DNA of 62,720 nucleotides, counting the filler, from Eubacteriales bacterium (lineage in GTDB: Bacteria; Bacillota; Clostridia; Oscillospirales; CAG-382), in assembly GCA_045636665.1 (NCBI GenBank). It is 5 parts of 5 records of this genome, joined end to end, with 100 filler letters (N's around TTAATTAATTAA, not from the genome) between each part and the next. Parts side by side here need not be neighbours in the genome. Positions count along the whole stretch, not along the records: positions 57,451 to 62,720 come from JAZTXY010000074.1; 4 more parts are not named here. One strand, 5' to 3'. A model generated the notes under the pieces. It saw only the letters and a list, made by a program, of their open reading frames with translations. It was not told where the DNA came from and made no database searches. A program made the translations under genes and the position numbers. Shown here in pieces: positions 1 through 62,720 of the stretch; positions within the stretch are counted from its first letter, which is position 1; each line of letters starts with the position of its first letter.

Positions 1-67
1 TCTTCTCCTTTATGAGCCTATTATATAAAATGGATATTTTATATAATAGAGGGAAATGATATTATTG

Positions 68-103
68 AAAAGACCTCTTGGGCTTTGTTCCAAGAGGTCT
101 TTT
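68..103 (-). terminator. Intrinsic terminator downstream of the 197-1003 gene
   Basis: AAAAGACCTCTTGG-N8-CCAAGAGGTCTTTT inverted repeat with A/T tails. Confidence 0.75.
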
Positions 104-196
104 GGTATATCAGACGCCTAATGTTTACTTATATATAGTTAAATATGCTTTTTACCGATTAAATTAATCAATGGCATCAAATCAATTTAATTGCAT

Positions 197-1003
197 TTAA
201 AAATTTTCAAACACACCTACCGGAAAATCTTTAGATACATCTTCGTTAGCATCGTTGGTAAGCTCAGTTATCGGTAAAATTCCGCCATAGTCATACATTG
301 GCTTACTCGTTAGTGAAAAGCAATCAACTTTATGATTAGCACAAAAATCTATAATGTCATCACCGTATTTAAACGTATTAAGGTTTCCGGTAAATGCCAA
401 AGTATCTTCCGAAATTTTACCTGCACAGCCTCCGATAAGTCCGTAACTATATCCGTTTAGTCCAATTTCACCATCGTCGCCAATCGTTAGCACGTCATAT
501 CCTTGATTACGAAGCGCTAAACCGATTAATTTGTCCGAAGTTATAAAAGCACTTTCGTTCACTAACACGGTACAACATTTTGTATAATTCTGACTTAAGT
601 AGATTATTTCTTTTTTCTCATATAACGCATACGCTTTAATAAGATAGTCAACGTTTTTGCCGCAAAACAGCTTATTGTTCACAGTGAAATTATTGAACGG
701 ACAGTCGAACGGATATAGGTTTTGAAGCTCAGTTTCGGTTTCTCGGAATAATTTTAAAGGAAGACCTTTGCAAAGATATTTTGGGTCGCTTTCACATATC
801 CACATACCTTTTCTGAAATTATTTACCAATATGTCGGGATGATACGCCAATTCACCATTCATGTTTTTAGATTTTCCGAGTATGTATGGGCGAATCATCA
901 TTGATTTTAATTCGTTTATTAATTCTTCGGGCATTAAACCCGAAACAAACACACGCAGAACTCGAGATTTAGGTAAATTCGGGTCGCAATATCTTTCCTT
1001 CAT
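197..1003 (-). CDS. DUF6873-like (GME/amidinotransferase-fold) hypothetical protein
   Basis: Motifs YHPD, YP.D..FN, YTKC, ITSD, YGLIGG, DYGG; ATG at 1003 preceded by GGAG. Confidence 0.6.
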   Translation of the reverse strand: MKERYCDPNLPKSRVLRVFVSGLMPEELINELKSMMIRPYILGKSKNMNGELAYHPDILVNNFRKGMWICESDPKYLCKGLPLKLFRETETELQNLYPFDCPFNNFTVNNKLFCGKNVDYLIKAYALYEKKEIIYLSQNYTKCCTVLVNESAFITSDKLIGLALRNQGYDVLTIGDDGEIGLNGYSYGLIGGCAGKISEDTLAFTGNLNTFKYGDDIIDFCANHKVDCFSLTSKPMYDYGGILPITELTNDANEDVSKDFPVGVFENF

Positions 1004-1029
1004 ATTATTCTCCAAAAGGTAAAAACAGT

Positions 1030-2400
1030 TTAATTATCGATTAATTTCAGAAGATCATATACTCCGCGCAACGGAATAATTTCAATATCTTTTGGTACTT
1101 TAATACCCTTAACCGAACGATGCGGTACCGCGATGCGTTTAAACCCAAGACGAACCGATTCGTTGATTCTTTGGTTCGTATTCGAAACAGACCTGCATTC
1201 TCCCGCAAGTCCGATTTCACCCAAAACTATCAAATCATCGGGAACGGGTAAATTTTTATAAGAGGATATCATAGCCAACGCACAAGCAGCATCACCTGCA
1301 GGTTCCACCAATCGCATACCTGCGGCTACGTTGACATAAACATCCTGCGCAGAAAATCTTAAACCAAGACGTTTTTCAAGCACTGCAAGCAACAGCGCAG
1401 TACGGTTATAATCGATGCCCGACGACATTCTTCGCGGCGAAGGATAAACAGTTTGTGTGGCAAGGCATTGCACCTCGGCTATAAGCGGCCTGCTGCCCTC
1501 CATAACGCACACCGGACAGTTACCCGGTACACCATTAGGTCTTTGCGACAACATCATTTCAGAGGGCTTTTCAATCTCGTTAAGCCCCTCGTCGCTCATT
1601 TCAAAAACGCCTATTTCGTTTGTGGAACCGTAGCGATTTTTCTCGGCGCGAACGATTCTGTAAGCGTGTTGTTTATCGCCTTCAAAATATAAAACGGCAT
1701 CCACCATATGCTCTAATACTTTAGGACCTGCGATAGAGCCTTCCTTATTAACGTGGCCTACCAGAAGCATTGAAACGCCATCTTCCTTTGCTTTGCCAAT
1801 AAGCCGCAAAGCGCATTGTCTAACCTGCGTAACACTGCCTTGTGACGAAGGAAAATTTTCGTCATACATAGTTTGAATCGAATCGATAATCACAACTTCG
1901 GGCGAAACGGCATTAATTTCTCCGATTATATTATCAATATTGTTTTCACTCAAAATATATACGGCGTCGTGATCAACGCCCAAACGTCTGCAACGCATTT
2001 TGATTTGTGCGGCAGATTCCTCACCGGTAATATACAAAACCTTACCGTTGTTTCCCAACGCCTCGCATATTTGCAACAGAAGAGTTGACTTCCCTATTCC
2101 CGGTTCACCCGAAAGCAACACGACAGAGCCCGAAACGATACCGCCGCCCAATACTCTATCAAATTCATTAATCCCCGTTCCGATTCTTTCCTTCTCAAGA
2201 AAAGACACGTCTTTGATTTTTGTAGCTTTAGAATTTTGCGCAACTATATTGTTGTCGGGGCGAGTTTTTTTAATTTTTGACGGTATTTCTTGAACAACTT
2301 CACGTTGATTAAAAGTGTTCCATTCTCCGCATTGCGGACATCTTCCGTACCATTTCGACGCAACATATTCGCAATTTTCGCAAATATACTCAGTTTTCAT
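1030..2400 (-). CDS. radA: DNA repair protein RadA/Sms
   Basis: N-terminal C4 zinc finger (CENC..CPQC), Walker A GEPGIGKS, KNRYG motif, Lon-like C-terminus; ATG at 2400 overlaps upstream stop. Confidence 0.97.
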   Translation of the reverse strand: MKTEYICENCEYVASKWYGRCPQCGEWNTFNQREVVQEIPSKIKKTRPDNNIVAQNSKATKIKDVSFLEKERIGTGINEFDRVLGGGIVSGSVVLLSGEPGIGKSTLLLQICEALGNNGKVLYITGEESAAQIKMRCRRLGVDHDAVYILSENNIDNIIGEINAVSPEVVIIDSIQTMYDENFPSSQGSVTQVRQCALRLIGKAKEDGVSMLLVGHVNKEGSIAGPKVLEHMVDAVLYFEGDKQHAYRIVRAEKNRYGSTNEIGVFEMSDEGLNEIEKPSEMMLSQRPNGVPGNCPVCVMEGSRPLIAEVQCLATQTVYPSPRRMSSGIDYNRTALLLAVLEKRLGLRFSAQDVYVNVAAGMRLVEPAGDAACALAMISSYKNLPVPDDLIVLGEIGLAGECRSVSNTNQRINESVRLGFKRIAVPHRSVKGIKVPKDIEIIPLRGVYDLLKLIDN

Positions 2401-3137
2401 TTCAAATTCTCCAAATATTCTGCCACACCACAATAAATCGACATTGTAATTGCTATTTTATAATTTAAATCCTTTAAAAGTTCTGCTTCATCTTCATTAG
2501 AAATAAATCCGCATTCAACAAGTGTAGCAGGCATTTCTAATTTTTCAAGCAAATAAATTGTATTCTTTGCGTCAGCAATAATGCGTTTATTGTCGGTTTG
2601 AAATACTTTAACGTTGCTTTGCACACTCTCTGCAAGCAACTTCCCTGCTTCGTTACCGCTTTTATAAAAAGCTTGCAAGCCCTTGCAATAATCGGCAGGA
2701 AATTTATTCATATGAATGCTCACGAAAATAGCATTTTCAAAACCGTTCGCAGCTTTTTCTCGATTTCTGATATCATAATACTTTTTGCGGTTTTCTTCAC
2801 CCTCGCCGTAAAGCAGGCGATCGTCATATCTTGTCAAATGCGTCTGATATCCATTCGCGACAAGAATTTCATTAAGAAGCTTTGCAATTTCAAGGTTAAG
2901 TTCTTTTTCGACAAGGCCATTAGAAACAGCCCCCGGATCTTCACCGCCGTGACCTGCATCAATAATAACGACAGGCTTTTTATCAACGGTATCATTAACC
3001 TCATTGTTTGTTTTGAGCCCCTTGTAACCCATAGAGGTGAACATCGTAGCAAAAAAGTAAAATATCAATGAAACAGAAAGAACTATTGATAAAATCAACA
3101 AGCACAAACGAGCTTCTTTATAAATGTTAAAACGCAT
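2397..3137 (-). CDS. N-acetylmuramoyl-L-alanine amidase (Amidase_3, CwlD-like)
   Basis: N-terminal TM; IDAGHGG, EKELNL, SIHMN and LVECGFISN zinc-amidase motifs. Confidence 0.9.
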   Translation of the reverse strand: MRFNIYKEARLCLLILSIVLSVSLIFYFFATMFTSMGYKGLKTNNEVNDTVDKKPVVIIDAGHGGEDPGAVSNGLVEKELNLEIAKLLNEILVANGYQTHLTRYDDRLLYGEGEENRKKYYDIRNREKAANGFENAIFVSIHMNKFPADYCKGLQAFYKSGNEAGKLLAESVQSNVKVFQTDNKRIIADAKNTIYLLEKLEMPATLVECGFISNEDEAELLKDLNYKIAITMSIYCGVAEYLENLK

Positions 3138-3197
3138 ATAAACCTCACAAAATCTTTTTGTAAATCTATATGCGATCTAACTTATTGCTATTACGTT

Positions 3198-3797
3198 TTA
3201 TTCTTTATTTTTGGGTTTGCGTTCAAGCGGACCGCCAAAAGGAGGCTTTACGTTCATGCCAAACATTCCGCGTATGGTTTTATCCTTGCATCCGATTGCA
3301 TATCCAAGAAAGCTTGCAATAATCGAAGGCAACAAGGTTACAATTACATAACCAATTATACCAATATAATCTAAAAGCTTATAAAGGCTCAAAAAGCTAC
3401 CCTGACACGCATAAAAGAGCAACAAAGGAATAGGCGTTTGATCTTCACCCGAAGGAGTTGCCAAAATCACAATAATTACCGAAATACCGATTAAGATCAC
3501 AGGAGTATATCCCAAAAGCGCGATTTTCAATCCCTTTAATACGTCGGGCTTAGTACCTTCAGCGCGGTGCTTGATACCTTCTTTAACACCTGCAAAAAAA
3601 GCATCGTCGTAATGCATAAAGCAAAGAAAACCAACCGTGAACAAGCTTGCAATGATTGCAATACCGCTGAATCCACCCGAACCGTCCTCAAGCGTAAGCA
3701 CGGCAAGTCCCACCATTATGCCGAGAATCGACATAACGAGATGTGTCATCATAAATTTTACAATCAATTTTGAATTTTCTCGAATGAATTTTAACAT
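3198..3797 (-). CDS. Integral membrane protein, unknown function
   Basis: 4-5 hydrophobic segments; ATG at 3797 with AGAGG RBS. Confidence 0.7.
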   Translation of the reverse strand: MLKFIRENSKLIVKFMMTHLVMSILGIMVGLAVLTLEDGSGGFSGIAIIASLFTVGFLCFMHYDDAFFAGVKEGIKHRAEGTKPDVLKGLKIALLGYTPVILIGISVIIVILATPSGEDQTPIPLLLFYACQGSFLSLYKLLDYIGIIGYVIVTLLPSIIASFLGYAIGCKDKTIRGMFGMNVKPPFGGPLERKPKNKE

Positions 3798-3801
3798 ATA
3801 A

Positions 3802-4548
3802 TCAGCCTCTTTTTGATTTTGCAAATATGTAAACAATTGCTAAAACTGTTATAACAATTATAATGCCAACGCCTGCCAAAGATAGATACATATACAAATC
3901 TTCTGATTCGTTTGCAGGTTCGGTTTCGATTATTATTGAATTTTCAACCTCGTAATATCGATTGCTTTGAGAAACCACAGACGCATCAACATCAAGATAA
4001 AATAGCTTTGAGTTTTCTTTATTAGCAGGATCAAAGGTTATTTTTGCGGAATTTGAGGACATTTTTATAAAATCAACAGTTTTTCCGTTTTCAACAATCT
4101 CGCCTCTAAGATCAGAATAACTGATCTTTATATCAGTGGCAGTGTTGTTGATAGGCTTGAATTCTGCGATTATACCAAGCGCGTTATCAGACTTTGCACC
4201 TTCGCCCAAAGCGATAACAGCATATCCCCAACGATAAACACCGTCAGAAGTCTGCATTGAAAAATTTTCGACGTTTTCTTCTGTCAAGAGATTATTCCAT
4301 TTTTCGGGAATAATGTGTTCGATCCCAACCAATTCAAGCGCGGTGTGATCGTATTTTATATCATATTCGACGCTAATAATGCCGTCCTTAACCTTTATAT
4401 CACTGAAATAAGCTGTAACGACAATATTTTCATTATCGAATTTATATGAAACGTTCAATTTTGCATCCGCTTCAAAATCGGCAGAAACCGACATAATAAA
4501 TGACGAAAGAATTATAACAACAAATAAGCAGCTAATTACTTTTTTCAT
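3802..4548 (-). CDS. Secreted, C-terminally membrane-anchored protein with a cohesin-like beta domain
   Basis: Signal peptide ending VSA; 'GIISVEYDIKYDHTALELV' resembles the cohesin pattern; C-terminal TM plus basic tail. Confidence 0.55.
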   Translation of the reverse strand: MKKVISCLFVVIILSSFIMSVSADFEADAKLNVSYKFDNENIVVTAYFSDIKVKDGIISVEYDIKYDHTALELVGIEHIIPEKWNNLLTEENVENFSMQTSDGVYRWGYAVIALGEGAKSDNALGIIAEFKPINNTATDIKISYSDLRGEIVENGKTVDFIKMSSNSAKITFDPANKENSKLFYLDVDASVVSQSNRYYEVENSIIIETEPANESEDLYMYLSLAGVGIIIVITVLAIVYIFAKSKRG

Positions 4549-4551
4549 TAT

Positions 4552-7500
4552 TCAACTCCGCTTTTTACCTTTAGTTTTATTAATTTTAATTAACAAAACT
4601 ATAACTACGATTAACATTATAGCAAGACACGAAGCAACAAAAATCATCTTTCCGTAAGCAGGTCTTTCAAGATTAATTTCGGTGTTGCTTGTTGTAACTT
4701 GACGGTTTGTATACTGTTTTTCGGTATAACGAGCGTAAAGCTCGGTAAGTTCTTTTGAAACAGTAACCGAATCCGTAATCTTTTCGCCGCCCTCTTTTGC
4801 GGTATACCAACCAACGAAATCATAACCGGTCTTAAAAGGATTACCGGGAAGCGAAACAGTGCCGCCAACCTTATTTTCGTAAGTTACAACCTTATTTTCA
4901 TCGGCTATAAATCTAACCTTTCCTCCTTCGGATTTACCGATGAAAAGATAATCAAAGTTGACAACCTCACCGTTAGTAGCATTCGTAATATAAATACTGC
5001 TAATTACCTTTTTGCCGCTTACAAATTCAGAAAGATCAATATAACCGTTCCAAGTGCCTCTGATATCACTCGGAGCGTTATTTACGTATCCGAATTTCGA
5101 TGCAATTTCTTTGGTTTGTGAAAAATTCAAAGAAGTGCCGGCAAAATTAATTTGTATGTTCCATTTTGCGTTTTTATCTGTAGATACACCAAAATACAAA
5201 CGGTTATATTTATCAAGGTCCAAAACAATTTGATCCGATCCGTTAACCTCGTATTTAGGATTGGGATCTTTGATGTTTTTATTATAGTAATTATACCCCA
5301 TTGTTATCCAATGGCCGTTTGCGTCGCCGGCTTTGTTGAAGATCGAAACAACACCGTTATCGTTGATAGACGTTTCGATTTCTTGAGTGCCTGACGTTCT
5401 CTTGAGCAAATTAACGTCACTCGGCAACAGGTTAAGCGCAACTTCAATAAAATCAGCGTTCGGGAATTTATTATCCTCGTTCATTCTGAAGTTTTCGCTA
5501 ACGTAATCATAACCGGTAACTTCTATTCTTTCACCTACGGGATTAGAATATTCGGGAGATTCATCGGGTTCATAATCGACCTCGTATTCCCACAAAACGA
5601 AAATTTCGGATAAACTCTTAGCATCGTTATATTCAACTTCTGTAAAGAACGCTTCGCATCCTTTAAGACTCAAATCATCCTCACCGACGTTGCCGACGAA
5701 TTCGGATTTATGCATAACGTTAAAAGAGCTTGTGCAAATAGAACGATCGGCGCTTATCAAATCAAGATCGTAAACGAAACTGTCGGAATAAGACGGATAG
5801 TAGTTATTGGGGTCTTGACCGAACTGAGAAGCAACGGGAGAATAGGTTTTGGAAATAACTTGTCCCGCATCGTTAAATGTCATCAAACGCACAAAGCCTT
5901 CGCCGTCGCAAGTACAACCGTTTACAACGTGCTGAGGACCGACGCCCAATTCAGCAAACTGATAGTCCGCCAAAATTTCAAGAACGTATCTATCGGTATC
6001 TCCAACCTGTTTGATTTGGTCACAAACGCCCTCATTATGACCGCAAAGAACCATTTTAACGTTTTCATTGGGGACAACGATTTTTTCCCAAATAACTTCA
6101 GTTCTGTCACCAGAATAAGCACCCGAAGGAAGCAAATATTCGTGTGTGCAAAGAACGACGTTTCTTGTCGGATATGCCTTACAAACGTTATTTGCCCAGG
6201 CAATAAGATCTTCATCGTTTTCTTTTTGGTTACCGATATAAAGGAACACAAAATCATATCCACCAAGAGAAATCAAATCATAATGGTGCATATTATTGTT
6301 AAGACTTCCTCCGTACCAATCGAAGTCCTTATATCTGTCTTCGCCAAAATACTTCCAATAATAGTCGTAGTTTTCGCTTGTATGAAGTATGTCGTGGTTA
6401 CCCGAAACGACACCGTTGGGAACCAACGCATCGTCAAGTATCTTTTGAGCGGCAGATGCTACCTTATATTCATTATGTGCGATTGCATCACCTGCGTCGG
6501 TTTGATCAACAAGGTCGCCGGTATGAACGTAATAACCGATATTACCTTTTTTGTATTGATCTACTGCATACTCGTTTATTTTATAATAAAACTCATTCAA
6601 GTCTTCAAAACGAGAATAATACTGTGTGTCGGAGTTCCAAAGTAAAGTATCGCTTCCGTTGAAAACTACCTCGGGCATCGCGTTAATTCTCATCTTTTTC
6701 TTGTACGAGTAATTTTCCAAGGGAACGTAAACCGAAACAGAATCGCCGCTTTTTACAGAAGCAATTTTATCCCAAGCAGATGTGCTGTAGTTCCAAGCTT
6801 TAAGGCAAATATCACTACCGTTTCCTGTAGTACCGCTATAAGAAACCAAAACCTCATCGTCCTTAACGCCGTCAACGTTAATTACGAAAGATTGATAAGG
6901 AACACTGTCGCCGATGGATTCGGTAACAAGCTCGGCTTTATCATTAAAGGAAACAAGAACCTCGTCTTCAGACCTTAAAAAGTCTTGGTTAAGCGCTCCG
7001 TAGCGGTTTTCGAACATTCTTATGTCTTTTAATAACTCACCGGAAAAAATTTTACCGCTGCCAAGAACGGAAATATTAAGATTTTCTTCGAAAAATTCAA
7101 CGTGATAAAGCTTTTCGGTTACTTCAAAACGAAGTGTATTTATCGATTTATTACCCGCAGCGTCGATTGCAGTAACAACAGCAACGTGCTTACCGGTTGA
7201 AAGCTTTTTGGGATTAATCGAAATGGATCTCTTGCCGTCAACAAAAAGCTCGGTCTTAACGCTTGAAATGTCGTTTGCGTTAAAAGAAACCTTTTGAAGC
7301 TTCGAAACCAACGCGCCGTCCTTTACCGAAAATTCAATAACAGGTGCGCTGTTATCGACGGTAAATTTCTTTTCGGAAACAACTTTTCCGTTTTTCTTGA
7401 ATTGCGCGATATGGTCACCGTCTTTAATTTTATTAGTATCAACAATAAACATTCCGTTATCTTTGGAATAATCGAAAACATAGCCGATATAAACAGGAAC

Positions 7501-8070
7501 GTTAGGAGTGCTGCCGCCGAGTCCGGTGTCGGCAATCCAACCGTCGCCAACCGAAATTCCGTCTTTATATTCAACAGATTTTTTGGTTACTCCTGCAGAG
7601 CCGACAATCGGAAGATAGTAATTAGCCGATTTGGGAGCTGCAAAGCCGATACCTTCGAAGCTTACTTTTTCAACAACAATATCATCGATATTTACTTTTC
7701 CGTAGACAATATTTTCGTTATACAGAGCATTACCTGCGCCGAGAACTATGCGAAGCTCATTTTCGCCGTCAATAAGGTCGGTTGTTTTAATAGAAACAAC
7801 GTTTTCGCCGTCGACGAGATTAACAAGCTTCTTTCCGTTAAGCTGTATTTGGCTCAATGCGTTACCGGAGTCAGAAACCTTAATATGAGCAGTAAACTCA
7901 AAATCGGTTGATGCTTTAAAATCAACACCGTCAATAGTAACTGTATCTGCATCATTATTATCAAACACAACAACACCGCAAAGCATCTCGGGCGAAGCGG
8001 CAAACGCGTGCAAAGGAAGGCACGATAACACTATAATCGATAATAGAATTGTCACTATAATGCGTTTCAT
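4552..8070 (-). CDS. Large surface-anchored metallophosphoesterase with Ig-like domains and an InlB B-repeat
   Basis: Signal peptide; calcineurin-like motifs SDTQ, HTGDLVD, GNHD, THEY, CGHN; PFKTGYDFVGWY B-repeat; C-terminal TM. Confidence 0.85.
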   Translation of the reverse strand: MKRIIVTILLSIIVLSCLPLHAFAASPEMLCGVVVFDNNDADTVTIDGVDFKASTDFEFTAHIKVSDSGNALSQIQLNGKKLVNLVDGENVVSIKTTDLIDGENELRIVLGAGNALYNENIVYGKVNIDDIVVEKVSFEGIGFAAPKSANYYLPIVGSAGVTKKSVEYKDGISVGDGWIADTGLGGSTPNVPVYIGYVFDYSKDNGMFIVDTNKIKDGDHIAQFKKNGKVVSEKKFTVDNSAPVIEFSVKDGALVSKLQKVSFNANDISSVKTELFVDGKRSISINPKKLSTGKHVAVVTAIDAAGNKSINTLRFEVTEKLYHVEFFEENLNISVLGSGKIFSGELLKDIRMFENRYGALNQDFLRSEDEVLVSFNDKAELVTESIGDSVPYQSFVINVDGVKDDEVLVSYSGTTGNGSDICLKAWNYSTSAWDKIASVKSGDSVSVYVPLENYSYKKKMRINAMPEVVFNGSDTLLWNSDTQYYSRFEDLNEFYYKINEYAVDQYKKGNIGYYVHTGDLVDQTDAGDAIAHNEYKVASAAQKILDDALVPNGVVSGNHDILHTSENYDYYWKYFGEDRYKDFDWYGGSLNNNMHHYDLISLGGYDFVFLYIGNQKENDEDLIAWANNVCKAYPTRNVVLCTHEYLLPSGAYSGDRTEVIWEKIVVPNENVKMVLCGHNEGVCDQIKQVGDTDRYVLEILADYQFAELGVGPQHVVNGCTCDGEGFVRLMTFNDAGQVISKTYSPVASQFGQDPNNYYPSYSDSFVYDLDLISADRSICTSSFNVMHKSEFVGNVGEDDLSLKGCEAFFTEVEYNDAKSLSEIFVLWEYEVDYEPDESPEYSNPVGERIEVTGYDYVSENFRMNEDNKFPNADFIEVALNLLPSDVNLLKRTSGTQEIETSINDNGVVSIFNKAGDANGHWITMGYNYYNKNIKDPNPKYEVNGSDQIVLDLDKYNRLYFGVSTDKNAKWNIQINFAGTSLNFSQTKEIASKFGYVNNAPSDIRGTWNGYIDLSEFVSGKKVISSIYITNATNGEVVNFDYLFIGKSEGGKVRFIADENKVVTYENKVGGTVSLPGNPFKTGYDFVGWYTAKEGGEKITDSVTVSKELTELYARYTEKQYTNRQVTTSNTEINLERPAYGKMIFVASCLAIMLIVVIVLLIKINKTKGKKRS

Positions 8071-8102
8071 ATTTTAGACTCCTGATATTCATAATTAACT
8101 AC

Positions 8103-8131
8103 ATTATAGTATTTTTTTACCATTATGTCAA
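8103..8131 (-). promoter_or_regulatory. SigA promoter of the phosphoesterase gene cluster
   Basis: Perfect TTGACA-N17-TATAAT on the minus strand. Confidence 0.8.
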
Positions 8132-8233
8132 GCGTTTGAGCGTTACTGTTATGTGAACAAAGCTTAAATAAATACTTGAAAATTAATGTAAAAAGAATAT
8201 GATGGTTTTATCGTTATATATTAAGGACATTAT

Positions 8234-8332
8234 ATGATTAGATTGTACAAAAACAAATTAATTTATGTATTAGTCACTCTATTGATAATAATTTGTTGCT
8301 CTTGTGACACCTTTAGAATTTTTACCCGATGA
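8234..8332 (+). CDS. Small 32-aa hydrophobic peptide (lipoprotein-signal-like)
   Basis: MIRLYKNKLIYVLVTLLIIICCSCDTFRIFTR; AAGGA RBS, TTGAAA-N16-TATGAT upstream, hairpin immediately downstream. Confidence 0.4.
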   Translation: MIRLYKNKLIYVLVTLLIIICCSCDTFRIFTR

Positions 8333-8333
8333 A

Positions 8334-8378
8334 TATAAATAAAGAAATGCCCGCAATGCGGGCATTTCTTTATTTATA
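8334..8378. terminator. Bidirectional intrinsic terminator
   Basis: Perfect 21-bp inverted repeat TATAAATAAAGAAATGCCCGC-AAT-GCGGGCATTTCTTTATTTATA. Confidence 0.85.
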
Positions 8379-8391
8379 AAATTACTTATCG

Positions 8392-9936
8392 TTATTTAAT
8401 AACATCGATAATGGTTTTAGCAACCTTTTCCATGCCGTTTTTATTGGGATGAAGCTTATCTACGGTAAATTGAGAGATATTTGAAGGAGTAATTCCGCTG
8501 TTGTTATAAAGGTCGATCAAATTAACTCCCATATTTGCCGCAATGGTTCTTATTGCATCGTTATATGCAGATTCATCGATTCCCTGCGCATTGTTTGAAC
8601 CGGAAAAACGTTTTCTATCAGGTAAGAACGTACAGCAATAAACCTCAACGCCCTCATATTTATCCAATATATTTTTGATAGTTCTTCCGTACGCTTCGCT
8701 GAAATTGGTTGGGTTAACGGGAGGATCGCTCTTGCCGTCGTAAGTCCCTACGGCCGTTCCTGCTGCATAATCGTTGACACCCATAAAGACTACCACGACG
8801 TCAGGCTTAGCGACGTTTGAGGTGTTGTGGAGGTTCCGCGAGCGCACGTTATAGGTTTGGGCGGAATTGACAACCGATCCCGACCAAGAATTATTAACGG
8901 CAATTTCATAGCCAAGCTCTTTTGCAACCGTATGCCACCATGTATCTTGAACGGAAAGGTTGGCACCTACATAATTATTGTTGGGGTACCAAATCGCATT
9001 GCCGCCGATTGAATTGTTGTGCGACGTATTGTTTGACCATCCGCTGAAGGTAGAAATACTGTCGCCAAGGAAAGAAATATATTTTTTTCCTTCGTTGTCG
9101 TTATTGTTATCTGCTTCGGAATTCTTATAACCCTCGATTTTAAAGATCAAAGAATGGTTGTTTCCACCCTTGGATTCGAAAATTCGGTTCCAAAATCCAT
9201 AAGTGCCGTCATTACGCAAGAACATCGGCAAGACAGCCATATCGGTATCACCGAAAGCAAGTGTTTCATCGGGAGCGACTACAATTTCAAGATTATTTAC
9301 AGTAAGCCAATCTCCGCGCTTTACGTCCGAAAGCTTTCCTGTAAAATCCAATATGATCTTTTTACCGTTTTCAACCGTGCAATCATTCCTTTTGGTTGTG
9401 AAGTCCGTTTTAACAACGTAAATCGGCATATACAATTTTTCGGAATTAACGGTATAACCGCTCGCAAGCGAATCAAACGGGAAAGAAACCGAAGTAATTA
9501 CTGTGTCCGAAAACAACGTCGTATCATAAAGCGCAAAAGGCGCAAACGACGGAAGAAAAGGCGACGCGTAATTACTAAGACTTGAGCTGTCGAATAACGA
9601 AACTATTTCTTTTTTATCGTTTTCATTAGGCTTTTCGGGCTCAGACGTATCATTCGAGGTATCGCCAACCTCATCGCTTAATTCGTCCGACACTTCGTCT
9701 GATGTTTCATAAGAGGTGTCCGATGAAGTCTCAAGAGTGTCGGAGGAAGACTCGTAAGCATCCGCTGAAGACTCAGGCGTGTTCGAAGAAGACTCGAGAG
9801 TGTTCGCTGAAGACTCATAAGCGTCCGATGAAGACTCGGGCTTGGTTAAATCGGTACCGTCAGAAACTTCTGAACAACCAACCGCAGTAGCAACAACTAT
9901 GAGAAATGCCAATAATAACAAAAATATTCTTTTCAT
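8392..9936 (-). CDS. SGNH/GDSL hydrolase lipoprotein with Ser/Glu-rich linker
   Basis: Lipobox AVGC; blocks GDSIS, SWSG, GVND, DKLHP. Confidence 0.88.
   Translation of the reverse strand: MKRIFLLLLAFLIVVATAVGCSEVSDGTDLTKPESSSDAYESSANTLESSSNTPESSADAYESSSDTLETSSDTSYETSDEVSDELSDEVGDTSNDTSEPEKPNENDKKEIVSLFDSSSLSNYASPFLPSFAPFALYDTTLFSDTVITSVSFPFDSLASGYTVNSEKLYMPIYVVKTDFTTKRNDCTVENGKKIILDFTGKLSDVKRGDWLTVNNLEIVVAPDETLAFGDTDMAVLPMFLRNDGTYGFWNRIFESKGGNNHSLIFKIEGYKNSEADNNNDNEGKKYISFLGDSISTFSGWSNNTSHNNSIGGNAIWYPNNNYVGANLSVQDTWWHTVAKELGYEIAVNNSWSGSVVNSAQTYNVRSRNLHNTSNVAKPDVVVVFMGVNDYAAGTAVGTYDGKSDPPVNPTNFSEAYGRTIKNILDKYEGVEVYCCTFLPDRKRFSGSNNAQGIDESAYNDAIRTIAANMGVNLIDLYNNSGITPSNISQFTVDKLHPNKNGMEKVAKTIIDVIK
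9712..9837 (-). repeat. Intragenic 21-bp tandem repeat (~6 units, ESSxxxx heptapeptides)
   Basis: GAAGACTC/GAAGTCTC core at 9725, 9746, 9767, 9788, 9809 and 9830 (period 21). Confidence 0.85.
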
Positions 9937-9945
9937 AATTCAAAC

Positions 9946-10653
9946 CTAAAAATTAATTTTTAAATTTAGTCGTTGCATTATTTCTTTGCTTGGTTCGGGA
10001 ATATGATCAAACTTGAAAATTAAATTCATATCGTCGTATTTGACTTTACAAATCTTTTTAAAGGGCAATAATTCAATTTTGTCAACGCATTTGAACCTTT
10101 CGGATAAACCATTTAAAAAATCAATGCATTTCTCGTTATCGTTGAGTGTGGGAATAATCACCGATCTTATCGTTGTTGGAATGTTCATTTCATCAAGGAG
10201 CCTTATAAAAGCAAGCGGAGCTGACAAACTACAACCAACGTATTTCTGATAATCTTCATCGTTGGCATACTTAACGTCAAGTAAAACTCTGTCTGTAACA
10301 CTTAATGCTTTAATGACCTTATCGTTAATAATGCTTCCCGATGTATCAAGACAAGTGTTGATTCCCTCATCGTGACATAACGAAAATAATTCATACACGA
10401 AATCGGCTTGGAGCAAGGGTTCTCCTCCCGAAAGAGTGATGCCTCCCTTTGAGCCGTAATATGATTTAAATCGTTTTGCCTTTTCTAAAATCTCATTCGC
10501 AGTGTATTCTTCTCCGCCGTCGATACTCCAGGTTTCGGGATTGTGACAGCATCCGCAACGAAGATTGCACCCTTGCATAAAAACCACAAATCGAATTCCC
10601 GGGCCATCGAGAGCGCCAAGACTCTGGATAGAATTGATTCTTCCTTTGATCAT
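9946..10653 (-). CDS. pflA: Pyruvate formate-lyase activating enzyme (radical SAM)
   Basis: [14 protein letters not shown] (CxxxCxxC), SGGEP; overlaps the pflB stop. Confidence 0.95.
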
Positions 10654-12875
10654 ATGCTTTCGTGGAAGGTACGCACAATTACCTCGCGTTGCTGTTCACG
10701 AGAAAGCTTACAGAAATTAACCGCATAACCAGAAACTCTGATTGTAAGGTTCGGATATTCTTCGGGATTTTCATATGCTTTCATCAAGGTTTCGCGATTA
10801 AGCACGTTTACGTTGATATGGTGAGCTTTGTTGGCAAAATAACCGTCGAGAATAGAAACAAGGTTTTCGATTCTTTCATCCTCGCTTCTTCCGAGTGCTT
10901 CGGGAGTAATCGAAAAAGTATTGGAAATACCGTCTCTGCAATCGCTGTAATCAAGCTTTGCAACCGAGTTAAGCGAGGCAAGCGCGCCGTTCTTTTCTCG
11001 GTTGTGCATCGGATTTGCGCCGGGTGCAAAAGGTGCACCCGCAGGTCTTCCATCAGGAGTAGCGCCGGTATGCTTACCGTAAGCCACGTTAGAGGTAATA
11101 GTAAGCACAGATAAGGTGTGCTCTGCATCACGATAAGTCGGAGTCTTTCTGAGCTCGGTAATAACCTTGTGCGAAATCTCTTTGGCAATCAAATCGACTC
11201 TATCGTCGTCATTACCGTATTGAGGGAATTCGCCAATTGTTTCGAAATCAACGATATATCCGCGTTCATCCTTAATGGGACGCACGTTGGCAAACTTAAT
11301 TGCACTCAAAGAGTCGGCAACGACCGAAAGTCCAGCTATACCAAACGCCATAAAGCGATGAACGTCGGTATCATGCAAAGCCATTTGGATCTTTTCGTAT
11401 GCATACTTATCGTGCATATAGTGGATGATGTTCATTGTGTTAACGTACAGCTCGGAAAGCCATGCGATATATGTATCAAATCTTTCCGCAACCGTTTCGT
11501 AATCAAGCGCATTGCCGTCAAGAACCGACATTTGCGGACCGATATGAATGCCGCTTGTAGTGTCATAACCGCCGTTGATTGCAATAAGCAAAAGCTTTGC
11601 AAGATTACAACGCGCACCAAAGAACTGCATTTGTTTGCCGACCTTCATCGCAGAAACGCAACAAGCGATTGCATAGTCATCACCATATACAGGGCGCATA
11701 ATATCATCATTTTCATACTGAATCGAATCGGTGTCCGCAGAAACCTTCGCGCAGTATTTTTTGAAGCCTTCGGGAAGATCAACCGACCAAAGGACCGTAA
11801 GATTAGGTTCGGGAGAAGAGCCGAGAGTATAAAGTGTATTCAAAATACGGTAACTGCTCTTGGTAACAAGCGTTCTGCCGTCTTCGCCCATACCGCCAAC
11901 AGCTTCGGTTATCCACATCGGGTCACCGCCGAAAAGCTCGTTATATTCGGGCGTACGAAGATGACGCGCTATACGAAGCTTAATAACAAAATCATCAAGA
12001 ATTTCTTGCACTTCTTCCTCGGTAAGTGTACCGTTTGCAAGATCGCGTTCGAAATATATATCAAAGAAGGTGCTTACACGTCCCAAAGACATAGCTGCGC
12101 CGTTTTGTTCTTTAATAGCTCCGAGATATGCAAAATAGGTCCATTGAACAGCTTCGCGTGCGTTTGCAGCAGGGTTACTGATATCAAAACCATACATCAT
12201 TGCCATTTCTTTTAAATATCCAAGAAACGCAATTTGTCTGTACAATTCCTCATTAAGACGAATGGTATCGGTCTTAAAGTTTTTAATCGCCGCTTTATCT
12301 CTGCGCTTTTCTTCAATAAGACGGTCAACGCCGTAAAGTGCAACACGACGGTAATCGCCGATAATTCTGCCGCGACCGTATGCATCGGGCAAGCCGGTGA
12401 TAACGTGGCTCTTTCTTGCCGCGCGCATTTCATCGGTATAGGCGCGGAAAACACCATCGTTATGTGTGGTGCGATAACGGAATTCGTCTTCAACGTTGTC
12501 ACTTAATTTATAACCGTATGCTTCACAAGCTTGACGCACCATTCTGATACCACCAAAGGGGTTAACACCGCGCTTTAAGGGACGGTTTGTTTGCATACCG
12601 ACAATAATTTCGTTATTTTTATCTATATATCCGGGCGCATAGCTTGTAAGAGATGAAACTGTTGCAGTGTCGATATCAAGTACGCCGCCTTGTTGACGCT
12701 CAAGAGCAAACAAAAGGTCAACTTTTTTCATGATATTTTTAGTTCTATCGGTGGCTGCCGAAAGAAAAGATGAATCGCCTTTATATTCCTTGTAGTTTTG
12801 TTGGATAAAATCTCTTACGTTGATTTCGTCCTGCCAAACACCGGATTTAAAACCATTCCAATTAACGTGTTCCAT
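10650..12875 (-). CDS. pflB: Formate C-acetyltransferase (pyruvate formate-lyase)
   Basis: IACCVS active-site Cys pair, RVSGY glycyl-radical loop; ATG 12875 with GGAGG. Confidence 0.97.
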
Positions 12876-12887
12876 AAAAATACCTCC

Positions 12888-12930
12888 AAAAAAACAAAAT
12901 AAGGCAAACCAGCTTTCACACTGATTTGCC
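12888..12930 (-). terminator. Riboswitch expression-platform terminator
   Basis: GGCAAATCAG-N8-CTGGTTTGCC followed by a U-rich tract; the 5' arm overlaps aptamer P3. Confidence 0.8.
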
Positions 12931-12999
12931 CAGACGGTCGGCATTATACTTTTACACTTCCCCGCAGTAATCTGCAATGTCCGTCAGTTATGTAAAAGC
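12926..12999 (-). ncRNA. ZMP/ZTP (pfl) riboswitch
   Basis: P1 CTTTTACAT/GTGTAAAAG, AACTGACG junction, P2 TGCAG/CTGCG, 3' GCCGACCGTCTGGGCA; GACG/CGTC pseudoknot; lies in the pflB leader. Confidence 0.9.
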
Positions 13000-13007
13000 T
13001 CAGTAAG

Positions 13008-13036
13008 ATTATAACCCATCTTTTGTTTTTTGTCAA
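13008..13036 (-). promoter_or_regulatory. SigA promoter of riboswitch-pflBA
   Basis: Perfect TTGACA-N17-TATAAT. Confidence 0.85.
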
Positions 13037-13063
13037 TTAAAAATATTCACAATTAAAAACAAT

Positions 13064-14383
13064 TCAACTTAAATCATTCAATGCATTTTTCATATTTAAC
13101 CGTTCTTCCTCGGTTTCTTTAACGCCAATTCCCGTAATCGGGTCATACATATGTTGGTAACAAAAAACAACCACACCTGCACATTCTTTTCGTGTTTTAA
13201 TATATTCAAGGCAGCGCTTTATAACGTCTTTATTATTCGTCCATTCGTCTTTCCCGCTTCCTGCATAATTATCAACACCGCTTTTGGCTTTGCCCAAAGT
13301 GATCCCTGCGTATAATTTAACGTTGTCATTTTTAATAATACTGTTCCAGATGTTATAGACCTTAACAAAATCGTGCGTTTGATGTTCCAACCCAAAATAT
13401 ATTTGCGGACAAATATAATCAATATATCCGTCTTCCGAACACCATTTATAAACATCGGTATAAAGATCGTTATACGTGTTTTCAATATTTCCCGCAGGAC
13501 TAATACCAAACAACTGATTTTTACCAACCGATTTTACAGCGCTGTAAATGTCACTTACCATAATGTCAAGCATTTCATTTCTGAACTTGCGAAGGTCTTT
13601 CGTTCCGCCGTTGTTTTTATATTCGTTATATGCATCGGCATCGAAGGATTTATCCTTGGTTGGGTAAAAGTAATCATCAATATGAACGCCGTCGATATCA
13701 TACATTTCCGCCACTTCCCTTGCACCCGAAGCGATGAGCTTGCGAACCTCTTCATACGCAGGGTTAAGATAAAATCGGCCGTCAACCTCAACGATAAATT
13801 TGCCGTTCTTATCAGGATCGTTATACCATTGTTTTATCGGATATTCATCGGAAACACTGACAATCTCCTTGCTTTTCATTCCGCGCATAGGATTTATCCA
13901 AGCATGTACGGATAAACCTACGTCTTTTGCAAGATCAACTATAATTCCGAAGGGATCGTATTCCAAATTGCTTATAAAATCACCGTTAACGTAGTTGGAT
14001 ATCGGAAAATAGATGCTTGGGTAAAAGGAATCTGCATAAGGCCTTGCTTGAACAATTACAGTGTTATAACCATCGGTTTTTACGTTATTTAAAAGCGTTT
14101 TAAATAACGATTTAAATGATTTCTCATCTCTCTGTTTTCCGTTGACTTTTAAAATCCCCGACATATCAAATTGTGTAATCCAAACCGCCTTCATAAATTC
14201 TCGGTCCTCGCTGTCAGCACTTGATTCTTCACTTGTTTCACTGAATATTTCGGAGTTGTCAGAACCGTCTGTATCGCTTGCAATAAAATCGTTTGGGCTG
14301 TCCTCGATAATTTCAACCGATTCAGTCGCGCAAGAGCATAAAAATATTGATATTAAAAGCAAAAGCACTGTAAGTCTTTTCAT
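13064..14383 (-). CDS. GHL10/DUF187-family glycoside hydrolase lipoprotein
   Basis: Lipobox LCSC; KAVWI, HAWINP, DGVHIDDYFYP, GISPAG, PQIY motifs. Confidence 0.85.
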   Translation of the reverse strand: MKRLTVLLLLISIFLCSCATESVEIIEDSPNDFIASDTDGSDNSEIFSETSEESSADSEDREFMKAVWITQFDMSGILKVNGKQRDEKSFKSLFKTLLNNVKTDGYNTVIVQARPYADSFYPSIYFPISNYVNGDFISNLEYDPFGIIVDLAKDVGLSVHAWINPMRGMKSKEIVSVSDEYPIKQWYNDPDKNGKFIVEVDGRFYLNPAYEEVRKLIASGAREVAEMYDIDGVHIDDYFYPTKDKSFDADAYNEYKNNGGTKDLRKFRNEMLDIMVSDIYSAVKSVGKNQLFGISPAGNIENTYNDLYTDVYKWCSEDGYIDYICPQIYFGLEHQTHDFVKVYNIWNSIIKNDNVKLYAGITLGKAKSGVDNYAGSGKDEWTNNKDVIKRCLEYIKTRKECAGVVVFCYQHMYDPITGIGVKETEEERLNMKNALNDLS

Positions 14384-14410
14384 ATTAAACTCCTCAGATA
14401 ACATATTTAA

Positions 14411-14439
14411 ATTATATTGTTATTGTCGAAATATGTCAA
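14411..14439 (-). promoter_or_regulatory. SigA promoter
   Basis: Perfect TTGACA-N17-TATAAT. Confidence 0.75.
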
Positions 14440-14496
14440 TATTAAATAAAGAAGTGCCAATTGGCACTTCTTATAAGCTCTGTTAAAATTAAAAGT

Positions 14497-15948
14497 TTAA
14501 TGTGTATCGTCATCAAATTTGGGCTTGACCTTGTAAAAATCAAGTATGGGTAACAAAACCAAAGCCGTAAGACCTGCGGTAAAACCGCCGTTGTAAAGAA
14601 CAAAACCGCCGTGCATATTTGCGGTTGACGTGCAAATAACAGCGCTTAAAAATCCTGCTATTACACCGACAAGCTTGCCGTATTTACCGCTGAATGCACA
14701 CAAGCCCGTTGCAAAAGCAAGACCGTTTATATATGCTTGAGTAGATAATGTCCAAGGAATATCCATATTGAGAATCGCGCATATTCCGCAAACAACAAAG
14801 AACAACACCGCATAACCGACAACTATCGGGGCTACAGTACGTGGCTGTTGTCCATCAGCAGAAAAGGTCAATGCCGCAAAAACAACTCCTACAGTAGGAC
14901 CTGTAAATCCTACACCTTGAGGAAGGAAATCGAAAAATTCGGGTAGAATAAAAATCGTGTTTAAATATGCAAGTATGCAAAAACCGTAAATGCCGAAATT
15001 AATTAAGCATACCGACATACCAAATTTATCAACAAAATCGACACCGTAGCTTACGCTTCTGAAAAGCTCCTTAAAGCCTCTGAAGCTGTATCTGTTAAGA
15101 ATAAAGCCGATAATGATTGCCGAGGTGAACAGTATTGCAAAAAATACGTTCATAAAACCGCGATATGCATATTTTAAAGCATAATATGCATCGTTTTCGA
15201 TAACAAGCGGTTCGGGAGCATCGATTCCCAAAGAAGTATATAAGAAAGAATAAACGAAAATACCGAGAATGCCTATCGCCAAGCCCGCTTTAAACATATT
15301 AAAGCCTCGGTGCATTTTTGTTGTACCGGGAAGCAGCGCAGGAACAACGAAGCCTGCGGCAAGACCGAATAGAATCGCAATTATAACGCCCAATACAGTG
15401 GCTCTCGGCTCGGTTGCAACAAATTCTTCATTAATCGTATATCTGAAAATAAAATCGCTTATAAACGGACCCAATGCAGTCGAAAACAAAGCGACGTGCA
15501 CATATTCCTTGAAACGCTTTTTGCGAACGATACAAAACAGTAATACACCGAAAACCGTAGGCCACATATTGAGGAAATTAAGGCCGTAAAATCCGTGGGC
15601 AATTACCAACATATATCCCGCAAGAGTGGTAGCTTTGGCCTTTACTTTACTGAGAAATATCAAAGCGTTCGCCGCAAGTCCGCAGATAGCGGCATTAAAG
15701 AACGTACTGCCAAACCCTCCAAGCGCAAAATAATCCGTAACAAGCTTTGAAGGCGAGGTGATAATTTTAATCAAATTATGCCAAAAATCGACCTCATTGC
15801 TATAAAAAATTGCAATCGGAGTTGTAATAAAGAACAGCACCGTTACATAAAGCGTAAAAAGACTAATGACCTTATGCGCATTTTTTGAATGATGTTCCTC
15901 GGCATCAAACGCCGAAATATGATGCGTTAGTTCGTGTGTAAAATCCAT
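14497..15948 (-). CDS. DUF1576-family multi-pass membrane protein
   Basis: LVTDYF..GG motif; duplicated halves (HRGFNMFKAG / HGGFVLYNGG); many TM segments. Confidence 0.75.
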   Translation of the reverse strand: MDFTHELTHHISAFDAEEHHSKNAHKVISLFTLYVTVLFFITTPIAIFYSNEVDFWHNLIKIITSPSKLVTDYFALGGFGSTFFNAAICGLAANALIFLSKVKAKATTLAGYMLVIAHGFYGLNFLNMWPTVFGVLLFCIVRKKRFKEYVHVALFSTALGPFISDFIFRYTINEEFVATEPRATVLGVIIAILFGLAAGFVVPALLPGTTKMHRGFNMFKAGLAIGILGIFVYSFLYTSLGIDAPEPLVIENDAYYALKYAYRGFMNVFFAILFTSAIIIGFILNRYSFRGFKELFRSVSYGVDFVDKFGMSVCLINFGIYGFCILAYLNTIFILPEFFDFLPQGVGFTGPTVGVVFAALTFSADGQQPRTVAPIVVGYAVLFFVVCGICAILNMDIPWTLSTQAYINGLAFATGLCAFSGKYGKLVGVIAGFLSAVICTSTANMHGGFVLYNGGFTAGLTALVLLPILDFYKVKPKFDDDTH

Positions 15949-16135
15949 ACAATAACTATCCCAATATTATTATAGTAAGAATATAACAGACACGAAAGCA
16001 TAACGCAATGTCAAAATTTTAATATAATTAAGGATATTTATTAAAATTATTGTCGTTTTTTCATATTATTTATGCTTTTTAGCCTTTATAAAGAGAAAAT
16101 TAGAAACGAATATTTTATCCCGAAACCAAAGATAT

Positions 16136-16169
16136 AAAAAAGACGATTGATTAACCAATCGTCTTTTTT
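16136..16169 (-). terminator. Terminator after tRNA-Arg
   Basis: AAAAAAGACGATTG...CAATCGTCTTTTTT inverted repeat. Confidence 0.8.
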
Positions 16170-16170
16170 A

Positions 16171-16246
16171 TGGCCCGCCCTAAGGGATTTGAACCCCCGG
16201 CCTACGGAATCGGAATCCGTTGCTCTATCCGCTGAGCTAAGGGCGG
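16171..16246 (-). tRNA. tRNA-Arg(CCG)
   Basis: Cloverleaf CCGCCCT/AGGGCGG acceptor stem, anticodon arm ACGGA-TTCCGAT-TCCGT, GGTTCAAATCC T-arm, encoded CCA. Confidence 0.95.
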
Positions 16247-16656
16247 TTTTTATTCTTATATGAATAAATATAATACATTAACCAAAATACAAGAGCTATA
16301 AGAACGAATATTATCGAAAGCATCGCAGTAACAATGCCGTCAAGAGGACTTTTTCCGTTGGAAAAGATATAAATTACCTCGGAAATCAAAACACCCATAA
16401 ACGAAGGGATTGTGACCGAGAAAATGTCGATAAATGCAAATTTACGGATTTTAAAGACTCTGTATTTCTTGATATAACTTAACGAAATCCAAAACGGGAT
16501 AGTATATATGCACGCGATTGGCATTAACGAAAGAACAACATAAAGAAACGCGTTTTCTACATTGATAATTTGCGAAAATATCGAATAAAGCGGTGATAGT
16601 AAGAAACAAAACACCGCTTTAATAATCAATATTTGCTTTGAATAAAGTTTATCCAT
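16237..16656 (-). CDS. Small 4-TM membrane protein
   Basis: Four hydrophobic segments; ATG overlaps the end of the upstream ligase; stop codon lies inside tRNA-Arg. Confidence 0.65.
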   Translation of the reverse strand: MDKLYSKQILIIKAVFCFLLSPLYSIFSQIINVENAFLYVVLSLMPIACIYTIPFWISLSYIKKYRVFKIRKFAFIDIFSVTIPSFMGVLISEVIYIFSNGKSPLDGIVTAMLSIIFVLIALVFWLMYYIYSYKNKNRP

Positions 16657-18301
16657 TATTTTCGTTTTTTCTGATGGTAGAGCGCTTGATTTTTCCGCTG
16701 ATAGTTTTGGGAAGTTCTTCGACAAACTCAACTATTCTGGGATATTTATAAGGCGCAGTAACCTTTTTAACGTGGTTTTGGATTTCTTTTTTCAATTCTT
16801 CGCTTGCAACAAATCCCTTTGCAAGAACGATTGTAGCTTTTACAACCTGACCGCGTACGGGATCGGGCGCTGCAGTAACGGCACATTCAAGAACCGAAGG
16901 GTGTGTCATAAGCGCACTCTCAACCTCGAAAGGACCGATTCTGTAACCAGAGCACTTAATAACGTCGTCATTTCTGCCAACGAACCAATAATATCCTTCG
17001 GCATCACGCCAAGCAGTGTCACCTGTATTATATGAATCGTTAGTGAATGCACGGGCATTTGCCGCATCATCCTCCTGATAACCTTGGAAAAGACCTGCAG
17101 GATAATGCTTCGAAAGGTTCTTGATAACGATAGAGCCAACAATACCGTCTTCGCAAGAATTGCCGTTTTCATCGACAATGTCAATATCAAAATCGGGAGA
17201 GGGCTTACCCGTAGAACCGGGTTTGATTTCAATGCCGTCGTAATTTGCAAGAAGAACGGGGGTTTCGGTTTGACCGAAGCCTTCGGTTAAAGTTAAACCG
17301 GTGAGCTCTTTAAACTTATAAAATACTTCGGGATTTAAGGGCTCACCTGCGATACAGCAGTGCTTTATTGACGAAAAATCGTATTTGCTTATATCTTCTT
17401 TAATAAGAAAACGGAAAATCGTGGGAGGCGCACAGAACGTTGTAAGCTTAATTTCTTGAATAAGCTCAAGGGTATTCTTTGCATCGAACTTTGTGTTATC
17501 ATAAGCAACGATTACCGCGCCACAAATCCATTGGCCGTAGATTTTGCCCCAAGCAAACTTTGCCCAACCTGAATCGGACATTGTAAGATGAAGCTTGCCT
17601 TCCTCTGTATGTTGCCAGTATTTTGCGGTAAGGATATGTCCGATAGGATATGCATAATTATGCAAAATCATTTTTGGCATACCTGTAGTACCGGAGGAAA
17701 AATACAAAAGCATAGGGTCGGTAGTTTCATTATAAATACGAGCTAATTCATCCGAATATTCGCAATAGGTATTGCGGAAATCGATAAAGCCCTCGGGAAT
17801 ATTTTCACCGACGATTGCGATTTTATCAAGTGTATTGCAGTCGTTTCTAGCTTCGTTGATTGCTTTAATAATCTGTTCGTCATCGACTGCGACAATCATT
17901 TTAACCTGCGCAGCATTACAACGGTAGACGATGTCTTTTGTAGTAAGCTGATACGTAGCAGGTATACAAACAGCGCCTATCTTACAAAGTGCAAGAATAC
18001 AAATCCATGCCTCTGCTCTCTGTTTGAGCATAAACATAACTTTGTCGCCTTTTTTAATACCGTTGCTAATGAAAAAGTTTGCCGCCTTATTAGAAAGTAA
18101 ACGAAGATCCTCAAAGGTGTACATTTTTCTTGTACCAAAATCATCGCAATACAACAAAGCAGGCTTATTTTTATCCTGTTCGGCCCAACTGTCAACGACG
18201 TCATAAGCAAAGTTAAACTTATCCGGTACGTTTACTTTATAATTTTGTTTAAAGTCTTCATAAGAATCAAATTCGATTCTCGGCAAAAATTTTTCTAACA
18301 T
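16649..18301 (-). CDS. AMP-forming acyl-CoA synthetase (acetyl/medium-chain CoA ligase family)
   Basis: YFSSGTTGMPK, EGFGQTET, TGD, GRNDD and PKTISGKI adenylation motifs. Confidence 0.92.
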   Translation of the reverse strand: MLEKFLPRIEFDSYEDFKQNYKVNVPDKFNFAYDVVDSWAEQDKNKPALLYCDDFGTRKMYTFEDLRLLSNKAANFFISNGIKKGDKVMFMLKQRAEAWICILALCKIGAVCIPATYQLTTKDIVYRCNAAQVKMIVAVDDEQIIKAINEARNDCNTLDKIAIVGENIPEGFIDFRNTYCEYSDELARIYNETTDPMLLYFSSGTTGMPKMILHNYAYPIGHILTAKYWQHTEEGKLHLTMSDSGWAKFAWGKIYGQWICGAVIVAYDNTKFDAKNTLELIQEIKLTTFCAPPTIFRFLIKEDISKYDFSSIKHCCIAGEPLNPEVFYKFKELTGLTLTEGFGQTETPVLLANYDGIEIKPGSTGKPSPDFDIDIVDENGNSCEDGIVGSIVIKNLSKHYPAGLFQGYQEDDAANARAFTNDSYNTGDTAWRDAEGYYWFVGRNDDVIKCSGYRIGPFEVESALMTHPSVLECAVTAAPDPVRGQVVKATIVLAKGFVASEELKKEIQNHVKKVTAPYKYPRIVEFVEELPKTISGKIKRSTIRKNENNG

Positions 18302-18337
18302 AACGTCTTACCTAATTATTTGACCTAAATTAATAGG

Positions 18338-18829
18338 TTAATCCTCAATAATACGAATAGTTTTGATAACTTGGTCTTCAAGGGGCTTGTCATTAAAATT
18401 GGTTCTTACGGAAGCGATTTCATCTACAACATCAATGCCGTCGATAGTTTTACCGAACGCGGCATACTGACCGTCAAGAAAAGTACTGTCAGCATGGCAA
18501 ATAAAGAATTGGCTTCCCGCGCTGTCATAGCTCATCGAACGAGCCATAGAAATGACGCCGCGCTTATGCGAAATATTGTTTTCAACGCCGTTAATTGCAA
18601 ATTCGCCCTTTATTGTATAACCGGGGCCGCCTGTTCCGATGCCGTTGGGGTCGCCGCCTTGAATCATAAAACCTGCGATTACACGGTGGAAAATCAATCC
18701 GTCATAAAATTTTTCGTTTGCTAATTTAACAAAATTTTCAACGGTTATGGGAGCGACGTCGTGATAAAGCTCAAGCTTAATCGTACCGCCGTTTTCCATT
18801 TCTATTTCTGCATATACAATATCTTTCAT
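18338..18829 (-). CDS. Cyclophilin-type peptidyl-prolyl isomerase
   Basis: FHRVIAGFMIQGGDP, SMAR, GSQFFI, LDGQYAAFG. Confidence 0.95.
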   Translation of the reverse strand: MKDIVYAEIEMENGGTIKLELYHDVAPITVENFVKLANEKFYDGLIFHRVIAGFMIQGGDPNGIGTGGPGYTIKGEFAINGVENNISHKRGVISMARSMSYDSAGSQFFICHADSTFLDGQYAAFGKTIDGIDVVDEIASVRTNFNDKPLEDQVIKTIRIIED

Positions 18830-18855
18830 AATGACCGTCCTTTAGAATTATTGAA

Positions 18856-18888
18856 AAAAGCCGAACACTGTTACAGTGTTCGGCTTTT
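18856..18888 (-). terminator. Terminator after tRNA-Lys
   Basis: AAAAGCCGAACACTG-TTA-CAGTGTTCGGCTTTT. Confidence 0.8.
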
Positions 18889-18963
18889 GGTGATCCATCG
18901 GAGAATCGAACTCCGGACACCATGATTAAAAGTCATGTGCTCTACCGGCTGAGCTAATGGATC
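18888..18963 (-). tRNA. tRNA-Lys(UUU)
   Basis: GATCCAT/ATGGATC acceptor stem, CATGA-CTTTTAA-TCATG anticodon arm, GTTCGATTC T-loop, CCA end. Confidence 0.95.
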
Positions 18964-19079
18964 GTCTGCAACCGCAGAATAGAATAACACATAGCACTGC
19001 AAAATGTCAATAGCAAATTGCAAAAATTATTGTTATTTTTGAAAAATTATTTGTCTATTTTTATTTCTATTAATAAAAA

Positions 19080-19697
19080 TTAATAAAATCTAAAATTGGC
19101 AATTACTTTGCCTAACACGAACACCTCTTTGGCGTAAATCGGTTGCATTGTATGGTTCGCAGGTTGAAGACGTATTCTGCCGTTATCTTTGTAAAAGCGT
19201 TTAACGGTCGCTTCATCGTCAATCATTGCAACAATGATTTCACCGTCATCGGCATACCGTTTGCTTTCTACAACGACAATATCGCCGTCAAGGATACCCG
19301 CTTCTATCATACTTTCGCCCATAACGCGCAGCGCAAACAAATTCGCTTTGCCGCGCGCCATAGTAACCGGAAAATCAACAAAGCCATCATAATTCTCAAC
19401 AGCGAGAATAGGTTGACCGGCAGTAACCTTACCGATTATAGGTACCTTTTTCATTTTGGAGGATTCGCTCGACATACCCGATTCAAGAGTCAACGCACGG
19501 CTTTTACCGGAAGATTTTTTAATATATCCCTTATTTTCAAGTCTGCGAAGATACTCGTGAACCGAAGAAGTGGATTTTATACCAACAGCGGAACAAATAT
19601 CTCTAACCGAAGGCGCATAACCATTTTTTTCAATGCAATCATTTATATAATCATATACGTCTTTCTCTTTTTGAGTAAGTTCGACCATTGTTTTCAC
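19080..19697 (-). CDS. lexA: SOS repressor LexA
   Basis: wHTH (PSVRDIC), Ala-Gly cleavage site VTAGQP, catalytic GESM and ATVK. Confidence 0.95.
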   Translation of the reverse strand: MKTMVELTQKEKDVYDYINDCIEKNGYAPSVRDICSAVGIKSTSSVHEYLRRLENKGYIKKSSGKSRALTLESGMSSESSKMKKVPIIGKVTAGQPILAVENYDGFVDFPVTMARGKANLFALRVMGESMIEAGILDGDIVVVESKRYADDGEIIVAMIDDEATVKRFYKDNGRIRLQPANHTMQPIYAKEVFVLGKVIANFRFY

Positions 19698-20098
19698 TCC
19701 TCTTTTATTTTAGATTTTTCAATAGCAAACTTTAAAAGCTCTTTTGCGCGTTCATGTTTACCCGATATGTAAAAATAACCGTAAAGACATTCAAGACCCG
19801 TAGCGCGTCTGTAATCGATTGCATTTGCACTTTTAGAATGGTGGGTATTACGAGCATTTCGCCCCGTTTTGTAAAACCAAAGCTCGGTTTCATCGAGCAT
19901 ATCGATCATAATTCCGATAAGCTTGCTTTGAGAAACCGCCGTAATGATTTCCTTAATATCTTCATTTAGCTTTGAAACCAGACAGTCCCCATCGTTAATT
20001 ACGTATTCGCGTGCAAGCGTTTCAAAAAACGAATCGCCCATATACGCAAGTACGAGCGGACTGTAGTTGCGTTTTATAAACTCTAAGCTCTTTTCCAT
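19694..20098 (-). CDS. mrnC: Mini-ribonuclease III
   Basis: LAYMGDS, GRNA, YRRATGLE motifs; follows cysS. Confidence 0.9.
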   Translation of the reverse strand: MEKSLEFIKRNYSPLVLAYMGDSFFETLAREYVINDGDCLVSKLNEDIKEIITAVSQSKLIGIMIDMLDETELWFYKTGRNARNTHHSKSANAIDYRRATGLECLYGYFYISGKHERAKELLKFAIEKSKIKEE

Positions 20099-21474
20099 TT
20101 TACGCCTTGACGAGTATCTTCAAGTATAATTCCCTTTTCAAGGAGCTCGTTTCTGATCGCATCCGCTTCGGCAAAATTCTTTGCCTTTTTTGCCTCGGTA
20201 CGTTTAGCAATCATTTCTTCGATATATTCAATATCATCATCCTTGCTTTCGTTACCAAAGCCAAGCAATTCGCAAAGAGAAACGTATATTTCTTTTACCG
20301 AAGAAATATATTCGTTAGATACTCGATTTGTAATTACGCTGTTTATATCTCTGGTCATTTCAAATAAATAACCGATAGCATCCGCGGTGTTAAGATCGTC
20401 ATCCATCGCATCGATAAAGGATTGCTTTTTGCTATACAAAAATTCAATGCTTTCCTTTTCGCGTTCGGAAATTTCACCCGAAGCATTCTTTTCCGCAAAG
20501 TCAATATTTACCAAGCAATTGGTAATACGTTCCACAGCCGCCAACGCTTGCAAAAGAATATCATCGCTATAGTTTATAGGGCTTCTGTAATGAGAAGAAA
20601 GCAGGAAGAAACGAACAGCCTTATAGCCGTATTTTCCTGCCGCGTCGCGCACAAGGAAAAAGTTGCCTGCAGATTTGCTCATTTTTTTATTATCAACGTT
20701 TATATGACCGTTATGCAACCAAAAGCGAGCCAAAGTGCAACCGGTTGCGCATTCACTTTGCGCGATTTCATTTTCATGGTGAGGGAAAATAAGGTCAACA
20801 CCGCCGCCGTGTATATCAATATCGGTACCAAGGTACTTATTAACCATAGCGGAGCATTCGATATGCCAACCGGGACGGCCTTCACCCCAAGGAGATTGCC
20901 ACGAAATTTCGCCCTCCTCTTTTTTGCCCTTCCACAAAGCAAAGTCAAAAGGATGTTTTTTAATCTCGTTTACGTCGATACGGGCGCCTGCTTCAAGCTC
21001 ATCCATATTGTGATGCGACAACTTGCCGTACTCCGAATCGCTTTGCGAATCGAAATAAACGTCGTTACCCGAAACGTAAGCATGACCTTTTTCGATAAGG
21101 CTTTGAACAATTTCTATAATCTTATCGATGTTTTCGGTAGCGCGCGGATGAATCGTCGCGTCATTAACGCCAAGACCGTGAGCGTCGGTAAAATATTCAT
21201 TAATATATTTTTCGGCTATTTCGGGAACGGTGCAGGAATTTTCCTTAGCTGCGCGAATGAGTTTATCATCAACGTCTGTGAAATTCTGAACGAAAGTAAC
21301 CTTATTACCGCGATATTCAAGATATCTGCGTAACATATCAAAAACTACAAAACAACGAGCATTGCCGATGTGGAAATAGTTGTACACTGTAGGTCCGCAG
21401 ACATACATCTTAACTTCACCATTGCGAACAACAAAATCTTCTTTTTGTCTTGTAAGTGTATTAAAAAGTTTCAT
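20083..21474 (-). CDS. cysS: Cysteine--tRNA ligase
   Basis: CGPTVY, HIGN, GRPGWHIEC, KMSKS. Confidence 0.98.
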   Translation of the reverse strand: MKLFNTLTRQKEDFVVRNGEVKMYVCGPTVYNYFHIGNARCFVVFDMLRRYLEYRGNKVTFVQNFTDVDDKLIRAAKENSCTVPEIAEKYINEYFTDAHGLGVNDATIHPRATENIDKIIEIVQSLIEKGHAYVSGNDVYFDSQSDSEYGKLSHHNMDELEAGARIDVNEIKKHPFDFALWKGKKEEGEISWQSPWGEGRPGWHIECSAMVNKYLGTDIDIHGGGVDLIFPHHENEIAQSECATGCTLARFWLHNGHINVDNKKMSKSAGNFFLVRDAAGKYGYKAVRFFLLSSHYRSPINYSDDILLQALAAVERITNCLVNIDFAEKNASGEISEREKESIEFLYSKKQSFIDAMDDDLNTADAIGYLFEMTRDINSVITNRVSNEYISSVKEIYVSLCELLGFGNESKDDDIEYIEEMIAKRTEAKKAKNFAEADAIRNELLEKGIILEDTRQGVKWKRA

Positions 21475-21483
21475 AAACGCCTC

Positions 21484-22101
21484 TTATTTATTAGTGTCGA
21501 TAAATTTCCAATAAGATTTAATGTAATTTACGCCCGAAAGCACAGTGAAAAACAGCATAGCAACCGTTGATATTAAGGTAATCCAACCATAACAGAACGG
21601 TAAAATCACAGGCTCCAGCATAACCGCAGATGTTGCGATGATTTGGGTAACCGTTTTGATTTTTCCAAGACTGCTTGCAGCAATAACAGCACCGCTCGAT
21701 TTTACTACTACAAGGCGCATCGATGTAACCGCAAGCTCTCTGAAAACTACTACAATTGCAGTCCAAAAGAACAGCTGCCTGATTATATCAACAGACACTG
21801 TAGTTGTAAATCCAACGGATTGATAATCGAATATATAACCCGAGAAACATATTGCAAACATAGCGCCGAGTATCAAAAATTTATCGGCAAGCGGATCCAT
21901 AAATTTACCGAAATCGGTAATCAGATTTCTCGAACGGGCAATATGTCCGTCAAGAAAATCGGTAACAGACGCCGCAATAAACAAGCTCGCCGCAATAATT
22001 CTGCTTATATTGGGATCATCAAAAAAATTGTAAGTTAAAAAGAATATGAAAAACGGAATCGCAAATATTCTTCCTAAAGTTAATTTGTTCGGGAGATTCA
22101 T
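21484..22101 (-). CDS. pgsA: CDP-diacylglycerol--glycerol-3-phosphate 3-phosphatidyltransferase
   Basis: MNLPNKLT start; D..DG..AR...G...DP.ADK signature. Confidence 0.93.
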   Translation of the reverse strand: MNLPNKLTLGRIFAIPFFIFFLTYNFFDDPNISRIIAASLFIAASVTDFLDGHIARSRNLITDFGKFMDPLADKFLILGAMFAICFSGYIFDYQSVGFTTTVSVDIIRQLFFWTAIVVVFRELAVTSMRLVVVKSSGAVIAASSLGKIKTVTQIIATSAVMLEPVILPFCYGWITLISTVAMLFFTVLSGVNYIKSYWKFIDTNK

Positions 22102-22124
22102 ATTATTTACCCCTAAAAATTAGA

Positions 22125-23450
22125 TTAGCACACCTTGCCGAAAAGATCGTAATCGAGAACCTCGGTAATCGTAACGTTAACAAATTCGCCCTCTTTTAAG
22201 CGCTTGGGAGCTGTGAAATATACTTTACCGTCAATATCGGGCGCATCGGCATAGGATCTGCCGAAGAAGCATTCAGAAACGGGATCATAGCCTTCACATA
22301 TAACTTTTAGCGTTTTATTAACAAATCCCGCGTTAAAATCATTATGGATTCGATTTTGATCGCTCATAATCGCATCACAGCGCTTTTTCTTGGTTGCAGC
22401 AGTAACCTGTTTGGGCATTTCGTACGCAGGAGTACCTTCCTCGCGAGAATATTCAAAAGCGCCAAGACGCTCAAACTTAACCTCTTTCAAGAAGGAACGC
22501 AATTCGTTAAACTGCTTTTCGGTTTCACCGGGGAAACCAACGATTACGGTACTTCTGATAATTATTTCGGGAACCTCTTTCCTCAGCTTCGCAACAACGT
22601 TTCTGATGCTTTCACTTGTATCTCTGCGATTCATATTTTTAAGCACTTCATCGTTGATGTGTTGAATCGGCATATCAATATACTTAACAAGCTTATCGTT
22701 GTTTTTAAATTCTTCAATTAAGCCATCGGTAATTCTGTCGGGATAACAATACAATACTCTTATCCACTCGATGCCTTCGATTTCGGAAAGTGCCGAAATC
22801 AAGCTGTCAAGAGCATATGTACCGAATAAATCTTCGCCGTATCTCGTGGTATCCTGAGCTACAAGGCAAATTTCCTTAATACCCATTTCGGCGAGGCCTT
22901 CTACCTCTTCGATAATTTCGGTCATATTACGGCTTCTGAACTTACCTCGAATATCGGGAATTACGCAATAAGTACATCTGTTGTCGCAGCCTTCGGCAAT
23001 TTGAACGTATGCAAAATAATCGGGTGTTGTAATTACTCTTTCTCCACCGAGAGCTACCTTGTCGACATCTTTAAAGCTACTAAAGGTTCCGCCTTTATAT
23101 GCGACTTCAACAGCTTCGCAAATATCGTCAAGCGAGCCGGTGCCGAGAATGCAGTTGACTTCGGGAAGCTCTTTTAAAAATTCTTCCCTATAACGCTGCG
23201 GAAGACAACCGGTTACAACAATACCTTTAAGGTCACGATTTTTCTTAAGCCAAGCAATATCAAGAATATTATCAATAGCTTCGTTTTTTGCGCTTTCAAT
23301 AAATGCGCATGTGTTTATAACGATAACGTCGGCTTCGATATCTTCGGCGACTATTTCCATACCGCGATCGACAAGCTTTGCCAACATAACTTCGGTATTT
23401 AAAAGATTTTTGGGGCAACCAAGGGATACAAATCCAACTTTAATGGACAT
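22125..23450 (-). CDS. rimO: Ribosomal protein S12 methylthiotransferase RimO
   Basis: SLGCPKN, NTCAFI, CDNRCTYC, C-terminal TRAM with APDIDG. Confidence 0.95.
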   Translation of the reverse strand: MSIKVGFVSLGCPKNLLNTEVMLAKLVDRGMEIVAEDIEADVIVINTCAFIESAKNEAIDNILDIAWLKKNRDLKGIVVTGCLPQRYREEFLKELPEVNCILGTGSLDDICEAVEVAYKGGTFSSFKDVDKVALGGERVITTPDYFAYVQIAEGCDNRCTYCVIPDIRGKFRSRNMTEIIEEVEGLAEMGIKEICLVAQDTTRYGEDLFGTYALDSLISALSEIEGIEWIRVLYCYPDRITDGLIEEFKNNDKLVKYIDMPIQHINDEVLKNMNRRDTSESIRNVVAKLRKEVPEIIIRSTVIVGFPGETEKQFNELRSFLKEVKFERLGAFEYSREEGTPAYEMPKQVTAATKKKRCDAIMSDQNRIHNDFNAGFVNKTLKVICEGYDPVSECFFGRSYADAPDIDGKVYFTAPKRLKEGEFVNVTITEVLDYDLFGKVC

Positions 23451-23455
23451 AAGTG

Positions 23456-23916
23456 TTACTCACTTTCAAATTTTCTAATAACATCTACTATATCAGCGCT
23501 TGAAAATCCGGCACGGACAGCGCCGGCATAAACCTTCTGCTTGTATTTAATATCAGAAATACGCGACATATCGTACTTTTTTGTTATAAAATTCTCAATA
23601 CGCTCCGATTGATCAAGTTCGGTATACGGATATATGGCATCCTCGATATCTTCTTTTGAGATACCGCGTTTATAAAGTTCATTCTTGATGCGCGTTATTC
23701 CCATATTTTTGAACTCGTAAAAGGTTTCCGCATAACGTTTTGCAAGTGCGTTATCATTAACGTATCCACGTTCAACAAACAACGCGGCAACATCCGCAGA
23801 AAGCTCTTTCTGAAATTGTCTGCACTGCTTGTCACGCAGTAGCTTTGCGGAAAGATCACCGTATGAAAGCAAATCAAACGCTTTTTTAATACACCAAAGT
23901 CTCAAAACCTCAGAGG
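23456..23916 (-). CDS. recX: RecX-family regulatory protein (5' end cut by contig edge)
   Basis: GYVND...A..YA, G..RIKNEL..RGI and RAGF repeats; frame open to the contig end. Confidence 0.8.
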
Positions 23917-24016
23917 NNNNNNNNNNNNNNNNNNNNNNNNNNNNNNNNNNNNNNNNNNNNTTAATTAATTAANNNNNNNNNNNNNNNNNNNNNNNNNNNN
24001 NNNNNNNNNNNNNNNN
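23917..24016. other. Artificial contig linker
   Basis: N44-TTAATTAATTAA-N44 six-frame stop spacer. Confidence 0.99.
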
Positions 24017-25402
24017 AGGCATACCGATTTCGAGAGCGTTAAGGAAGTCCTCGTCGGTGTGGTTAGCTTCCTCGTCGCCTGCGGCAAACTGTTCCTCCTG
24101 AGCGGCAAAGCGTGCACGCTGGTCGATGGGGTCGTTCAATTCGGAATATGCGTTTGCCATTTCCCAACCGTTCATAAAGAATTCGAAACGTTCAACGTAA
24201 TCGGGATTTTCGGGCTTGCGCTTGGTAAGGGGAGAAATTTCCACGGGATGGTCCATAACAAAGGTAGGCTGAATCAGGTGTTCTTCAACGAATTCTTCAA
24301 AGAAGAGGTTGAGGATATCGCCCTTCTTGTGACGGGTTTCAAATTCAACACCCTTTTCCTTTGCAATAGCGCGTGCTTCTTCAAGTGTGTTGATTTCGTT
24401 AAAGTCAACACCGGAATATTTCTTGACCGCATCAACCATAGTAATGCGTTCAAAAGGCTTGCCAAGATCCATTTCGTTACCGTTATATACGATCTTCGTT
24501 GTGCCGAGAACCTCGTTTGCAACGTGACGGTACATATTTTCGGTAAGGTCCATCATACCGTAGTAATCGGTATATGCCTGATAAAGCTCCATAAGGGTGA
24601 ATTCGGGGTTATGACGGGTGTCAACGCCTTCATTTCTGAAAACACGGCCGATCTCGTAAACTCTTTCCAAACCCCCGACGATAAGGCGTTTAAGATAAAG
24701 TTCAAGCGAGATACGAAGCTTAAGGTCTTCGTTAAGCGCGTTAAAATGGGTCTCGAAGGGTCTTGCCGCCGCGCCGCCCGCATTGGAAACGAGCATGGGT
24801 GTTTCAACCTCAAGGAAGCCTTGGGAATCTAAGAAGCGGCGGATAGAGCTGATTATCTTCGAGCGCTTTATCATTGTATCCTTGGTTTCGGAGTTCATGA
24901 TAAGGTCAACGTATCTTTGGCGGTAACGAAGGTCGGTGTTGGTAAGACCGTGATACTTTTCGGGAAGAATTTGCAAGCTCTTGGAAAGGAGGGTAACCTC
25001 GGTCGTGTGGATACTGATTTCGCCCGTCTTGGTGGTGAACACCTTACCCTTGATGCCGACGATATCGCCGATATCAAACTTTTTAAAGCCCGAATATTCG
25101 TCCGCGCCGATATCGTCACGCGCAACGTAGCATTGAATAAGACCCTGAAGGTCTTGAACGTGGCAGAACGATGCTTTACCCATAACGCGCTTGGACATAA
25201 GACGGCCTGCGATGCAAACCTCTTTGCCTTCAAGCTCGGTATAGCTGTCCTTTACGTCTTGGCTATGATGTGTAACGTCATACTTGGTGATTACGAAAGG
25301 GTCCTTGCCTTCTGCTTGAAGATCAGCCAACTTTTGGCGGCGGATCGCAAGAAGACTGTTAAGCTCTTCCGCATTCGCGTTGTTCTTGATTTCTTCACTC
25401 AT
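24017..25402 (-). CDS. lysS: Lysine--tRNA ligase class II (3' end truncated)
   Basis: OB-fold anticodon domain, RYRQRY, GGAAARPF, FRNEG, HNPEF. Confidence 0.97.
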
Positions 25403-25426
25403 AATGATTTTTACTGCCTTTATAAA

Positions 25427-25900
25427 TTACTTGGAAATGTCTGTGATAGTGTATTTAACGACGCCCATAGGAGTTTCAACGTTAATGCTGTCGCCCTTGC
25501 GTTGACCGATAAGCGCTTTGCCCAAGGGGCTGTCATCGCTGATAAGTCCCATGATGGGGTCTGCTTCTGCGGTGGAAACGATCTTGTATTCCGATTGCTC
25601 GTCTGCATCGATATTGTGAACGGTAACCTTGTTACCAACGTTTACCTTATCGGTGCCGAGCTCGGAGTCATCAAGGACTATTGCGTTTTCGAGAGTAGCT
25701 TCGAGGTTGGCAATTTTGCCTTCGATTTCGGCTTGCTCGTTTTTAGCTTCGTCGTATTCGCTGTTTTCCGAAAGGTCGCCGTATGCTCTTGCTTTTTGGA
25801 TAGCTTGAGCAACTTCCTTACGTTTTACTGTTTTAAGATGCTCCAATTCCTGCTGAAGCTTTTTGAGTCCTTCGTGGGAAACGATGATCTGCTTTGCCAT
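25427..25900 (-). CDS. greA: Transcription elongation factor GreA
   Basis: GDLSENSEY; IS..SPLGKAL. Confidence 0.97.
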   Translation of the reverse strand: MAKQIIVSHEGLKKLQQELEHLKTVKRKEVAQAIQKARAYGDLSENSEYDEAKNEQAEIEGKIANLEATLENAIVLDDSELGTDKVNVGNKVTVHNIDADEQSEYKIVSTAEADPIMGLISDDSPLGKALIGQRKGDSINVETPMGVVKYTITDISK

Positions 25901-25941
25901 TTGTTTTTTTCTCCTGATTATTTATGAAAATTATTTAATTC

Positions 25942-27186
25942 TTACTTATTAAGCAATTCGATTGCCTTTTGAAGCTGGGTATCTTCTTCTATGGGCATTT
26001 TAAAGTAACGGTTTTCCCAATGCTCGGAAAGCTTTGTTTCGTAATCGGGCTTAACGCCGATTTTATCGTAGCTTACGTTTGACGGCGGATTATAGAACGC
26101 AATCGAAAGCTTAATCGCGCTTCCGTCGGAAAGCATTCTTGTCGTTTGCATCGTGCCCTTGCCGAACGTCGTTTCGCCAACAATATCGGCGAGCTTGTAA
26201 TCGCGCAATGCCGCTGTGAAAAGCTCTGCGGCGGATGCCGTGTTACCGTTGCAAAGAACTGTCATTTTGCCTTGGATGCTGTTCGCATCGGATTTTTGAG
26301 TTTCGGTCTTTCCGTCTTTATAAACGACGTTTATTATCGGACCTTCGGGAAGGATAACGTCTAAAACCTTAAGTATTTGATCAAGATAACCGCCCGAATT
26401 GTTTCTGACGTCGAAAATGAACTTTTCGCACTTTTCGCTTTGTGCAAGCGCGATTTTTTGAACAAATTCATCCGAAACTCTTGTGTCGGCAAACGAAAGG
26501 ATGCGGATATACGCAATATTGCCGTCGAGCTTTTGATAAAGAACGTTTTCACTTGCAACCGCTTGGCGAGTGATAACGAAATCTATTTCTTCCTCACCGC
26601 GCAAAACGGTTACGTTGACCTTTGTTCCCGCTTCGCCGCGAATCGAATTAAGCACGTCGTAATAAGTGCTTTCGCTTGCTTCGATTCCTTCGGCTTTAAC
26701 GATTATATCGCCGTTTTCAAGACCTGCTTCTTCGGCGGGGGAATCGGGAATAACTCCGAAAATATAAATTCCTTGCGAATCGACGTCATAGGTAGCGTGA
26801 ACGCCGATGCCGACGAAATTGCCGTCACCCGAATCTATCAGTGCGTTATATTCCTCTGCGGTAAGGTAATAGGAATAGTCGTCGCCGAGCGATGCCGCCA
26901 GCGCGGTATAAATATTGTCCCAAACCGCGTCTTCCTCATAATCGTGAACGTAAGAGCTTTCGATCAGCGCAATCAGCGTCGAAAGCTTTTCATACCTGCT
27001 TTTATCGTTGCCGATAAGCTTGATAAGGTCTTGGTATTTGCTCAATTCCGCCGATTCAAGTCGGTTGTCGTTGACTTCCTTTTTATCGTCAACCGAGCTT
27101 ATCGAAAGCGTTGCGACTACCGTCGTAATACAAACGAGCATCGAAACGACAACACAAGCAAATGGGGTTATTCTTTTCTTAAACAT
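25942..27186 (-). CDS. ctpA: S41 carboxy-terminal processing protease with PDZ domain
   Basis: GIG PDZ, DVRNNSGG, TASAAE, TFGKG. Confidence 0.9.
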   Translation of the reverse strand: MFKKRITPFACVVVSMLVCITTVVATLSISSVDDKKEVNDNRLESAELSKYQDLIKLIGNDKSRYEKLSTLIALIESSYVHDYEEDAVWDNIYTALAASLGDDYSYYLTAEEYNALIDSGDGNFVGIGVHATYDVDSQGIYIFGVIPDSPAEEAGLENGDIIVKAEGIEASESTYYDVLNSIRGEAGTKVNVTVLRGEEEIDFVITRQAVASENVLYQKLDGNIAYIRILSFADTRVSDEFVQKIALAQSEKCEKFIFDVRNNSGGYLDQILKVLDVILPEGPIINVVYKDGKTETQKSDANSIQGKMTVLCNGNTASAAELFTAALRDYKLADIVGETTFGKGTMQTTRMLSDGSAIKLSIAFYNPPSNVSYDKIGVKPDYETKLSEHWENRYFKMPIEEDTQLQKAIELLNK

Positions 27187-27204
27187 CAAATGCCTTCTTA
27201 ATAA

Positions 27205-28494
27205 TTATTTGCTCTCTTTCTTGGTGTAATATCCGTCGGGCAGATATTTGTTGGGGTTAACGTAGTTACCGCCAAGACTTGTGTAGGTATTGGTATCGAT
27301 TACGCCGAAGTGGAGGTGGTAGCCCGTTGAACGTCCGGTTGTGCCAACGTAGCCGATAACCTGTCCGGCTTTGACCGCGTCGCCTGCTTTTACGTGGTAA
27401 ACGGGCTTGCCGTTTTGTCCCTTATAGGGCAAATTGCCGTTTTTACCGCTGTTATCCAAGTGTGCGTAAAGCGAGGAAATGCCGTCTCCGTGGTAAACGA
27501 TGATGCATTCGCCGTAGCCGCCGTTCCAAGATGCGCGCGTAACAATGCCGTCCTTAACAGCAACGATGGGAGTACCGCGTGAGCAAGCAATGTCGATACC
27601 CTTGTGGTATTCGGTTGTCGGCTTTCCGAAGGGGTCGCCTCTCCAACCGTATTGGCTGGTTACTCGGTAGCTCGAGGTTTGTACCGGCCAAATGAATGCG
27701 GCAGTAGAGCTGTAATACTTTTTGCGCTCCTCTTCAAGCTTTTTAATCTTTTCCTTGATTTCAACAAGCTTTGCGTTCTTTTCCTTGTATTGCTCGGAAA
27801 GCTCGCCGGAATTCAAATTGAGCTCTGCCGCAATTGTTTCGAATTCCTTCTTTTTCTTGTTCATTTCGAGCTTTGCTCGGTTCAATTCAACAAGATAATC
27901 GTTGTATTTTTCCTGCGTTTCCGCAAGCTCGATTTCGTTTGCTTCAAGGTCGGAAATCGAAACCTCGATATCCTTCAAAAGCATATTTGCCGCGTTCATT
28001 ATATCGTTATAATGGTCGCGTCTTGTGAGAAAGTCCGAAAAATTTTCCGAAGAAAAGAGAAGCTCGAACGAATTTACGTCGCTGTTTTCATATATGAATT
28101 GCATAAGCTTTTTATACATCGACATACGGTATTCGTAGTCCTCGCGGATAATCGCGATTTCGCTTATGACTTGGGCGCGCTTGAGGTCGTAAGACTCCAT
28201 CGTGCCGTTGCGAAGTATAATTTCGGCTTCAAGTGCTTCGATTTCGGCTTGATATTGCACCAAAAGCTCTGCCGTCTGTCCCGATTTGCCTTCTAATTCG
28301 GCAATGTTTTTTGTGATAGCGGCAAGCTCTGCCTGTACGTTTGCAAGCTCGGATTTATACGCCTTGAGCTCGTTTTCGATATCGAAGATGGTTTTTGCCT
28401 CTGCGATTTCGGAGGGCTCGCTTACGGATAAAGCGCCAAGCACGAGAATCATACAAAGAACTACCGCAAACGATCTCTTTAAAAATCTTGACAT
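27205..28494 (-). CDS. Coiled-coil + M23 peptidase (FtsEX-associated peptidoglycan hydrolase)
   Basis: Signal peptide, long coiled coil, HKGID, YAHL and STGYHLHF M23 motifs. Confidence 0.9.
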   Translation of the reverse strand: MSRFLKRSFAVVLCMILVLGALSVSEPSEIAEAKTIFDIENELKAYKSELANVQAELAAITKNIAELEGKSGQTAELLVQYQAEIEALEAEIILRNGTMESYDLKRAQVISEIAIIREDYEYRMSMYKKLMQFIYENSDVNSFELLFSSENFSDFLTRRDHYNDIMNAANMLLKDIEVSISDLEANEIELAETQEKYNDYLVELNRAKLEMNKKKKEFETIAAELNLNSGELSEQYKEKNAKLVEIKEKIKKLEEERKKYYSSTAAFIWPVQTSSYRVTSQYGWRGDPFGKPTTEYHKGIDIACSRGTPIVAVKDGIVTRASWNGGYGECIIVYHGDGISSLYAHLDNSGKNGNLPYKGQNGKPVYHVKAGDAVKAGQVIGYVGTTGRSTGYHLHFGVIDTNTYTSLGGNYVNPNKYLPDGYYTKKESK

Positions 28495-28535
28495 TAAATT
28501 TGCTCCTTAAAATAGTTTGGGGCTTATGTTTGAAA

Positions 28536-29603
28536 TTACGCTTTGAGATATTTCTTAAGCGAAATGCTGGAGGAAACGATACCTGCGAAAAGACCGATCG
28601 CAACGAAGCCGATGCCGACCACGAGCGCATAATCGCTCCAAAAATCGCCTGCGGTTATCGCCGCAACACCGGTTGTGCCTATCGAGGATTGAACGATGCC
28701 CTTAAGCAGATATTCGTAAAGATAATATTCGATGCCGAAGGAGATCGCCGCAGATACGGTACCGATAATAACGCCTTCAACGATAAAGGGCATACGGATG
28801 AAGCTCTTTGTAGCACCGCAAAGACGCATAAAGGTAATTTCGTTTTTTCTTGCGAAAACACCCAACTTAATGGTGTTCATAATAACAAACAGAGAGATAA
28901 TAAGGAAAATTGCCATAAGCCAAAGACCTGCAACGTAAAGCGCGTTTTTGATGCTCATTACGTTTTCATAAAGCTCGGCATGGTCCTTGATATCCTCGGT
29001 CGAAATCGCGTCGTGTTCGGTTCCGTTTGCATCGACAACGGTTATCGAGTCGATACGGTTGCGAACCTTAACGACCTCGTCGAAGTTCGAAAGGTTGATG
29101 AAGGTAATACGGAAGCTGCCGCGGAGAGGATTATCGGTCATCGAGCTTGTGATACCTGCGTGGGTACCTTCGTCGTGGTCATCCTCGTGCTCGTCGGTAA
29201 AAGCGTCAAACCAAGGTTGGTTTTCGTATTTATCCTTGAAATTTTCAAAATGCTCGTCGGGCGAAATATATTTAAAGTTTTCGTCCTTGGGGATGATAAT
29301 ATCATCGGTCCATTTATCGCTTGTCCAATCGATAATAGGCGAATCGTTGCAAATTTTTGCCAATTTTTCGCCGATGTCGATAATTTCGGTTTCGCTGTAG
29401 TCCTTGTCCATCATCACTTCGATGACGTTAAGGTCGTCAATGGCGTTAAAGTTTCTGTCGATAGTGTCGATAACCACAAAAAACGTGCCGACAAGTATCA
29501 TACAGGCGATAAGGACCAAAATCGAAGCGGTGGACATAACGCTGTTTCGGAAAACGCCCTTAAAGCCCTGACCTAAGTTGTAGAAAAATACGCTCGGTTT
29601 CAT
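28536..29603 (-). CDS. ftsX: Cell-division permease FtsX
   Basis: NTIKL...RKNEI..MRLCGAT..FIR.PF..EG; 4 TM; follows ftsE. Confidence 0.9.
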   Translation of the reverse strand: MKPSVFFYNLGQGFKGVFRNSVMSTASILVLIACMILVGTFFVVIDTIDRNFNAIDDLNVIEVMMDKDYSETEIIDIGEKLAKICNDSPIIDWTSDKWTDDIIIPKDENFKYISPDEHFENFKDKYENQPWFDAFTDEHEDDHDEGTHAGITSSMTDNPLRGSFRITFINLSNFDEVVKVRNRIDSITVVDANGTEHDAISTEDIKDHAELYENVMSIKNALYVAGLWLMAIFLIISLFVIMNTIKLGVFARKNEITFMRLCGATKSFIRMPFIVEGVIIGTVSAAISFGIEYYLYEYLLKGIVQSSIGTTGVAAITAGDFWSDYALVVGIGFVAIGLFAGIVSSSISLKKYLKA

Positions 29604-30280
29604 TCTGTAAAATCGCCTCCGATCTTATCGGAAACAACACTGCCGCCTTCAATGCGTATCACGCGCTTTTTGTATTGCTCGATAATATTCATATCGTGAG
29701 TAACAACGATAACGGTTTTTCCGAGTTTGTTAATCTTCACAAGAAGCCCCATAATGCCTTCGGTAAGGTCAACGTCGACGTTGCCCGTAGGCTCGTCGGC
29801 GATAATGGTATCGGGGTTGTTGACAAGCGCGCGTGCAAAGGCAACGCGTTGCTTTTCGCCGCCCGAAAGCTCGCTCGGGAAGGAATCGCTCTTGTGTCCC
29901 AATCCGACAACGTCAAGGAAAAAGGGGACACGCTTTTTAATAAGCGAGGGCTTTGCGCCGACAACTCGCATTGCAAACGCGACGTTTTCATAAACGGTCA
30001 TCTTTTCAAAAAGCTTAAAATCCTGAAAGACGACGCCCATAGTTCTGCGAAGCTTCGAAATTTTCCAGGAACGAATCTTGTCCAAACGGAAGCCGTTTAC
30101 CTCCAATTTGCCCGAAGAAACGCGTTCCTCGCAGATAAGCAGCTTTGTAAGCGTGGTTTTACCTGCGCCGGAGTGTCCGACGATAAAAACGAATTCACCG
30201 TCGTCTATTTGCAACGAAACGTCGTTAAGCGCCGCGGTTCCGTTGCTGTATTCCATCGATACGTTTTCAAATTTAATCAT
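29600..30280 (-). CDS. ftsE: Cell-division ATP-binding protein FtsE
   Basis: GHSGAGKT, VFQDFKL, LSGGEKQR, ADEPTGN. Confidence 0.93.
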   Translation of the reverse strand: MIKFENVSMEYSNGTAALNDVSLQIDDGEFVFIVGHSGAGKTTLTKLLICEERVSSGKLEVNGFRLDKIRSWKISKLRRTMGVVFQDFKLFEKMTVYENVAFAMRVVGAKPSLIKKRVPFFLDVVGLGHKSDSFPSELSGGEKQRVAFARALVNNPDTIIADEPTGNVDVDLTEGIMGLLVKINKLGKTVIVVTHDMNIIEQYKKRVIRIEGGSVVSDKIGGDFTE

Positions 30281-30300
30281 ACGTTATACCGTTATATCAA

Positions 30301-31386
30301 TTAATAAATCGAGGGCTTGCTGATGAGATACTTCTTAACCATCAAAGCAACCTTGAAGGTAATAGCGTGTTCGAACTCACGAAGGTCGAGTCCGGTAAGC
30401 TTCTTAATCTTTTCAAGGCGGTAAACAAGGGTGTTACGGTGTACGAAAAGCTTTCTTGAGGTTTCGGAAACGTTAAGGTTGTTATCAAAGAACGCGTGAA
30501 TGGTGGTAAGGGTTTCACGGTCAAGGCTTTCCAAGGAGCCGCGCTTGAAAACTTCTTGAAGGAACATTTCGCAAAGCGTGGTGGGAAGCTGATAAATAAG
30601 ACGGCCGATACCAAGGCTTTCGTAATTGATAACGTTCTTTTCGGTATCGAATACCTTGCCGACCTCAAGCGCAACCTGTGCGTCTTTATAGGAGCGTGCA
30701 AGCTCTTTTACGTTGGAAACGGTCGAGCCGATACCGATGTGCACCTTAAGATAGAATTCGGATTGAACGGTATCCACGATGCTCTTTGCAACGGTTTCCA
30801 AGGATTTGGTATCGTGCGCCGATTTAAGCTCCTTAACGAGAACAATATCCGATTCGCCGACGTTTATAACGTAATCGTGAAGCTTGTCGGGGAACATATT
30901 CTGAATTACGTCGTAGGGAATAATATCGCCTGCATTGCTGAAGCGGATAAGAATAACGGCGCGGTTAACCTCGCTGTCAAAGCGAAGCTCTTTTGATTTG
31001 ATATAAATATCGCCGGGAAGAATGTTGTCAAGGATTATGTTCTTGATAAAATTGGTTTTGTCGTACTTTTCGTCGTAAAGGGTTTTAATATTCGAGAAGG
31101 AAACCGAAAGAAGCGGGGAAATGCTTTTTGCAATATCATCATCGCCTTCAACGAACACTATGTATTCGATTCTTGCGTGAGAACCGATGGGACGGTAGGT
31201 GTAATCACCGATAACCAAGGTTTCGTAATTATAGGAAAGCTCGTCAAGAATATCTTTGTGAGTGCTTCCTATCTTTGAAAGCTGGCTGCAGGCGATAACG
31301 ACACCCTTATCGTCAATTATGCCGATTTCGCGGTCAACCGCCTCTCTCATTTGATAAATCAAACCCTGAAACAATTTGTTGCTCAT
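30301..31386 (-). CDS. CdaR/PucR-family transcriptional regulator
   Basis: C-terminal HTH LFVHRNTLVYRLEKI; ATG 31386 with AAGGAG. Confidence 0.88.
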   Translation of the reverse strand: MSNKLFQGLIYQMREAVDREIGIIDDKGVVIACSQLSKIGSTHKDILDELSYNYETLVIGDYTYRPIGSHARIEYIVFVEGDDDIAKSISPLLSVSFSNIKTLYDEKYDKTNFIKNIILDNILPGDIYIKSKELRFDSEVNRAVILIRFSNAGDIIPYDVIQNMFPDKLHDYVINVGESDIVLVKELKSAHDTKSLETVAKSIVDTVQSEFYLKVHIGIGSTVSNVKELARSYKDAQVALEVGKVFDTEKNVINYESLGIGRLIYQLPTTLCEMFLQEVFKRGSLESLDRETLTTIHAFFDNNLNVSETSRKLFVHRNTLVYRLEKIKKLTGLDLREFEHAITFKVALMVKKYLISKPSIY

Positions 31387-31672
31387 TGTGCCTTCTCCTT
31401 TTATGTTAAACTTATTATTATGCGGATGAATATACATAGTAATTTTATCTTAATTTTCATCCAAATGCAAGAGGTTTTACAAAAATACAACAAAGAAAAA
31501 CGCTGAAATTTGTATATTTTGCCGCCAAATTTGTTTAATATGCCATTAAAAAGCACAAATGTTAACGAATTATGAACGGAAAATTCGGGTCAAATAATTT
31601 CAATCGCTTATTGACAGTTTGGGAATTGTGGTATATTATATATACAAGGAAAAAACAAAAAGGAGATATATT

Positions 31673-32047
31673 ATGAACGGTCAACAGCCTAACTATCAAC
31701 AACCCAATTATCAACAACCCAATTATCAGCAACCCAACTATCAACAACCCAACTATCAACAGCCTAACTATCAACAGCCTCCCGTTGCACCCAAAAAGCA
31801 GGGCAACTTCCTCAACAGCATTGTGGATTTGGTTGTAAAATGCCTTCCCATTCTCACCTTCGTATTCCTTTGCATCGGCGCGGTTGCATTTGTTTATTAC
31901 TTCATTATGGGTATCGCTAATTCCATCGGCCTTTTCTCGAGCTTCGGTAACTTCTTCAGCGGTATCGCAAACGGCATTTCGTCGCTCGCTCGCTATGCCT
32001 TCTATGCAGTAATCACAGCAGTTCTTACCAAAATCCTCAAGAAATAA
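31673..32047 (+). CDS. Small membrane protein with N-terminal QQPNY repeats
   Basis: AAGGAG RBS, TTGACA at 31611, hydrophobic C-terminal half, terminator downstream. Confidence 0.8.
   Translation: MNGQQPNYQQPNYQQPNYQQPNYQQPNYQQPNYQQPPVAPKKQGNFLNSIVDLVVKCLPILTFVFLCIGAVAFVYYFIMGIANSIGLFSSFGNFFSGIANGISSLARYAFYAVITAVLTKILKK
31682..31780 (+). repeat. 15-bp tandem repeat x6.6 encoding (QQPNY)n
   Basis: CA(A/G)CA(A/G)CC(C/T)AA(C/T)TAT units with synonymous variation only. Confidence 0.95.
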
Positions 32048-32062
32048 ATTACATAGCTTTAT

Positions 32063-32094
32063 AAAAGACAGAGAAGTTCGTTCTCTGTCTTTTT
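32063..32094 (+). terminator. Intrinsic terminator
   Basis: AAAAGACAGAGAA-GTTCG-TTCTCTGTCTTTTT. Confidence 0.8.
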
Positions 32095-32103
32095 GTTTTC
32101 CTA

Positions 32104-32156
32104 TTGACAAAACAAATGCAGTGTGATAAAATACATTTAACAATTAGGTTAAATGT
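32104..32156 (+). promoter_or_regulatory. sdpRI promoter with palindromic operator
   Basis: TTGACA-N17-(TG)TAAAAT followed by ACATTTAAC-N6-GTTAAATGT. Confidence 0.75.
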
Positions 32157-32179
32157 TAAATGAAAGCGAGGAGATGGGT

Positions 32180-32464
32180 ATGGCGATTCAGAAAACGATG
32201 CGCGCGCTTGCCGATCCGATAAGACGCGAAATTCTTAATATGTTAAAATCGGGACGTATGTCGGCAGGCGATATTACCGAAAGGTTTGACGTTACGGGGG
32301 CTTCGGTCTCGCGCCATCTTTCGGTATTAAAGGAAGCCGACCTTATCCGCGACACGCGAGAGGGGAAGTTTATTTATTACGAATTGAACGCCTCGGTGCT
32401 TGAAGAAATTATGCTTTGGATAAGCGGCTTGAAGGGAGATAACGATAATGCTGAAGAAAAATAA
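32180..32464 (+). CDS. sdpR: ArsR/SmtB-family autorepressor, SdpR-like
   Basis: ALADPIRREIL, SVSRHLSVLKEADLI, REGKFIYYELN; precedes sdpI. Confidence 0.85.
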   Translation: MAIQKTMRALADPIRREILNMLKSGRMSAGDITERFDVTGASVSRHLSVLKEADLIRDTREGKFIYYELNASVLEEIMLWISGLKGDNDNAEEK

Positions 32465-33530
32465 GATTCAAATAATCATCGCGTCGGTCGTAAACTTTTT
32501 ACCGACACTGCTCGGCTTGATATTTTGGGATAAATTACCCGAAACCTTTCCCACCCATTGGGGTCTCGACGGAAAAGCCGACAGCTTCGGCGGGAAGGTG
32601 TTTTTCGTCTTTCTGATGCCGGCGATAATGTACGCGCTTTTTTGGATATGTCTTTTGCTTACCTCTAAGGATTCGGGCAACAAAAATCAGCACAATAAGG
32701 TTTTAAGTATGATGATTTGGATAATGCCCTTTATCTCGCTTTTCGTGGCGGGAATATCCTATTTCGGCGCAATCGGCAGATCGTTAGAGATGATCGCGTT
32801 TTTGCCCGCTGTTCTCGGCCTTTTGTTCGCCGTAATGGGCAATTATATGCCCAAATGCAAGCAAAACCGCACGATTGGCGTAAAAATAAAATGGACTCTC
32901 GAAAACGAGGAAAACTGGAACGCAACCCACCGCTTTGCGGGTAAGGCGCTCTTCTTCGGCGGACTTTTGATGATGCTTTGCTGCTTTTTGCCCGACTTTT
33001 GGGGCTTCGGCGTTGCATTGGCAATTGTTTTCGTAAGCTGTTTCTCGACCTTCCTTTACTCCTATGCATATTACAAAAAGCAGAAAAGGGAAGGCACCTA
33101 CGTTGTAAATTCCAAGATAAAGCCGATGAAAAAACCGGCAAAGATCGCAACCGCGGTCGCCGTTGTGTTGATACTCGTTTTGGTTGCGGTTTTAATGTTT
33201 ACGGGCGACGTTGAGGTTGTGATAAGTGATGAAACGCTGACGGTAGACAGTATATATCACAGCGAAACGTCGTTTGCGCTTAGCGACATCCAAACGTTTC
33301 AATACGTAGAAAGCTTTGACGGCGGTGTGCGCAACGTCGGCTTTTCCAGTGCCAAATTGGCGCTTGGTGACTATACAAACGATAAATACAGCTATTTAAG
33401 CTACCGCTACGTCGGTACCGATTCCTGTGTGGTGCTTTTCACAAAGCACGGCATAATCGCAATTAACCAATCTACCGAAGAAGCAACAAAAGCGCTTTAT
33501 GACGAATTGATGGCAAAAACCGTAAAATAA
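32448..33530 (+). CDS. sdpI: SdpI/DUF1648-family membrane immunity protein with an extra C-terminal PH-like domain
   Basis: LP..PTHWG..G.AD, GNYMPK...N..IG..WTL..W..THR motifs. Confidence 0.8.
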   Translation: MLKKNKIQIIIASVVNFLPTLLGLIFWDKLPETFPTHWGLDGKADSFGGKVFFVFLMPAIMYALFWICLLLTSKDSGNKNQHNKVLSMMIWIMPFISLFVAGISYFGAIGRSLEMIAFLPAVLGLLFAVMGNYMPKCKQNRTIGVKIKWTLENEENWNATHRFAGKALFFGGLLMMLCCFLPDFWGFGVALAIVFVSCFSTFLYSYAYYKKQKREGTYVVNSKIKPMKKPAKIATAVAVVLILVLVAVLMFTGDVEVVISDETLTVDSIYHSETSFALSDIQTFQYVESFDGGVRNVGFSSAKLALGDYTNDKYSYLSYRYVGTDSCVVLFTKHGIIAINQSTEEATKALYDELMAKTVK

Positions 33531-33566
33531 AACAAGCGTGGGGTGTAAAAACCTCACGCTTTTTAA

Positions 33567-34304
33567 TTAATCTTCAAGTAAGACGCTTATTGCCGAAAGG
33601 ACGTATCCGCTTGCGGTTTCGGTGCGGAGTATTCGTTTGCCGAGTCCTGCAAGGGCAATGCCGTTTTCCTTCGCAAGCGAAGTTTCCTTTTCGGAAAGTC
33701 CGCCCTCGGGGCCGATAAGAAAGCCGATTGTTTCGCACCTTTCCTTTAAAAGCTCGCGCACGGGAAGAGTGCCGTCTCCCTCATAGCAGATAAAGCCGAT
33801 ATTCTTGCTTGCGATTTCCTTTATCGCTTCGTTATAACTGATAATTCCGCGTATTTCGGGGATTATAGTTCTGCCGCATTGAGCCGACGCCGATTCGCTT
33901 ATTTTTTTAAGACGTTCGATGCGCTTTGCAAACGCTTTCGCATCGGGACGGGCAACGCAACGCTCGCTCATAACGGCGACAATTTCATAAGCACCCAATT
34001 CAACCGCCTTTTGAACGACAGTATCAAGCTTGTCGCCCTTGGGGAAGCATTGATAGACCGAAACGCGAAACGGCATTTCGGTGTCGTTATGCTCGGGCTC
34101 GCCAAGAAGTGCAAAAAGCCCGTCACGGGTGATTTCGGTAATCGTTGCGTTATAGGAATTACCGTGCATATCGCAAATATGAAGCGAATCGCCGATGTTT
34201 TTGCGAAGCACACGAACGACGTGGTTGGCGTCGCTTCCGCCGATAAACGCTTTTCCGTTTTCAATGCTGTCGCTTCCGATATATATTCGCGGTATGAATG
34301 CCAT
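33567..34304 (-). CDS. rsmE: 16S rRNA m3U1498 methyltransferase RsmE
   Basis: HVVRVLR, KAVELG, QCGR, IGPEGG, LGKRILRTETA. Confidence 0.95.
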   Translation of the reverse strand: MAFIPRIYIGSDSIENGKAFIGGSDANHVVRVLRKNIGDSLHICDMHGNSYNATITEITRDGLFALLGEPEHNDTEMPFRVSVYQCFPKGDKLDTVVQKAVELGAYEIVAVMSERCVARPDAKAFAKRIERLKKISESASAQCGRTIIPEIRGIISYNEAIKEIASKNIGFICYEGDGTLPVRELLKERCETIGFLIGPEGGLSEKETSLAKENGIALAGLGKRILRTETASGYVLSAISVLLED

Positions 34305-34475
34305 CAATAACAACTCCTCTTTAAAACTGTGGTTATTATATACCAAAAAGGATAATAAGTCAATCTTTGTCGATGCGTGTCGTACGAAAGTTTAAATAAC
34401 TATTGACTTTTTTGGGGGTTGGTTGTAGAATATAAACGCAAATAATGCAAATACTTATTGTGCCGGAGGTTTGTT

Positions 34476-34766
34476 ATGGCCGATAATTTTGACAAAGAAA
34501 ACATCTTTACTCTCACCGATGAGGAAGGAAACGAAAGCGAATTCGAGCTTTTGGGCGAGCTTAATATTGACGATAATACATATTTAGCTCTCATTCCGCT
34601 TGACGGCGATGAAGATGAATACGTTATTCTTAAGGTAGAGGTCGACGAAAACGGCGACGAGCTTTTGGTCACCATCGACGATGATGATGAATTCGATAAG
34701 GTTGCCGATGCTTTTGAAGATACCTTCATGGGCGAGATCGATCTTGACGGTTCTGTAGAAGAGTAA
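34476..34766 (+). CDS. DUF1292-family acidic protein
   Basis: TLTDEEGNE..FE, I.DDDEFDKV..F; GGAGG RBS; TTGACT-N17-TAGAAT promoter. Confidence 0.85.
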   Translation: MADNFDKENIFTLTDEEGNESEFELLGELNIDDNTYLALIPLDGDEDEYVILKVEVDENGDELLVTIDDDDEFDKVADAFEDTFMGEIDLDGSVEE

Positions 34767-34790
34767 GATTAAAAAACAGTATCTTTTTGA

Positions 34791-35017
34791 TACTCCAACC
34801 TGCGGGGTACGTGCGTCACGGGCATTCTTGCCCAACGGCCGACGCCTCGTGTAAAAACCCACAAGAAAGAAAGGGAGCTCATATTCCGCTGTGGTGAAGC
34901 AGGCCTCCCGCATGCATTCTGCGTGCGGACGTTGGAAGCACTAAAGCATCGGAGAGGGCACCCACCTGCACAAAGCAGGGTTTCATTCTCACGGGGGCAC
35001 GGCCCATGCGGGGGATA
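34791..35017 (+). ncRNA. ssrS: 6S RNA
   Basis: 5' CCTGCGGGGTACGTGC pairs with 3' GCACGGCCCATGCGGGG; Bacillota 6S-type GAGGGCACCCACCTG..CAGGGTT segment; terminator at ~35040-35067. Confidence 0.8.
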
Positions 35018-35076
35018 AAAAATCCGAATATTGTTTGAAGGAATCGGGTTTTTACCGATTCTTTTTTGGTGATATT

Positions 35077-36219
35077 ATGAATAAGGCTTTTGAATATATC
35101 GATAATAACGAAAAGAAGTTTCTTTCCTTTTGGGAGGATATTTGTAATTTAGAGGGCGTTGCCGAGGACAAGGCTTCGCTTGATAAGGTTGCCGATAAAA
35201 TACAAGAATTTGCAACCGAGCTCGGTCTTTTTGTAAACCGCATTCCTTTTGACAATTGCGGTGATTTTTTGGTTATCGATACAAAACAAAACGCAAGTAA
35301 GGGCGTTTGCTTCCTTGCGCATATGGATACCGTGCATAAAAACGGAGCTTTCGGATATCCGCCCGTTAAAAACGAGGGTGACCGATTGATAGGCCCCGGT
35401 GTTATCGACTGCAAGGGCGGTATTGCAATCGCTTTGCTTGCCATGAAGGCGCTTGAAGCAAACGGATACGAAAATAACTGCCGTTTGCTTTTAACCTCCG
35501 ACGAGGAAATAAGCAACCGTCTTGGCGGCGAAAAGGAAATGCAAATTATCCGCGATTCGGTTGCGGGCTACAAGGCGGCGTTCAATTGCGAGGTTGCAGG
35601 GGTTGACGAGGTCGTCGTTTCACGCAAGGGCATATTGCGCTATAAATTTGAAATTTCGGGAATAGCATCCCATGCAGGCATCGATTATTTTTCGGGCGCA
35701 AGCGCAGTGCGCGAGGCGGCGCACAAGATACTCGCGCTTGAGTCACTTAGCACCGACGGCGGCACGACCTTTAACTGCGGAATAATCAACGGCGGACAGT
35801 TGACGAATATCGTCCCCGAAAAATGCGAGATTTTTATCGACGTCCGCGTGAAGGACCGTGAATCGATGCAGGAAGCGATTCAAACGCTCGAAGCCGAAGC
35901 GGAAAAGGTATACGTTTCGGGCACGAAGACCAAGCTTTGCTTTATCAGCAAACGCGAGCCGATGCTCAAAAACGAGGACACCGAAAAGCTATTTTTGCAT
36001 CTTAAAAATATTTCCGACAAATATTCGCTCGGCAAGCTTATCCCCGTCGAAAGCGGCGGCGGAAGCGATTCGGCATACACCCAGCTTGCGGGAGTGCCCA
36101 GCGTTTGTGCAGTCGGCGCGACCGGCGATTTTTGCCACACCACGCGCGAATATGCAAACATTTCGTCGCTTACGACCCGCGCAAAGCTCCTCTCTGCCGC
36201 AACTCTCGAAATGGAATAG
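35077..36219 (+). CDS. M20-family metallopeptidase (glutamate carboxypeptidase-like)
   Basis: AHMDTV, GPGVIDCKGG, DEEI, HAG, GGGSD. Confidence 0.9.
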   Translation: MNKAFEYIDNNEKKFLSFWEDICNLEGVAEDKASLDKVADKIQEFATELGLFVNRIPFDNCGDFLVIDTKQNASKGVCFLAHMDTVHKNGAFGYPPVKNEGDRLIGPGVIDCKGGIAIALLAMKALEANGYENNCRLLLTSDEEISNRLGGEKEMQIIRDSVAGYKAAFNCEVAGVDEVVVSRKGILRYKFEISGIASHAGIDYFSGASAVREAAHKILALESLSTDGGTTFNCGIINGGQLTNIVPEKCEIFIDVRVKDRESMQEAIQTLEAEAEKVYVSGTKTKLCFISKREPMLKNEDTEKLFLHLKNISDKYSLGKLIPVESGGGSDSAYTQLAGVPSVCAVGATGDFCHTTREYANISSLTTRAKLLSAATLEME

Positions 36220-36261
36220 AAAAGAAAATCAGGTGAGAAATAATTCCCACCTGATTATTTT

Positions 36262-37803
36262 TTATTTGTATGAAATTTTGACGTGCTCTTCTCCGAACTC
36301 GTTTGCTATTTCAAGCTTGTGCGTTTCGATAAAAATCGTATAGAGCTGATCCTTCTTCTTTCCGAGCGATTCTTGCTTGAAAATTACCTCAACCTCGGTT
36401 TCGTCAAATATGATCGATGCCACTTCGGGTAATACCTCGCTGTCCGCTTCGATATGTACCATTATAATACTGTTTTTATAAAACCAAGGGCCGTCGTAGC
36501 TCCAATATACTTCGTCAAACGAGGGAATATCGGGTGTTCCTCTTTGGGTGTCAAACAAGTCATTGTTTTGGACCGTAGTGTGGTATTGCATAAACTCCAC
36601 CGAGTCGGTTATGAGCATTGCACAAGGGTATTCTTTGGGCGCCAGTTTATCGGTGTATACCGCAATATCTCTAAAATAGGGAGCGGTTTGCTGGACGTCC
36701 TTTCGTTTGTAGCTTCTGTAGTACGGGAAATCAAAATTCGGGAAATCTTTTGGGGCAATATATCCGTTTTGGAGCGCTTCGGTCAAATGCATTTCGGTTC
36801 CGTCATCCAAAATGGCGTAAATGTACCAGCTCATAAGTGCGGGGAATTTGTACTCGAATTTTTCGTCGCTATAAAAGGTTTGCTCTGCCCACGCCAACAC
36901 TTTTCCTGCACTTCTGTCTTCAATGGCAACCACTCGGCACGGGAGGGAGCTTTCCATTTCGGCGGTGGGGAAGATCTTGGTGGATTGTTCGTAACTTTTG
37001 GATTTGAAGTAGATATATGCACCGTTTTTATTGCAAAAACTGAACAATTCAGAAAATTCATCTTCAATGACGGTGCTGTTCATTGCGCTTCCGTATCCGA
37101 CCACATTTAGAATGTAGTCTCTGTTGGTGCTTTCGGAATAGTTGGGGATATAGAACGTAGTCCAGGGAAGCATAGTGCTGTTGATCATCGGCTCTTCACC
37201 GACAGAGCGCATTGCTTCTTCTCCCGTGAAGAATGCCTTGGGCGACGACAATGCTTTCAAACGATAAAGAATGATTTCATAGATAGCATCTATGTCATCC
37301 CATTCAAAAGACGTAGTTACATCCGGTTTTGTTTTTATTATCTTATCTTTCACAAATGGAAAACGCTCCGCAACCCGAAGGTTAGACGATAATGAGGCAA
37401 AACCGGTAAGCACTACTTCATCGTACTGTTCGTAGATTCGGATTGAATCCTGAATGATGAAATATATCTCTTCTGTAGGGAGGGAATGGATAACTTCTTT
37501 TTCGTAGTTGCTTCGCCAGTAATCTTTGAGATATTCCTCGGTAATGACCGTTATAGATCTGCCGTCCTCGCTTATTTCGGACATATCGGAAAACTTTTTC
37601 TGCATGTCGTTTTGTGCGACGGGCGGTTCCTTCGTTATATCCTCGGGCTTGCTTTCGGCAACGGTTTCCGAAACGATATCCATATCGTAATCCTTCGGCT
37701 CGCTGTCGTTTTGGGATAATGCGTGCATACAGCCTGCGAGAATGAGCATCGACACAAGCAAAATCGATACGACCGTTGTTAAAAATTTAAATTCCTTTTT
37801 CAC
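36262..37803 (-). CDS. Hypothetical lipoprotein
   Basis: Lipobox LAGC; GTG start at 37803 with AAGGAAGG RBS. Confidence 0.75.
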   Translation of the reverse strand: MKKEFKFLTTVVSILLVSMLILAGCMHALSQNDSEPKDYDMDIVSETVAESKPEDITKEPPVAQNDMQKKFSDMSEISEDGRSITVITEEYLKDYWRSNYEKEVIHSLPTEEIYFIIQDSIRIYEQYDEVVLTGFASLSSNLRVAERFPFVKDKIIKTKPDVTTSFEWDDIDAIYEIILYRLKALSSPKAFFTGEEAMRSVGEEPMINSTMLPWTTFYIPNYSESTNRDYILNVVGYGSAMNSTVIEDEFSELFSFCNKNGAYIYFKSKSYEQSTKIFPTAEMESSLPCRVVAIEDRSAGKVLAWAEQTFYSDEKFEYKFPALMSWYIYAILDDGTEMHLTEALQNGYIAPKDFPNFDFPYYRSYKRKDVQQTAPYFRDIAVYTDKLAPKEYPCAMLITDSVEFMQYHTTVQNNDLFDTQRGTPDIPSFDEVYWSYDGPWFYKNSIIMVHIEADSEVLPEVASIIFDETEVEVIFKQESLGKKKDQLYTIFIETHKLEIANEFGEEHVKISYK

Positions 37804-37872
37804 TGTTAACACCTTCCTTTCTAAGGTTACGTTTAAAGTATAAGGTGTGTTTGTCGCCGTCTTTTATCCGAC

Positions 37873-39234
37873 TTATTGCCGAGTTGTAAAATCGATTATA
37901 ACCTTCGTGCCTTTACCCAAAGCCGATTCGAAATTTATGGAAGCGTTATGCGAGTCGGCTATCTGCTTGCAAAGTGCAAGCCCCAGCCCTGCGCCGCCTT
38001 CTGCGCGTGAGCGCGATTTGTCGGTACGGTAAAAAGGCTCGGTAATATGCAAAAGCTGTTCCTCGGTCATGCCCTTGCCGTTGTCCTCGATAATCGCTTT
38101 TCCGTCACGGCAGGACAAAATGACACTTCCGCCGCTTAATACTGCCTTTATCGCATTTTCGGTGAGGTTGTAAAAGAGCATCGAAAGCAATATTTCGTTA
38201 CCCGAAACAATAGTTTTTTCGGTGTCCAGAATAATTTCAGCTTCGTGATCCTTTGCCTTGAATTTCAGCTTTTCGGAAACGTCCGAAAGTATTAATGCAA
38301 TATCGGTTTCGTCCTTTTTTAATTCGTTTCCGCGAATGTACGCGCTGTCAAGCAAAATTTCGGAAATTTTTTGAAGCCTTTCGGATTCCGACATAATATA
38401 TTTAGCGGCGATGATTCGTTTTTCCTCGGTGGTTGCCGCCTTTTCCAAAAATTCGGCATAGCCGTGAATGCTTGTAAGCGGTGTGCGAAGCTCGTGCGCC
38501 ATATTGTCAACAAGCATTTGCTTGCGCTTTGCGTCATGCTCAAGCGTTTCGAACTGCTCGTTTATCTTGTCAAGCATCGCGTTGAAGCTTCTTGCAAGAA
38601 GCGTAAATTCATCGTTGCCTTGCTCGATCGCTCTTACCGAAAAATCGCCCGATTCAATGGTTTCGGTGGTTTTGCGGAGCCGCTCCAACGGGGTTGAAAG
38701 CTTTTTAAGAATGAAATAAAGGCAAACCGCCAAAACGGTCGAAACACCTAATGCCGTAGCAACGTAGGTTATCATAAGCGATTTGAATTCGTCATCGACC
38801 GATGAGATATTTTTGCCGAAAACAAGCTCGTATTCACCGTTGCAAACCGAAGCGGAAATGATGATATGGCGCTCGCCGTTTATATCGGTGTGCAAAAGCG
38901 AATCGGTCGGCGATTCGATATTTTCGGTATAATTTTTATACAAGGTGCTTCCGTTTTTATTAAAGGAAAGCATTATACCCTTGCTTTTGTAATGCGAGCC
39001 GAAGGTCTGCATCAAAAGCGTAGGACTTGCATTTTCGTTCATTTCCATCAGGTCGCTGTAATCGCGCTCGAAGGACATCGCAACGTAATATTGCTCTGCC
39101 GAGGCGGTCGCCTCTGCCGCAGATACGTTTTTGCTGTGGGTATATACCGTCAGCGAAAGAATACCGATATTTATACAGAACAAAAACAGAATAAGCGTGA
39201 AGATATAGGTCTTCTGCCAAAATCTCATTTTCAT
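37873..39234 (-). CDS. HAMP-domain sensor histidine kinase
   Basis: 2 TM, HAMP, HELRTPL, NLTENA, DNGKG, GLGL. Confidence 0.95.
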   Translation of the reverse strand: MKMRFWQKTYIFTLILFLFCINIGILSLTVYTHSKNVSAAEATASAEQYYVAMSFERDYSDLMEMNENASPTLLMQTFGSHYKSKGIMLSFNKNGSTLYKNYTENIESPTDSLLHTDINGERHIIISASVCNGEYELVFGKNISSVDDEFKSLMITYVATALGVSTVLAVCLYFILKKLSTPLERLRKTTETIESGDFSVRAIEQGNDEFTLLARSFNAMLDKINEQFETLEHDAKRKQMLVDNMAHELRTPLTSIHGYAEFLEKAATTEEKRIIAAKYIMSESERLQKISEILLDSAYIRGNELKKDETDIALILSDVSEKLKFKAKDHEAEIILDTEKTIVSGNEILLSMLFYNLTENAIKAVLSGGSVILSCRDGKAIIEDNGKGMTEEQLLHITEPFYRTDKSRSRAEGGAGLGLALCKQIADSHNASINFESALGKGTKVIIDFTTRQ

Positions 39235-39878
39235 ATTTCAAGTCTGTAGCCGGTTTTGTAAACCGTTTGCAAGCGGTTCGAAATGCCTAACTTTTGACGC
39301 AGTCTTTGAACGTGCACGTCGACGGTACGGCTGTCTCCTTCATAGTCAAATTCCCACACGAGATATAAAAGCTTTTCGCGTGTGAGCGCAAGATTTCGGT
39401 TGTTGATAAACGCCTCCAAAAGGTCGAATTCCTTTGGCTTGAGCATTATCTCTTTGCCGTTTTTGAAAACGCGGCGGTTGTCGAACATAACCTTGATATC
39501 GTCAAACTCAAAAACGGTCGCCTCGCCCTTTGTTCTGCGAAGCACTGCTTTGACTCGCTCGACAAGCTCGATAATGTCAAACGGCTTGGTGATGTAATCG
39601 TCTGCGCCCTTTCGAAGTCCGTTTATTTTGTCGTTTGCCGTTGCCTTTGCGGTGACGAAAATAACGGGTGTGCCCTTTATATAATCGATAATATCAAAGC
39701 CCGAAAGCTCGGGAAGCATTACGTCGAGTATCAGCAGGTCGTATTTATTCGCCAACGCCTCGCCAAGACCGCTTTTTCCGTTAAATTCCTGAAAGCATTC
39801 GTGTCCGACAAGCTCAAGATTGAATTTTATCAAATCGCTTATTGCTTTTTCATCTTCAACGATAAGTATTTTTGCCAT
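39231..39878 (-). CDS. OmpR-family response regulator
   Basis: VEDE, LDVMLP, GADDYITKPF, RTVDVHVQRLRQK. Confidence 0.95.
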   Translation of the reverse strand: MAKILIVEDEKAISDLIKFNLELVGHECFQEFNGKSGLGEALANKYDLLILDVMLPELSGFDIIDYIKGTPVIFVTAKATANDKINGLRKGADDYITKPFDIIELVERVKAVLRRTKGEATVFEFDDIKVMFDNRRVFKNGKEIMLKPKEFDLLEAFINNRNLALTREKLLYLVWEFDYEGDSRTVDVHVQRLRQKLGISNRLQTVYKTGYRLEI

Positions 39879-39972
39879 TTGCGAGCATCCCCTTTCAATA
39901 TCTTTATACTATCGAATTGTTGCCAAGTTGTATACAAAAACGACCGTCTTTACATAAAAACGGTCGTAATGA

Positions 39973-40551
39973 TTATTCGGGCATCATTTCGGTATAGTCA
40001 TAAATATAATCAACGCAAAGCTCGGTTATTTTTTCCTTGTTCTCGGCATTTGCTTCGTCGAAAATGCCGACAACGTCATAACCTGCATTCACTGCGGTGA
40101 TAAGGGCATAATAATTGTCTTCGAATACCAAAACATCTTCCTTGGTGCAGCCGAATTTTTCGGTCGCAAGGTCGTAAATAGCGGGTGAACGGCGTTTTGA
40201 CGTGCCGACAGCGGTGCAATCGAGCGCAAATTCAAAATAATTCAAAAAATCGGGGAATCGCTCGAAAAAGTGCTTCGACAAAACGTTTGGAGTGTCGGTT
40301 GCGAGGCACATTCTTATTCCGTTTTCCTTAAGATAGTCCAAAAAATCAATAGCGGTGGGCTTGAAATCGATAACGGTGGCATATTTTGCCGCCATATAAT
40401 CGCCGTGGGAGGCATATTGCGACTTATCCTCGCCCGTAAGCGACCACCAATACTGCATCGAATCGACAAGCGTTCCGTCCATATCGAAAATGAACGCTTT
40501 TTTGCTTTTTATATACTCTTTATTTTGGTTAAGAATTTCGTAAGGATTCAC
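39973..40551 (-). CDS. HAD-family phosphatase
   Basis: FDMDGTL motif I, K..P, FEDN motif; GTG start with GAGGT. Confidence 0.88.
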   Translation of the reverse strand: MNPYEILNQNKEYIKSKKAFIFDMDGTLVDSMQYWWSLTGEDKSQYASHGDYMAAKYATVIDFKPTAIDFLDYLKENGIRMCLATDTPNVLSKHFFERFPDFLNYFEFALDCTAVGTSKRRSPAIYDLATEKFGCTKEDVLVFEDNYYALITAVNAGYDVVGIFDEANAENKEKITELCVDYIYDYTEMMPE

Positions 40552-40653
40552 TTTTTTACCTCGCGGAGCATTTAATATATCATATATTATCATATATGTG
40601 CAAAATATTCAATAATAAACAATAAAAATAAAGCGAAAAATGCGAAATAATAC

Positions 40654-40682
40654 TTGAAATGAGCAAAACAGGGTGATATAAT
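40654..40682 (+). promoter_or_regulatory. SigA promoter of asnS
   Basis: TTGAAA-N17-(TG)TATAAT. Confidence 0.75.
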
Positions 40683-40715
40683 AATAAGAACTAATTTTCG
40701 GAGGTATATCGACTT

Positions 40716-42122
40716 ATGGCGATAAAAGAAACCTTAACACGAGTTTGTGATATTTTTTCGGATCCGCAAAGCTTTGGCGGAAAGACCGTGCGTCTCGGCG
40801 GTTGGATAAAAACGATCCGTTCATCCAATGCTTTTGGATTTATCGAGCTTAACGACGGTACTTGCTTTAAGAATATCCAAATCGTTTTCGAAAGCGAAAT
40901 TATTGATAACTACAAGGAAATTTCCAAGCTAAATATACCTGCATCCATCATCGCGGAAGGCGTGCTTGAGCTTACCCCCGGTGCAAAGCAACCCTTTGAG
41001 CTTAAGGCAAAGGCTATTGAGGTAACCGGCGAATCTACTCCCGATTATCCCATCCAGCCCAAACGCCACTCTTTTGAATTTTTGCGTTCGGTGGCGCATC
41101 TCCGTCCCCGCGCAAATACCTTTAACGCGGTATTCCGCGTACGCTCGGTTGCGGCACAAGGTATTCACCGCTTCTTTGCGGATAAGGGCTTCGTTTATGT
41201 AAACACCCCCATTATCACCGCGAGCGACTGTGAGGGTGCAGGCGAAATGTTCAAGGTAACCACCTTGGATATGGATAATCCTCCCCGCAACGATAAGGGC
41301 GAAATCGATTATTCCAAGGACTTCTTCGGCAAGGCGGCAAACCTTACCGTTTCGGGTCAGCTTGAAGCAGAATGCTTTGCGCTTGCTTATGCAAACGTTT
41401 ACACCTTCGGCCCTACCTTCCGTGCCGAAAATTCCAACACCGCGCGTCACGCGGCGGAATTCTGGATGATCGAGCCCGAAATCGCGTTTGCCGATCTCGA
41501 GGACTATATGACTCTTGCTGAGGAAATGACGAAATACGTCATCAGATACGTGCTTGAAAGATGCCCTGCAGAAATGGATTTCTTTAACAAATTCATCGAT
41601 AAGGGTCTTCTTGACCGCTTGAATGCGCTCGTTAACAGCGATTTTGTCCGCGTAAGCTATACCGAAGCGGTTGAAATTCTCAAAAACAGCGGCGTTAAAT
41701 TCGATTATCCCGTTGAATGGGGCTGTGACCTTCAAACCGAGCACGAACGCTATCTTACCGAAACCGTTTTCGGCAAGCCCACCTTCGTAACCGACTATCC
41801 CAAGGAAATCAAAGCGTTCTATATGCGCCTTAACGACGACGGCAAAACCGTTGCGGCGGCGGATATGCTTGTTCCCGGTGTCGGTGAGCTTATCGGCGGC
41901 TCGCAAAGAGAAGAACGTCTTGACCTTCTCGAAGCGCGTCTTGCAGAGCTCGGACTCAACAAGGAGGATTATTGGTGGTATCTTGACCTTCGCCGTTACG
42001 GCGGTGTAAAGCACGCCGGCTATGGCTTGGGCTTTGGACGTCTTATTATGTATATCACCGGCATCACCAACATCCGCGACGTTGAACCCTTCCACAGAAC
42101 AACTGGCAGCGCAGAGTTTTAA
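40716..42122 (+). CDS. asnS: Asparagine--tRNA ligase
   Basis: [38 protein letters not shown]. Confidence 0.97.
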
Positions 42123-42343
42123 ACGCTTCGCTTTCGACACAAAACGCGAGCGTTTTGGTCGGTTCTAGTGAGCATCGTTTGCTCGCGCCAACCTTGTGCG
42201 CGCCTTCGGCTTGTCCAAGGTTGCGATGCTCTAAGGTATAAAAATCCACGCGCATGTCGCGGATTTTTATGGAAATTTTATTGAATATTTAAATTGCGGA
42301 GAAGCCGCAATATCGTAATAACCTTATAAAGAGGTATCCTAAC

Positions 42344-43588
42344 ATGAACAAGAAACAACAGTTAATCGAACAATTCGAAAAATATAAGGCAATGGGTCTT
42401 AAGCTCGATATGTCGCGCGGTAAGCCCTCTGCAGAGCAGGTTTCTACAATGGAACGTCTTCTTACTGCGGTAAAGACCAATGAAGAATGCTTTTCCGAAA
42501 CCGGAAGCGACTGCCGTAACTATGGCGGTCTTGACGGCATAAACGAAATGAAGCGCCTGCTTGGTGAAATGCTCGGCGTCGGCTCCGACCATATTATCGT
42601 TGGCGGTAACTCGAGCTTGAACCTTATGTACGATACGGTTGCACGCTGTATGCTTCACCCCGTTGAAGACGGCTGTAAGCCTTGGTCGAAATACGAGCAA
42701 ATCACCTTCCTTTGTCCCGTACCCGGTTATGACAGACATTTTGCTATCTGCGAATTTTTCGGTATCAAAATGATCAATATACCTCTTAACCAGGACGGCC
42801 CCGATATGGATATGGTTGAAAAGCTTGTTTCGACCGATGAAACTGTAAAGGGTATGTGGTGTGTGCCCAAGTATTCTAACCCCTCGGGCTATACATATTC
42901 CGCAGAAACCGTTCGCAGAATAGCTTCGATGAAGCCTGCGGCAAAGGATTTCCGTGTGTTCTGGGATAATGCTTACGTGCTTCACGATCTTACCGATCTT
43001 CCCGATGAGCTTGTCGAAATCTTCTCTGAAGCAGAAAAATACGGCAACGAGGATATGTTCTTTGAATTTGCATCCACCTCGAAGATAACCTTCCCCGGCT
43101 CGGGTATCTCCTGCATCGCCGCAAGCCCGCGCAATATCAAGCGCATCCTTAACGCGTTGAAGATTCAGACCATCGGCCACGATAAGCTCAATCAGCTCCG
43201 TCACTCGCGCGTGTTCAAGTGCTATGACGATATCGTAGCGCAGATGAAGGTTCATATGAACATCATCCGCCCCAAGTTCCAAATCATTTACGAAGCGTTT
43301 GAAAACGGCTTTGAGGGCTATGATAACGTTACCTGGACCATCCCCAACGGTGGTTACTTCTTCTGTCTTTCGCTCCCCAACGGCACTGCAAAACGCACCG
43401 TTGAGCTTTGCAAGGAGGCAGGTCTTATCGTTACTCCCGCAGGCGCGATGTTCCCCTACGGTATCGACCCCGAGGACAGCAAATTGCGTATCGCTCCCAC
43501 CTTCCCGTCCTGCGATGAGCTTGCCGTCGCCGCCGACCTTTTAACCGTCTGCGCACGTCTTGCTATCGAAGAAAAATACGGCGAATAA
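42344..43588 (+). CDS. PLP-dependent class I/II aminotransferase (aspartate aminotransferase-like)
   Basis: LDMSRGKP, WCVPKYSNP, WDNAY, STSKITFPG (PLP lysine), LRIAP. Confidence 0.9.
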   Translation: MNKKQQLIEQFEKYKAMGLKLDMSRGKPSAEQVSTMERLLTAVKTNEECFSETGSDCRNYGGLDGINEMKRLLGEMLGVGSDHIIVGGNSSLNLMYDTVARCMLHPVEDGCKPWSKYEQITFLCPVPGYDRHFAICEFFGIKMINIPLNQDGPDMDMVEKLVSTDETVKGMWCVPKYSNPSGYTYSAETVRRIASMKPAAKDFRVFWDNAYVLHDLTDLPDELVEIFSEAEKYGNEDMFFEFASTSKITFPGSGISCIAASPRNIKRILNALKIQTIGHDKLNQLRHSRVFKCYDDIVAQMKVHMNIIRPKFQIIYEAFENGFEGYDNVTWTIPNGGYFFCLSLPNGTAKRTVELCKEAGLIVTPAGAMFPYGIDPEDSKLRIAPTFPSCDELAVAADLLTVCARLAIEEKYGE

Positions 43589-43600
43589 TTAAAGCATAAG

Positions 43601-43632
43601 AAAAAAGCTTGCCCGATAAGGCAAGCTTTTTT
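43601..43632. terminator. Bidirectional terminator between convergent genes
   Basis: AAAAAAGCTTGCC-N6-GGCAAGCTTTTTT. Confidence 0.85.
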
Positions 43633-43635
43633 GTG

Positions 43636-44421
43636 TTATTGTGCTTCTGCAACGCACTCTTTTAAAATGCGAACAAGCTCGGAGCTTTCATTTGAAAGGT
43701 CGCTTAGTTCATAAAAACACATATGGTTTTCAAATTCCGGCTTTAGTTTTTCGTATTCGTCTGATGAAGGAAGTTGATCTTTTTCAAGGACATAATTAGA
43801 TAAGGCGTTTGCCATAAATATATGATCTTCGATTTTAAAACAAATCTCATAGTTGACTTCGCCTGCATAGCGCACAATGTACATATCTACACCTTCTTTG
43901 GTGTATTTATATGCTTTTGTGCCCGTTGCTTTGTTAAATTCTTCGATTGAGTTGTATATATCTATTTTATCCTTGCCCCATTGACCAACGTACACTCTCC
44001 ATGGCTCAAGATCTTTTTCTTCTGCTGACAAAGGATAAACGTTTAAATATGCTTTGAGAGAAATAACAGAATAGTGGTCGTCATGAGGTATGATTGATGT
44101 AATCTCGAAGTTTTGGAATAGCTTTGAAAGATCTATCAGTTTCGGATATGCCGTCGAATAGTCTGATATAAAATTTTCTATGCTGTCATAAAGGGATTGG
44201 GAGGTTTCTGAAATAATTACATCGGATTCGTTTGATGAAAAATTCGATTCGTTATAATCGGAATCCGAATAATAGCTTGTATTGAGGTCGTCCGAATTTT
44301 GTGAAATGCGGGAAATATCAGAAATGGATTCGCTTGTAATATCTTGAATGTTTTCTTGGGGTGCACAAGCCGCAACCGATAAACATAAAAATACGGATAG
44401 AGAGAAAATAAGCGATTTTTT
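43636..44421 (-). CDS. Hypothetical lipoprotein (start codon cut by contig edge)
   Basis: Frame open from 44421: KKSLIFSLSVFLCLSVAAC lipobox, Ser-rich linker, continues into the 131-aa ORF in the track. Confidence 0.75.
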   Translation of the reverse strand, partial: KKSLIFSLSVFLCLSVAACAPQENIQDITSESISDISRISQNSDDLNTSYYSDSDYNESNFSSNESDVIISETSQSLYDSIENFISDYSTAYPKLIDLSKLFQNFEITSIIPHDDHYSVISLKAYLNVYPLSAEEKDLEPWRVYVGQWGKDKIDIYNSIEEFNKATGTKAYKYTKEGVDMYIVRYAGEVNYEICFKIEDHIFMANALSNYVLEKDQLPSSDEYEKLKPEFENHMCFYELSDLSNESSELVRILKECVAEAQ

Positions 44422-44521
44422 NNNNNNNNNNNNNNNNNNNNNNNNNNNNNNNNNNNNNNNNNNNNTTAATTAATTAANNNNNNNNNNNNNNNNNNNNNNN
44501 NNNNNNNNNNNNNNNNNNNNN
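44422..44521. other. Artificial contig linker
   Basis: N44-TTAATTAATTAA-N44. Confidence 0.99.
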
Positions 44522-44571
44522 GGAGTTGATGTGATGTGTTGTCTTTCCTAAGACCGCTTGGCCTCCGACTT
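44522..44571 (-). other. Untrimmed MGI/DNBSEQ sequencing adapter with 10-nt barcode
   Basis: Minus strand AAGTCGGAGGCCAAGCGGTCTTAGGAAAGACAA-CACATCACAT-CAACTCC. Confidence 0.95.
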
Positions 44572-44755
44572 CTTCATTTGCAACAGCGCCGATTATCGGA
44601 CGTTCTTCGGGAGTGAGAGAGCCCATACCGCGCAAAATTGCGGTAAGAGCGCCTTTCTTACCAAGATATTTTATTCTTATATCTTCAAGCGAGGTTTCCG
44701 CCGCGGCAATTTCTGCCACTGCGGTTGCTCTGATAGATTCAAGTTGTGCTTTCAT
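44572..44755 (-). CDS. pheS: Phenylalanine--tRNA ligase alpha subunit, N-terminal fragment
   Basis: [24 protein letters not shown] coiled-coil arm; truncated by adapter/contig end. Confidence 0.88.
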
Positions 44756-44774
44756 AGTTTTTACCTTTCACGGA

Positions 44775-45878
44775 TTATTCAAGATAGTCCTTAAGTTTTT
44801 TAGATCTGCTGGGATGACGGAGCTTACGCAATGCCTTTGCTTCGATCTGACGGATACGTTCACGGGTGATGTCAAACACCTTACCAACCTCTTCAAGGGT
44901 GCGAGGTCTTCCGTCTTCAAGTCCGAAACGCAATTTAAGAACCGCTTCTTCACGGGGAGTGAGGGTGTGAAGAACTTCCAAAAGATGCTCGCGAAGCATT
45001 TGATAGGATGCAGCATCAGCAGGCGCAGGAGTATTGTCATCGGCAATAAAATCGCCAAGATGCGAATCTTCTTCTTCGCCGATAGGCATTTCGAGCGATA
45101 CGGGCTCTTGAGCGATCTTTAAGATATCGCGAACCTTATCGACGGGCATATCCATTTCCTTTGCGATTTCTTCATCAAGAGGATCTCTTCCCTTTTCCTG
45201 AAGAAGCTGACGCGAAACACGAAGAACCTTATTGATGGTTCCAACCATATGAACGGGGATTCTGATGGTTCTCGCTTGGTCTGCAATAGCGCGGGTAATC
45301 GCTTGGCGAATCCACCACGTTGCATAAGTAGAGAACTTAAAGCCCTTGCCGTGGTCAAACTTTTCAGCCGCCTTCATAAGACCCAAATTACCCTCTTGAA
45401 TAAGGTCGAGGAAGAACATACCGCGGTTTACATAACGTTTTGCGATACTAACAACCAAACGAAGGTTTGCTTCCACCAATTGCTGCTTTGCGGCAAGATC
45501 GCCGTTGGACATACGGTTGGCGAGCTCGAGCTCTTTTTCGGCAGAAAGAAGGGGAACTTTACCGATTTCTTTAAGATACATTCTTACGGGGTCGTCGATA
45601 GAAACGCCTTCCTGAGTCAACAGCGTGTCGACATCTTCGGGAGTTTCTTCGAAATCCTCGCTTTCGATATCCTCTTCGGAAATATCGAATACAACGTCGG
45701 CGTGTTCGGTCGCGATTTCGATACCGTTGCGTTCGAGTGCTTCGCAGACCTTATTGATCTTTTCGATACTCAAATCGGTATCGGCGACTGTAGCAAGAAT
45801 TTCGGCAACCTTTATCGTGCCTTTATTCTTTGCCTCGTCGATTTGCTCTTGGGTAAATGCGGACAAATCTTTATCCAT
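44775..45878 (-). CDS. rpoD: Primary sigma factor RpoD/SigA
   Basis: [41 protein letters not shown]. Confidence 0.98.
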
Positions 45879-47682
45879 TTTTATCCTCCTGTATGTTGGA
45901 CTTTTTATTTTTAATCAAATCAAGGTATTCGGCAAGCGCGTTTGCCGGGTCGGATTCTATCTTTTCGTCGTATTTATTTCTTTCACGAAGCTGTTTTAAC
46001 GACGAAATATGCGCGTTTAATGCGTTTAAGGTTATATCGCCGAGCTCAAGACGCGCGACACGGCAATTTTCAAGTGCGCCTATTTCACGCGGGGAGAATA
46101 TGCCGTCTTTGGAAAGCACGACTTCCCTGCCTTCGGCAAAATCATCTTTGAACGCTTCGAAAAATTTTCTGTTCAACGCAGTTGCAAAATCATCCGCAGT
46201 CAACTGCTTGACCGCTTCCTTTGCAAAATCGCTTCTGATAAGCATTAAGCCGAGAATCGATTCCTCGTGCGATGCTTCTGACGAAAAACGAAGCTTATCC
46301 GAATTTACGTTTCCGCCGAAGCCGCTTTGCTCACGCAGAGCGTTATTAATAACCGTTTTTTTGAATTTAGCATCCTGACGTTTTGCTTTACGTTCAACCT
46401 CGCTTCTGAGCGATTCGAAGGTTAACGACAGCTTTTCTGCCGCTCTTGAAGCGTAAACCTCTCGTTCGGGGCGCGAAGCAAGTGTTGCGATAAAATTCGT
46501 TATTTCTTCAACTGCGCGCAGTTTTTCTTCGGCAACGGAAATATCAAAGCGCGATATAATTTCTTCGATACGATAATCTATTTGTCCCGAGCTTCCCGTC
46601 AGCTTTGCGCGGAAGGCTTCGGCGCCGAACTTTTTGATAAATTCGTCGGGGTCCTTCGCTTCGGTGCCGAGGTTGATGATTTTCGTATCAACACCAACCT
46701 GATTAAGCAAATCAATACCTTTAAGCGTTGCTTTTCTGCCTGCTTTATCGATATCGTATGCTAAATAAACGGTGCGGCAATATCTTGCGATAATTCGCGC
46801 GTGTTCGCTTGTTATCGCAGTTCCGAGCGTTGCGATTGCATTATCAAAGCCCGCTTGGTGCATAGCGATTGCATCGGGTGACCCTTCGCAGAGCACCAAT
46901 GAACCGCTTTCGGAATTTTTTGCTATATTCAAGCCGAACAAAACGCGGCTCTTTTTGAAAACGGGTGTATCCGAGGTGTTGATATATTTCCGTTCATCCT
47001 CTTCGTTCAAGCGTCTTCCGCTGAATGCAACGACCTCGCCGTTGACGTCAAACACGGGAAACATTATTCGATTACGGAACATATCGTACATTCGGTTTGT
47101 TTTTTTACTTACGCCGCCCAAGAAAGCGGTTTGTATTTCAAGACTGTTAAAGCCCTTCGATGCGAGGTATTCGCAAAGAGGTGCTTTTCCGTAGGGTGAA
47201 TTCGGAGCATAACCGATTCCAAAGCGCTTCACCGTTGCAGAGGTGAATTGCCTTTTATCAAGATAGGCGCGAGCCGTTGCGCCTTCCTCGGAAAGCAGAG
47301 ATTTATAGAAAAACCTTGCCGCTTCGCGGTTTAATTCCAAAAGGCGTTCACGTTTTACAGCAGGTTCTTCACGCCGATTATTGTCGTAATTTTCTTCGAT
47401 TTTAATTCCTGCGCGTTTAGCCAAAAACTCAATCGCTTCGCGGTATTCTATATTTTCGGTCTGCATAACGAAGGTTACAACGTCGCCGCCTGCGCCGCAG
47501 CCGAAGCAATAATAGCTTGACGTTGCGGGAAAGACGGTAAACGACGGTGTGCGTTCGCTGTGAAACGGACAGTTGCCAACCAAATTACTTCCCGCGCGTT
47601 TTAAATTAACGACTCTGCCGATGACTTCTTCGATATTATTGCGAAGCTTTAATTCTTCGAGAAATTCGCGAGTGAATGCCAT
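45871..47682 (-). CDS. dnaG: DNA primase
   Basis: CPFH..CFGC zinc finger, [22 protein letters not shown] and YDID.AG. Confidence 0.97.
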
Positions 47683-47716
47683 ATGCTCCTCCTTTCGCAA
47701 ATATCGTTAACATTCA

Positions 47717-48877
47717 TTAGAAATAGAATGCCGTTTCGGGCGGACGGATATCGGTCAATGCGCCCGTATAGTGACGGAGAGTGTGTTGCTGATAAGGATA
47801 TTTAAGGCATTCCTCTTCGTTAAGCTCGATACCCAAGCCGGGTTTATCGGGAATGTCGATATATCCGTCGTGATAATTAAGCGATTCGTTTGTAACGTCC
47901 TTGCGGTAAACGACGTCGCTGTACATAATTTCAAGTATCGAGAAATTGCGTGTACAAGCCGCCAATTGAAGCGTTGCCGCATTTGCGATAGGACCCGAGG
48001 GGTTATGCGGAGCAAACGGAATATAATATGCTTCGGCAAGTGACGCGATTTTTTTGAGCTCCATAATACCGCCTGCGTGGCTTACGTCGGGTTGGATAAA
48101 ATCAACTGCATCGAGTGCGAAAATATCCTTAAACGCGCGCAGACCGTAAAGTCTTTCGCCTGCCGAAATAGGCACGGGCGACTTATCGCGCACACGCTTC
48201 AAAGCGTGGATATCATCGGGAGGGGTGGGCTCTTCAAAGAATTTAGGCTTGAACTGTTCAAGCTCACGCGCAATTTTAATTCCCGTTTGAACGTCAAATC
48301 TGCCGTGGCCTTCGATTAAAAGCTCGACGTCGTTTCCGACCGCTTTTCTTACTTCATCGATACATTCAAGCGCGGTAGTAAGGTCTTTATTCGATATTTC
48401 AAGATAATTTTTGCCAAACGGGTCCCATTTCATTGCGGTGACACCGCGTTTTACGGCTTCTTTTGCCTTTTCGCCGAATTCCTTGGGTGTTTTTGCGCCC
48501 GAGAACCAACCGTTAACGTAGATTCTTACGGAATCGCGCATTTTTCCGCCCAAAAGCTGATAAACAGGCACACCGAGCGCTTTGCCTTTAATGTCCCACA
48601 AAGCCATTTCGATGCCCGAAACCGCCGACATAAGCACAGCGCCGCCGCGCCAATACGCATCGCGGTAGAGGTCGTGGGCGATAAGCTCGGTTTGCATAGG
48701 GTCCTTGCCCAAAATCGCTTCTTTAGCATGTTGAATAGCGCCCTCAAGCGCAAATTCTTTGTATTCAAGAGTAGCTTCACCGACACCGGTAATGCCTTCG
48801 TCGGTATATACCTTAACGAAAACCCAGTTTGTACGGAAGCAATCGACTATAAAGGTTTTTACATCTATAATTTTCAT
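47717..48877 (-). CDS. Galactonate dehydratase-like enolase-superfamily enzyme
   Basis: GVGEAT, ALWDIKGK..GVPVYQLLGG, HGRF, FEEP, GERL, QPD, PHNP. Confidence 0.85.
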   Translation of the reverse strand: MKIIDVKTFIVDCFRTNWVFVKVYTDEGITGVGEATLEYKEFALEGAIQHAKEAILGKDPMQTELIAHDLYRDAYWRGGAVLMSAVSGIEMALWDIKGKALGVPVYQLLGGKMRDSVRIYVNGWFSGAKTPKEFGEKAKEAVKRGVTAMKWDPFGKNYLEISNKDLTTALECIDEVRKAVGNDVELLIEGHGRFDVQTGIKIARELEQFKPKFFEEPTPPDDIHALKRVRDKSPVPISAGERLYGLRAFKDIFALDAVDFIQPDVSHAGGIMELKKIASLAEAYYIPFAPHNPSGPIANAATLQLAACTRNFSILEIMYSDVVYRKDVTNESLNYHDGYIDIPDKPGLGIELNEEECLKYPYQQHTLRHYTGALTDIRPPETAFYF

Positions 48878-48973
48878 AATTCAAACTCTCTGTAAATTTG
48901 AGGAATATATTTGTTTTTGTATTCGAAAATATTAGGGTCGATATCGTCAAGCATACCGAAATGCATCGGTATT
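48874..48973 (-). CDS. C-terminal fragment of an upstream gene, probably an MBL-fold hydrolase
   Basis: IPMHFGMLDD...EFEL*; TGA overlaps the dehydratase ATG. Confidence 0.5.
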
Positions 48974-49073
48974 NNNNNNNNNNNNNNNNNNNNNNNNNNN
49001 NNNNNNNNNNNNNNNNNTTAATTAATTAANNNNNNNNNNNNNNNNNNNNNNNNNNNNNNNNNNNNNNNNNNNN
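48974..49073. other. Artificial contig linker
   Basis: N44-TTAATTAATTAA-N44. Confidence 0.99.
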
Positions 49074-50989
49074 CCGCCAAATTCAAGCACCGTGCCGGTT
49101 CCCGCAACCTCGTCAAGTCCGACAACACTGCCGTCGAGCTTGTGCGCCGTAAATTCATCTGCACCGAATTCCTCCGCAAGCTCCGCTAACGTGTAACGTT
49201 CCTCACCGCAGAAAATATAATATTTTCCGTCGATTTCGCGTATGTCAAGTCTGCTCGATTCCTTCGGGCTTGGAATTACGCTTTCATAAGCATTCGGGTC
49301 GTAAACCGTCGAGCCGTCCAAAGCAAAAACGATTCCGTTTTCGTCAACTTCGAAATTTTTGTTTCCGCTTCTGAATCGAACGAATTCAAGCTCGTCGTTT
49401 CCGTCGAACGCGCCGTTTGCGATGTCTTTAACCTCGTTGCCGATTGTAATGCTTCTTATCGGCGAATCGATGTCGGCAAAAGCCGCCGAGGAAATTTCGG
49501 TAACGGGGTATATATTGCCGTTGACCGAAATGTAATCGGGAACAACGATTTCGGTATCATAGGTCAAAGTACCGCTTGAGTGATTGGCGTTGAGCTTATC
49601 GTAATAATCGCTCACGTATCCCATAAAACGAACCCAAAGCGTGCCGTCGTGAACGTATTTGCCGTTTTTATATCTCATCCATTCGGGACAGTTTTTGTTA
49701 GTGGTGTCGTTATGCTGAATGACAGCATCCTTTTTCAAGCCGTATCTTGTCAAAAGCTCTGCAACAAGCACCGCCGCGTTGCGAAGCGATTTGTCAAACC
49801 TATCGTTGACCCACGTTTCGTACTTTTCGCCCTCGAAAATAAAGCTGCCGTTAGATTTTCTCGGCGCGCCGTTAACGCAAATTTCAATTCCGATGCTTTC
49901 GTAATTAATGCCCGTGCCTGCGTGCCATCCGACAACCGAATCGGCAAGCGAATGATAAATCAAATTTTGGTCAACCGTGTAATGCCAACTCGTTTCCTCG
50001 GGTGTGGTGTGCATACGGCGGTTATAACGGACGGCATCGGTTTCTTCCTCAACCGTTCCCGTATTATGTATGACGATATATTTTATGTTATTCGGCACTC
50101 CCGAATAATTAATTCTGCCTTCGCCGATAAAATCGGTGTTGACCTTAACCGCGTTGTCTGTACCGATGCCGAGCACGTATCCGTTTTTATCGGAATTAAA
50201 ATCGGCATCGCTTTTTGATGCGATTGCTCGGTTATGCGTCGCGTTGTATCCCGTAACCGCCGCAGTGCCGTTCTTAACGGTGTACAAATTACCGTTAACG
50301 TCGAAAATCTTTCCGTCTGCGCGCTCGGTCGCATACTGTATTTCTTTATATGCCGCAGCGCCGACTTCGTTGATCCAAAAGGCGTGCTCGCTTTCGCTTT
50401 CGATAACCGCGCGCATATATTTCGCGGTCACACCGCTGTCGAGCGTCACGTTATATACCGCGGCGCAGTTTTCGGCGGTAACGTCGGTAAGCGTCTTTGC
50501 TTCGCCGATATTAATATAATCCTTGCCGTCGACCGAATAATAAAAGTTGATTTTACTCGGCATTTCCGCTCCGAGCTTGGGATTGCGGAACGCACGAAGA
50601 TAAAACCTGCTGACGTCACGGGCAACGTATCCGAAATCAATATCAACCGTCGCCGAAAAGCTTTTTGCGCCGTCATTGCCCTTGACCATCATCCAACCGA
50701 CAATCTCGTCGTTTGCGCTTTTTGCGGTGACCGAGGTATAAACACGGTCGGTAAGCATTTTTCCGTCGTCCCTTCCGCCGTCGTCAAAAGAAGCGTTAAC
50801 AAGCTTGACGGTATAATTGCCCATAGCGTAAATCGCTGTAAGCGTGCTGTTGCCTTCGTCGGGTGAGTTTTGTAAATCGGTCACAGCGCCTACCGAAGAA
50901 AAAGCAAATATTAACGTGCAAAGACAAAGCAAAATCGCAACAAAACGTCTGTAATAACCGAAAATACGACAAAATTCGCGTTTCTTCAC
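49074..50989 (-). CDS. Secreted modular Amidase_2 (discoidin-like domain, amidase, BspA-like LRR); 3' truncated
   Basis: GTG with GGAGG; signal peptide; IVIHNT, SWHYTVD, WHAG, IGIEIC, QHN...KNCP; VTEI...AF LRR. Confidence 0.82.
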
Positions 50990-51117
50990 AAAACCACCTC
51001 CGAGCATATTTTTATCATTATATAACAAAAACGTAACAAATTCAAGTATTATAAGGTATTTACAAATATTTTTATATGTGGTATAATATAGCAAATCACG
51101 AAGGGAGCAGATTAAAA

Positions 51118-52479
51118 ATGGACGAAAATCGCAAGGAAACAAAAAATACCGATAATTCTGCAACAGTTACCCGTCGAACCGTGACCATTTTTGCAATATG
51201 CATCGCCGCATTGCTTCTCGTCACGCAAATCGATGCGGTCAAAAGCACCCTTTCGTGGCTCGGCAACACGCTGTCCCCCATTTTGATCGGCGTTGTGCTT
51301 GCATACGTTATTAATCCGCTTTGTATGTTTTTCGAAAAGCGCTTTAAGCAGCTGTTTGCCAAATCGAAAAAAATAAGCGCAAAGACAAGACACCGTCTTT
51401 CGCGCGGCTTAAGCATATTGCTTTCGATTTTGTTTTTGATTGCCGTCATCGCGCTTTTGCTGTTTTTGATTATCCCCGAATTTTTGGACAGCTTTAAAAA
51501 GCTTATCGATATCGCGCCGTCACTTATTGAAAAGGCGGGCGATTGGCTTTCCGGCACCGTAGAATCGGATAATACCTTCGGTCAAAATATCGGTCAAGCG
51601 ATTGAAGGACTCCAGCAAACGATGACCGATTGGGTCGGCGGCACGCTTTCGTCGGTAATCGGCAGCTTGATTTCGGGCGCGACCGAAGCGGCATTGTTCG
51701 TTGTCGATTTGCTCGTTTCGTTCGTGGTTTGTGTCTATGCCTTGCTCGAAAAGAACCGCTTCCTCGGACAAATCAAAAAAATCATCTTTGCAATCTTTTC
51801 GCCCAAGCGCGCAAACGATATTCTCGGTGTTGCGCGTCACGGCAACAGTGTTTTCGGTAAATTCATCATCGGCAAGCTTATTTCCTCGACCATCGTCGGA
51901 ACGATAACGTTTTTGTTTATGACTGCCGTCGGTATGCCCTATGCGCTTCTTTCGGCAGGTGTTATCGCCGTTACAAACGTAATTCCGTTCTTCGGACCGT
52001 TCATCGGCGGTATTCCCACCGCGTTCATCATCCTGCTCACCGATGCCGAATACGGTATAATCTATATCATCTTCCTGCTTGTGCTTCAACAGCTTGAGGG
52101 CAATATTATCGAACCGATGATAATGGAAGACCGAACCGGTGTTTCGAAATTCTGGATAACGTCCGCAGTTATTTTCTTCGGCGGTGTGTTCGGTATCGCG
52201 GGTATGATTTTCTCCGTACCGATAATCGCAATCATTTTCTATGTGATACGCATCGCTGTCGAACGCAGTCTTGCCCGAAAAGGTATGCCCGTTGACAGTA
52301 TTACCTACCGCACCGTCGGCTCGGTCGATTCCGAAAGCGCTGTGCTTCTTCCCATTCCCGAGCAAGCACCTCGCAAAAAATTCCGCGACACTGTACGCGA
52401 ATGGCGTGACCGCATTACCAAAAAGGATAGGAAAGAATCCGAAAATGAGGAAGGCGAGGATAACAATGAAAAAGACTAA
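51118..52479 (+). CDS. AI-2E (PerM) family transporter
   Basis: AYVINP, NVIPFFGPFIG, QQLEGNIIEP motifs; multi-TM. Confidence 0.92.
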   Translation: MDENRKETKNTDNSATVTRRTVTIFAICIAALLLVTQIDAVKSTLSWLGNTLSPILIGVVLAYVINPLCMFFEKRFKQLFAKSKKISAKTRHRLSRGLSILLSILFLIAVIALLLFLIIPEFLDSFKKLIDIAPSLIEKAGDWLSGTVESDNTFGQNIGQAIEGLQQTMTDWVGGTLSSVIGSLISGATEAALFVVDLLVSFVVCVYALLEKNRFLGQIKKIIFAIFSPKRANDILGVARHGNSVFGKFIIGKLISSTIVGTITFLFMTAVGMPYALLSAGVIAVTNVIPFFGPFIGGIPTAFIILLTDAEYGIIYIIFLLVLQQLEGNIIEPMIMEDRTGVSKFWITSAVIFFGGVFGIAGMIFSVPIIAIIFYVIRIAVERSLARKGMPVDSITYRTVGSVDSESAVLLPIPEQAPRKKFRDTVREWRDRITKKDRKESENEEGEDNNEKD

Positions 52480-52708
52480 AATTTTATCGATTCTTGCGCT
52501 TGCAACGCTACTTGTTTTTACTCTTTCGCTTAATGCGCTTGCGGAAAGCTCCGCCGAGGAAACGGCGAATACCTTGAATTCCGACGAAACGGTTATGCTT
52601 GTCATCGCCGCCGTGCTTGTAATCTCGGCTGTCATTTCGGTCGTGCTGGTTAACAAAAGAACGAAAAAATACCGCCAAGCCTTCAAAAAACGCAAAAAGA
52701 AAAAATAA
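52466..52708 (+). CDS. Small membrane protein
   Basis: Signal peptide, second TM and poly-Lys tail; GAGGA RBS; overlaps the transporter stop. Confidence 0.65.
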   Translation: MKKTKILSILALATLLVFTLSLNALAESSAEETANTLNSDETVMLVIAAVLVISAVISVVLVNKRTKKYRQAFKKRKKKK

Positions 52709-52790
52709 TGCAAAAAAGTTAATAAAAAATGTGACAAAAAGAGTTTTTTCTTCGTCTTAATAGGTGAAACAACCGAAAGGAGACGTAATT

Positions 52791-54341
52791 ATGAAAAAAC
52801 TCTTTGTTCTTTTTATTGCCTTTCTTATGGCTGCCCTTTCTGCGTGTAGCGGTGAAGTCATATCGCAAAATTCAAACCCCGAGAAAAGCACCGCCGAAGG
52901 TATATCAATTGAAGAATCGTCAGATTTCTCAGATTCCGAAGAAATCAGCTATGAAATATCGGTTGATGAAAATTTTCCCGAGACAGTGACTGTGTGCGAC
53001 GGCTTGACCGTCGTAAAGGCATACGGGAAAAACTTTTGGCTTTTCGGCGTGATGAAGGACGGGGAATATATAATCAAACCCCGATTTGATGAAGAGCCTA
53101 TCATAAAGAACGGAAAGATCATCTTCAATAAAAACAAACAGAATGAGCTTGGCTCGGAAGGGTATATCTATGATTATTCGGGCAAGCTTATAAAAAAAGT
53201 GAACGGCAATTTCACCGCTCACAAGGATTTCGATTATATTATCGAGTACGAGCGTTACGACCATGACCCAAAAACAGGTTTGCATATGATTCTCGATTAT
53301 TCGCTTGAAAAGCTCTATGTCGCGCCTCTCAGAGTAACTGTTAGTCTGGCATATCTAAGTGAGTGGTCGCCCGAAATAATGCCATACCACGTTAAAGTCA
53401 ACGAAGTAACCGTTCATCTTAAAAATCTTATCGACGGAATTGAATATCCTCAAGTCGAGGTGCCCGACTATAAAAATGCATATTCCCTTAACCCCGAAAG
53501 TGCAACCGTTATTCAAACACCCTACCAACTCCGCAACACGGGCAGAAATTATGAATTTACCGACGAGCTTAAAAGCTATTTAAAATCAAAGCTTATTAAT
53601 TATCTTACCGTTGCCGACGTCCCATTTGATGAATCAAAAATCATCTTTGAAGAGGATGAGATGGATTGCTATGCAAGCTATAAGCTTGATGGTAACAGCC
53701 GCGTGACTGCGTGCTGGGATTATATTTTGCTAAAGACAGATGCCGAGGATATCTCGCGCGAGCCGATGACCGACCCGTTTTCGAATCCTGCAGTTCTCGA
53801 TTTTTGTGAGATGACCTTTAAAACCACCGAAGGACTTAAGGTCGAAAGGACGTCTGATGCATATATAATTTACAATGGAAGCGACAGTGTCGACCGAGGT
53901 ATCCTGTCTCTCGCGCAAAAATACGTTCGTGTTACCGTTGACTACGAATACGGATTTTTTAAATATGTCAGCGCGAAAGACCTGAGCGATGAAAATATCT
54001 TCCCGACACATACTCTCGACGCGATTTCCTATGCCGAAGCAGAACAGAGATTCAGAAACGGCAAATTCGTTCAGTTGCCGTACGACTTGGCGGAAATCGA
54101 TCACGAAAACTGCAATATCGAGGGCGTAGAATTTGTATACGAGCTTATCACCGAGTGCTGTTGTGAGGAATGCTTCGATATCGGCTATTATATCCCTTGC
54201 TATAACTTTATTATACGCGATAAGGCTTCGCCCGAATACGTCGGTGATTTTCTCGTTCCCGCAATCGATTTAGACGAATTGAACGAATATTTAGCCTCGA
54301 AATCGCTTCCGCACGTAAACCACTATTGGACCCAAGATTGA
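52791..54341 (+). CDS. Hypothetical lipoprotein
   Basis: AAAGGAG RBS; lipobox LSAC; Ser/Glu linker. Confidence 0.8.
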   Translation: MKKLFVLFIAFLMAALSACSGEVISQNSNPEKSTAEGISIEESSDFSDSEEISYEISVDENFPETVTVCDGLTVVKAYGKNFWLFGVMKDGEYIIKPRFDEEPIIKNGKIIFNKNKQNELGSEGYIYDYSGKLIKKVNGNFTAHKDFDYIIEYERYDHDPKTGLHMILDYSLEKLYVAPLRVTVSLAYLSEWSPEIMPYHVKVNEVTVHLKNLIDGIEYPQVEVPDYKNAYSLNPESATVIQTPYQLRNTGRNYEFTDELKSYLKSKLINYLTVADVPFDESKIIFEEDEMDCYASYKLDGNSRVTACWDYILLKTDAEDISREPMTDPFSNPAVLDFCEMTFKTTEGLKVERTSDAYIIYNGSDSVDRGILSLAQKYVRVTVDYEYGFFKYVSAKDLSDENIFPTHTLDAISYAEAEQRFRNGKFVQLPYDLAEIDHENCNIEGVEFVYELITECCCEECFDIGYYIPCYNFIIRDKASPEYVGDFLVPAIDLDELNEYLASKSLPHVNHYWTQD

Positions 54342-54404
54342 CCCCAAGAATAAAGAAAAAAGGCGCTTCAACCGAAGCGCCTTATTCACCGAAGCAAAAG
54401 CTTC

Positions 54405-56087
54405 TTATTTCATATTCTTTTCTGCGGTTTCGATCATCTTCTTAAATGTGAATCCCGTACGACTTTTTGCTTTCGCAGAGAGCTTTTTTAGCCATTTCTC
54501 AGTATTTTTGCCCGTAAAAATCTTGATCTCAAGCTTCGCCGAATCATCATCTGTTAATGTTACAAAGATTTTGTCTATATATTGAGCAACAAATTCGTTC
54601 GTTATCATACCGCTGCTTGCGTCTTTGATAGCCGAATCAAGCATTGCTTTAACTTCGGTAATATGCTTTCGATATTCTTCTTGTGTAAAGCGTTGCGTTT
54701 CAAGTTCGGTTATAGTTTTCTTGGCTGCTTCAATTTCGCGGTCGCAATGGTCCGTCATAGATTTAAAGTTGGACGATGAAACAGATCCGGTAGTTACAAG
54801 CTCAAGAAGCTTGTTTTTCTTTTGCTCGCCAAGTTCTATAATGAGTTTTTGCTCTGTAATTTGCTTTACAGTTTCATCATCGTCTTCTAATGATAAAAAC
54901 ATTTCTTGATAAGTTTCAAGTAGGGATTCTACGTCTACACGGGTTTCGCTGAACACCTCAAATAAAATCGGTTTAATCTCGTCTTCATATATCGCGAATG
55001 AGGGACATGCGTCGGCACCGTTATTTATCTTGTTTGAGCAAACCCATTTCGAGTTGATTCTCCCATCCTTGCTCTTTGATTCTCTGCGGTAGTATGGTGT
55101 ACCACAATGGCTACAATACAATTTTCCTGTCATGAGATTTGCATGGTTGCAAATGCCTTGGCGGTTCTTAACGTCTTCGCTTCTTCGAGCCAAAATTTGG
55201 TTGGCTTTATCCCATAATTCTTCGGATACTATAGCTGGAACGATTTCGCCGGTTTCGTCCTTGAACATAACCCATTCTTCAGGTGGCAAGAACTTCTGCT
55301 TCTTAGTGAACATATCAACGATACGTACCTTATTGCCCACATAATAGCCCTTATACTTAGGATTAGAGATAATGCCAGACATCGTGGTATGGGCAATTTT
55401 ATTGCCATTGTAATTGCGATAGCCTTGTTCGTAGAAAAGCCTCTCTAACTGCTTCATGCTGTATTCGCCGGTAGCGTACAGACGAAACAAATCGCGCACC
55501 ATTGGGGCTTGGCTTTCATCGATAACAAGTCGTTTTTCTTCTTTTTTGTACCCAAATATACGGCTGTTTCCAAGCACCACATTCGATTTAATTGCCTGCT
55601 GATGACCGAATTTAATACGAGAAGAAAGCTTGCGAAGCTCATCCTGTGCGATAGAGGACATAATTGTCAATCTTAATTCGGCATCTTCGTCCAACGTATT
55701 TATATTATCGTTTTGAAAGAAAACTCCGACGCCAAGTCCAAGTAACTCTCTAGTGTATTGTAGTGAGTCGAGCGTGTTACGGGCAAAACGGGAGATTTCT
55801 TTTGTGATAATAAGATCAAACATATCGTTTTTGGCATCAGCAATCATCTCGTTGAAATGCTTTCTTTTTTTGGTAGATATACCCGAAAGACCTTCGTCGA
55901 TATACCCCGGTACAAAAGTCCAAGTCTTGTTCTTCTTGATGAAATTTTCGTAGTAAGCTATCTGGTTATCAAGCGAGTTGAGTTGTTCGTCTGTGTCAGA
56001 AGAAACACGGGCATAGTATGTTACCCGAAGCGGTATATCATATATTGATTTTGTTCGCAGCTCCGAGCGAATGCTTAATATGTCCAT
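54405..56087 (-). CDS. Large serine recombinase (integrase)
   Basis: YARVSS catalytic Ser, KEISRFARN, recombinase domain, CSHC...C..C zinc ribbon, coiled coil. Confidence 0.95.
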   Translation of the reverse strand: MDILSIRSELRTKSIYDIPLRVTYYARVSSDTDEQLNSLDNQIAYYENFIKKNKTWTFVPGYIDEGLSGISTKKRKHFNEMIADAKNDMFDLIITKEISRFARNTLDSLQYTRELLGLGVGVFFQNDNINTLDEDAELRLTIMSSIAQDELRKLSSRIKFGHQQAIKSNVVLGNSRIFGYKKEEKRLVIDESQAPMVRDLFRLYATGEYSMKQLERLFYEQGYRNYNGNKIAHTTMSGIISNPKYKGYYVGNKVRIVDMFTKKQKFLPPEEWVMFKDETGEIVPAIVSEELWDKANQILARRSEDVKNRQGICNHANLMTGKLYCSHCGTPYYRRESKSKDGRINSKWVCSNKINNGADACPSFAIYEDEIKPILFEVFSETRVDVESLLETYQEMFLSLEDDDETVKQITEQKLIIELGEQKKNKLLELVTTGSVSSSNFKSMTDHCDREIEAAKKTITELETQRFTQEEYRKHITEVKAMLDSAIKDASSGMITNEFVAQYIDKIFVTLTDDDSAKLEIKIFTGKNTEKWLKKLSAKAKSRTGFTFKKMIETAEKNMK

Positions 56088-56246
56088 AAGTTTAACCTTC
56101 CATAAAAGTTCGTTTTATCATTTTCTCTATATGACATTATACCGCGAACGATATCAAAAAGCAATGCTTAAATCGAACTTTTTCAAAAGTATTTTTTGTA
56201 AAAAATAGGGAAGAAACGTTTTAGTTTCATCCCTTGATTTTAAACT

Positions 56247-56426
56247 CTAGATAACAGCGCGTTTTTGAGAAAGCTTTGCTTTTCTCGTCGAGATCTTTTC
56301 GGTCATTTTCTTATATTCCTTTTCTGTTATAGTCCCGTTTTCAAAAAGATAACGATTAAAATAATTTAACCAAATGTCTTCTGCGAAAATTTTTTCGCGT
56401 TCTTCATCAAGCAAAACTTTTTTCAA
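56247..56426 (-). CDS. Small SHOCT-like protein upstream of the recombinase
   Basis: TTG with AGAGGTGA RBS; WLNYFNRYLFENGTITEKEYKKM. Confidence 0.6.
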   Translation of the reverse strand: MKKVLLDEEREKIFAEDIWLNYFNRYLFENGTITEKEYKKMTEKISTRKAKLSQKRAVI

Positions 56427-56795
56427 AAACTCACCTCTTTTCAACAAAAATTTAAAACACAAATTATAAGAAATAACTTCTTCATATAACCCAGAAATAA
56501 TCGTTTGTTTTTTACGATCCAAGAATAAAATGTTATAAATTGATTCTAACCCTTTCTTAAATTTTATATTCAAATTCGTAGTGTTTTGTATATGAGTATG
56601 CCTTCAAAGATCCTTTTCGTAACTAACACACATAAAAAATTGCTCAACTCTTTAATAGTTTATCAGTATATTGTTCATAAAAATAGCCTGTGTAAGATGC
56701 AAACAAAATTGTTATATAATTTAAAGCCGAACAGAGGATTATATTCCTTTGCTCGGCTTTCCTCTGTGTGTAGGAAGTTTTTAAAAATAAAATTT

Positions 56796-57350
56796 TTATT
56801 CTGCGAAATAAGATTCACCCTTAATGCTTATCATAAAATTTTTAACATCATCAACTGAATCAACAAGGGGATATTTCTTCAACGCATTAAGTACATTTGT
56901 ATGATATCTTTCGTTTTTAGACGCACGGGAATCAAGTATTGTGATAACACCGGTGTCCTTTTCTGTTCTTATCAATCTACCTGCACCTTGTCTTAATTTT
57001 ATAAGCATGTTAGGCAAACAAACTTCATTAATGAACTTAGAAATATTTTTGTCCTTCTTTTCTTCCGAAACAACACTTCTCATAGGGAACGGCAATCTAA
57101 CAATGATTAGGGACGAAAGAGCATCACCGCTACAGTCGACACCTTCCCACATAGGACCCGATGCAAATAAAACACCATTTTTTGCTTTCTTAAAATCAGA
57201 TATAGCTGTCTTATTGCCTCTCGTCATACATATAACTTCATATTTTGTTAAACGTTCTTTCAGCAACAAATACACCTCATTAAGTACTTTATATGACGTA
57301 AACAAAATTGCAGTATGTCCATTGGTTGCACAAATCAATTCATAACAACG
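56796..57350 (-). CDS. DinG/YoaA-family helicase, C-terminal fragment
   Basis: LFTSY, WEGVD, IVRLPF, RQGAGRLIR, ILDSR. Confidence 0.88.
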   Translation of the reverse strand, partial: RCYELICATNGHTAILFTSYKVLNEVYLLLKERLTKYEVICMTRGNKTAISDFKKAKNGVLFASGPMWEGVDCSGDALSSLIIVRLPFPMRSVVSEEKKDKNISKFINEVCLPNMLIKLRQGAGRLIRTEKDTGVITILDSRASKNERYHTNVLNALKKYPLVDSVDDVKNFMISIKGESYFAE

Positions 57351-57450
57351 NNNNNNNNNNNNNNNNNNNNNNNNNNNNNNNNNNNNNNNNNNNNTTAATT
57401 AATTAANNNNNNNNNNNNNNNNNNNNNNNNNNNNNNNNNNNNNNNNNNNN
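57351..57450. other. Artificial contig linker
   Basis: N44-TTAATTAATTAA-N44. Confidence 0.99.
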
Positions 57451-57870
57451 ACTACACTGCTACGCTTGACTACGGTCGCCGCCGCTAAAGCGGTAAATTC
57501 TCGTCATTCTTCGCTTGTCATTTTTTTCACAACCGCAACTCTTTCGCTTTTTTTGAGCGGCTCGCGGAGTTGAGTAATCGAAAGGAAGATAAAAATCAAA
57601 GGAGAGAAAAACGATAACGGTAATGGGTGGGGGCGCGGGCTGAGCATAGGCGGTTTTTTCTTTCGTAGCGCAGCCGAATAGGCAAGCGTCAAGCGAAAGA
57701 AAAAATTTTTTGAGCAAAGCGAAAAAAAAGCCGTGTCGACGACGAGGCGAAAACAAGTTAGCACGTCCCCGCGAAAACTTGCGGCTGTTTTAACGTTCAA
57801 GGGGGCGTGCACGCAGTTTGAGCCCGTCGGCGTATGCTCAGGGGCGCATCTGCGACGTTGCTTAAAGTCG

Positions 57871-57952
57871 TTGACAGCTCGTTTTCATTTGTGATAAAAT
57901 CGTTATCACAAATCGTAATGTTCTTTGTTTCGTTTGATAAGTCGTTTTATCA
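57871..57952 (+). promoter_or_regulatory. Promoter of left repL-like gene overlapped by TGATAA/TTATCA palindromes
   Basis: TTGACA-N18-(TG)TAAAAT; ATTTGTGATAA-N5-TTATCACAAAT (57887-57913); TGATAA-N6-TTATCA (57935-57952). Confidence 0.7.
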
Positions 57953-57971
57953 CTTCGAGGAGGAAATCTTA

Positions 57972-58547
57972 ATGCGCTCTCAAGTTGCCAAAGTCAGTCC
58001 CGTCGTCCGCATGGCTGAAATCAAAGACCAACAAATCCAGGAGATTTTGGAGTATAATGAACGTAAAAAATCTCCCTTTAGGAAGTGGGTACAGATGAAC
58101 TACGACGATAACGCTTACCAAGCCGATGATTTTCTCGTTGCCAATTCTCCGACTGCTTACAGGATTTTCAAGTTCCTCATTGCCAACATGGACAAATATA
58201 ACGCCGTAATCGTCAGTTACAAAGTTATCCAGCAGGTTTTCGGCTACGGGCAAGCCACTGTCGCAAGAGCCGTCAAGTTTTTGAAAGACCACAACTATAT
58301 TGAAGTCGTTCGTACCGGTGGCGCAAATATCTACACCATTAACAAGCACCTTTATTGGAACTCTTGGGGCACCAACTACGAATACGCCGAGTTTGATGCG
58401 CGCGTTATCATCACCTCTTCCGAGCAGGATAAACAAACTCAAGCGAAAATTCGTACTCAGATTAAGAAAAGGCAGGAAGTTATTCAAAGCCCGCCGACTT
58501 TCCAAGAACAAATTCTTAAGGCTCAAGCTATGGATAATGCAGAATAA
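57972..58547 (+). CDS. RepL-like replication/maintenance HTH protein
   Basis: GAGGAGG RBS; WVQM, IFKFLIANMDKYNAVIVS, HTH ATVARAVKFLKD, YTIN..YW. Confidence 0.75.
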   Translation: MRSQVAKVSPVVRMAEIKDQQIQEILEYNERKKSPFRKWVQMNYDDNAYQADDFLVANSPTAYRIFKFLIANMDKYNAVIVSYKVIQQVFGYGQATVARAVKFLKDHNYIEVVRTGGANIYTINKHLYWNSWGTNYEYAEFDARVIITSSEQDKQTQAKIRTQIKKRQEVIQSPPTFQEQILKAQAMDNAE

Positions 58548-58559
58548 TTCTTGTATAAT
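58531..58559 (+). promoter_or_regulatory. Putative promoter of the small-protein/Rpn operon
   Basis: TGGATA-N17-TATAAT followed by AGGAGG RBS. Confidence 0.55.
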
Positions 58560-58581
58560 CTGAAAAAAGGAGGTCGCGCTT

Positions 58582-58809
58582 ATGAGCTATGTTTTTTCTA
58601 CCGAGAAAGTCGGTTCCGTCAAACTCCAAAACTTTCATCACTCCATTGGCAAAAGCTTAATGCTTGCAGGGGTTGACGGGCAGACCAACGACGCTGACAC
58701 CGTGATTAACGGAATCAATCAGTTGCTTTCTATCGTGAACTTTCAGAACGAATACGACCCCGAAGACGCGATTAGGACGGTGATTCAAAGTGTCAACGTA
58801 CAAGAATAA
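58582..58809 (+). CDS. Small protein A (75 aa), divergent DUF1659-like
   Basis: Strong RBS; beta-beta-helix-beta pattern, ends T...SV like ORF C. Confidence 0.55.
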   Translation: MSYVFSTEKVGSVKLQNFHHSIGKSLMLAGVDGQTNDADTVINGINQLLSIVNFQNEYDPEDAIRTVIQSVNVQE

Positions 58810-59044
58810 TGTGACTGTCACTTTACTTTATATCGACGGATACACCCGCTCTTACACTTTCGAGAACGTCGCCGACAACGACTTAATCAACGTCAAGAGC
58901 GTTGTCAAAGCAATCAACAAGAACGAAAATAATCAGTACGCGGCTTTTTATTCGACGTTCATAAGTCCTGACGGCGCGGCGGTTGAGAAAATCGAGGCGG
59001 CTCGTATTGTTTCTGTTGAAGAGGAGGTGCTTTACAGTGACTAA
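58790..59044 (+). CDS. Small protein B (84 aa), DUF2922-like
   Basis: YIDGYTRSYTFEN...F...DG.....I..ARIV..EE; paralog of ORF D. Confidence 0.65.
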   Translation: MSTYKNNVTVTLLYIDGYTRSYTFENVADNDLINVKSVVKAINKNENNQYAAFYSTFISPDGAAVEKIEAARIVSVEEEVLYSD

Positions 59045-59225
59045 GGTTATTTCTATGGTTATCCAGAGCACCGACAGTTCAGCCAAAAAACAAACCAACA
59101 CTGTAACCTATATCAATCCGACGGCGACCAATGAACAAATTAGAACATTCGCGCAGAAAATCATTGCACTCACCACTGACAACTATGTCGGCGTCACGAA
59201 GGTAACGAAAGAGAGCGTGATCTGA
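59037..59225 (+). CDS. Small protein C (62 aa), DUF1659-like
   Basis: GTG with GAGGAGGTG RBS; KKQTNTVTYINPTATNEQI..FAQ.I.AL pattern. Confidence 0.7.
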   Translation: MTKVISMVIQSTDSSAKKQTNTVTYINPTATNEQIRTFAQKIIALTTDNYVGVTKVTKESVI

Positions 59226-59227
59226 CT

Positions 59228-59476
59228 ATGGCTGACATCATTAAAACTGCGTACAATCTGGTAATTGAAACGGTCTTTGTAGACGGCGACACGCGCTCCA
59301 TAACAATCAAAAACCCGCGCAACAATATTTCCCAAAGCGAAATTAGCGAGTTAAATTCCTACATGCAAGAGAACAACATTATAATCGGAGATAAAGACGG
59401 CTCGACGTTCGGGCGGATTAAGAAAGTCACGCGGCGCAGTTCCACAACGACTTACCTTGACATTAGCGATGATTGA
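59228..59476 (+). CDS. Small protein D (82 aa), DUF2922-like
   Basis: L.I...F.DG.TRSITIKNPR..IS..EI......NII...DG pattern. Confidence 0.7.
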   Translation: MADIIKTAYNLVIETVFVDGDTRSITIKNPRNNISQSEISELNSYMQENNIIIGDKDGSTFGRIKKVTRRSSTTTYLDISDD

Positions 59477-59478
59477 AA

Positions 59479-60309
59479 ATGGCAGAATATAACAAACGGT
59501 ATCGCGATACGGTCTTCCGCGATTACTTCAACGACGAGGAAAGATTGTTATCGCTTTGTAATGCTTTACTCGGAACGGATGCTGCCGCGCTCAAAATAAA
59601 TACTCTCGAAGGAATATTTTTCGACCGGCAGAAGAACGATATTTCCTGTGTCGTCGAAAATAATTTTCTCGTCCTTATCGAACATCAAAGCACAATCAAT
59701 GAAAATATGCCGTTTCGGTGTTTGTCCTACGTCGCCGAGCTTATGAACAATCTGGTTGAAGACAAGGATAAACTGTATCATAAAGCCTTGATACGGTTCC
59801 CTGCGCCCCGATTTTACGTCTTTTACGACGGAGACGCCTTGCAACCCGTAGAAAGGCTTTTGCGCTTATCAGAAGCGTTTACAGGTTCAAATTCAGCCCT
59901 TGAATTGGTCGTAACTTCGCTTAATATAAATCACGGCTTGGAGCAACCGTTGCTTGCAAAATGTCGGTATCTGCGCGAGTATTCGACGCTAGTCGGCAAG
60001 GTTAAAGAAGGAATCCGCTCCGGACTAACGAGACGCGAGGCAATAAGCCGAGCGGTAAAATTTTGTCTCGACAAGGGACTGATGAAAGGTTATCTGGAAA
60101 AAAAATCGCAGGAGGTGTTCCATATGCTCGCTTTGCAGTGGGAGCAAGAAAAAGCAATCCGCGCAAGCTATGAGGACGGGCGCGACGACGGGATAGAATC
60201 CATTGCGCTCAAGATGATTCAGCTCGGTAAACCTTTGGAGGATATTCTTCAGATTACCGATTTGCCGATTGAGAAAATCAAAAAACTTTCCGACAAAATC
60301 AAGAACTGA
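59479..60309 (+). CDS. Rpn-family PD-(D/E)XK nuclease ('putative transposase')
   Basis: RDTVFR, KNDIS, LIEHQST.NENMP.R.L.Y, C-terminal EDG..G..IA..M......I...T.L helix-turn-helix tail. Confidence 0.85.
   Translation: MAEYNKRYRDTVFRDYFNDEERLLSLCNALLGTDAAALKINTLEGIFFDRQKNDISCVVENNFLVLIEHQSTINENMPFRCLSYVAELMNNLVEDKDKLYHKALIRFPAPRFYVFYDGDALQPVERLLRLSEAFTGSNSALELVVTSLNINHGLEQPLLAKCRYLREYSTLVGKVKEGIRSGLTRREAISRAVKFCLDKGLMKGYLEKKSQEVFHMLALQWEQEKAIRASYEDGRDDGIESIALKMIQLGKPLEDILQITDLPIEKIKKLSDKIKN
60124..60309 (+). CDS. Candidate intragenic small Rpn (RpnS-like antitoxin), 61 aa
   Basis: In-frame ATG at 60124 preceded by AGGAGGTG (60110-60117) at 6-nt spacing. Confidence 0.6.
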   Translation: MLALQWEQEKAIRASYEDGRDDGIESIALKMIQLGKPLEDILQITDLPIEKIKKLSDKIKN

Positions 60310-60317
60310 AACTAAAG

Positions 60318-60351
60318 AAAAACTCTCGACCGCGTGCCGAGAGTTTTTTTT
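60318..60351. terminator. Bidirectional terminator between the convergent halves of the element
   Basis: AAAAACTCTCG-N9-CGAGAGTTTTTTTT. Confidence 0.8.
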
Positions 60352-60365
60352 CTTTTCATCGCTAC

Positions 60366-61304
60366 TTACCAATTCAATTCGATTCTTCCTCTGCCATTGC
60401 AATCGGGACAAGTTTTCTTAACTGTTACTCCGGGCGGTGGTGGCTCGCCGTATCGCGGTCCGTTATAATACTCAAATTCTTCGATATAACCGCTCCCATT
60501 ACACCTGAAACATTGTTTGTCTTTTATTTCATCTGCTGCATTTCTCATTTCCGGACCGCTCGGATAATCGAAGTTATCGCTACTACCGCTTGAGGGTTGC
60601 GGATTATGTTTTACTTCTTGAAGTTGGTATCGAGTGCGGTCGCCAGTGTCTGTGTAATTTATTCCGTCCGCATATCTTATAATTATTTCATTGTTCGAAA
60701 CCCTTATATATAAATTTATTTTATCATTGTGACTTACGATACTTTTAGTAAATTGCTTTACAGAACCTGTGCCAGTGTAAATAAAACCATAACATATAAT
60801 GCTAGGAATGTCATTTTCCTTCCCAAATAGTCTAAAGTTGTATTTACTTGTTATTAGGTTCATGTATTCTTGCATAACATCATAATTCGAATATTTTCCG
60901 GGAATTGATGCAATGACATAATTCACTCTTTGAGAATTATCATCATATCCCATCCAAATAATTTCTGCTTTGTTATGGGAAAAAGCCAAGAAGTCAGGTA
61001 AATAAGTATCGCTTTGTGAATGAGAGACAGACGGGGCAGGTTGAGCTCTGGTCGATTCCGGAGTTGAAGTTGGTTTAGTCTCAGTAGTTTTTCGCGTCGG
61101 CTCTTTTGCGATTGGTTGCGGTTTAGGTTCTTCTTTCTTTGGTTGCGGCTTGTACTGAGAAACGTTCTTTTCGCGTTCAATATCGTCAGCACTTTTTACA
61201 GAGCTCATATTGACGGAGGAGCCGCAAGCACTAAGAAGCAACCCGCAAACGAACAACATCAAGAGCGAAAAAACTAATGGTAGAAAATTATTCTTTCTGT
61301 TCAT
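60366..61304 (-). CDS. Lipoprotein with Pro/Thr linker and C-terminal DnaJ-type zinc finger
   Basis: Lipobox LSAC; CFRCNGSG and CPDCNGRG (CxxCxGxG x2). Confidence 0.8.
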   Translation of the reverse strand: MNRKNNFLPLVFSLLMLFVCGLLLSACGSSVNMSSVKSADDIEREKNVSQYKPQPKKEEPKPQPIAKEPTRKTTETKPTSTPESTRAQPAPSVSHSQSDTYLPDFLAFSHNKAEIIWMGYDDNSQRVNYVIASIPGKYSNYDVMQEYMNLITSKYNFRLFGKENDIPSIICYGFIYTGTGSVKQFTKSIVSHNDKINLYIRVSNNEIIIRYADGINYTDTGDRTRYQLQEVKHNPQPSSGSSDNFDYPSGPEMRNAADEIKDKQCFRCNGSGYIEEFEYYNGPRYGEPPPPGVTVKKTCPDCNGRGRIELNW

Positions 61305-61319
61305 GTCATTACCCTCATA

Positions 61320-61505
61320 CTATCTGCGTGATTCAATAAACTCTTCGTATTTCTCATTTAAATCCTTATTTGCTCTAATTTCTTCTCTTATCGAATTTTG
61401 CATATTGTTAATTGCCAATAAGTTGTCTCCTATATTTACCAATGAGATAATCGAAATATATGTTAGAAATAACAGCACGATAACTTTAACAACTTTAATA
61501 ATCAT
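61320..61505 (-). CDS. Small single-TM protein (61 aa)
   Basis: GGAGG RBS; N-terminal hydrophobic helix plus charged helix. Confidence 0.6.
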   Translation of the reverse strand: MIIKVVKVIVLLFLTYISIISLVNIGDNLLAINNMQNSIREEIRANKDLNEKYEEFIESRR

Positions 61506-61517
61506 AGAAAAACCTCC

Positions 61518-61715
61518 TCATTTGTACTTCATACCTTCTTCATCAGCTTTAATCATTTTGTCTCGAATGTCACTGTTCATTTTTGTAATCTGTTGTTTGT
61601 TATTGAATGTTTCACGTCGTTCTTTACTTGTTACGGTAGAGCCAAAAAAAGTTACAGCCGCTATGATAGCCATAACGATGATAGCTTTGGTGAGCTTATC
61701 AAATTTGTTCCACAT
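61518..61715 (-). CDS. Small single-TM protein (65 aa)
   Basis: GAGGTG RBS; TTGTAA-N17-TATAAT promoter at 61753-61781. Confidence 0.6.
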   Translation of the reverse strand: MWNKFDKLTKAIIVMAIIAAVTFFGSTVTSKERRETFNNKQQITKMNSDIRDKMIKADEEGMKYK

Positions 61716-61815
61716 GATTTCTTACACCTCAAGAAATTTACTTTATGAGAAAATTATATAGGTATACGAAAAAATTTACAAGGTATGAAAATACTTTAAG
61801 CAAACTTTAATAAAA

Positions 61816-62157
61816 TCACTTTCGTTTTCGTTGATTAGTCAGCCGCCAGCGGCGATTCCACTCGTCAAGGCGAGCTTGTCTGTCGGAACCCCATTCGACG
61901 AAGTAAGGCGAAATCATGAACTCGAAATAACCCTTACAGCGGGTCTCGTGCACGATGTAATTGCTATACAACCATTGCAGAGCCAAATACAAAGATTTAG
62001 CGTCCATTGAGAGCATTTCGGCAAGATATTTCTTTGTGGTACGGACAAAACCTGTTTGGGGGTGAATATTGAGAGCGAGCCAGAAGAAAACGCGCAAAGT
62101 TGTGGGCGCAGGCGGATTTTTCAGCAGCTGATTGCATTTATCAAGGTTAAAAGTCAT
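61816..62157 (-). CDS. Second RepL-like winged-HTH protein (113 aa)
   Basis: GGAGGAG RBS; LRVFFWL, TKKYLAEML.M...SLY.AL..L HTH, FMISPYF..G wing. Confidence 0.65.
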   Translation of the reverse strand: MTFNLDKCNQLLKNPPAPTTLRVFFWLALNIHPQTGFVRTTKKYLAEMLSMDAKSLYLALQWLYSNYIVHETRCKGYFEFMISPYFVEWGSDRQARLDEWNRRWRLTNQRKRK

Positions 62158-62217
62158 AAAGGACTCCTCCAATCAAAATCTTGTATTTCGGGTAATATTG
62201 CCCGATAATTATAGCGT

Positions 62218-62353
62218 AATTGCATTGATATTGCAACAATTAAGTGTATCACAAATCTTTAAATTGCATACATATTTCAACAATTCATATGTTGCACCTG
62301 CAACGATTTATCATAGCTGATGATAAATCGACTTATCACACGATGATAAATCG
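62218..62353. repeat. Iteron/operator-like repeat cluster
   Basis: AATTGCAT..ATATT.CAACAATT at 62218 and 62262 (21/24 identical); ATGATAAATCG copies at 62304 (inverted), 62320 and 62343. Confidence 0.7.
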
Positions 62354-62720
62354 TTACATTTTGACTAAACGCATTGCCACTAGGCAAAACTGGCTTTTGT
62401 CAACCTTTTTCCTCTTCGTTCTTCGTGGACGGCAGGAACGCGGCGAAAAAGCTACGGCAATGACGGACTAAAACGCGTACGAGCGGCTGTGGCGCGGTGA
62501 TTAGTTGGAGTAGTCGCAATCCTAAATCGCGAGGTGTCCGGGCGAAATTCGTCGCCTGCAACGGGCTAAAAGCTTAACGGCGCAACACGCTCAACGCCGC
62601 AACCGCGACAAGCGCGGGCGTCGTTGGCATATTGCTTGTTAAGCCCGTCACTGCGCTACGCTTGTGCCGCGCCCGTTTCCGGCGACGCTGGGGGCTTTTG
62701 CCCCCCCCCCCACCCCCCCC

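Follow-up and report, generated by a model that had tools for sequence, protein, structure and literature searches.

A circular RepL-family plasmid from an animal-gut community with a truncated RepL relative and four conserved small genes

The window analysed here is a stretch of 62,720 nucleotides made up of five N-spaced contigs, the last of which is a separate contig of 5,270 bp (57451–62720; G000:C74, JAZTXY010000074.1). Two wHTH genes face inward from non-coding ends that are richer in GC than the genes (0.50 at 57451–57870 and 0.60 at 62380–62720, versus 0.416), and the two convergent gene blocks, which end at 60309 and 60366, are separated by a 13-pair hairpin (60318–60348) with A/T runs on both strands (Table 1). 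Scanning of the ten ORFs against Pfam, PHROGs and NCBIfam revealed no housekeeping gene, HUH Rep, relaxase, integrase, Zot-like ATPase or capsid protein. An earlier sequence-only reading of this DNA had described the inward-facing wHTH genes, the GC-rich and hairpin-dense non-coding ends, the single bidirectional terminator, the terminal C-run and the same missing gene classes, and each of these observations is borne out; the complete equivalent region of a relative, L007, folds better than its shuffled versions (z of −2.4 and −3.1, from only 20 shuffles each). That reading did not mention the Rpn nuclease gene, the four small genes (58582–59476) or the lipoprotein gene.

Table 1. Features of the 5,270-bp contig, in window positions.
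Feature	Position	Strand	Basis or remark
GC-rich non-coding DNA, right-hand part of the assembler-broken intergenic region	57451–57619	.	Continues from 62716 via ~90 missing bases
Conserved structured non-coding element, candidate origin component	57620–57851	+	5-sequence alignment A7
Sigma-70-type promoter of the repL operon, TTGACA-18-TAAAAT with TG extension	57871–57900	+	11/12 matches
Two GATAA-N5/6-TTATC palindromes (57890–57910, 57935–57952)	57890–57952	.	Over the −10 hexamer and repL leader
repL, 191-aa winged-helix replication initiator	57972–58547	+	Pfam, tblastn, AF2
o2, small conserved gene, 75 aa	58582–58809	+	79–92% aa identity in 5 relatives
o3, small conserved gene, 84 aa, weakly DUF2922-like	58790–59044	+	Alignment, codon positions
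o4, small conserved gene, ~59 aa, DUF1659/SroA-like	59046–59225	+	Pfam, NCBIfam, alignment
o5, small conserved gene, 82 aa, DUF2922/SroB-like	59228–59476	+	Pfam, homologue clusters
Rpn-family PD-(D/E)XK nuclease ('putative transposase' family), 278 aa, cargo	59473–60309	+	TIGR01784, phrog_3300
Bidirectional intrinsic terminator between convergent gene blocks	60315–60351	.	Hairpin and flanking A/T runs
Lipoprotein, 312 aa, variable cargo	60366–61304	−	Signal peptide, lipobox Cys, two C-terminal CxxCxGxG-type zinc-finger motifs
Two small predicted membrane proteins, 61 and 65 aa, variable cargo	61320–61715	−	ORF scan, run comparison
Second wHTH gene, 113 aa from conserved Met	61816–62157	−	Homologues begin at MTFNL
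Promoter of second wHTH gene, TTGCAA-17-TATAAT (62236–62208)	62189–62236	−	Sequence match
Cluster of three TGATAART-type repeats and palindromes	62299–62358	.	Repeat and palindrome search
GC-rich (0.60) non-coding DNA, ending in CTGGGGG...CCCCC hairpin and homopolymer C-run	62380–62720	.	Assembly break point

The product of the first wHTH gene, repL, passes the Pfam RepL model (PF05732) marginally (21.3 bits, cut-off 20.3; E = 2e-4). In tblastn comparisons it was 55% identical to RepL of S. aureus pKKS49 over 68% of its length and 46% identical to RepL of Selenomonas ruminantium pONE429/pSRD192 over 80% of its length, and it has 198 homologue clusters, with PF05732 recorded on many of the homologues. 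The core of the AF2 model (residues 40–130) forms a wHTH fold, and the best PDB matches were TubR and ArsR-type wHTH proteins; neither Pfam nor the PDB structure matches revealed a Rep_1, Rep_2, Rep_trans or other recognisable nuclease domain. Judged by this homology, repL encodes a true RepL initiator, and the palindromes that overlie its promoter and leader are probably the RepL operator.

Upstream of the promoter, the structured non-coding element is 91% identical to that of the relative L001 over 136 aligned nt, despite an identity of only 66% between the two repL genes. It contains a hairpin (57654–57705) with a 12-bp stem (TTTTTTCTTTCG/CGAAAGAAAAAA) and TAGCGC at the start of the loop; L002 and L010 keep the hairpin with a different 7-bp stem, and the loop motif reads TAGCGT in these two and in L001, and TAGCGC in the plasmid and L007. 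We searched for the ssoA motifs RSB and CS-6 (TAGCGT) as given in an excerpt of PMC4598088. RSB was absent from the conserved element; L007 gave one match with three mismatches, located in the cargo, and 15 of 200 shuffled sequences did equally well. The resemblance to ssoA is weak. At the opposite end of the contig, the TGATAART-type repeats are probably RepL iterons, acting as an origin or a handcuffing site. The repeat type follows the type of RepL and not that of the second wHTH protein: between L010 and L002 the repeat cassette has been exchanged with its flanks conserved, and the exchange tracks RepL type. In the plasmid, one repeat type lies upstream of both repL and the second wHTH gene.

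The second wHTH protein matches no Pfam family at E ≤ 1, so PF05732 is not reached directly. Its alignment with RepL by hhalign gave E = 6.7e-5 over 79 columns, at a probability of only 64%, and of its 83 remote homologues 46 were scanned, 15 of which match Pfam RepL at E ≤ 0.01 and 10 of which pass the cut-off. The AF2 model (pLDDT 75.5) has its secondary-structure elements in the same order as RepL and shares with it the best PDB match, TubR; the N-terminal (~55 aa) and C-terminal parts of RepL are missing. These comparisons point to a truncated, divergent relative of the RepL superfamily, which we file as superfamily-related rather than as a member of PF05732. The proposal that both wHTH genes are RepL-like is thereby upheld at the level of the superfamily for both, but not at the level of the Pfam RepL model for the second. 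The near-palindrome CGGGCAATATTACCCG (16 nt, 62189–62204) at the predicted transcription start of the second gene is conserved, and its outer bases covary in L010 and L002 (AGGG...CCCT). The protein is probably a regulator.

It could instead be a second initiator, in a replicon that requires both RepL-like proteins and in which they share a single origin located between them or use two origins (for example, one per strand); this would be a new replication design. Such a role would fit the presence of the gene in all five full-backbone relatives, and also in L011 and L016, as well as the relatedness of its product (45 homologue clusters) to RepL and the shared repeat type upstream of the two genes. 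It would also fit the statement in PMC5703833 that a copy-control system is not known for RepL plasmids. However, the divergent layout is not conserved: in L001, L011 and L012 the two genes share a strand and stand in tandem, the second gene immediately preceding repL, and in L001 and L012 they overlap by 4 nt. The symmetric architecture that had been put forward is therefore not supported as a defining trait. Moreover, the second protein lacks the terminal parts of RepL, the repeats go with RepL and not with the second protein, the more distant circular relatives L005 and L018 do without the second gene, and only one RepL is present on characterised plasmids of the family, for example the 2.1-kb pONE429. 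We consider a two-initiator replicon improbable, and a regulatory role for the truncated relative is preferred.

The four small genes that follow repL are 68–97% identical at the amino acid level among relatives, and the excess of differences at third codon positions shows, in the alignments, that they are under purifying selection. The o2 product had no Pfam match, and that of o3 aligned with o5 at hhalign E = 0.0038 with a probability of only 8.8%. The o4 product (scanned as 58983–59225) matched Pfam DUF1659 with 30.6 bits (cut-off 24.1) and NCBIfam SroA with 28.9 bits, below the cut-off of 80. With 24.1 bits, o5 falls just below the DUF2922 cut-off of 25.5; PF11148 is recorded on several of its homologues, whose 107 clusters are all on contigs of ≤13.1 kb. 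The adjoining Rpn gene aligned over residues 12–272 of 278 to positions 3–273 of the 273-position model TIGR01784 (46.9 bits, cut-off 52.1; E = 3.1e-12) and matched phrog_3300 (E = 1.6e-11); it is present in L007 and missing from L001, L002, L010 and L012. Relatives carry, in place of the present genes, a D12 MTase with an AlwI-like REase or a C5 MTase with an HpaII-like REase, and among public runs the segment 60288–61816 is skipped, with unknown letters between, in the contig of X17 and uncovered in X2 and X3. These comparisons show that the plasmid has a swappable cargo cassette, to which the genes for the Rpn nuclease, the lipoprotein and the two membrane proteins probably belong. The conserved backbone consists of repL and the second wHTH gene together with the quartet of small genes and the structured non-coding element.

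The sequence-only reading had also offered a phage satellite. The small size, the absence of mobilisation genes and the four small genes, which could in principle act on a helper, would fit a satellite or phage-plasmid that needs a helper phage for packaging and spread; RepL-like 'replication initiation' families also exist in PHROGs. We regard this as very improbable: no integrase, capsid, terminase or packaging gene was found with Pfam or PHROGs, there was no DNA match among 50,697 phage records and o5 is unmatched in them, 0 of 32 candidate IMG/VR stretches encode a RepL relative, and the cargo is typical of plasmids, with restriction–modification (R-M) systems in the relatives.

The plasmid is circular. 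The junction from 62716 through 90 letters to 57451 lies within one contig in each of the four public runs examined (X1, possibly the source sample, and X2, X17 and X3, from other studies), which implies a closed form of ~5,356 bp; the last four bases of the contig are absent from the joined form. L007, which is 93% identical and circular by a 268-nt terminal overlap, bridges the same gap, with the equivalents of 62716 and 57451 90 bp apart. Four of the five full-backbone relatives have terminal overlaps (107–268 nt), and relatives self-close at 4.5–5.3 kb. Thus the suggestion that the assembler had broken a circular replicon was correct, the break falling within the GC-rich intergenic region. 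An extrachromosomal state is inferred because no chromosomal flank was seen in any backbone-carrying relative. Least probable of all is an origin in the chromosome or in an integrated element, such as a transposable unit associated with Rpn, or else a tandem repeat that was assembled as a circle: although the Rpn gene belongs to a family annotated 'putative transposase', a distant RepL relative adjoins a trp operon on an 18.3-kb contig and copies joined head to tail would produce this junction too, the end-to-start junction is identical in all four runs, the relatives close on themselves free of chromosomal sequence, and RepL, the second wHTH protein and o5 have their homologues on small contigs, the longest of any cluster being ≤19.4 kb.

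We conclude, with a probability of about 80%, that the contig is a nearly complete circular cryptic plasmid of ~5.36 kb that belongs to the RepL (pSN2/pSRD191) family and comes from an animal-gut community of the rumen type. Neither the contig nor its proteins matched the remainder of the MAG. The MAGs into which relatives of the plasmid have been binned are labelled Bacteroidales, Alphaproteobacteria, Sarcina and Selenomonadales or Selenomonadaceae, so that bin membership is a poor guide to host.

The Selenomonas ruminantium plasmids pONE429 (2.1 kb), pSRD192 (2.3 kb) and pSRD191 are likewise small circular cryptic rumen plasmids with a RepL-family initiator of ~180–200 aa, and in Selenomonas replication can be driven by the RepL-family protein Rep191 of pSRD191, according to an excerpt of PMC12089946. 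However, they have no DNA similarity to the present plasmid, and at 2–2.3 kb they carry one RepL and lack its second wHTH gene, four small genes and cargo. Rolling-circle plasmids of the staphylococcal pSN2 (RepL) family also combine a few-kb size with an ~18–22-kDa winged-helix initiator that has no HUH motifs, and for them a small ORF may be regulatory (PMC5703833). The present plasmid has a different accessory backbone and no resistance gene, and the ssoA hallmark RSB was not found in its conserved element, which has only the CS-6-like TAGCGY in a hairpin loop. The plasmid is therefore of the known RepL kind, distinguished by additional small genes that form an unusual and conserved set, and not the undescribed class that had been proposed, since RepL (pSN2-family) plasmids, including those of rumen Selenomonas, have long been known (sections of PMC12089946 and PMC5703833). 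The backbone genes tested, namely the second wHTH gene, o2 and o5, had no match in 72,556 PLSDB plasmids.

Plasmids of the pMV158 family have CopG–RepB type operons, and the CopG-type small protein is a ribbon-helix-helix protein. L001 and L012 resemble this arrangement in that one operon holds rep and, immediately before it and overlapping with it, the gene for a small DNA-binding protein; the promoter of this operon carries palindromic operators. Here, by contrast, the small protein shares the wHTH fold of the initiator, of which it is a paralogue; in the present plasmid it is divergently transcribed from its own promoter, and it may act as a repressor. CopG–RepB type operons are mentioned in an excerpt of PMC4280177. 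The small genes o4 and o5, DUF1659-like and DUF2922-like, stand in tandem in the order of S. aureus SroA and SroB, which interact, SroA stabilising sigS mRNA (excerpt of bioRxiv 10.1101/2022.10.19.512975); the pair differs in being plasmid-borne, part of a set of four and very divergent, with no sigS-like partner.

On the basis of these features, RepL would bind the GATAA/TTATC repeats, and those set over its own promoter would mediate autorepression. The second repeat cluster, ~1.1 kb off across the GC-rich region, may act as iterons or origin, with replication beginning within the conserved hairpin-rich element or next to it. If the plasmid behaves like staphylococcal RepL plasmids, replication would be of the rolling-circle type and the TAGCGY-loop hairpin would be the lagging-strand origin; this mode is taken from the pSN2 literature (PMC5703833) because RepL has no recognisable nuclease domain. 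The truncated RepL paralogue, with its own promoter and a palindromic operator at the transcription start, may serve as a Cop-like regulator of the replicon, and the four SroA/SroB-like proteins may form a backbone module for maintenance or regulation. That the paralogue and the quartet constitute a protein-based copy-number and maintenance control system of RepL plasmids is a tentative proposal, to which we assign a low probability.

If this proposal were true, the DNA-binding fold of an initiator would have been duplicated and trimmed into its own regulator, and a control system would be in place for a replicon family in which none has been identified. Among the classic families of small plasmids, that of RepL is the least understood. 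The lineage described here is abundant in ruminant-gut metagenomes (198 RepL, 45 second-wHTH and 107 o5 clusters, all on small contigs) and combines exchangeable defence-type cargo (R-M systems, Rpn nuclease) with a backbone that stays the same, made up of RepL, its cut-down paralogue and the four small proteins. The plasmid could serve as a tractable model of RepL regulation and as a vector backbone for rumen Bacillota.

Contig C74 (5,270 bp; window positions 57451-62720), which carries a repL gene, is one of the 139 contigs of the 1.82-Mb MAG into which it is binned. No exact terminal overlap was found within C74. In all four public sequencing runs (X1, X2, X3 and X17; Logan contigs), a single contig linked position 62716 back to 57451, with 90 letters between. 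X1 is possibly the source sample; the other three runs stem from separate studies, and their junction contigs were variants with 6-26 differences. A circular relative, the metagenome locus L007, is a 4,552-bp circle with a terminal overlap of 268 nt that shares 93% identity with C74 over 57451-59379 and 83% over 61825-62716; its positions matching 62716 and 57451 sit 90 bp apart. Because the run contigs and L007 both place 90 bp between these positions, the C74 molecule is a circle of about 5,356 bp. The assembly broke at a CTGGGGG...CCCCC hairpin and homopolymer, and the final four C's of C74 are missing from the joined form. A head-to-tail tandem array would produce the same junction as a circle, but the small closed relatives speak for a free circle. 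Together, the four run-contig junctions and circular L007 bear out the proposal of an earlier sequence-only reading that C74 is a circular replicon broken by the assembler.

Ten ORFs fill C74, and their two convergent blocks meet at a 13-pair hairpin with A/T runs on either side. The non-coding ends have a GC content of 0.50 and 0.60, versus 0.416 in the genes, and the contig ends in a C-run. Scans against Pfam, PHROGs and NCBIfam revealed no housekeeping gene, HUH Rep, relaxase, integrase or structural phage gene in C74, and the lack of the last two speaks against the suggestion that it could be a phage satellite. No tRNA or tmRNA was found in C74, Rfam gave 0 matches at E ≤ 1, PADLOC gave 0 matches for seven window proteins, and a blastn search ('distant') of the whole of C74 against PLSDB and phage records matched nothing. 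The ORF and domain scans agreed with the sequence-only reading on absent genes, ends, terminator and C-run; the Rpn-type nuclease, the four small genes and the lipoprotein had not been part of that description. The contig joins in the window (for example, 57351-57450) are N runs with a TTAATTAATTAA stop-codon linker mid-run, and are artificial rather than biological.

Features of the C74 plasmid contig (positions in the window)
Feature	Position	Strand	Size or remark
Conserved non-coding element	57620-57851		
Hairpin within the element	57654-57705		12-bp stem
Inverted one-mismatch copy of GCGTAGCGCAG	57663-57673	+	start of the conserved hairpin loop
repL promoter	57871-57900		11/12 matches
RepL ORF	57972-58547	+	191 aa
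Four small ORFs (o2-o5)	58582-59476	+	
Rpn-type nuclease ORF	59473-60309	+	278 aa
Hairpin between the gene blocks	60318-60348		13 pairs
Lipoprotein ORF	60366-61304	-	312 aa
Two small membrane ORFs	61320-61715	-	
Second wHTH ORF	61816-62157	-	113 aa counted from the conserved Met
Near-palindrome	62189-62204		16 nt
Second wHTH gene promoter	62236-62208	-	
Cluster of three GATAA/TTATC-type repeats	62299-62358		
Exact copy of GCGTAGCGCAG	62651-62661	-	

The repL product passed the Pfam RepL cut-off narrowly (21.3 bits, cut-off 20.3). By tblastn, it shared 55% identity with the annotated RepL of Staphylococcus aureus pKKS49, 53% with a Bacillus badius plasmid protein and 46% with the RepL proteins of Selenomonas ruminantium pONE429 and pSRD192; in Selenomonas, shuttle-vector replication driven by a RepL-family protein from S. 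ruminantium pSRD191 has been demonstrated (PMC12089946). The AF2 model predicted a confident wHTH core (residues 40-130), for which the best PDB matches were TubR and ArsR-type winged helices, without a nuclease fold, and a PDB sequence search with the RepL profile gave generic MarR/ArsR matches only. In some relatives a GIY-YIG nuclease domain is fused to a RepL-like wHTH, as in P0043 (254 aa; PF01541 and PF05732; 71% identity to the C74 RepL), and P0183 and P0205 combine GIY-YIG with a domain like that of the second wHTH protein. Such fusions could bear on the source of the nick for a nuclease-less RepL.

The second wHTH protein had no match in Pfam or, by tblastn, in PLSDB. Profile-profile comparison aligned it with RepL over 79 columns (E 6.7e-5, probability 64%) that comprise the wHTH and an aromatic-x-x-W-G motif after it. 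Searching its profile against 1.84 billion representatives retrieved 83 proteins at E ≤ 0.001, mostly of 150-220 aa and with the matching part in the C-terminal half. Pfam scans of 46 of these remote homologues found RepL at E ≤ 0.01 in 15 and above the cut-off in 10, the sole specific Pfam family to recur among them. The AF2 model (pLDDT 75.5) has a predicted strand and helix order as in the RepL core, and its best PDB match, TubR (3m8f_B), was likewise the best for RepL; the PDB sequence search with this profile gave nothing meaningful. From these profiles and models, we take the protein to be a RepL-superfamily member, divergent and truncated, and the claim of two different RepL-like genes stands. 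The symmetric layout described with it is not a family trait. The second gene is oriented opposite to repL in the C74 plasmid and the relatives L007, L010 and L002. In L001, L011 and L012 it immediately precedes repL in the same orientation, and in L001 and L012 its stop and the repL start share 4 nt. Such a tandem arrangement, with a small DNA-binding protein ahead of the initiator in one operon, resembles Cop-Rep operons, and the second wHTH protein may be a regulator.

The repL gene is preceded by a strong sigma-70-type promoter, and the palindrome TGTGATAAAATCGTTATCACA encloses the -10 hexamer of this promoter. A second palindrome, GATAA-N6-TTATC, lies in the repL leader, and three further repeats of this type cluster upstream of the second gene's promoter. 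L010 has the same repeat type at both sites; in L002, the flanks are kept and the repeat cassette is replaced by ATGTCCA/TGGACAT repeats. RepL identity to C74 is 53% in L002, 65% in L010 and 97% in L007, and the L007 repeats are identical to those of C74, yet its second wHTH protein is 77% identical. Because the repeat type in these three relatives goes with RepL identity and not with the second wHTH protein, the repeats appear to track RepL, a lead rather than a test given the few independent lineages, and they can be interpreted as putative RepL operators and iterons. The near-palindrome at the second gene's transcription start is kept whichever way the genes are arranged, and in L010 and L002 its outer bases have changed in pairs.

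Upstream of repL, a non-coding element is alignable across five elements and is 91% identical to that of L001, though repL itself is 66% identical. L002 and L010 have another stem, of 7 bp, around the same loop sequence, GTAGCGYAGC. The hallmarks of the lagging-strand origin ssoA are the CS-6 motif TAGCGT and RSB (PMC4598088), and a review describes pSN2-family RepL plasmids as rolling-circle replicons with a dso and ssoA (PMC5703833). The loop motif is TAGCGC in C74 and TAGCGT in L001, L002 and L010, and the RSB motif was not found in the conserved element; by analogy, an sso-like role of the hairpin element is plausible. Only L007 shares the remaining GC-rich region, whose predicted folding is slightly stronger than that of shuffled sequence (z -2.4 and -3.1, from 20 shuffles in each case). 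The 11-mer GCGTAGCGCAG has two exact copies in the L007 GC-rich region (2735-2745 and 2840-2850, minus strand) and one in C74; the second copy of the C74 plasmid would lie within the missing 90 bp. With up to two mismatches, it was not enriched in the window (8 found, 12 expected), and the 3 occurrences in L007 (1.16 expected) were equalled by 24 of 200 shuffles, so that it is noteworthy for its exact copies only.

Across the same elements, amino-acid identity is 68-97% for the small genes o2-o5, versus 53-65% for RepL with L007 (RepL 97%) left out. Differences within o2-o5 show a clear third-codon-position excess, which marks them as real genes. The o4 protein scores above the DUF1659 cut-off and o5 slightly below that of DUF2922; in S. 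aureus these two domains occur as the tandem pair SroA/SroB, and according to a preprint (bioRxiv 10.1101/2022.10.19.512975), SroA and SroB interact and SroA stabilises sigS mRNA. By tblastn, o2 and o5 had no match in PLSDB; o5 had none in phage records, and o2 gave nothing usable in the ESM Atlas. In hhalign comparisons of shallow alignments (5-6 sequences), o3 and o5 matched weakly (E 0.0038, probability 8.8%), and the other three comparisons among o2-o5 gave nothing. Because o2-o5 lie in the repL operon and occur in every backbone-complete relative, we infer a regulatory or maintenance function.

C74-like sequence was not found elsewhere in the MAG, and none of 40 related genomes, 24 of them from the same genus, contained a RepL relative. 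The tetranucleotide correlation between C74 and the MAG (0.855) ranks at the 6.5th percentile among 275 chunks of equal size, a low-normal value that speaks neither for nor against the MAG as host. The plasmid's strong ribosome-binding sites (GGAGG) and its promoters of the TTGACA/TATAAT form are typical of Bacillota-type hosts. Relatives (L001, L003, L005 and others) are binned in MAGs labelled Bacteroidales, Alphaproteobacteria, Sarcina, Selenomonadales and Selenomonadaceae, and the bins given to small plasmid contigs appear almost arbitrary; because of these Bacillota-type signals, Bacteroidales and Alphaproteobacteria, the bins of two relatives, look unlikely as true hosts. In the MAG, 446 of 1,368 naive starts had a Shine-Dalgarno motif, versus 17 for the complement control; SpoIID is present, and LpxC was not found at 80% completeness. 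The MAG thus looks like a Shine-Dalgarno-using monoderm Bacillota, and for this reason its organism may be the plasmid host.

Homologues at E ≤ 0.001 formed 198 clusters for RepL (226 candidates), 45 of 45 for the second wHTH protein and 107 of 108 for o5. The longest contig of any of these clusters was at most 19.4 kb, and the longer ones were mostly 4-7 kb. Among the relatives, the 4.5-kb contig L013 encodes an HUH Rep_1 initiator (311-1345) and a RepL relative (2727-3323), and is thus a two-replicon or cointegrate plasmid. The short contig L014 (1-812) has tandem RepL-like matches at 1-396 (61% identity) and 441-812 (54%). In the contig L004 (18.3 kb; 1-8830 examined), which belongs to a Selenomonadaceae MAG, a complete tryptophan operon (trpE, G, D, C, F, B, A; Pfam) and a RepL relative (7983-8543, 50% identity) are about 1.5 kb apart; either L004 is a larger, trp-bearing RepL plasmid, or the copy there is integrated.

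Terminal overlaps of 55-268 nt were present in 6 of the 18 related loci fetched. The complete backbone (RepL, second wHTH gene and o2-o5) is present in five loci, L001, L002, L007, L010 and L012, four of which close into circles of 4.55-5.31 kb. Besides the backbone, L001 and L012 carry a D12 adenine methylase and an AlwI-like endonuclease, L010 a C5 methylase and an HpaII-like endonuclease, and the C74 plasmid and L007 the Rpn nuclease. Stretches of C74 left uncovered in X2, X3 and X17 count as evidence only where one contig joins across them, and because an X17 contig joins 60288 to 61816, with unidentified letters between, the lipoprotein block is a cassette whose limits are the end of the Rpn gene and the stop of the second wHTH gene. 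The sequence-only reading had proposed an undescribed class of mobile element; C74 is instead a nearly complete circular RepL plasmid of an already known kind, and it is no phage satellite either. Its lineage is metagenome-only, with a distinctive conserved backbone and exchangeable, mostly defence-type cargo.
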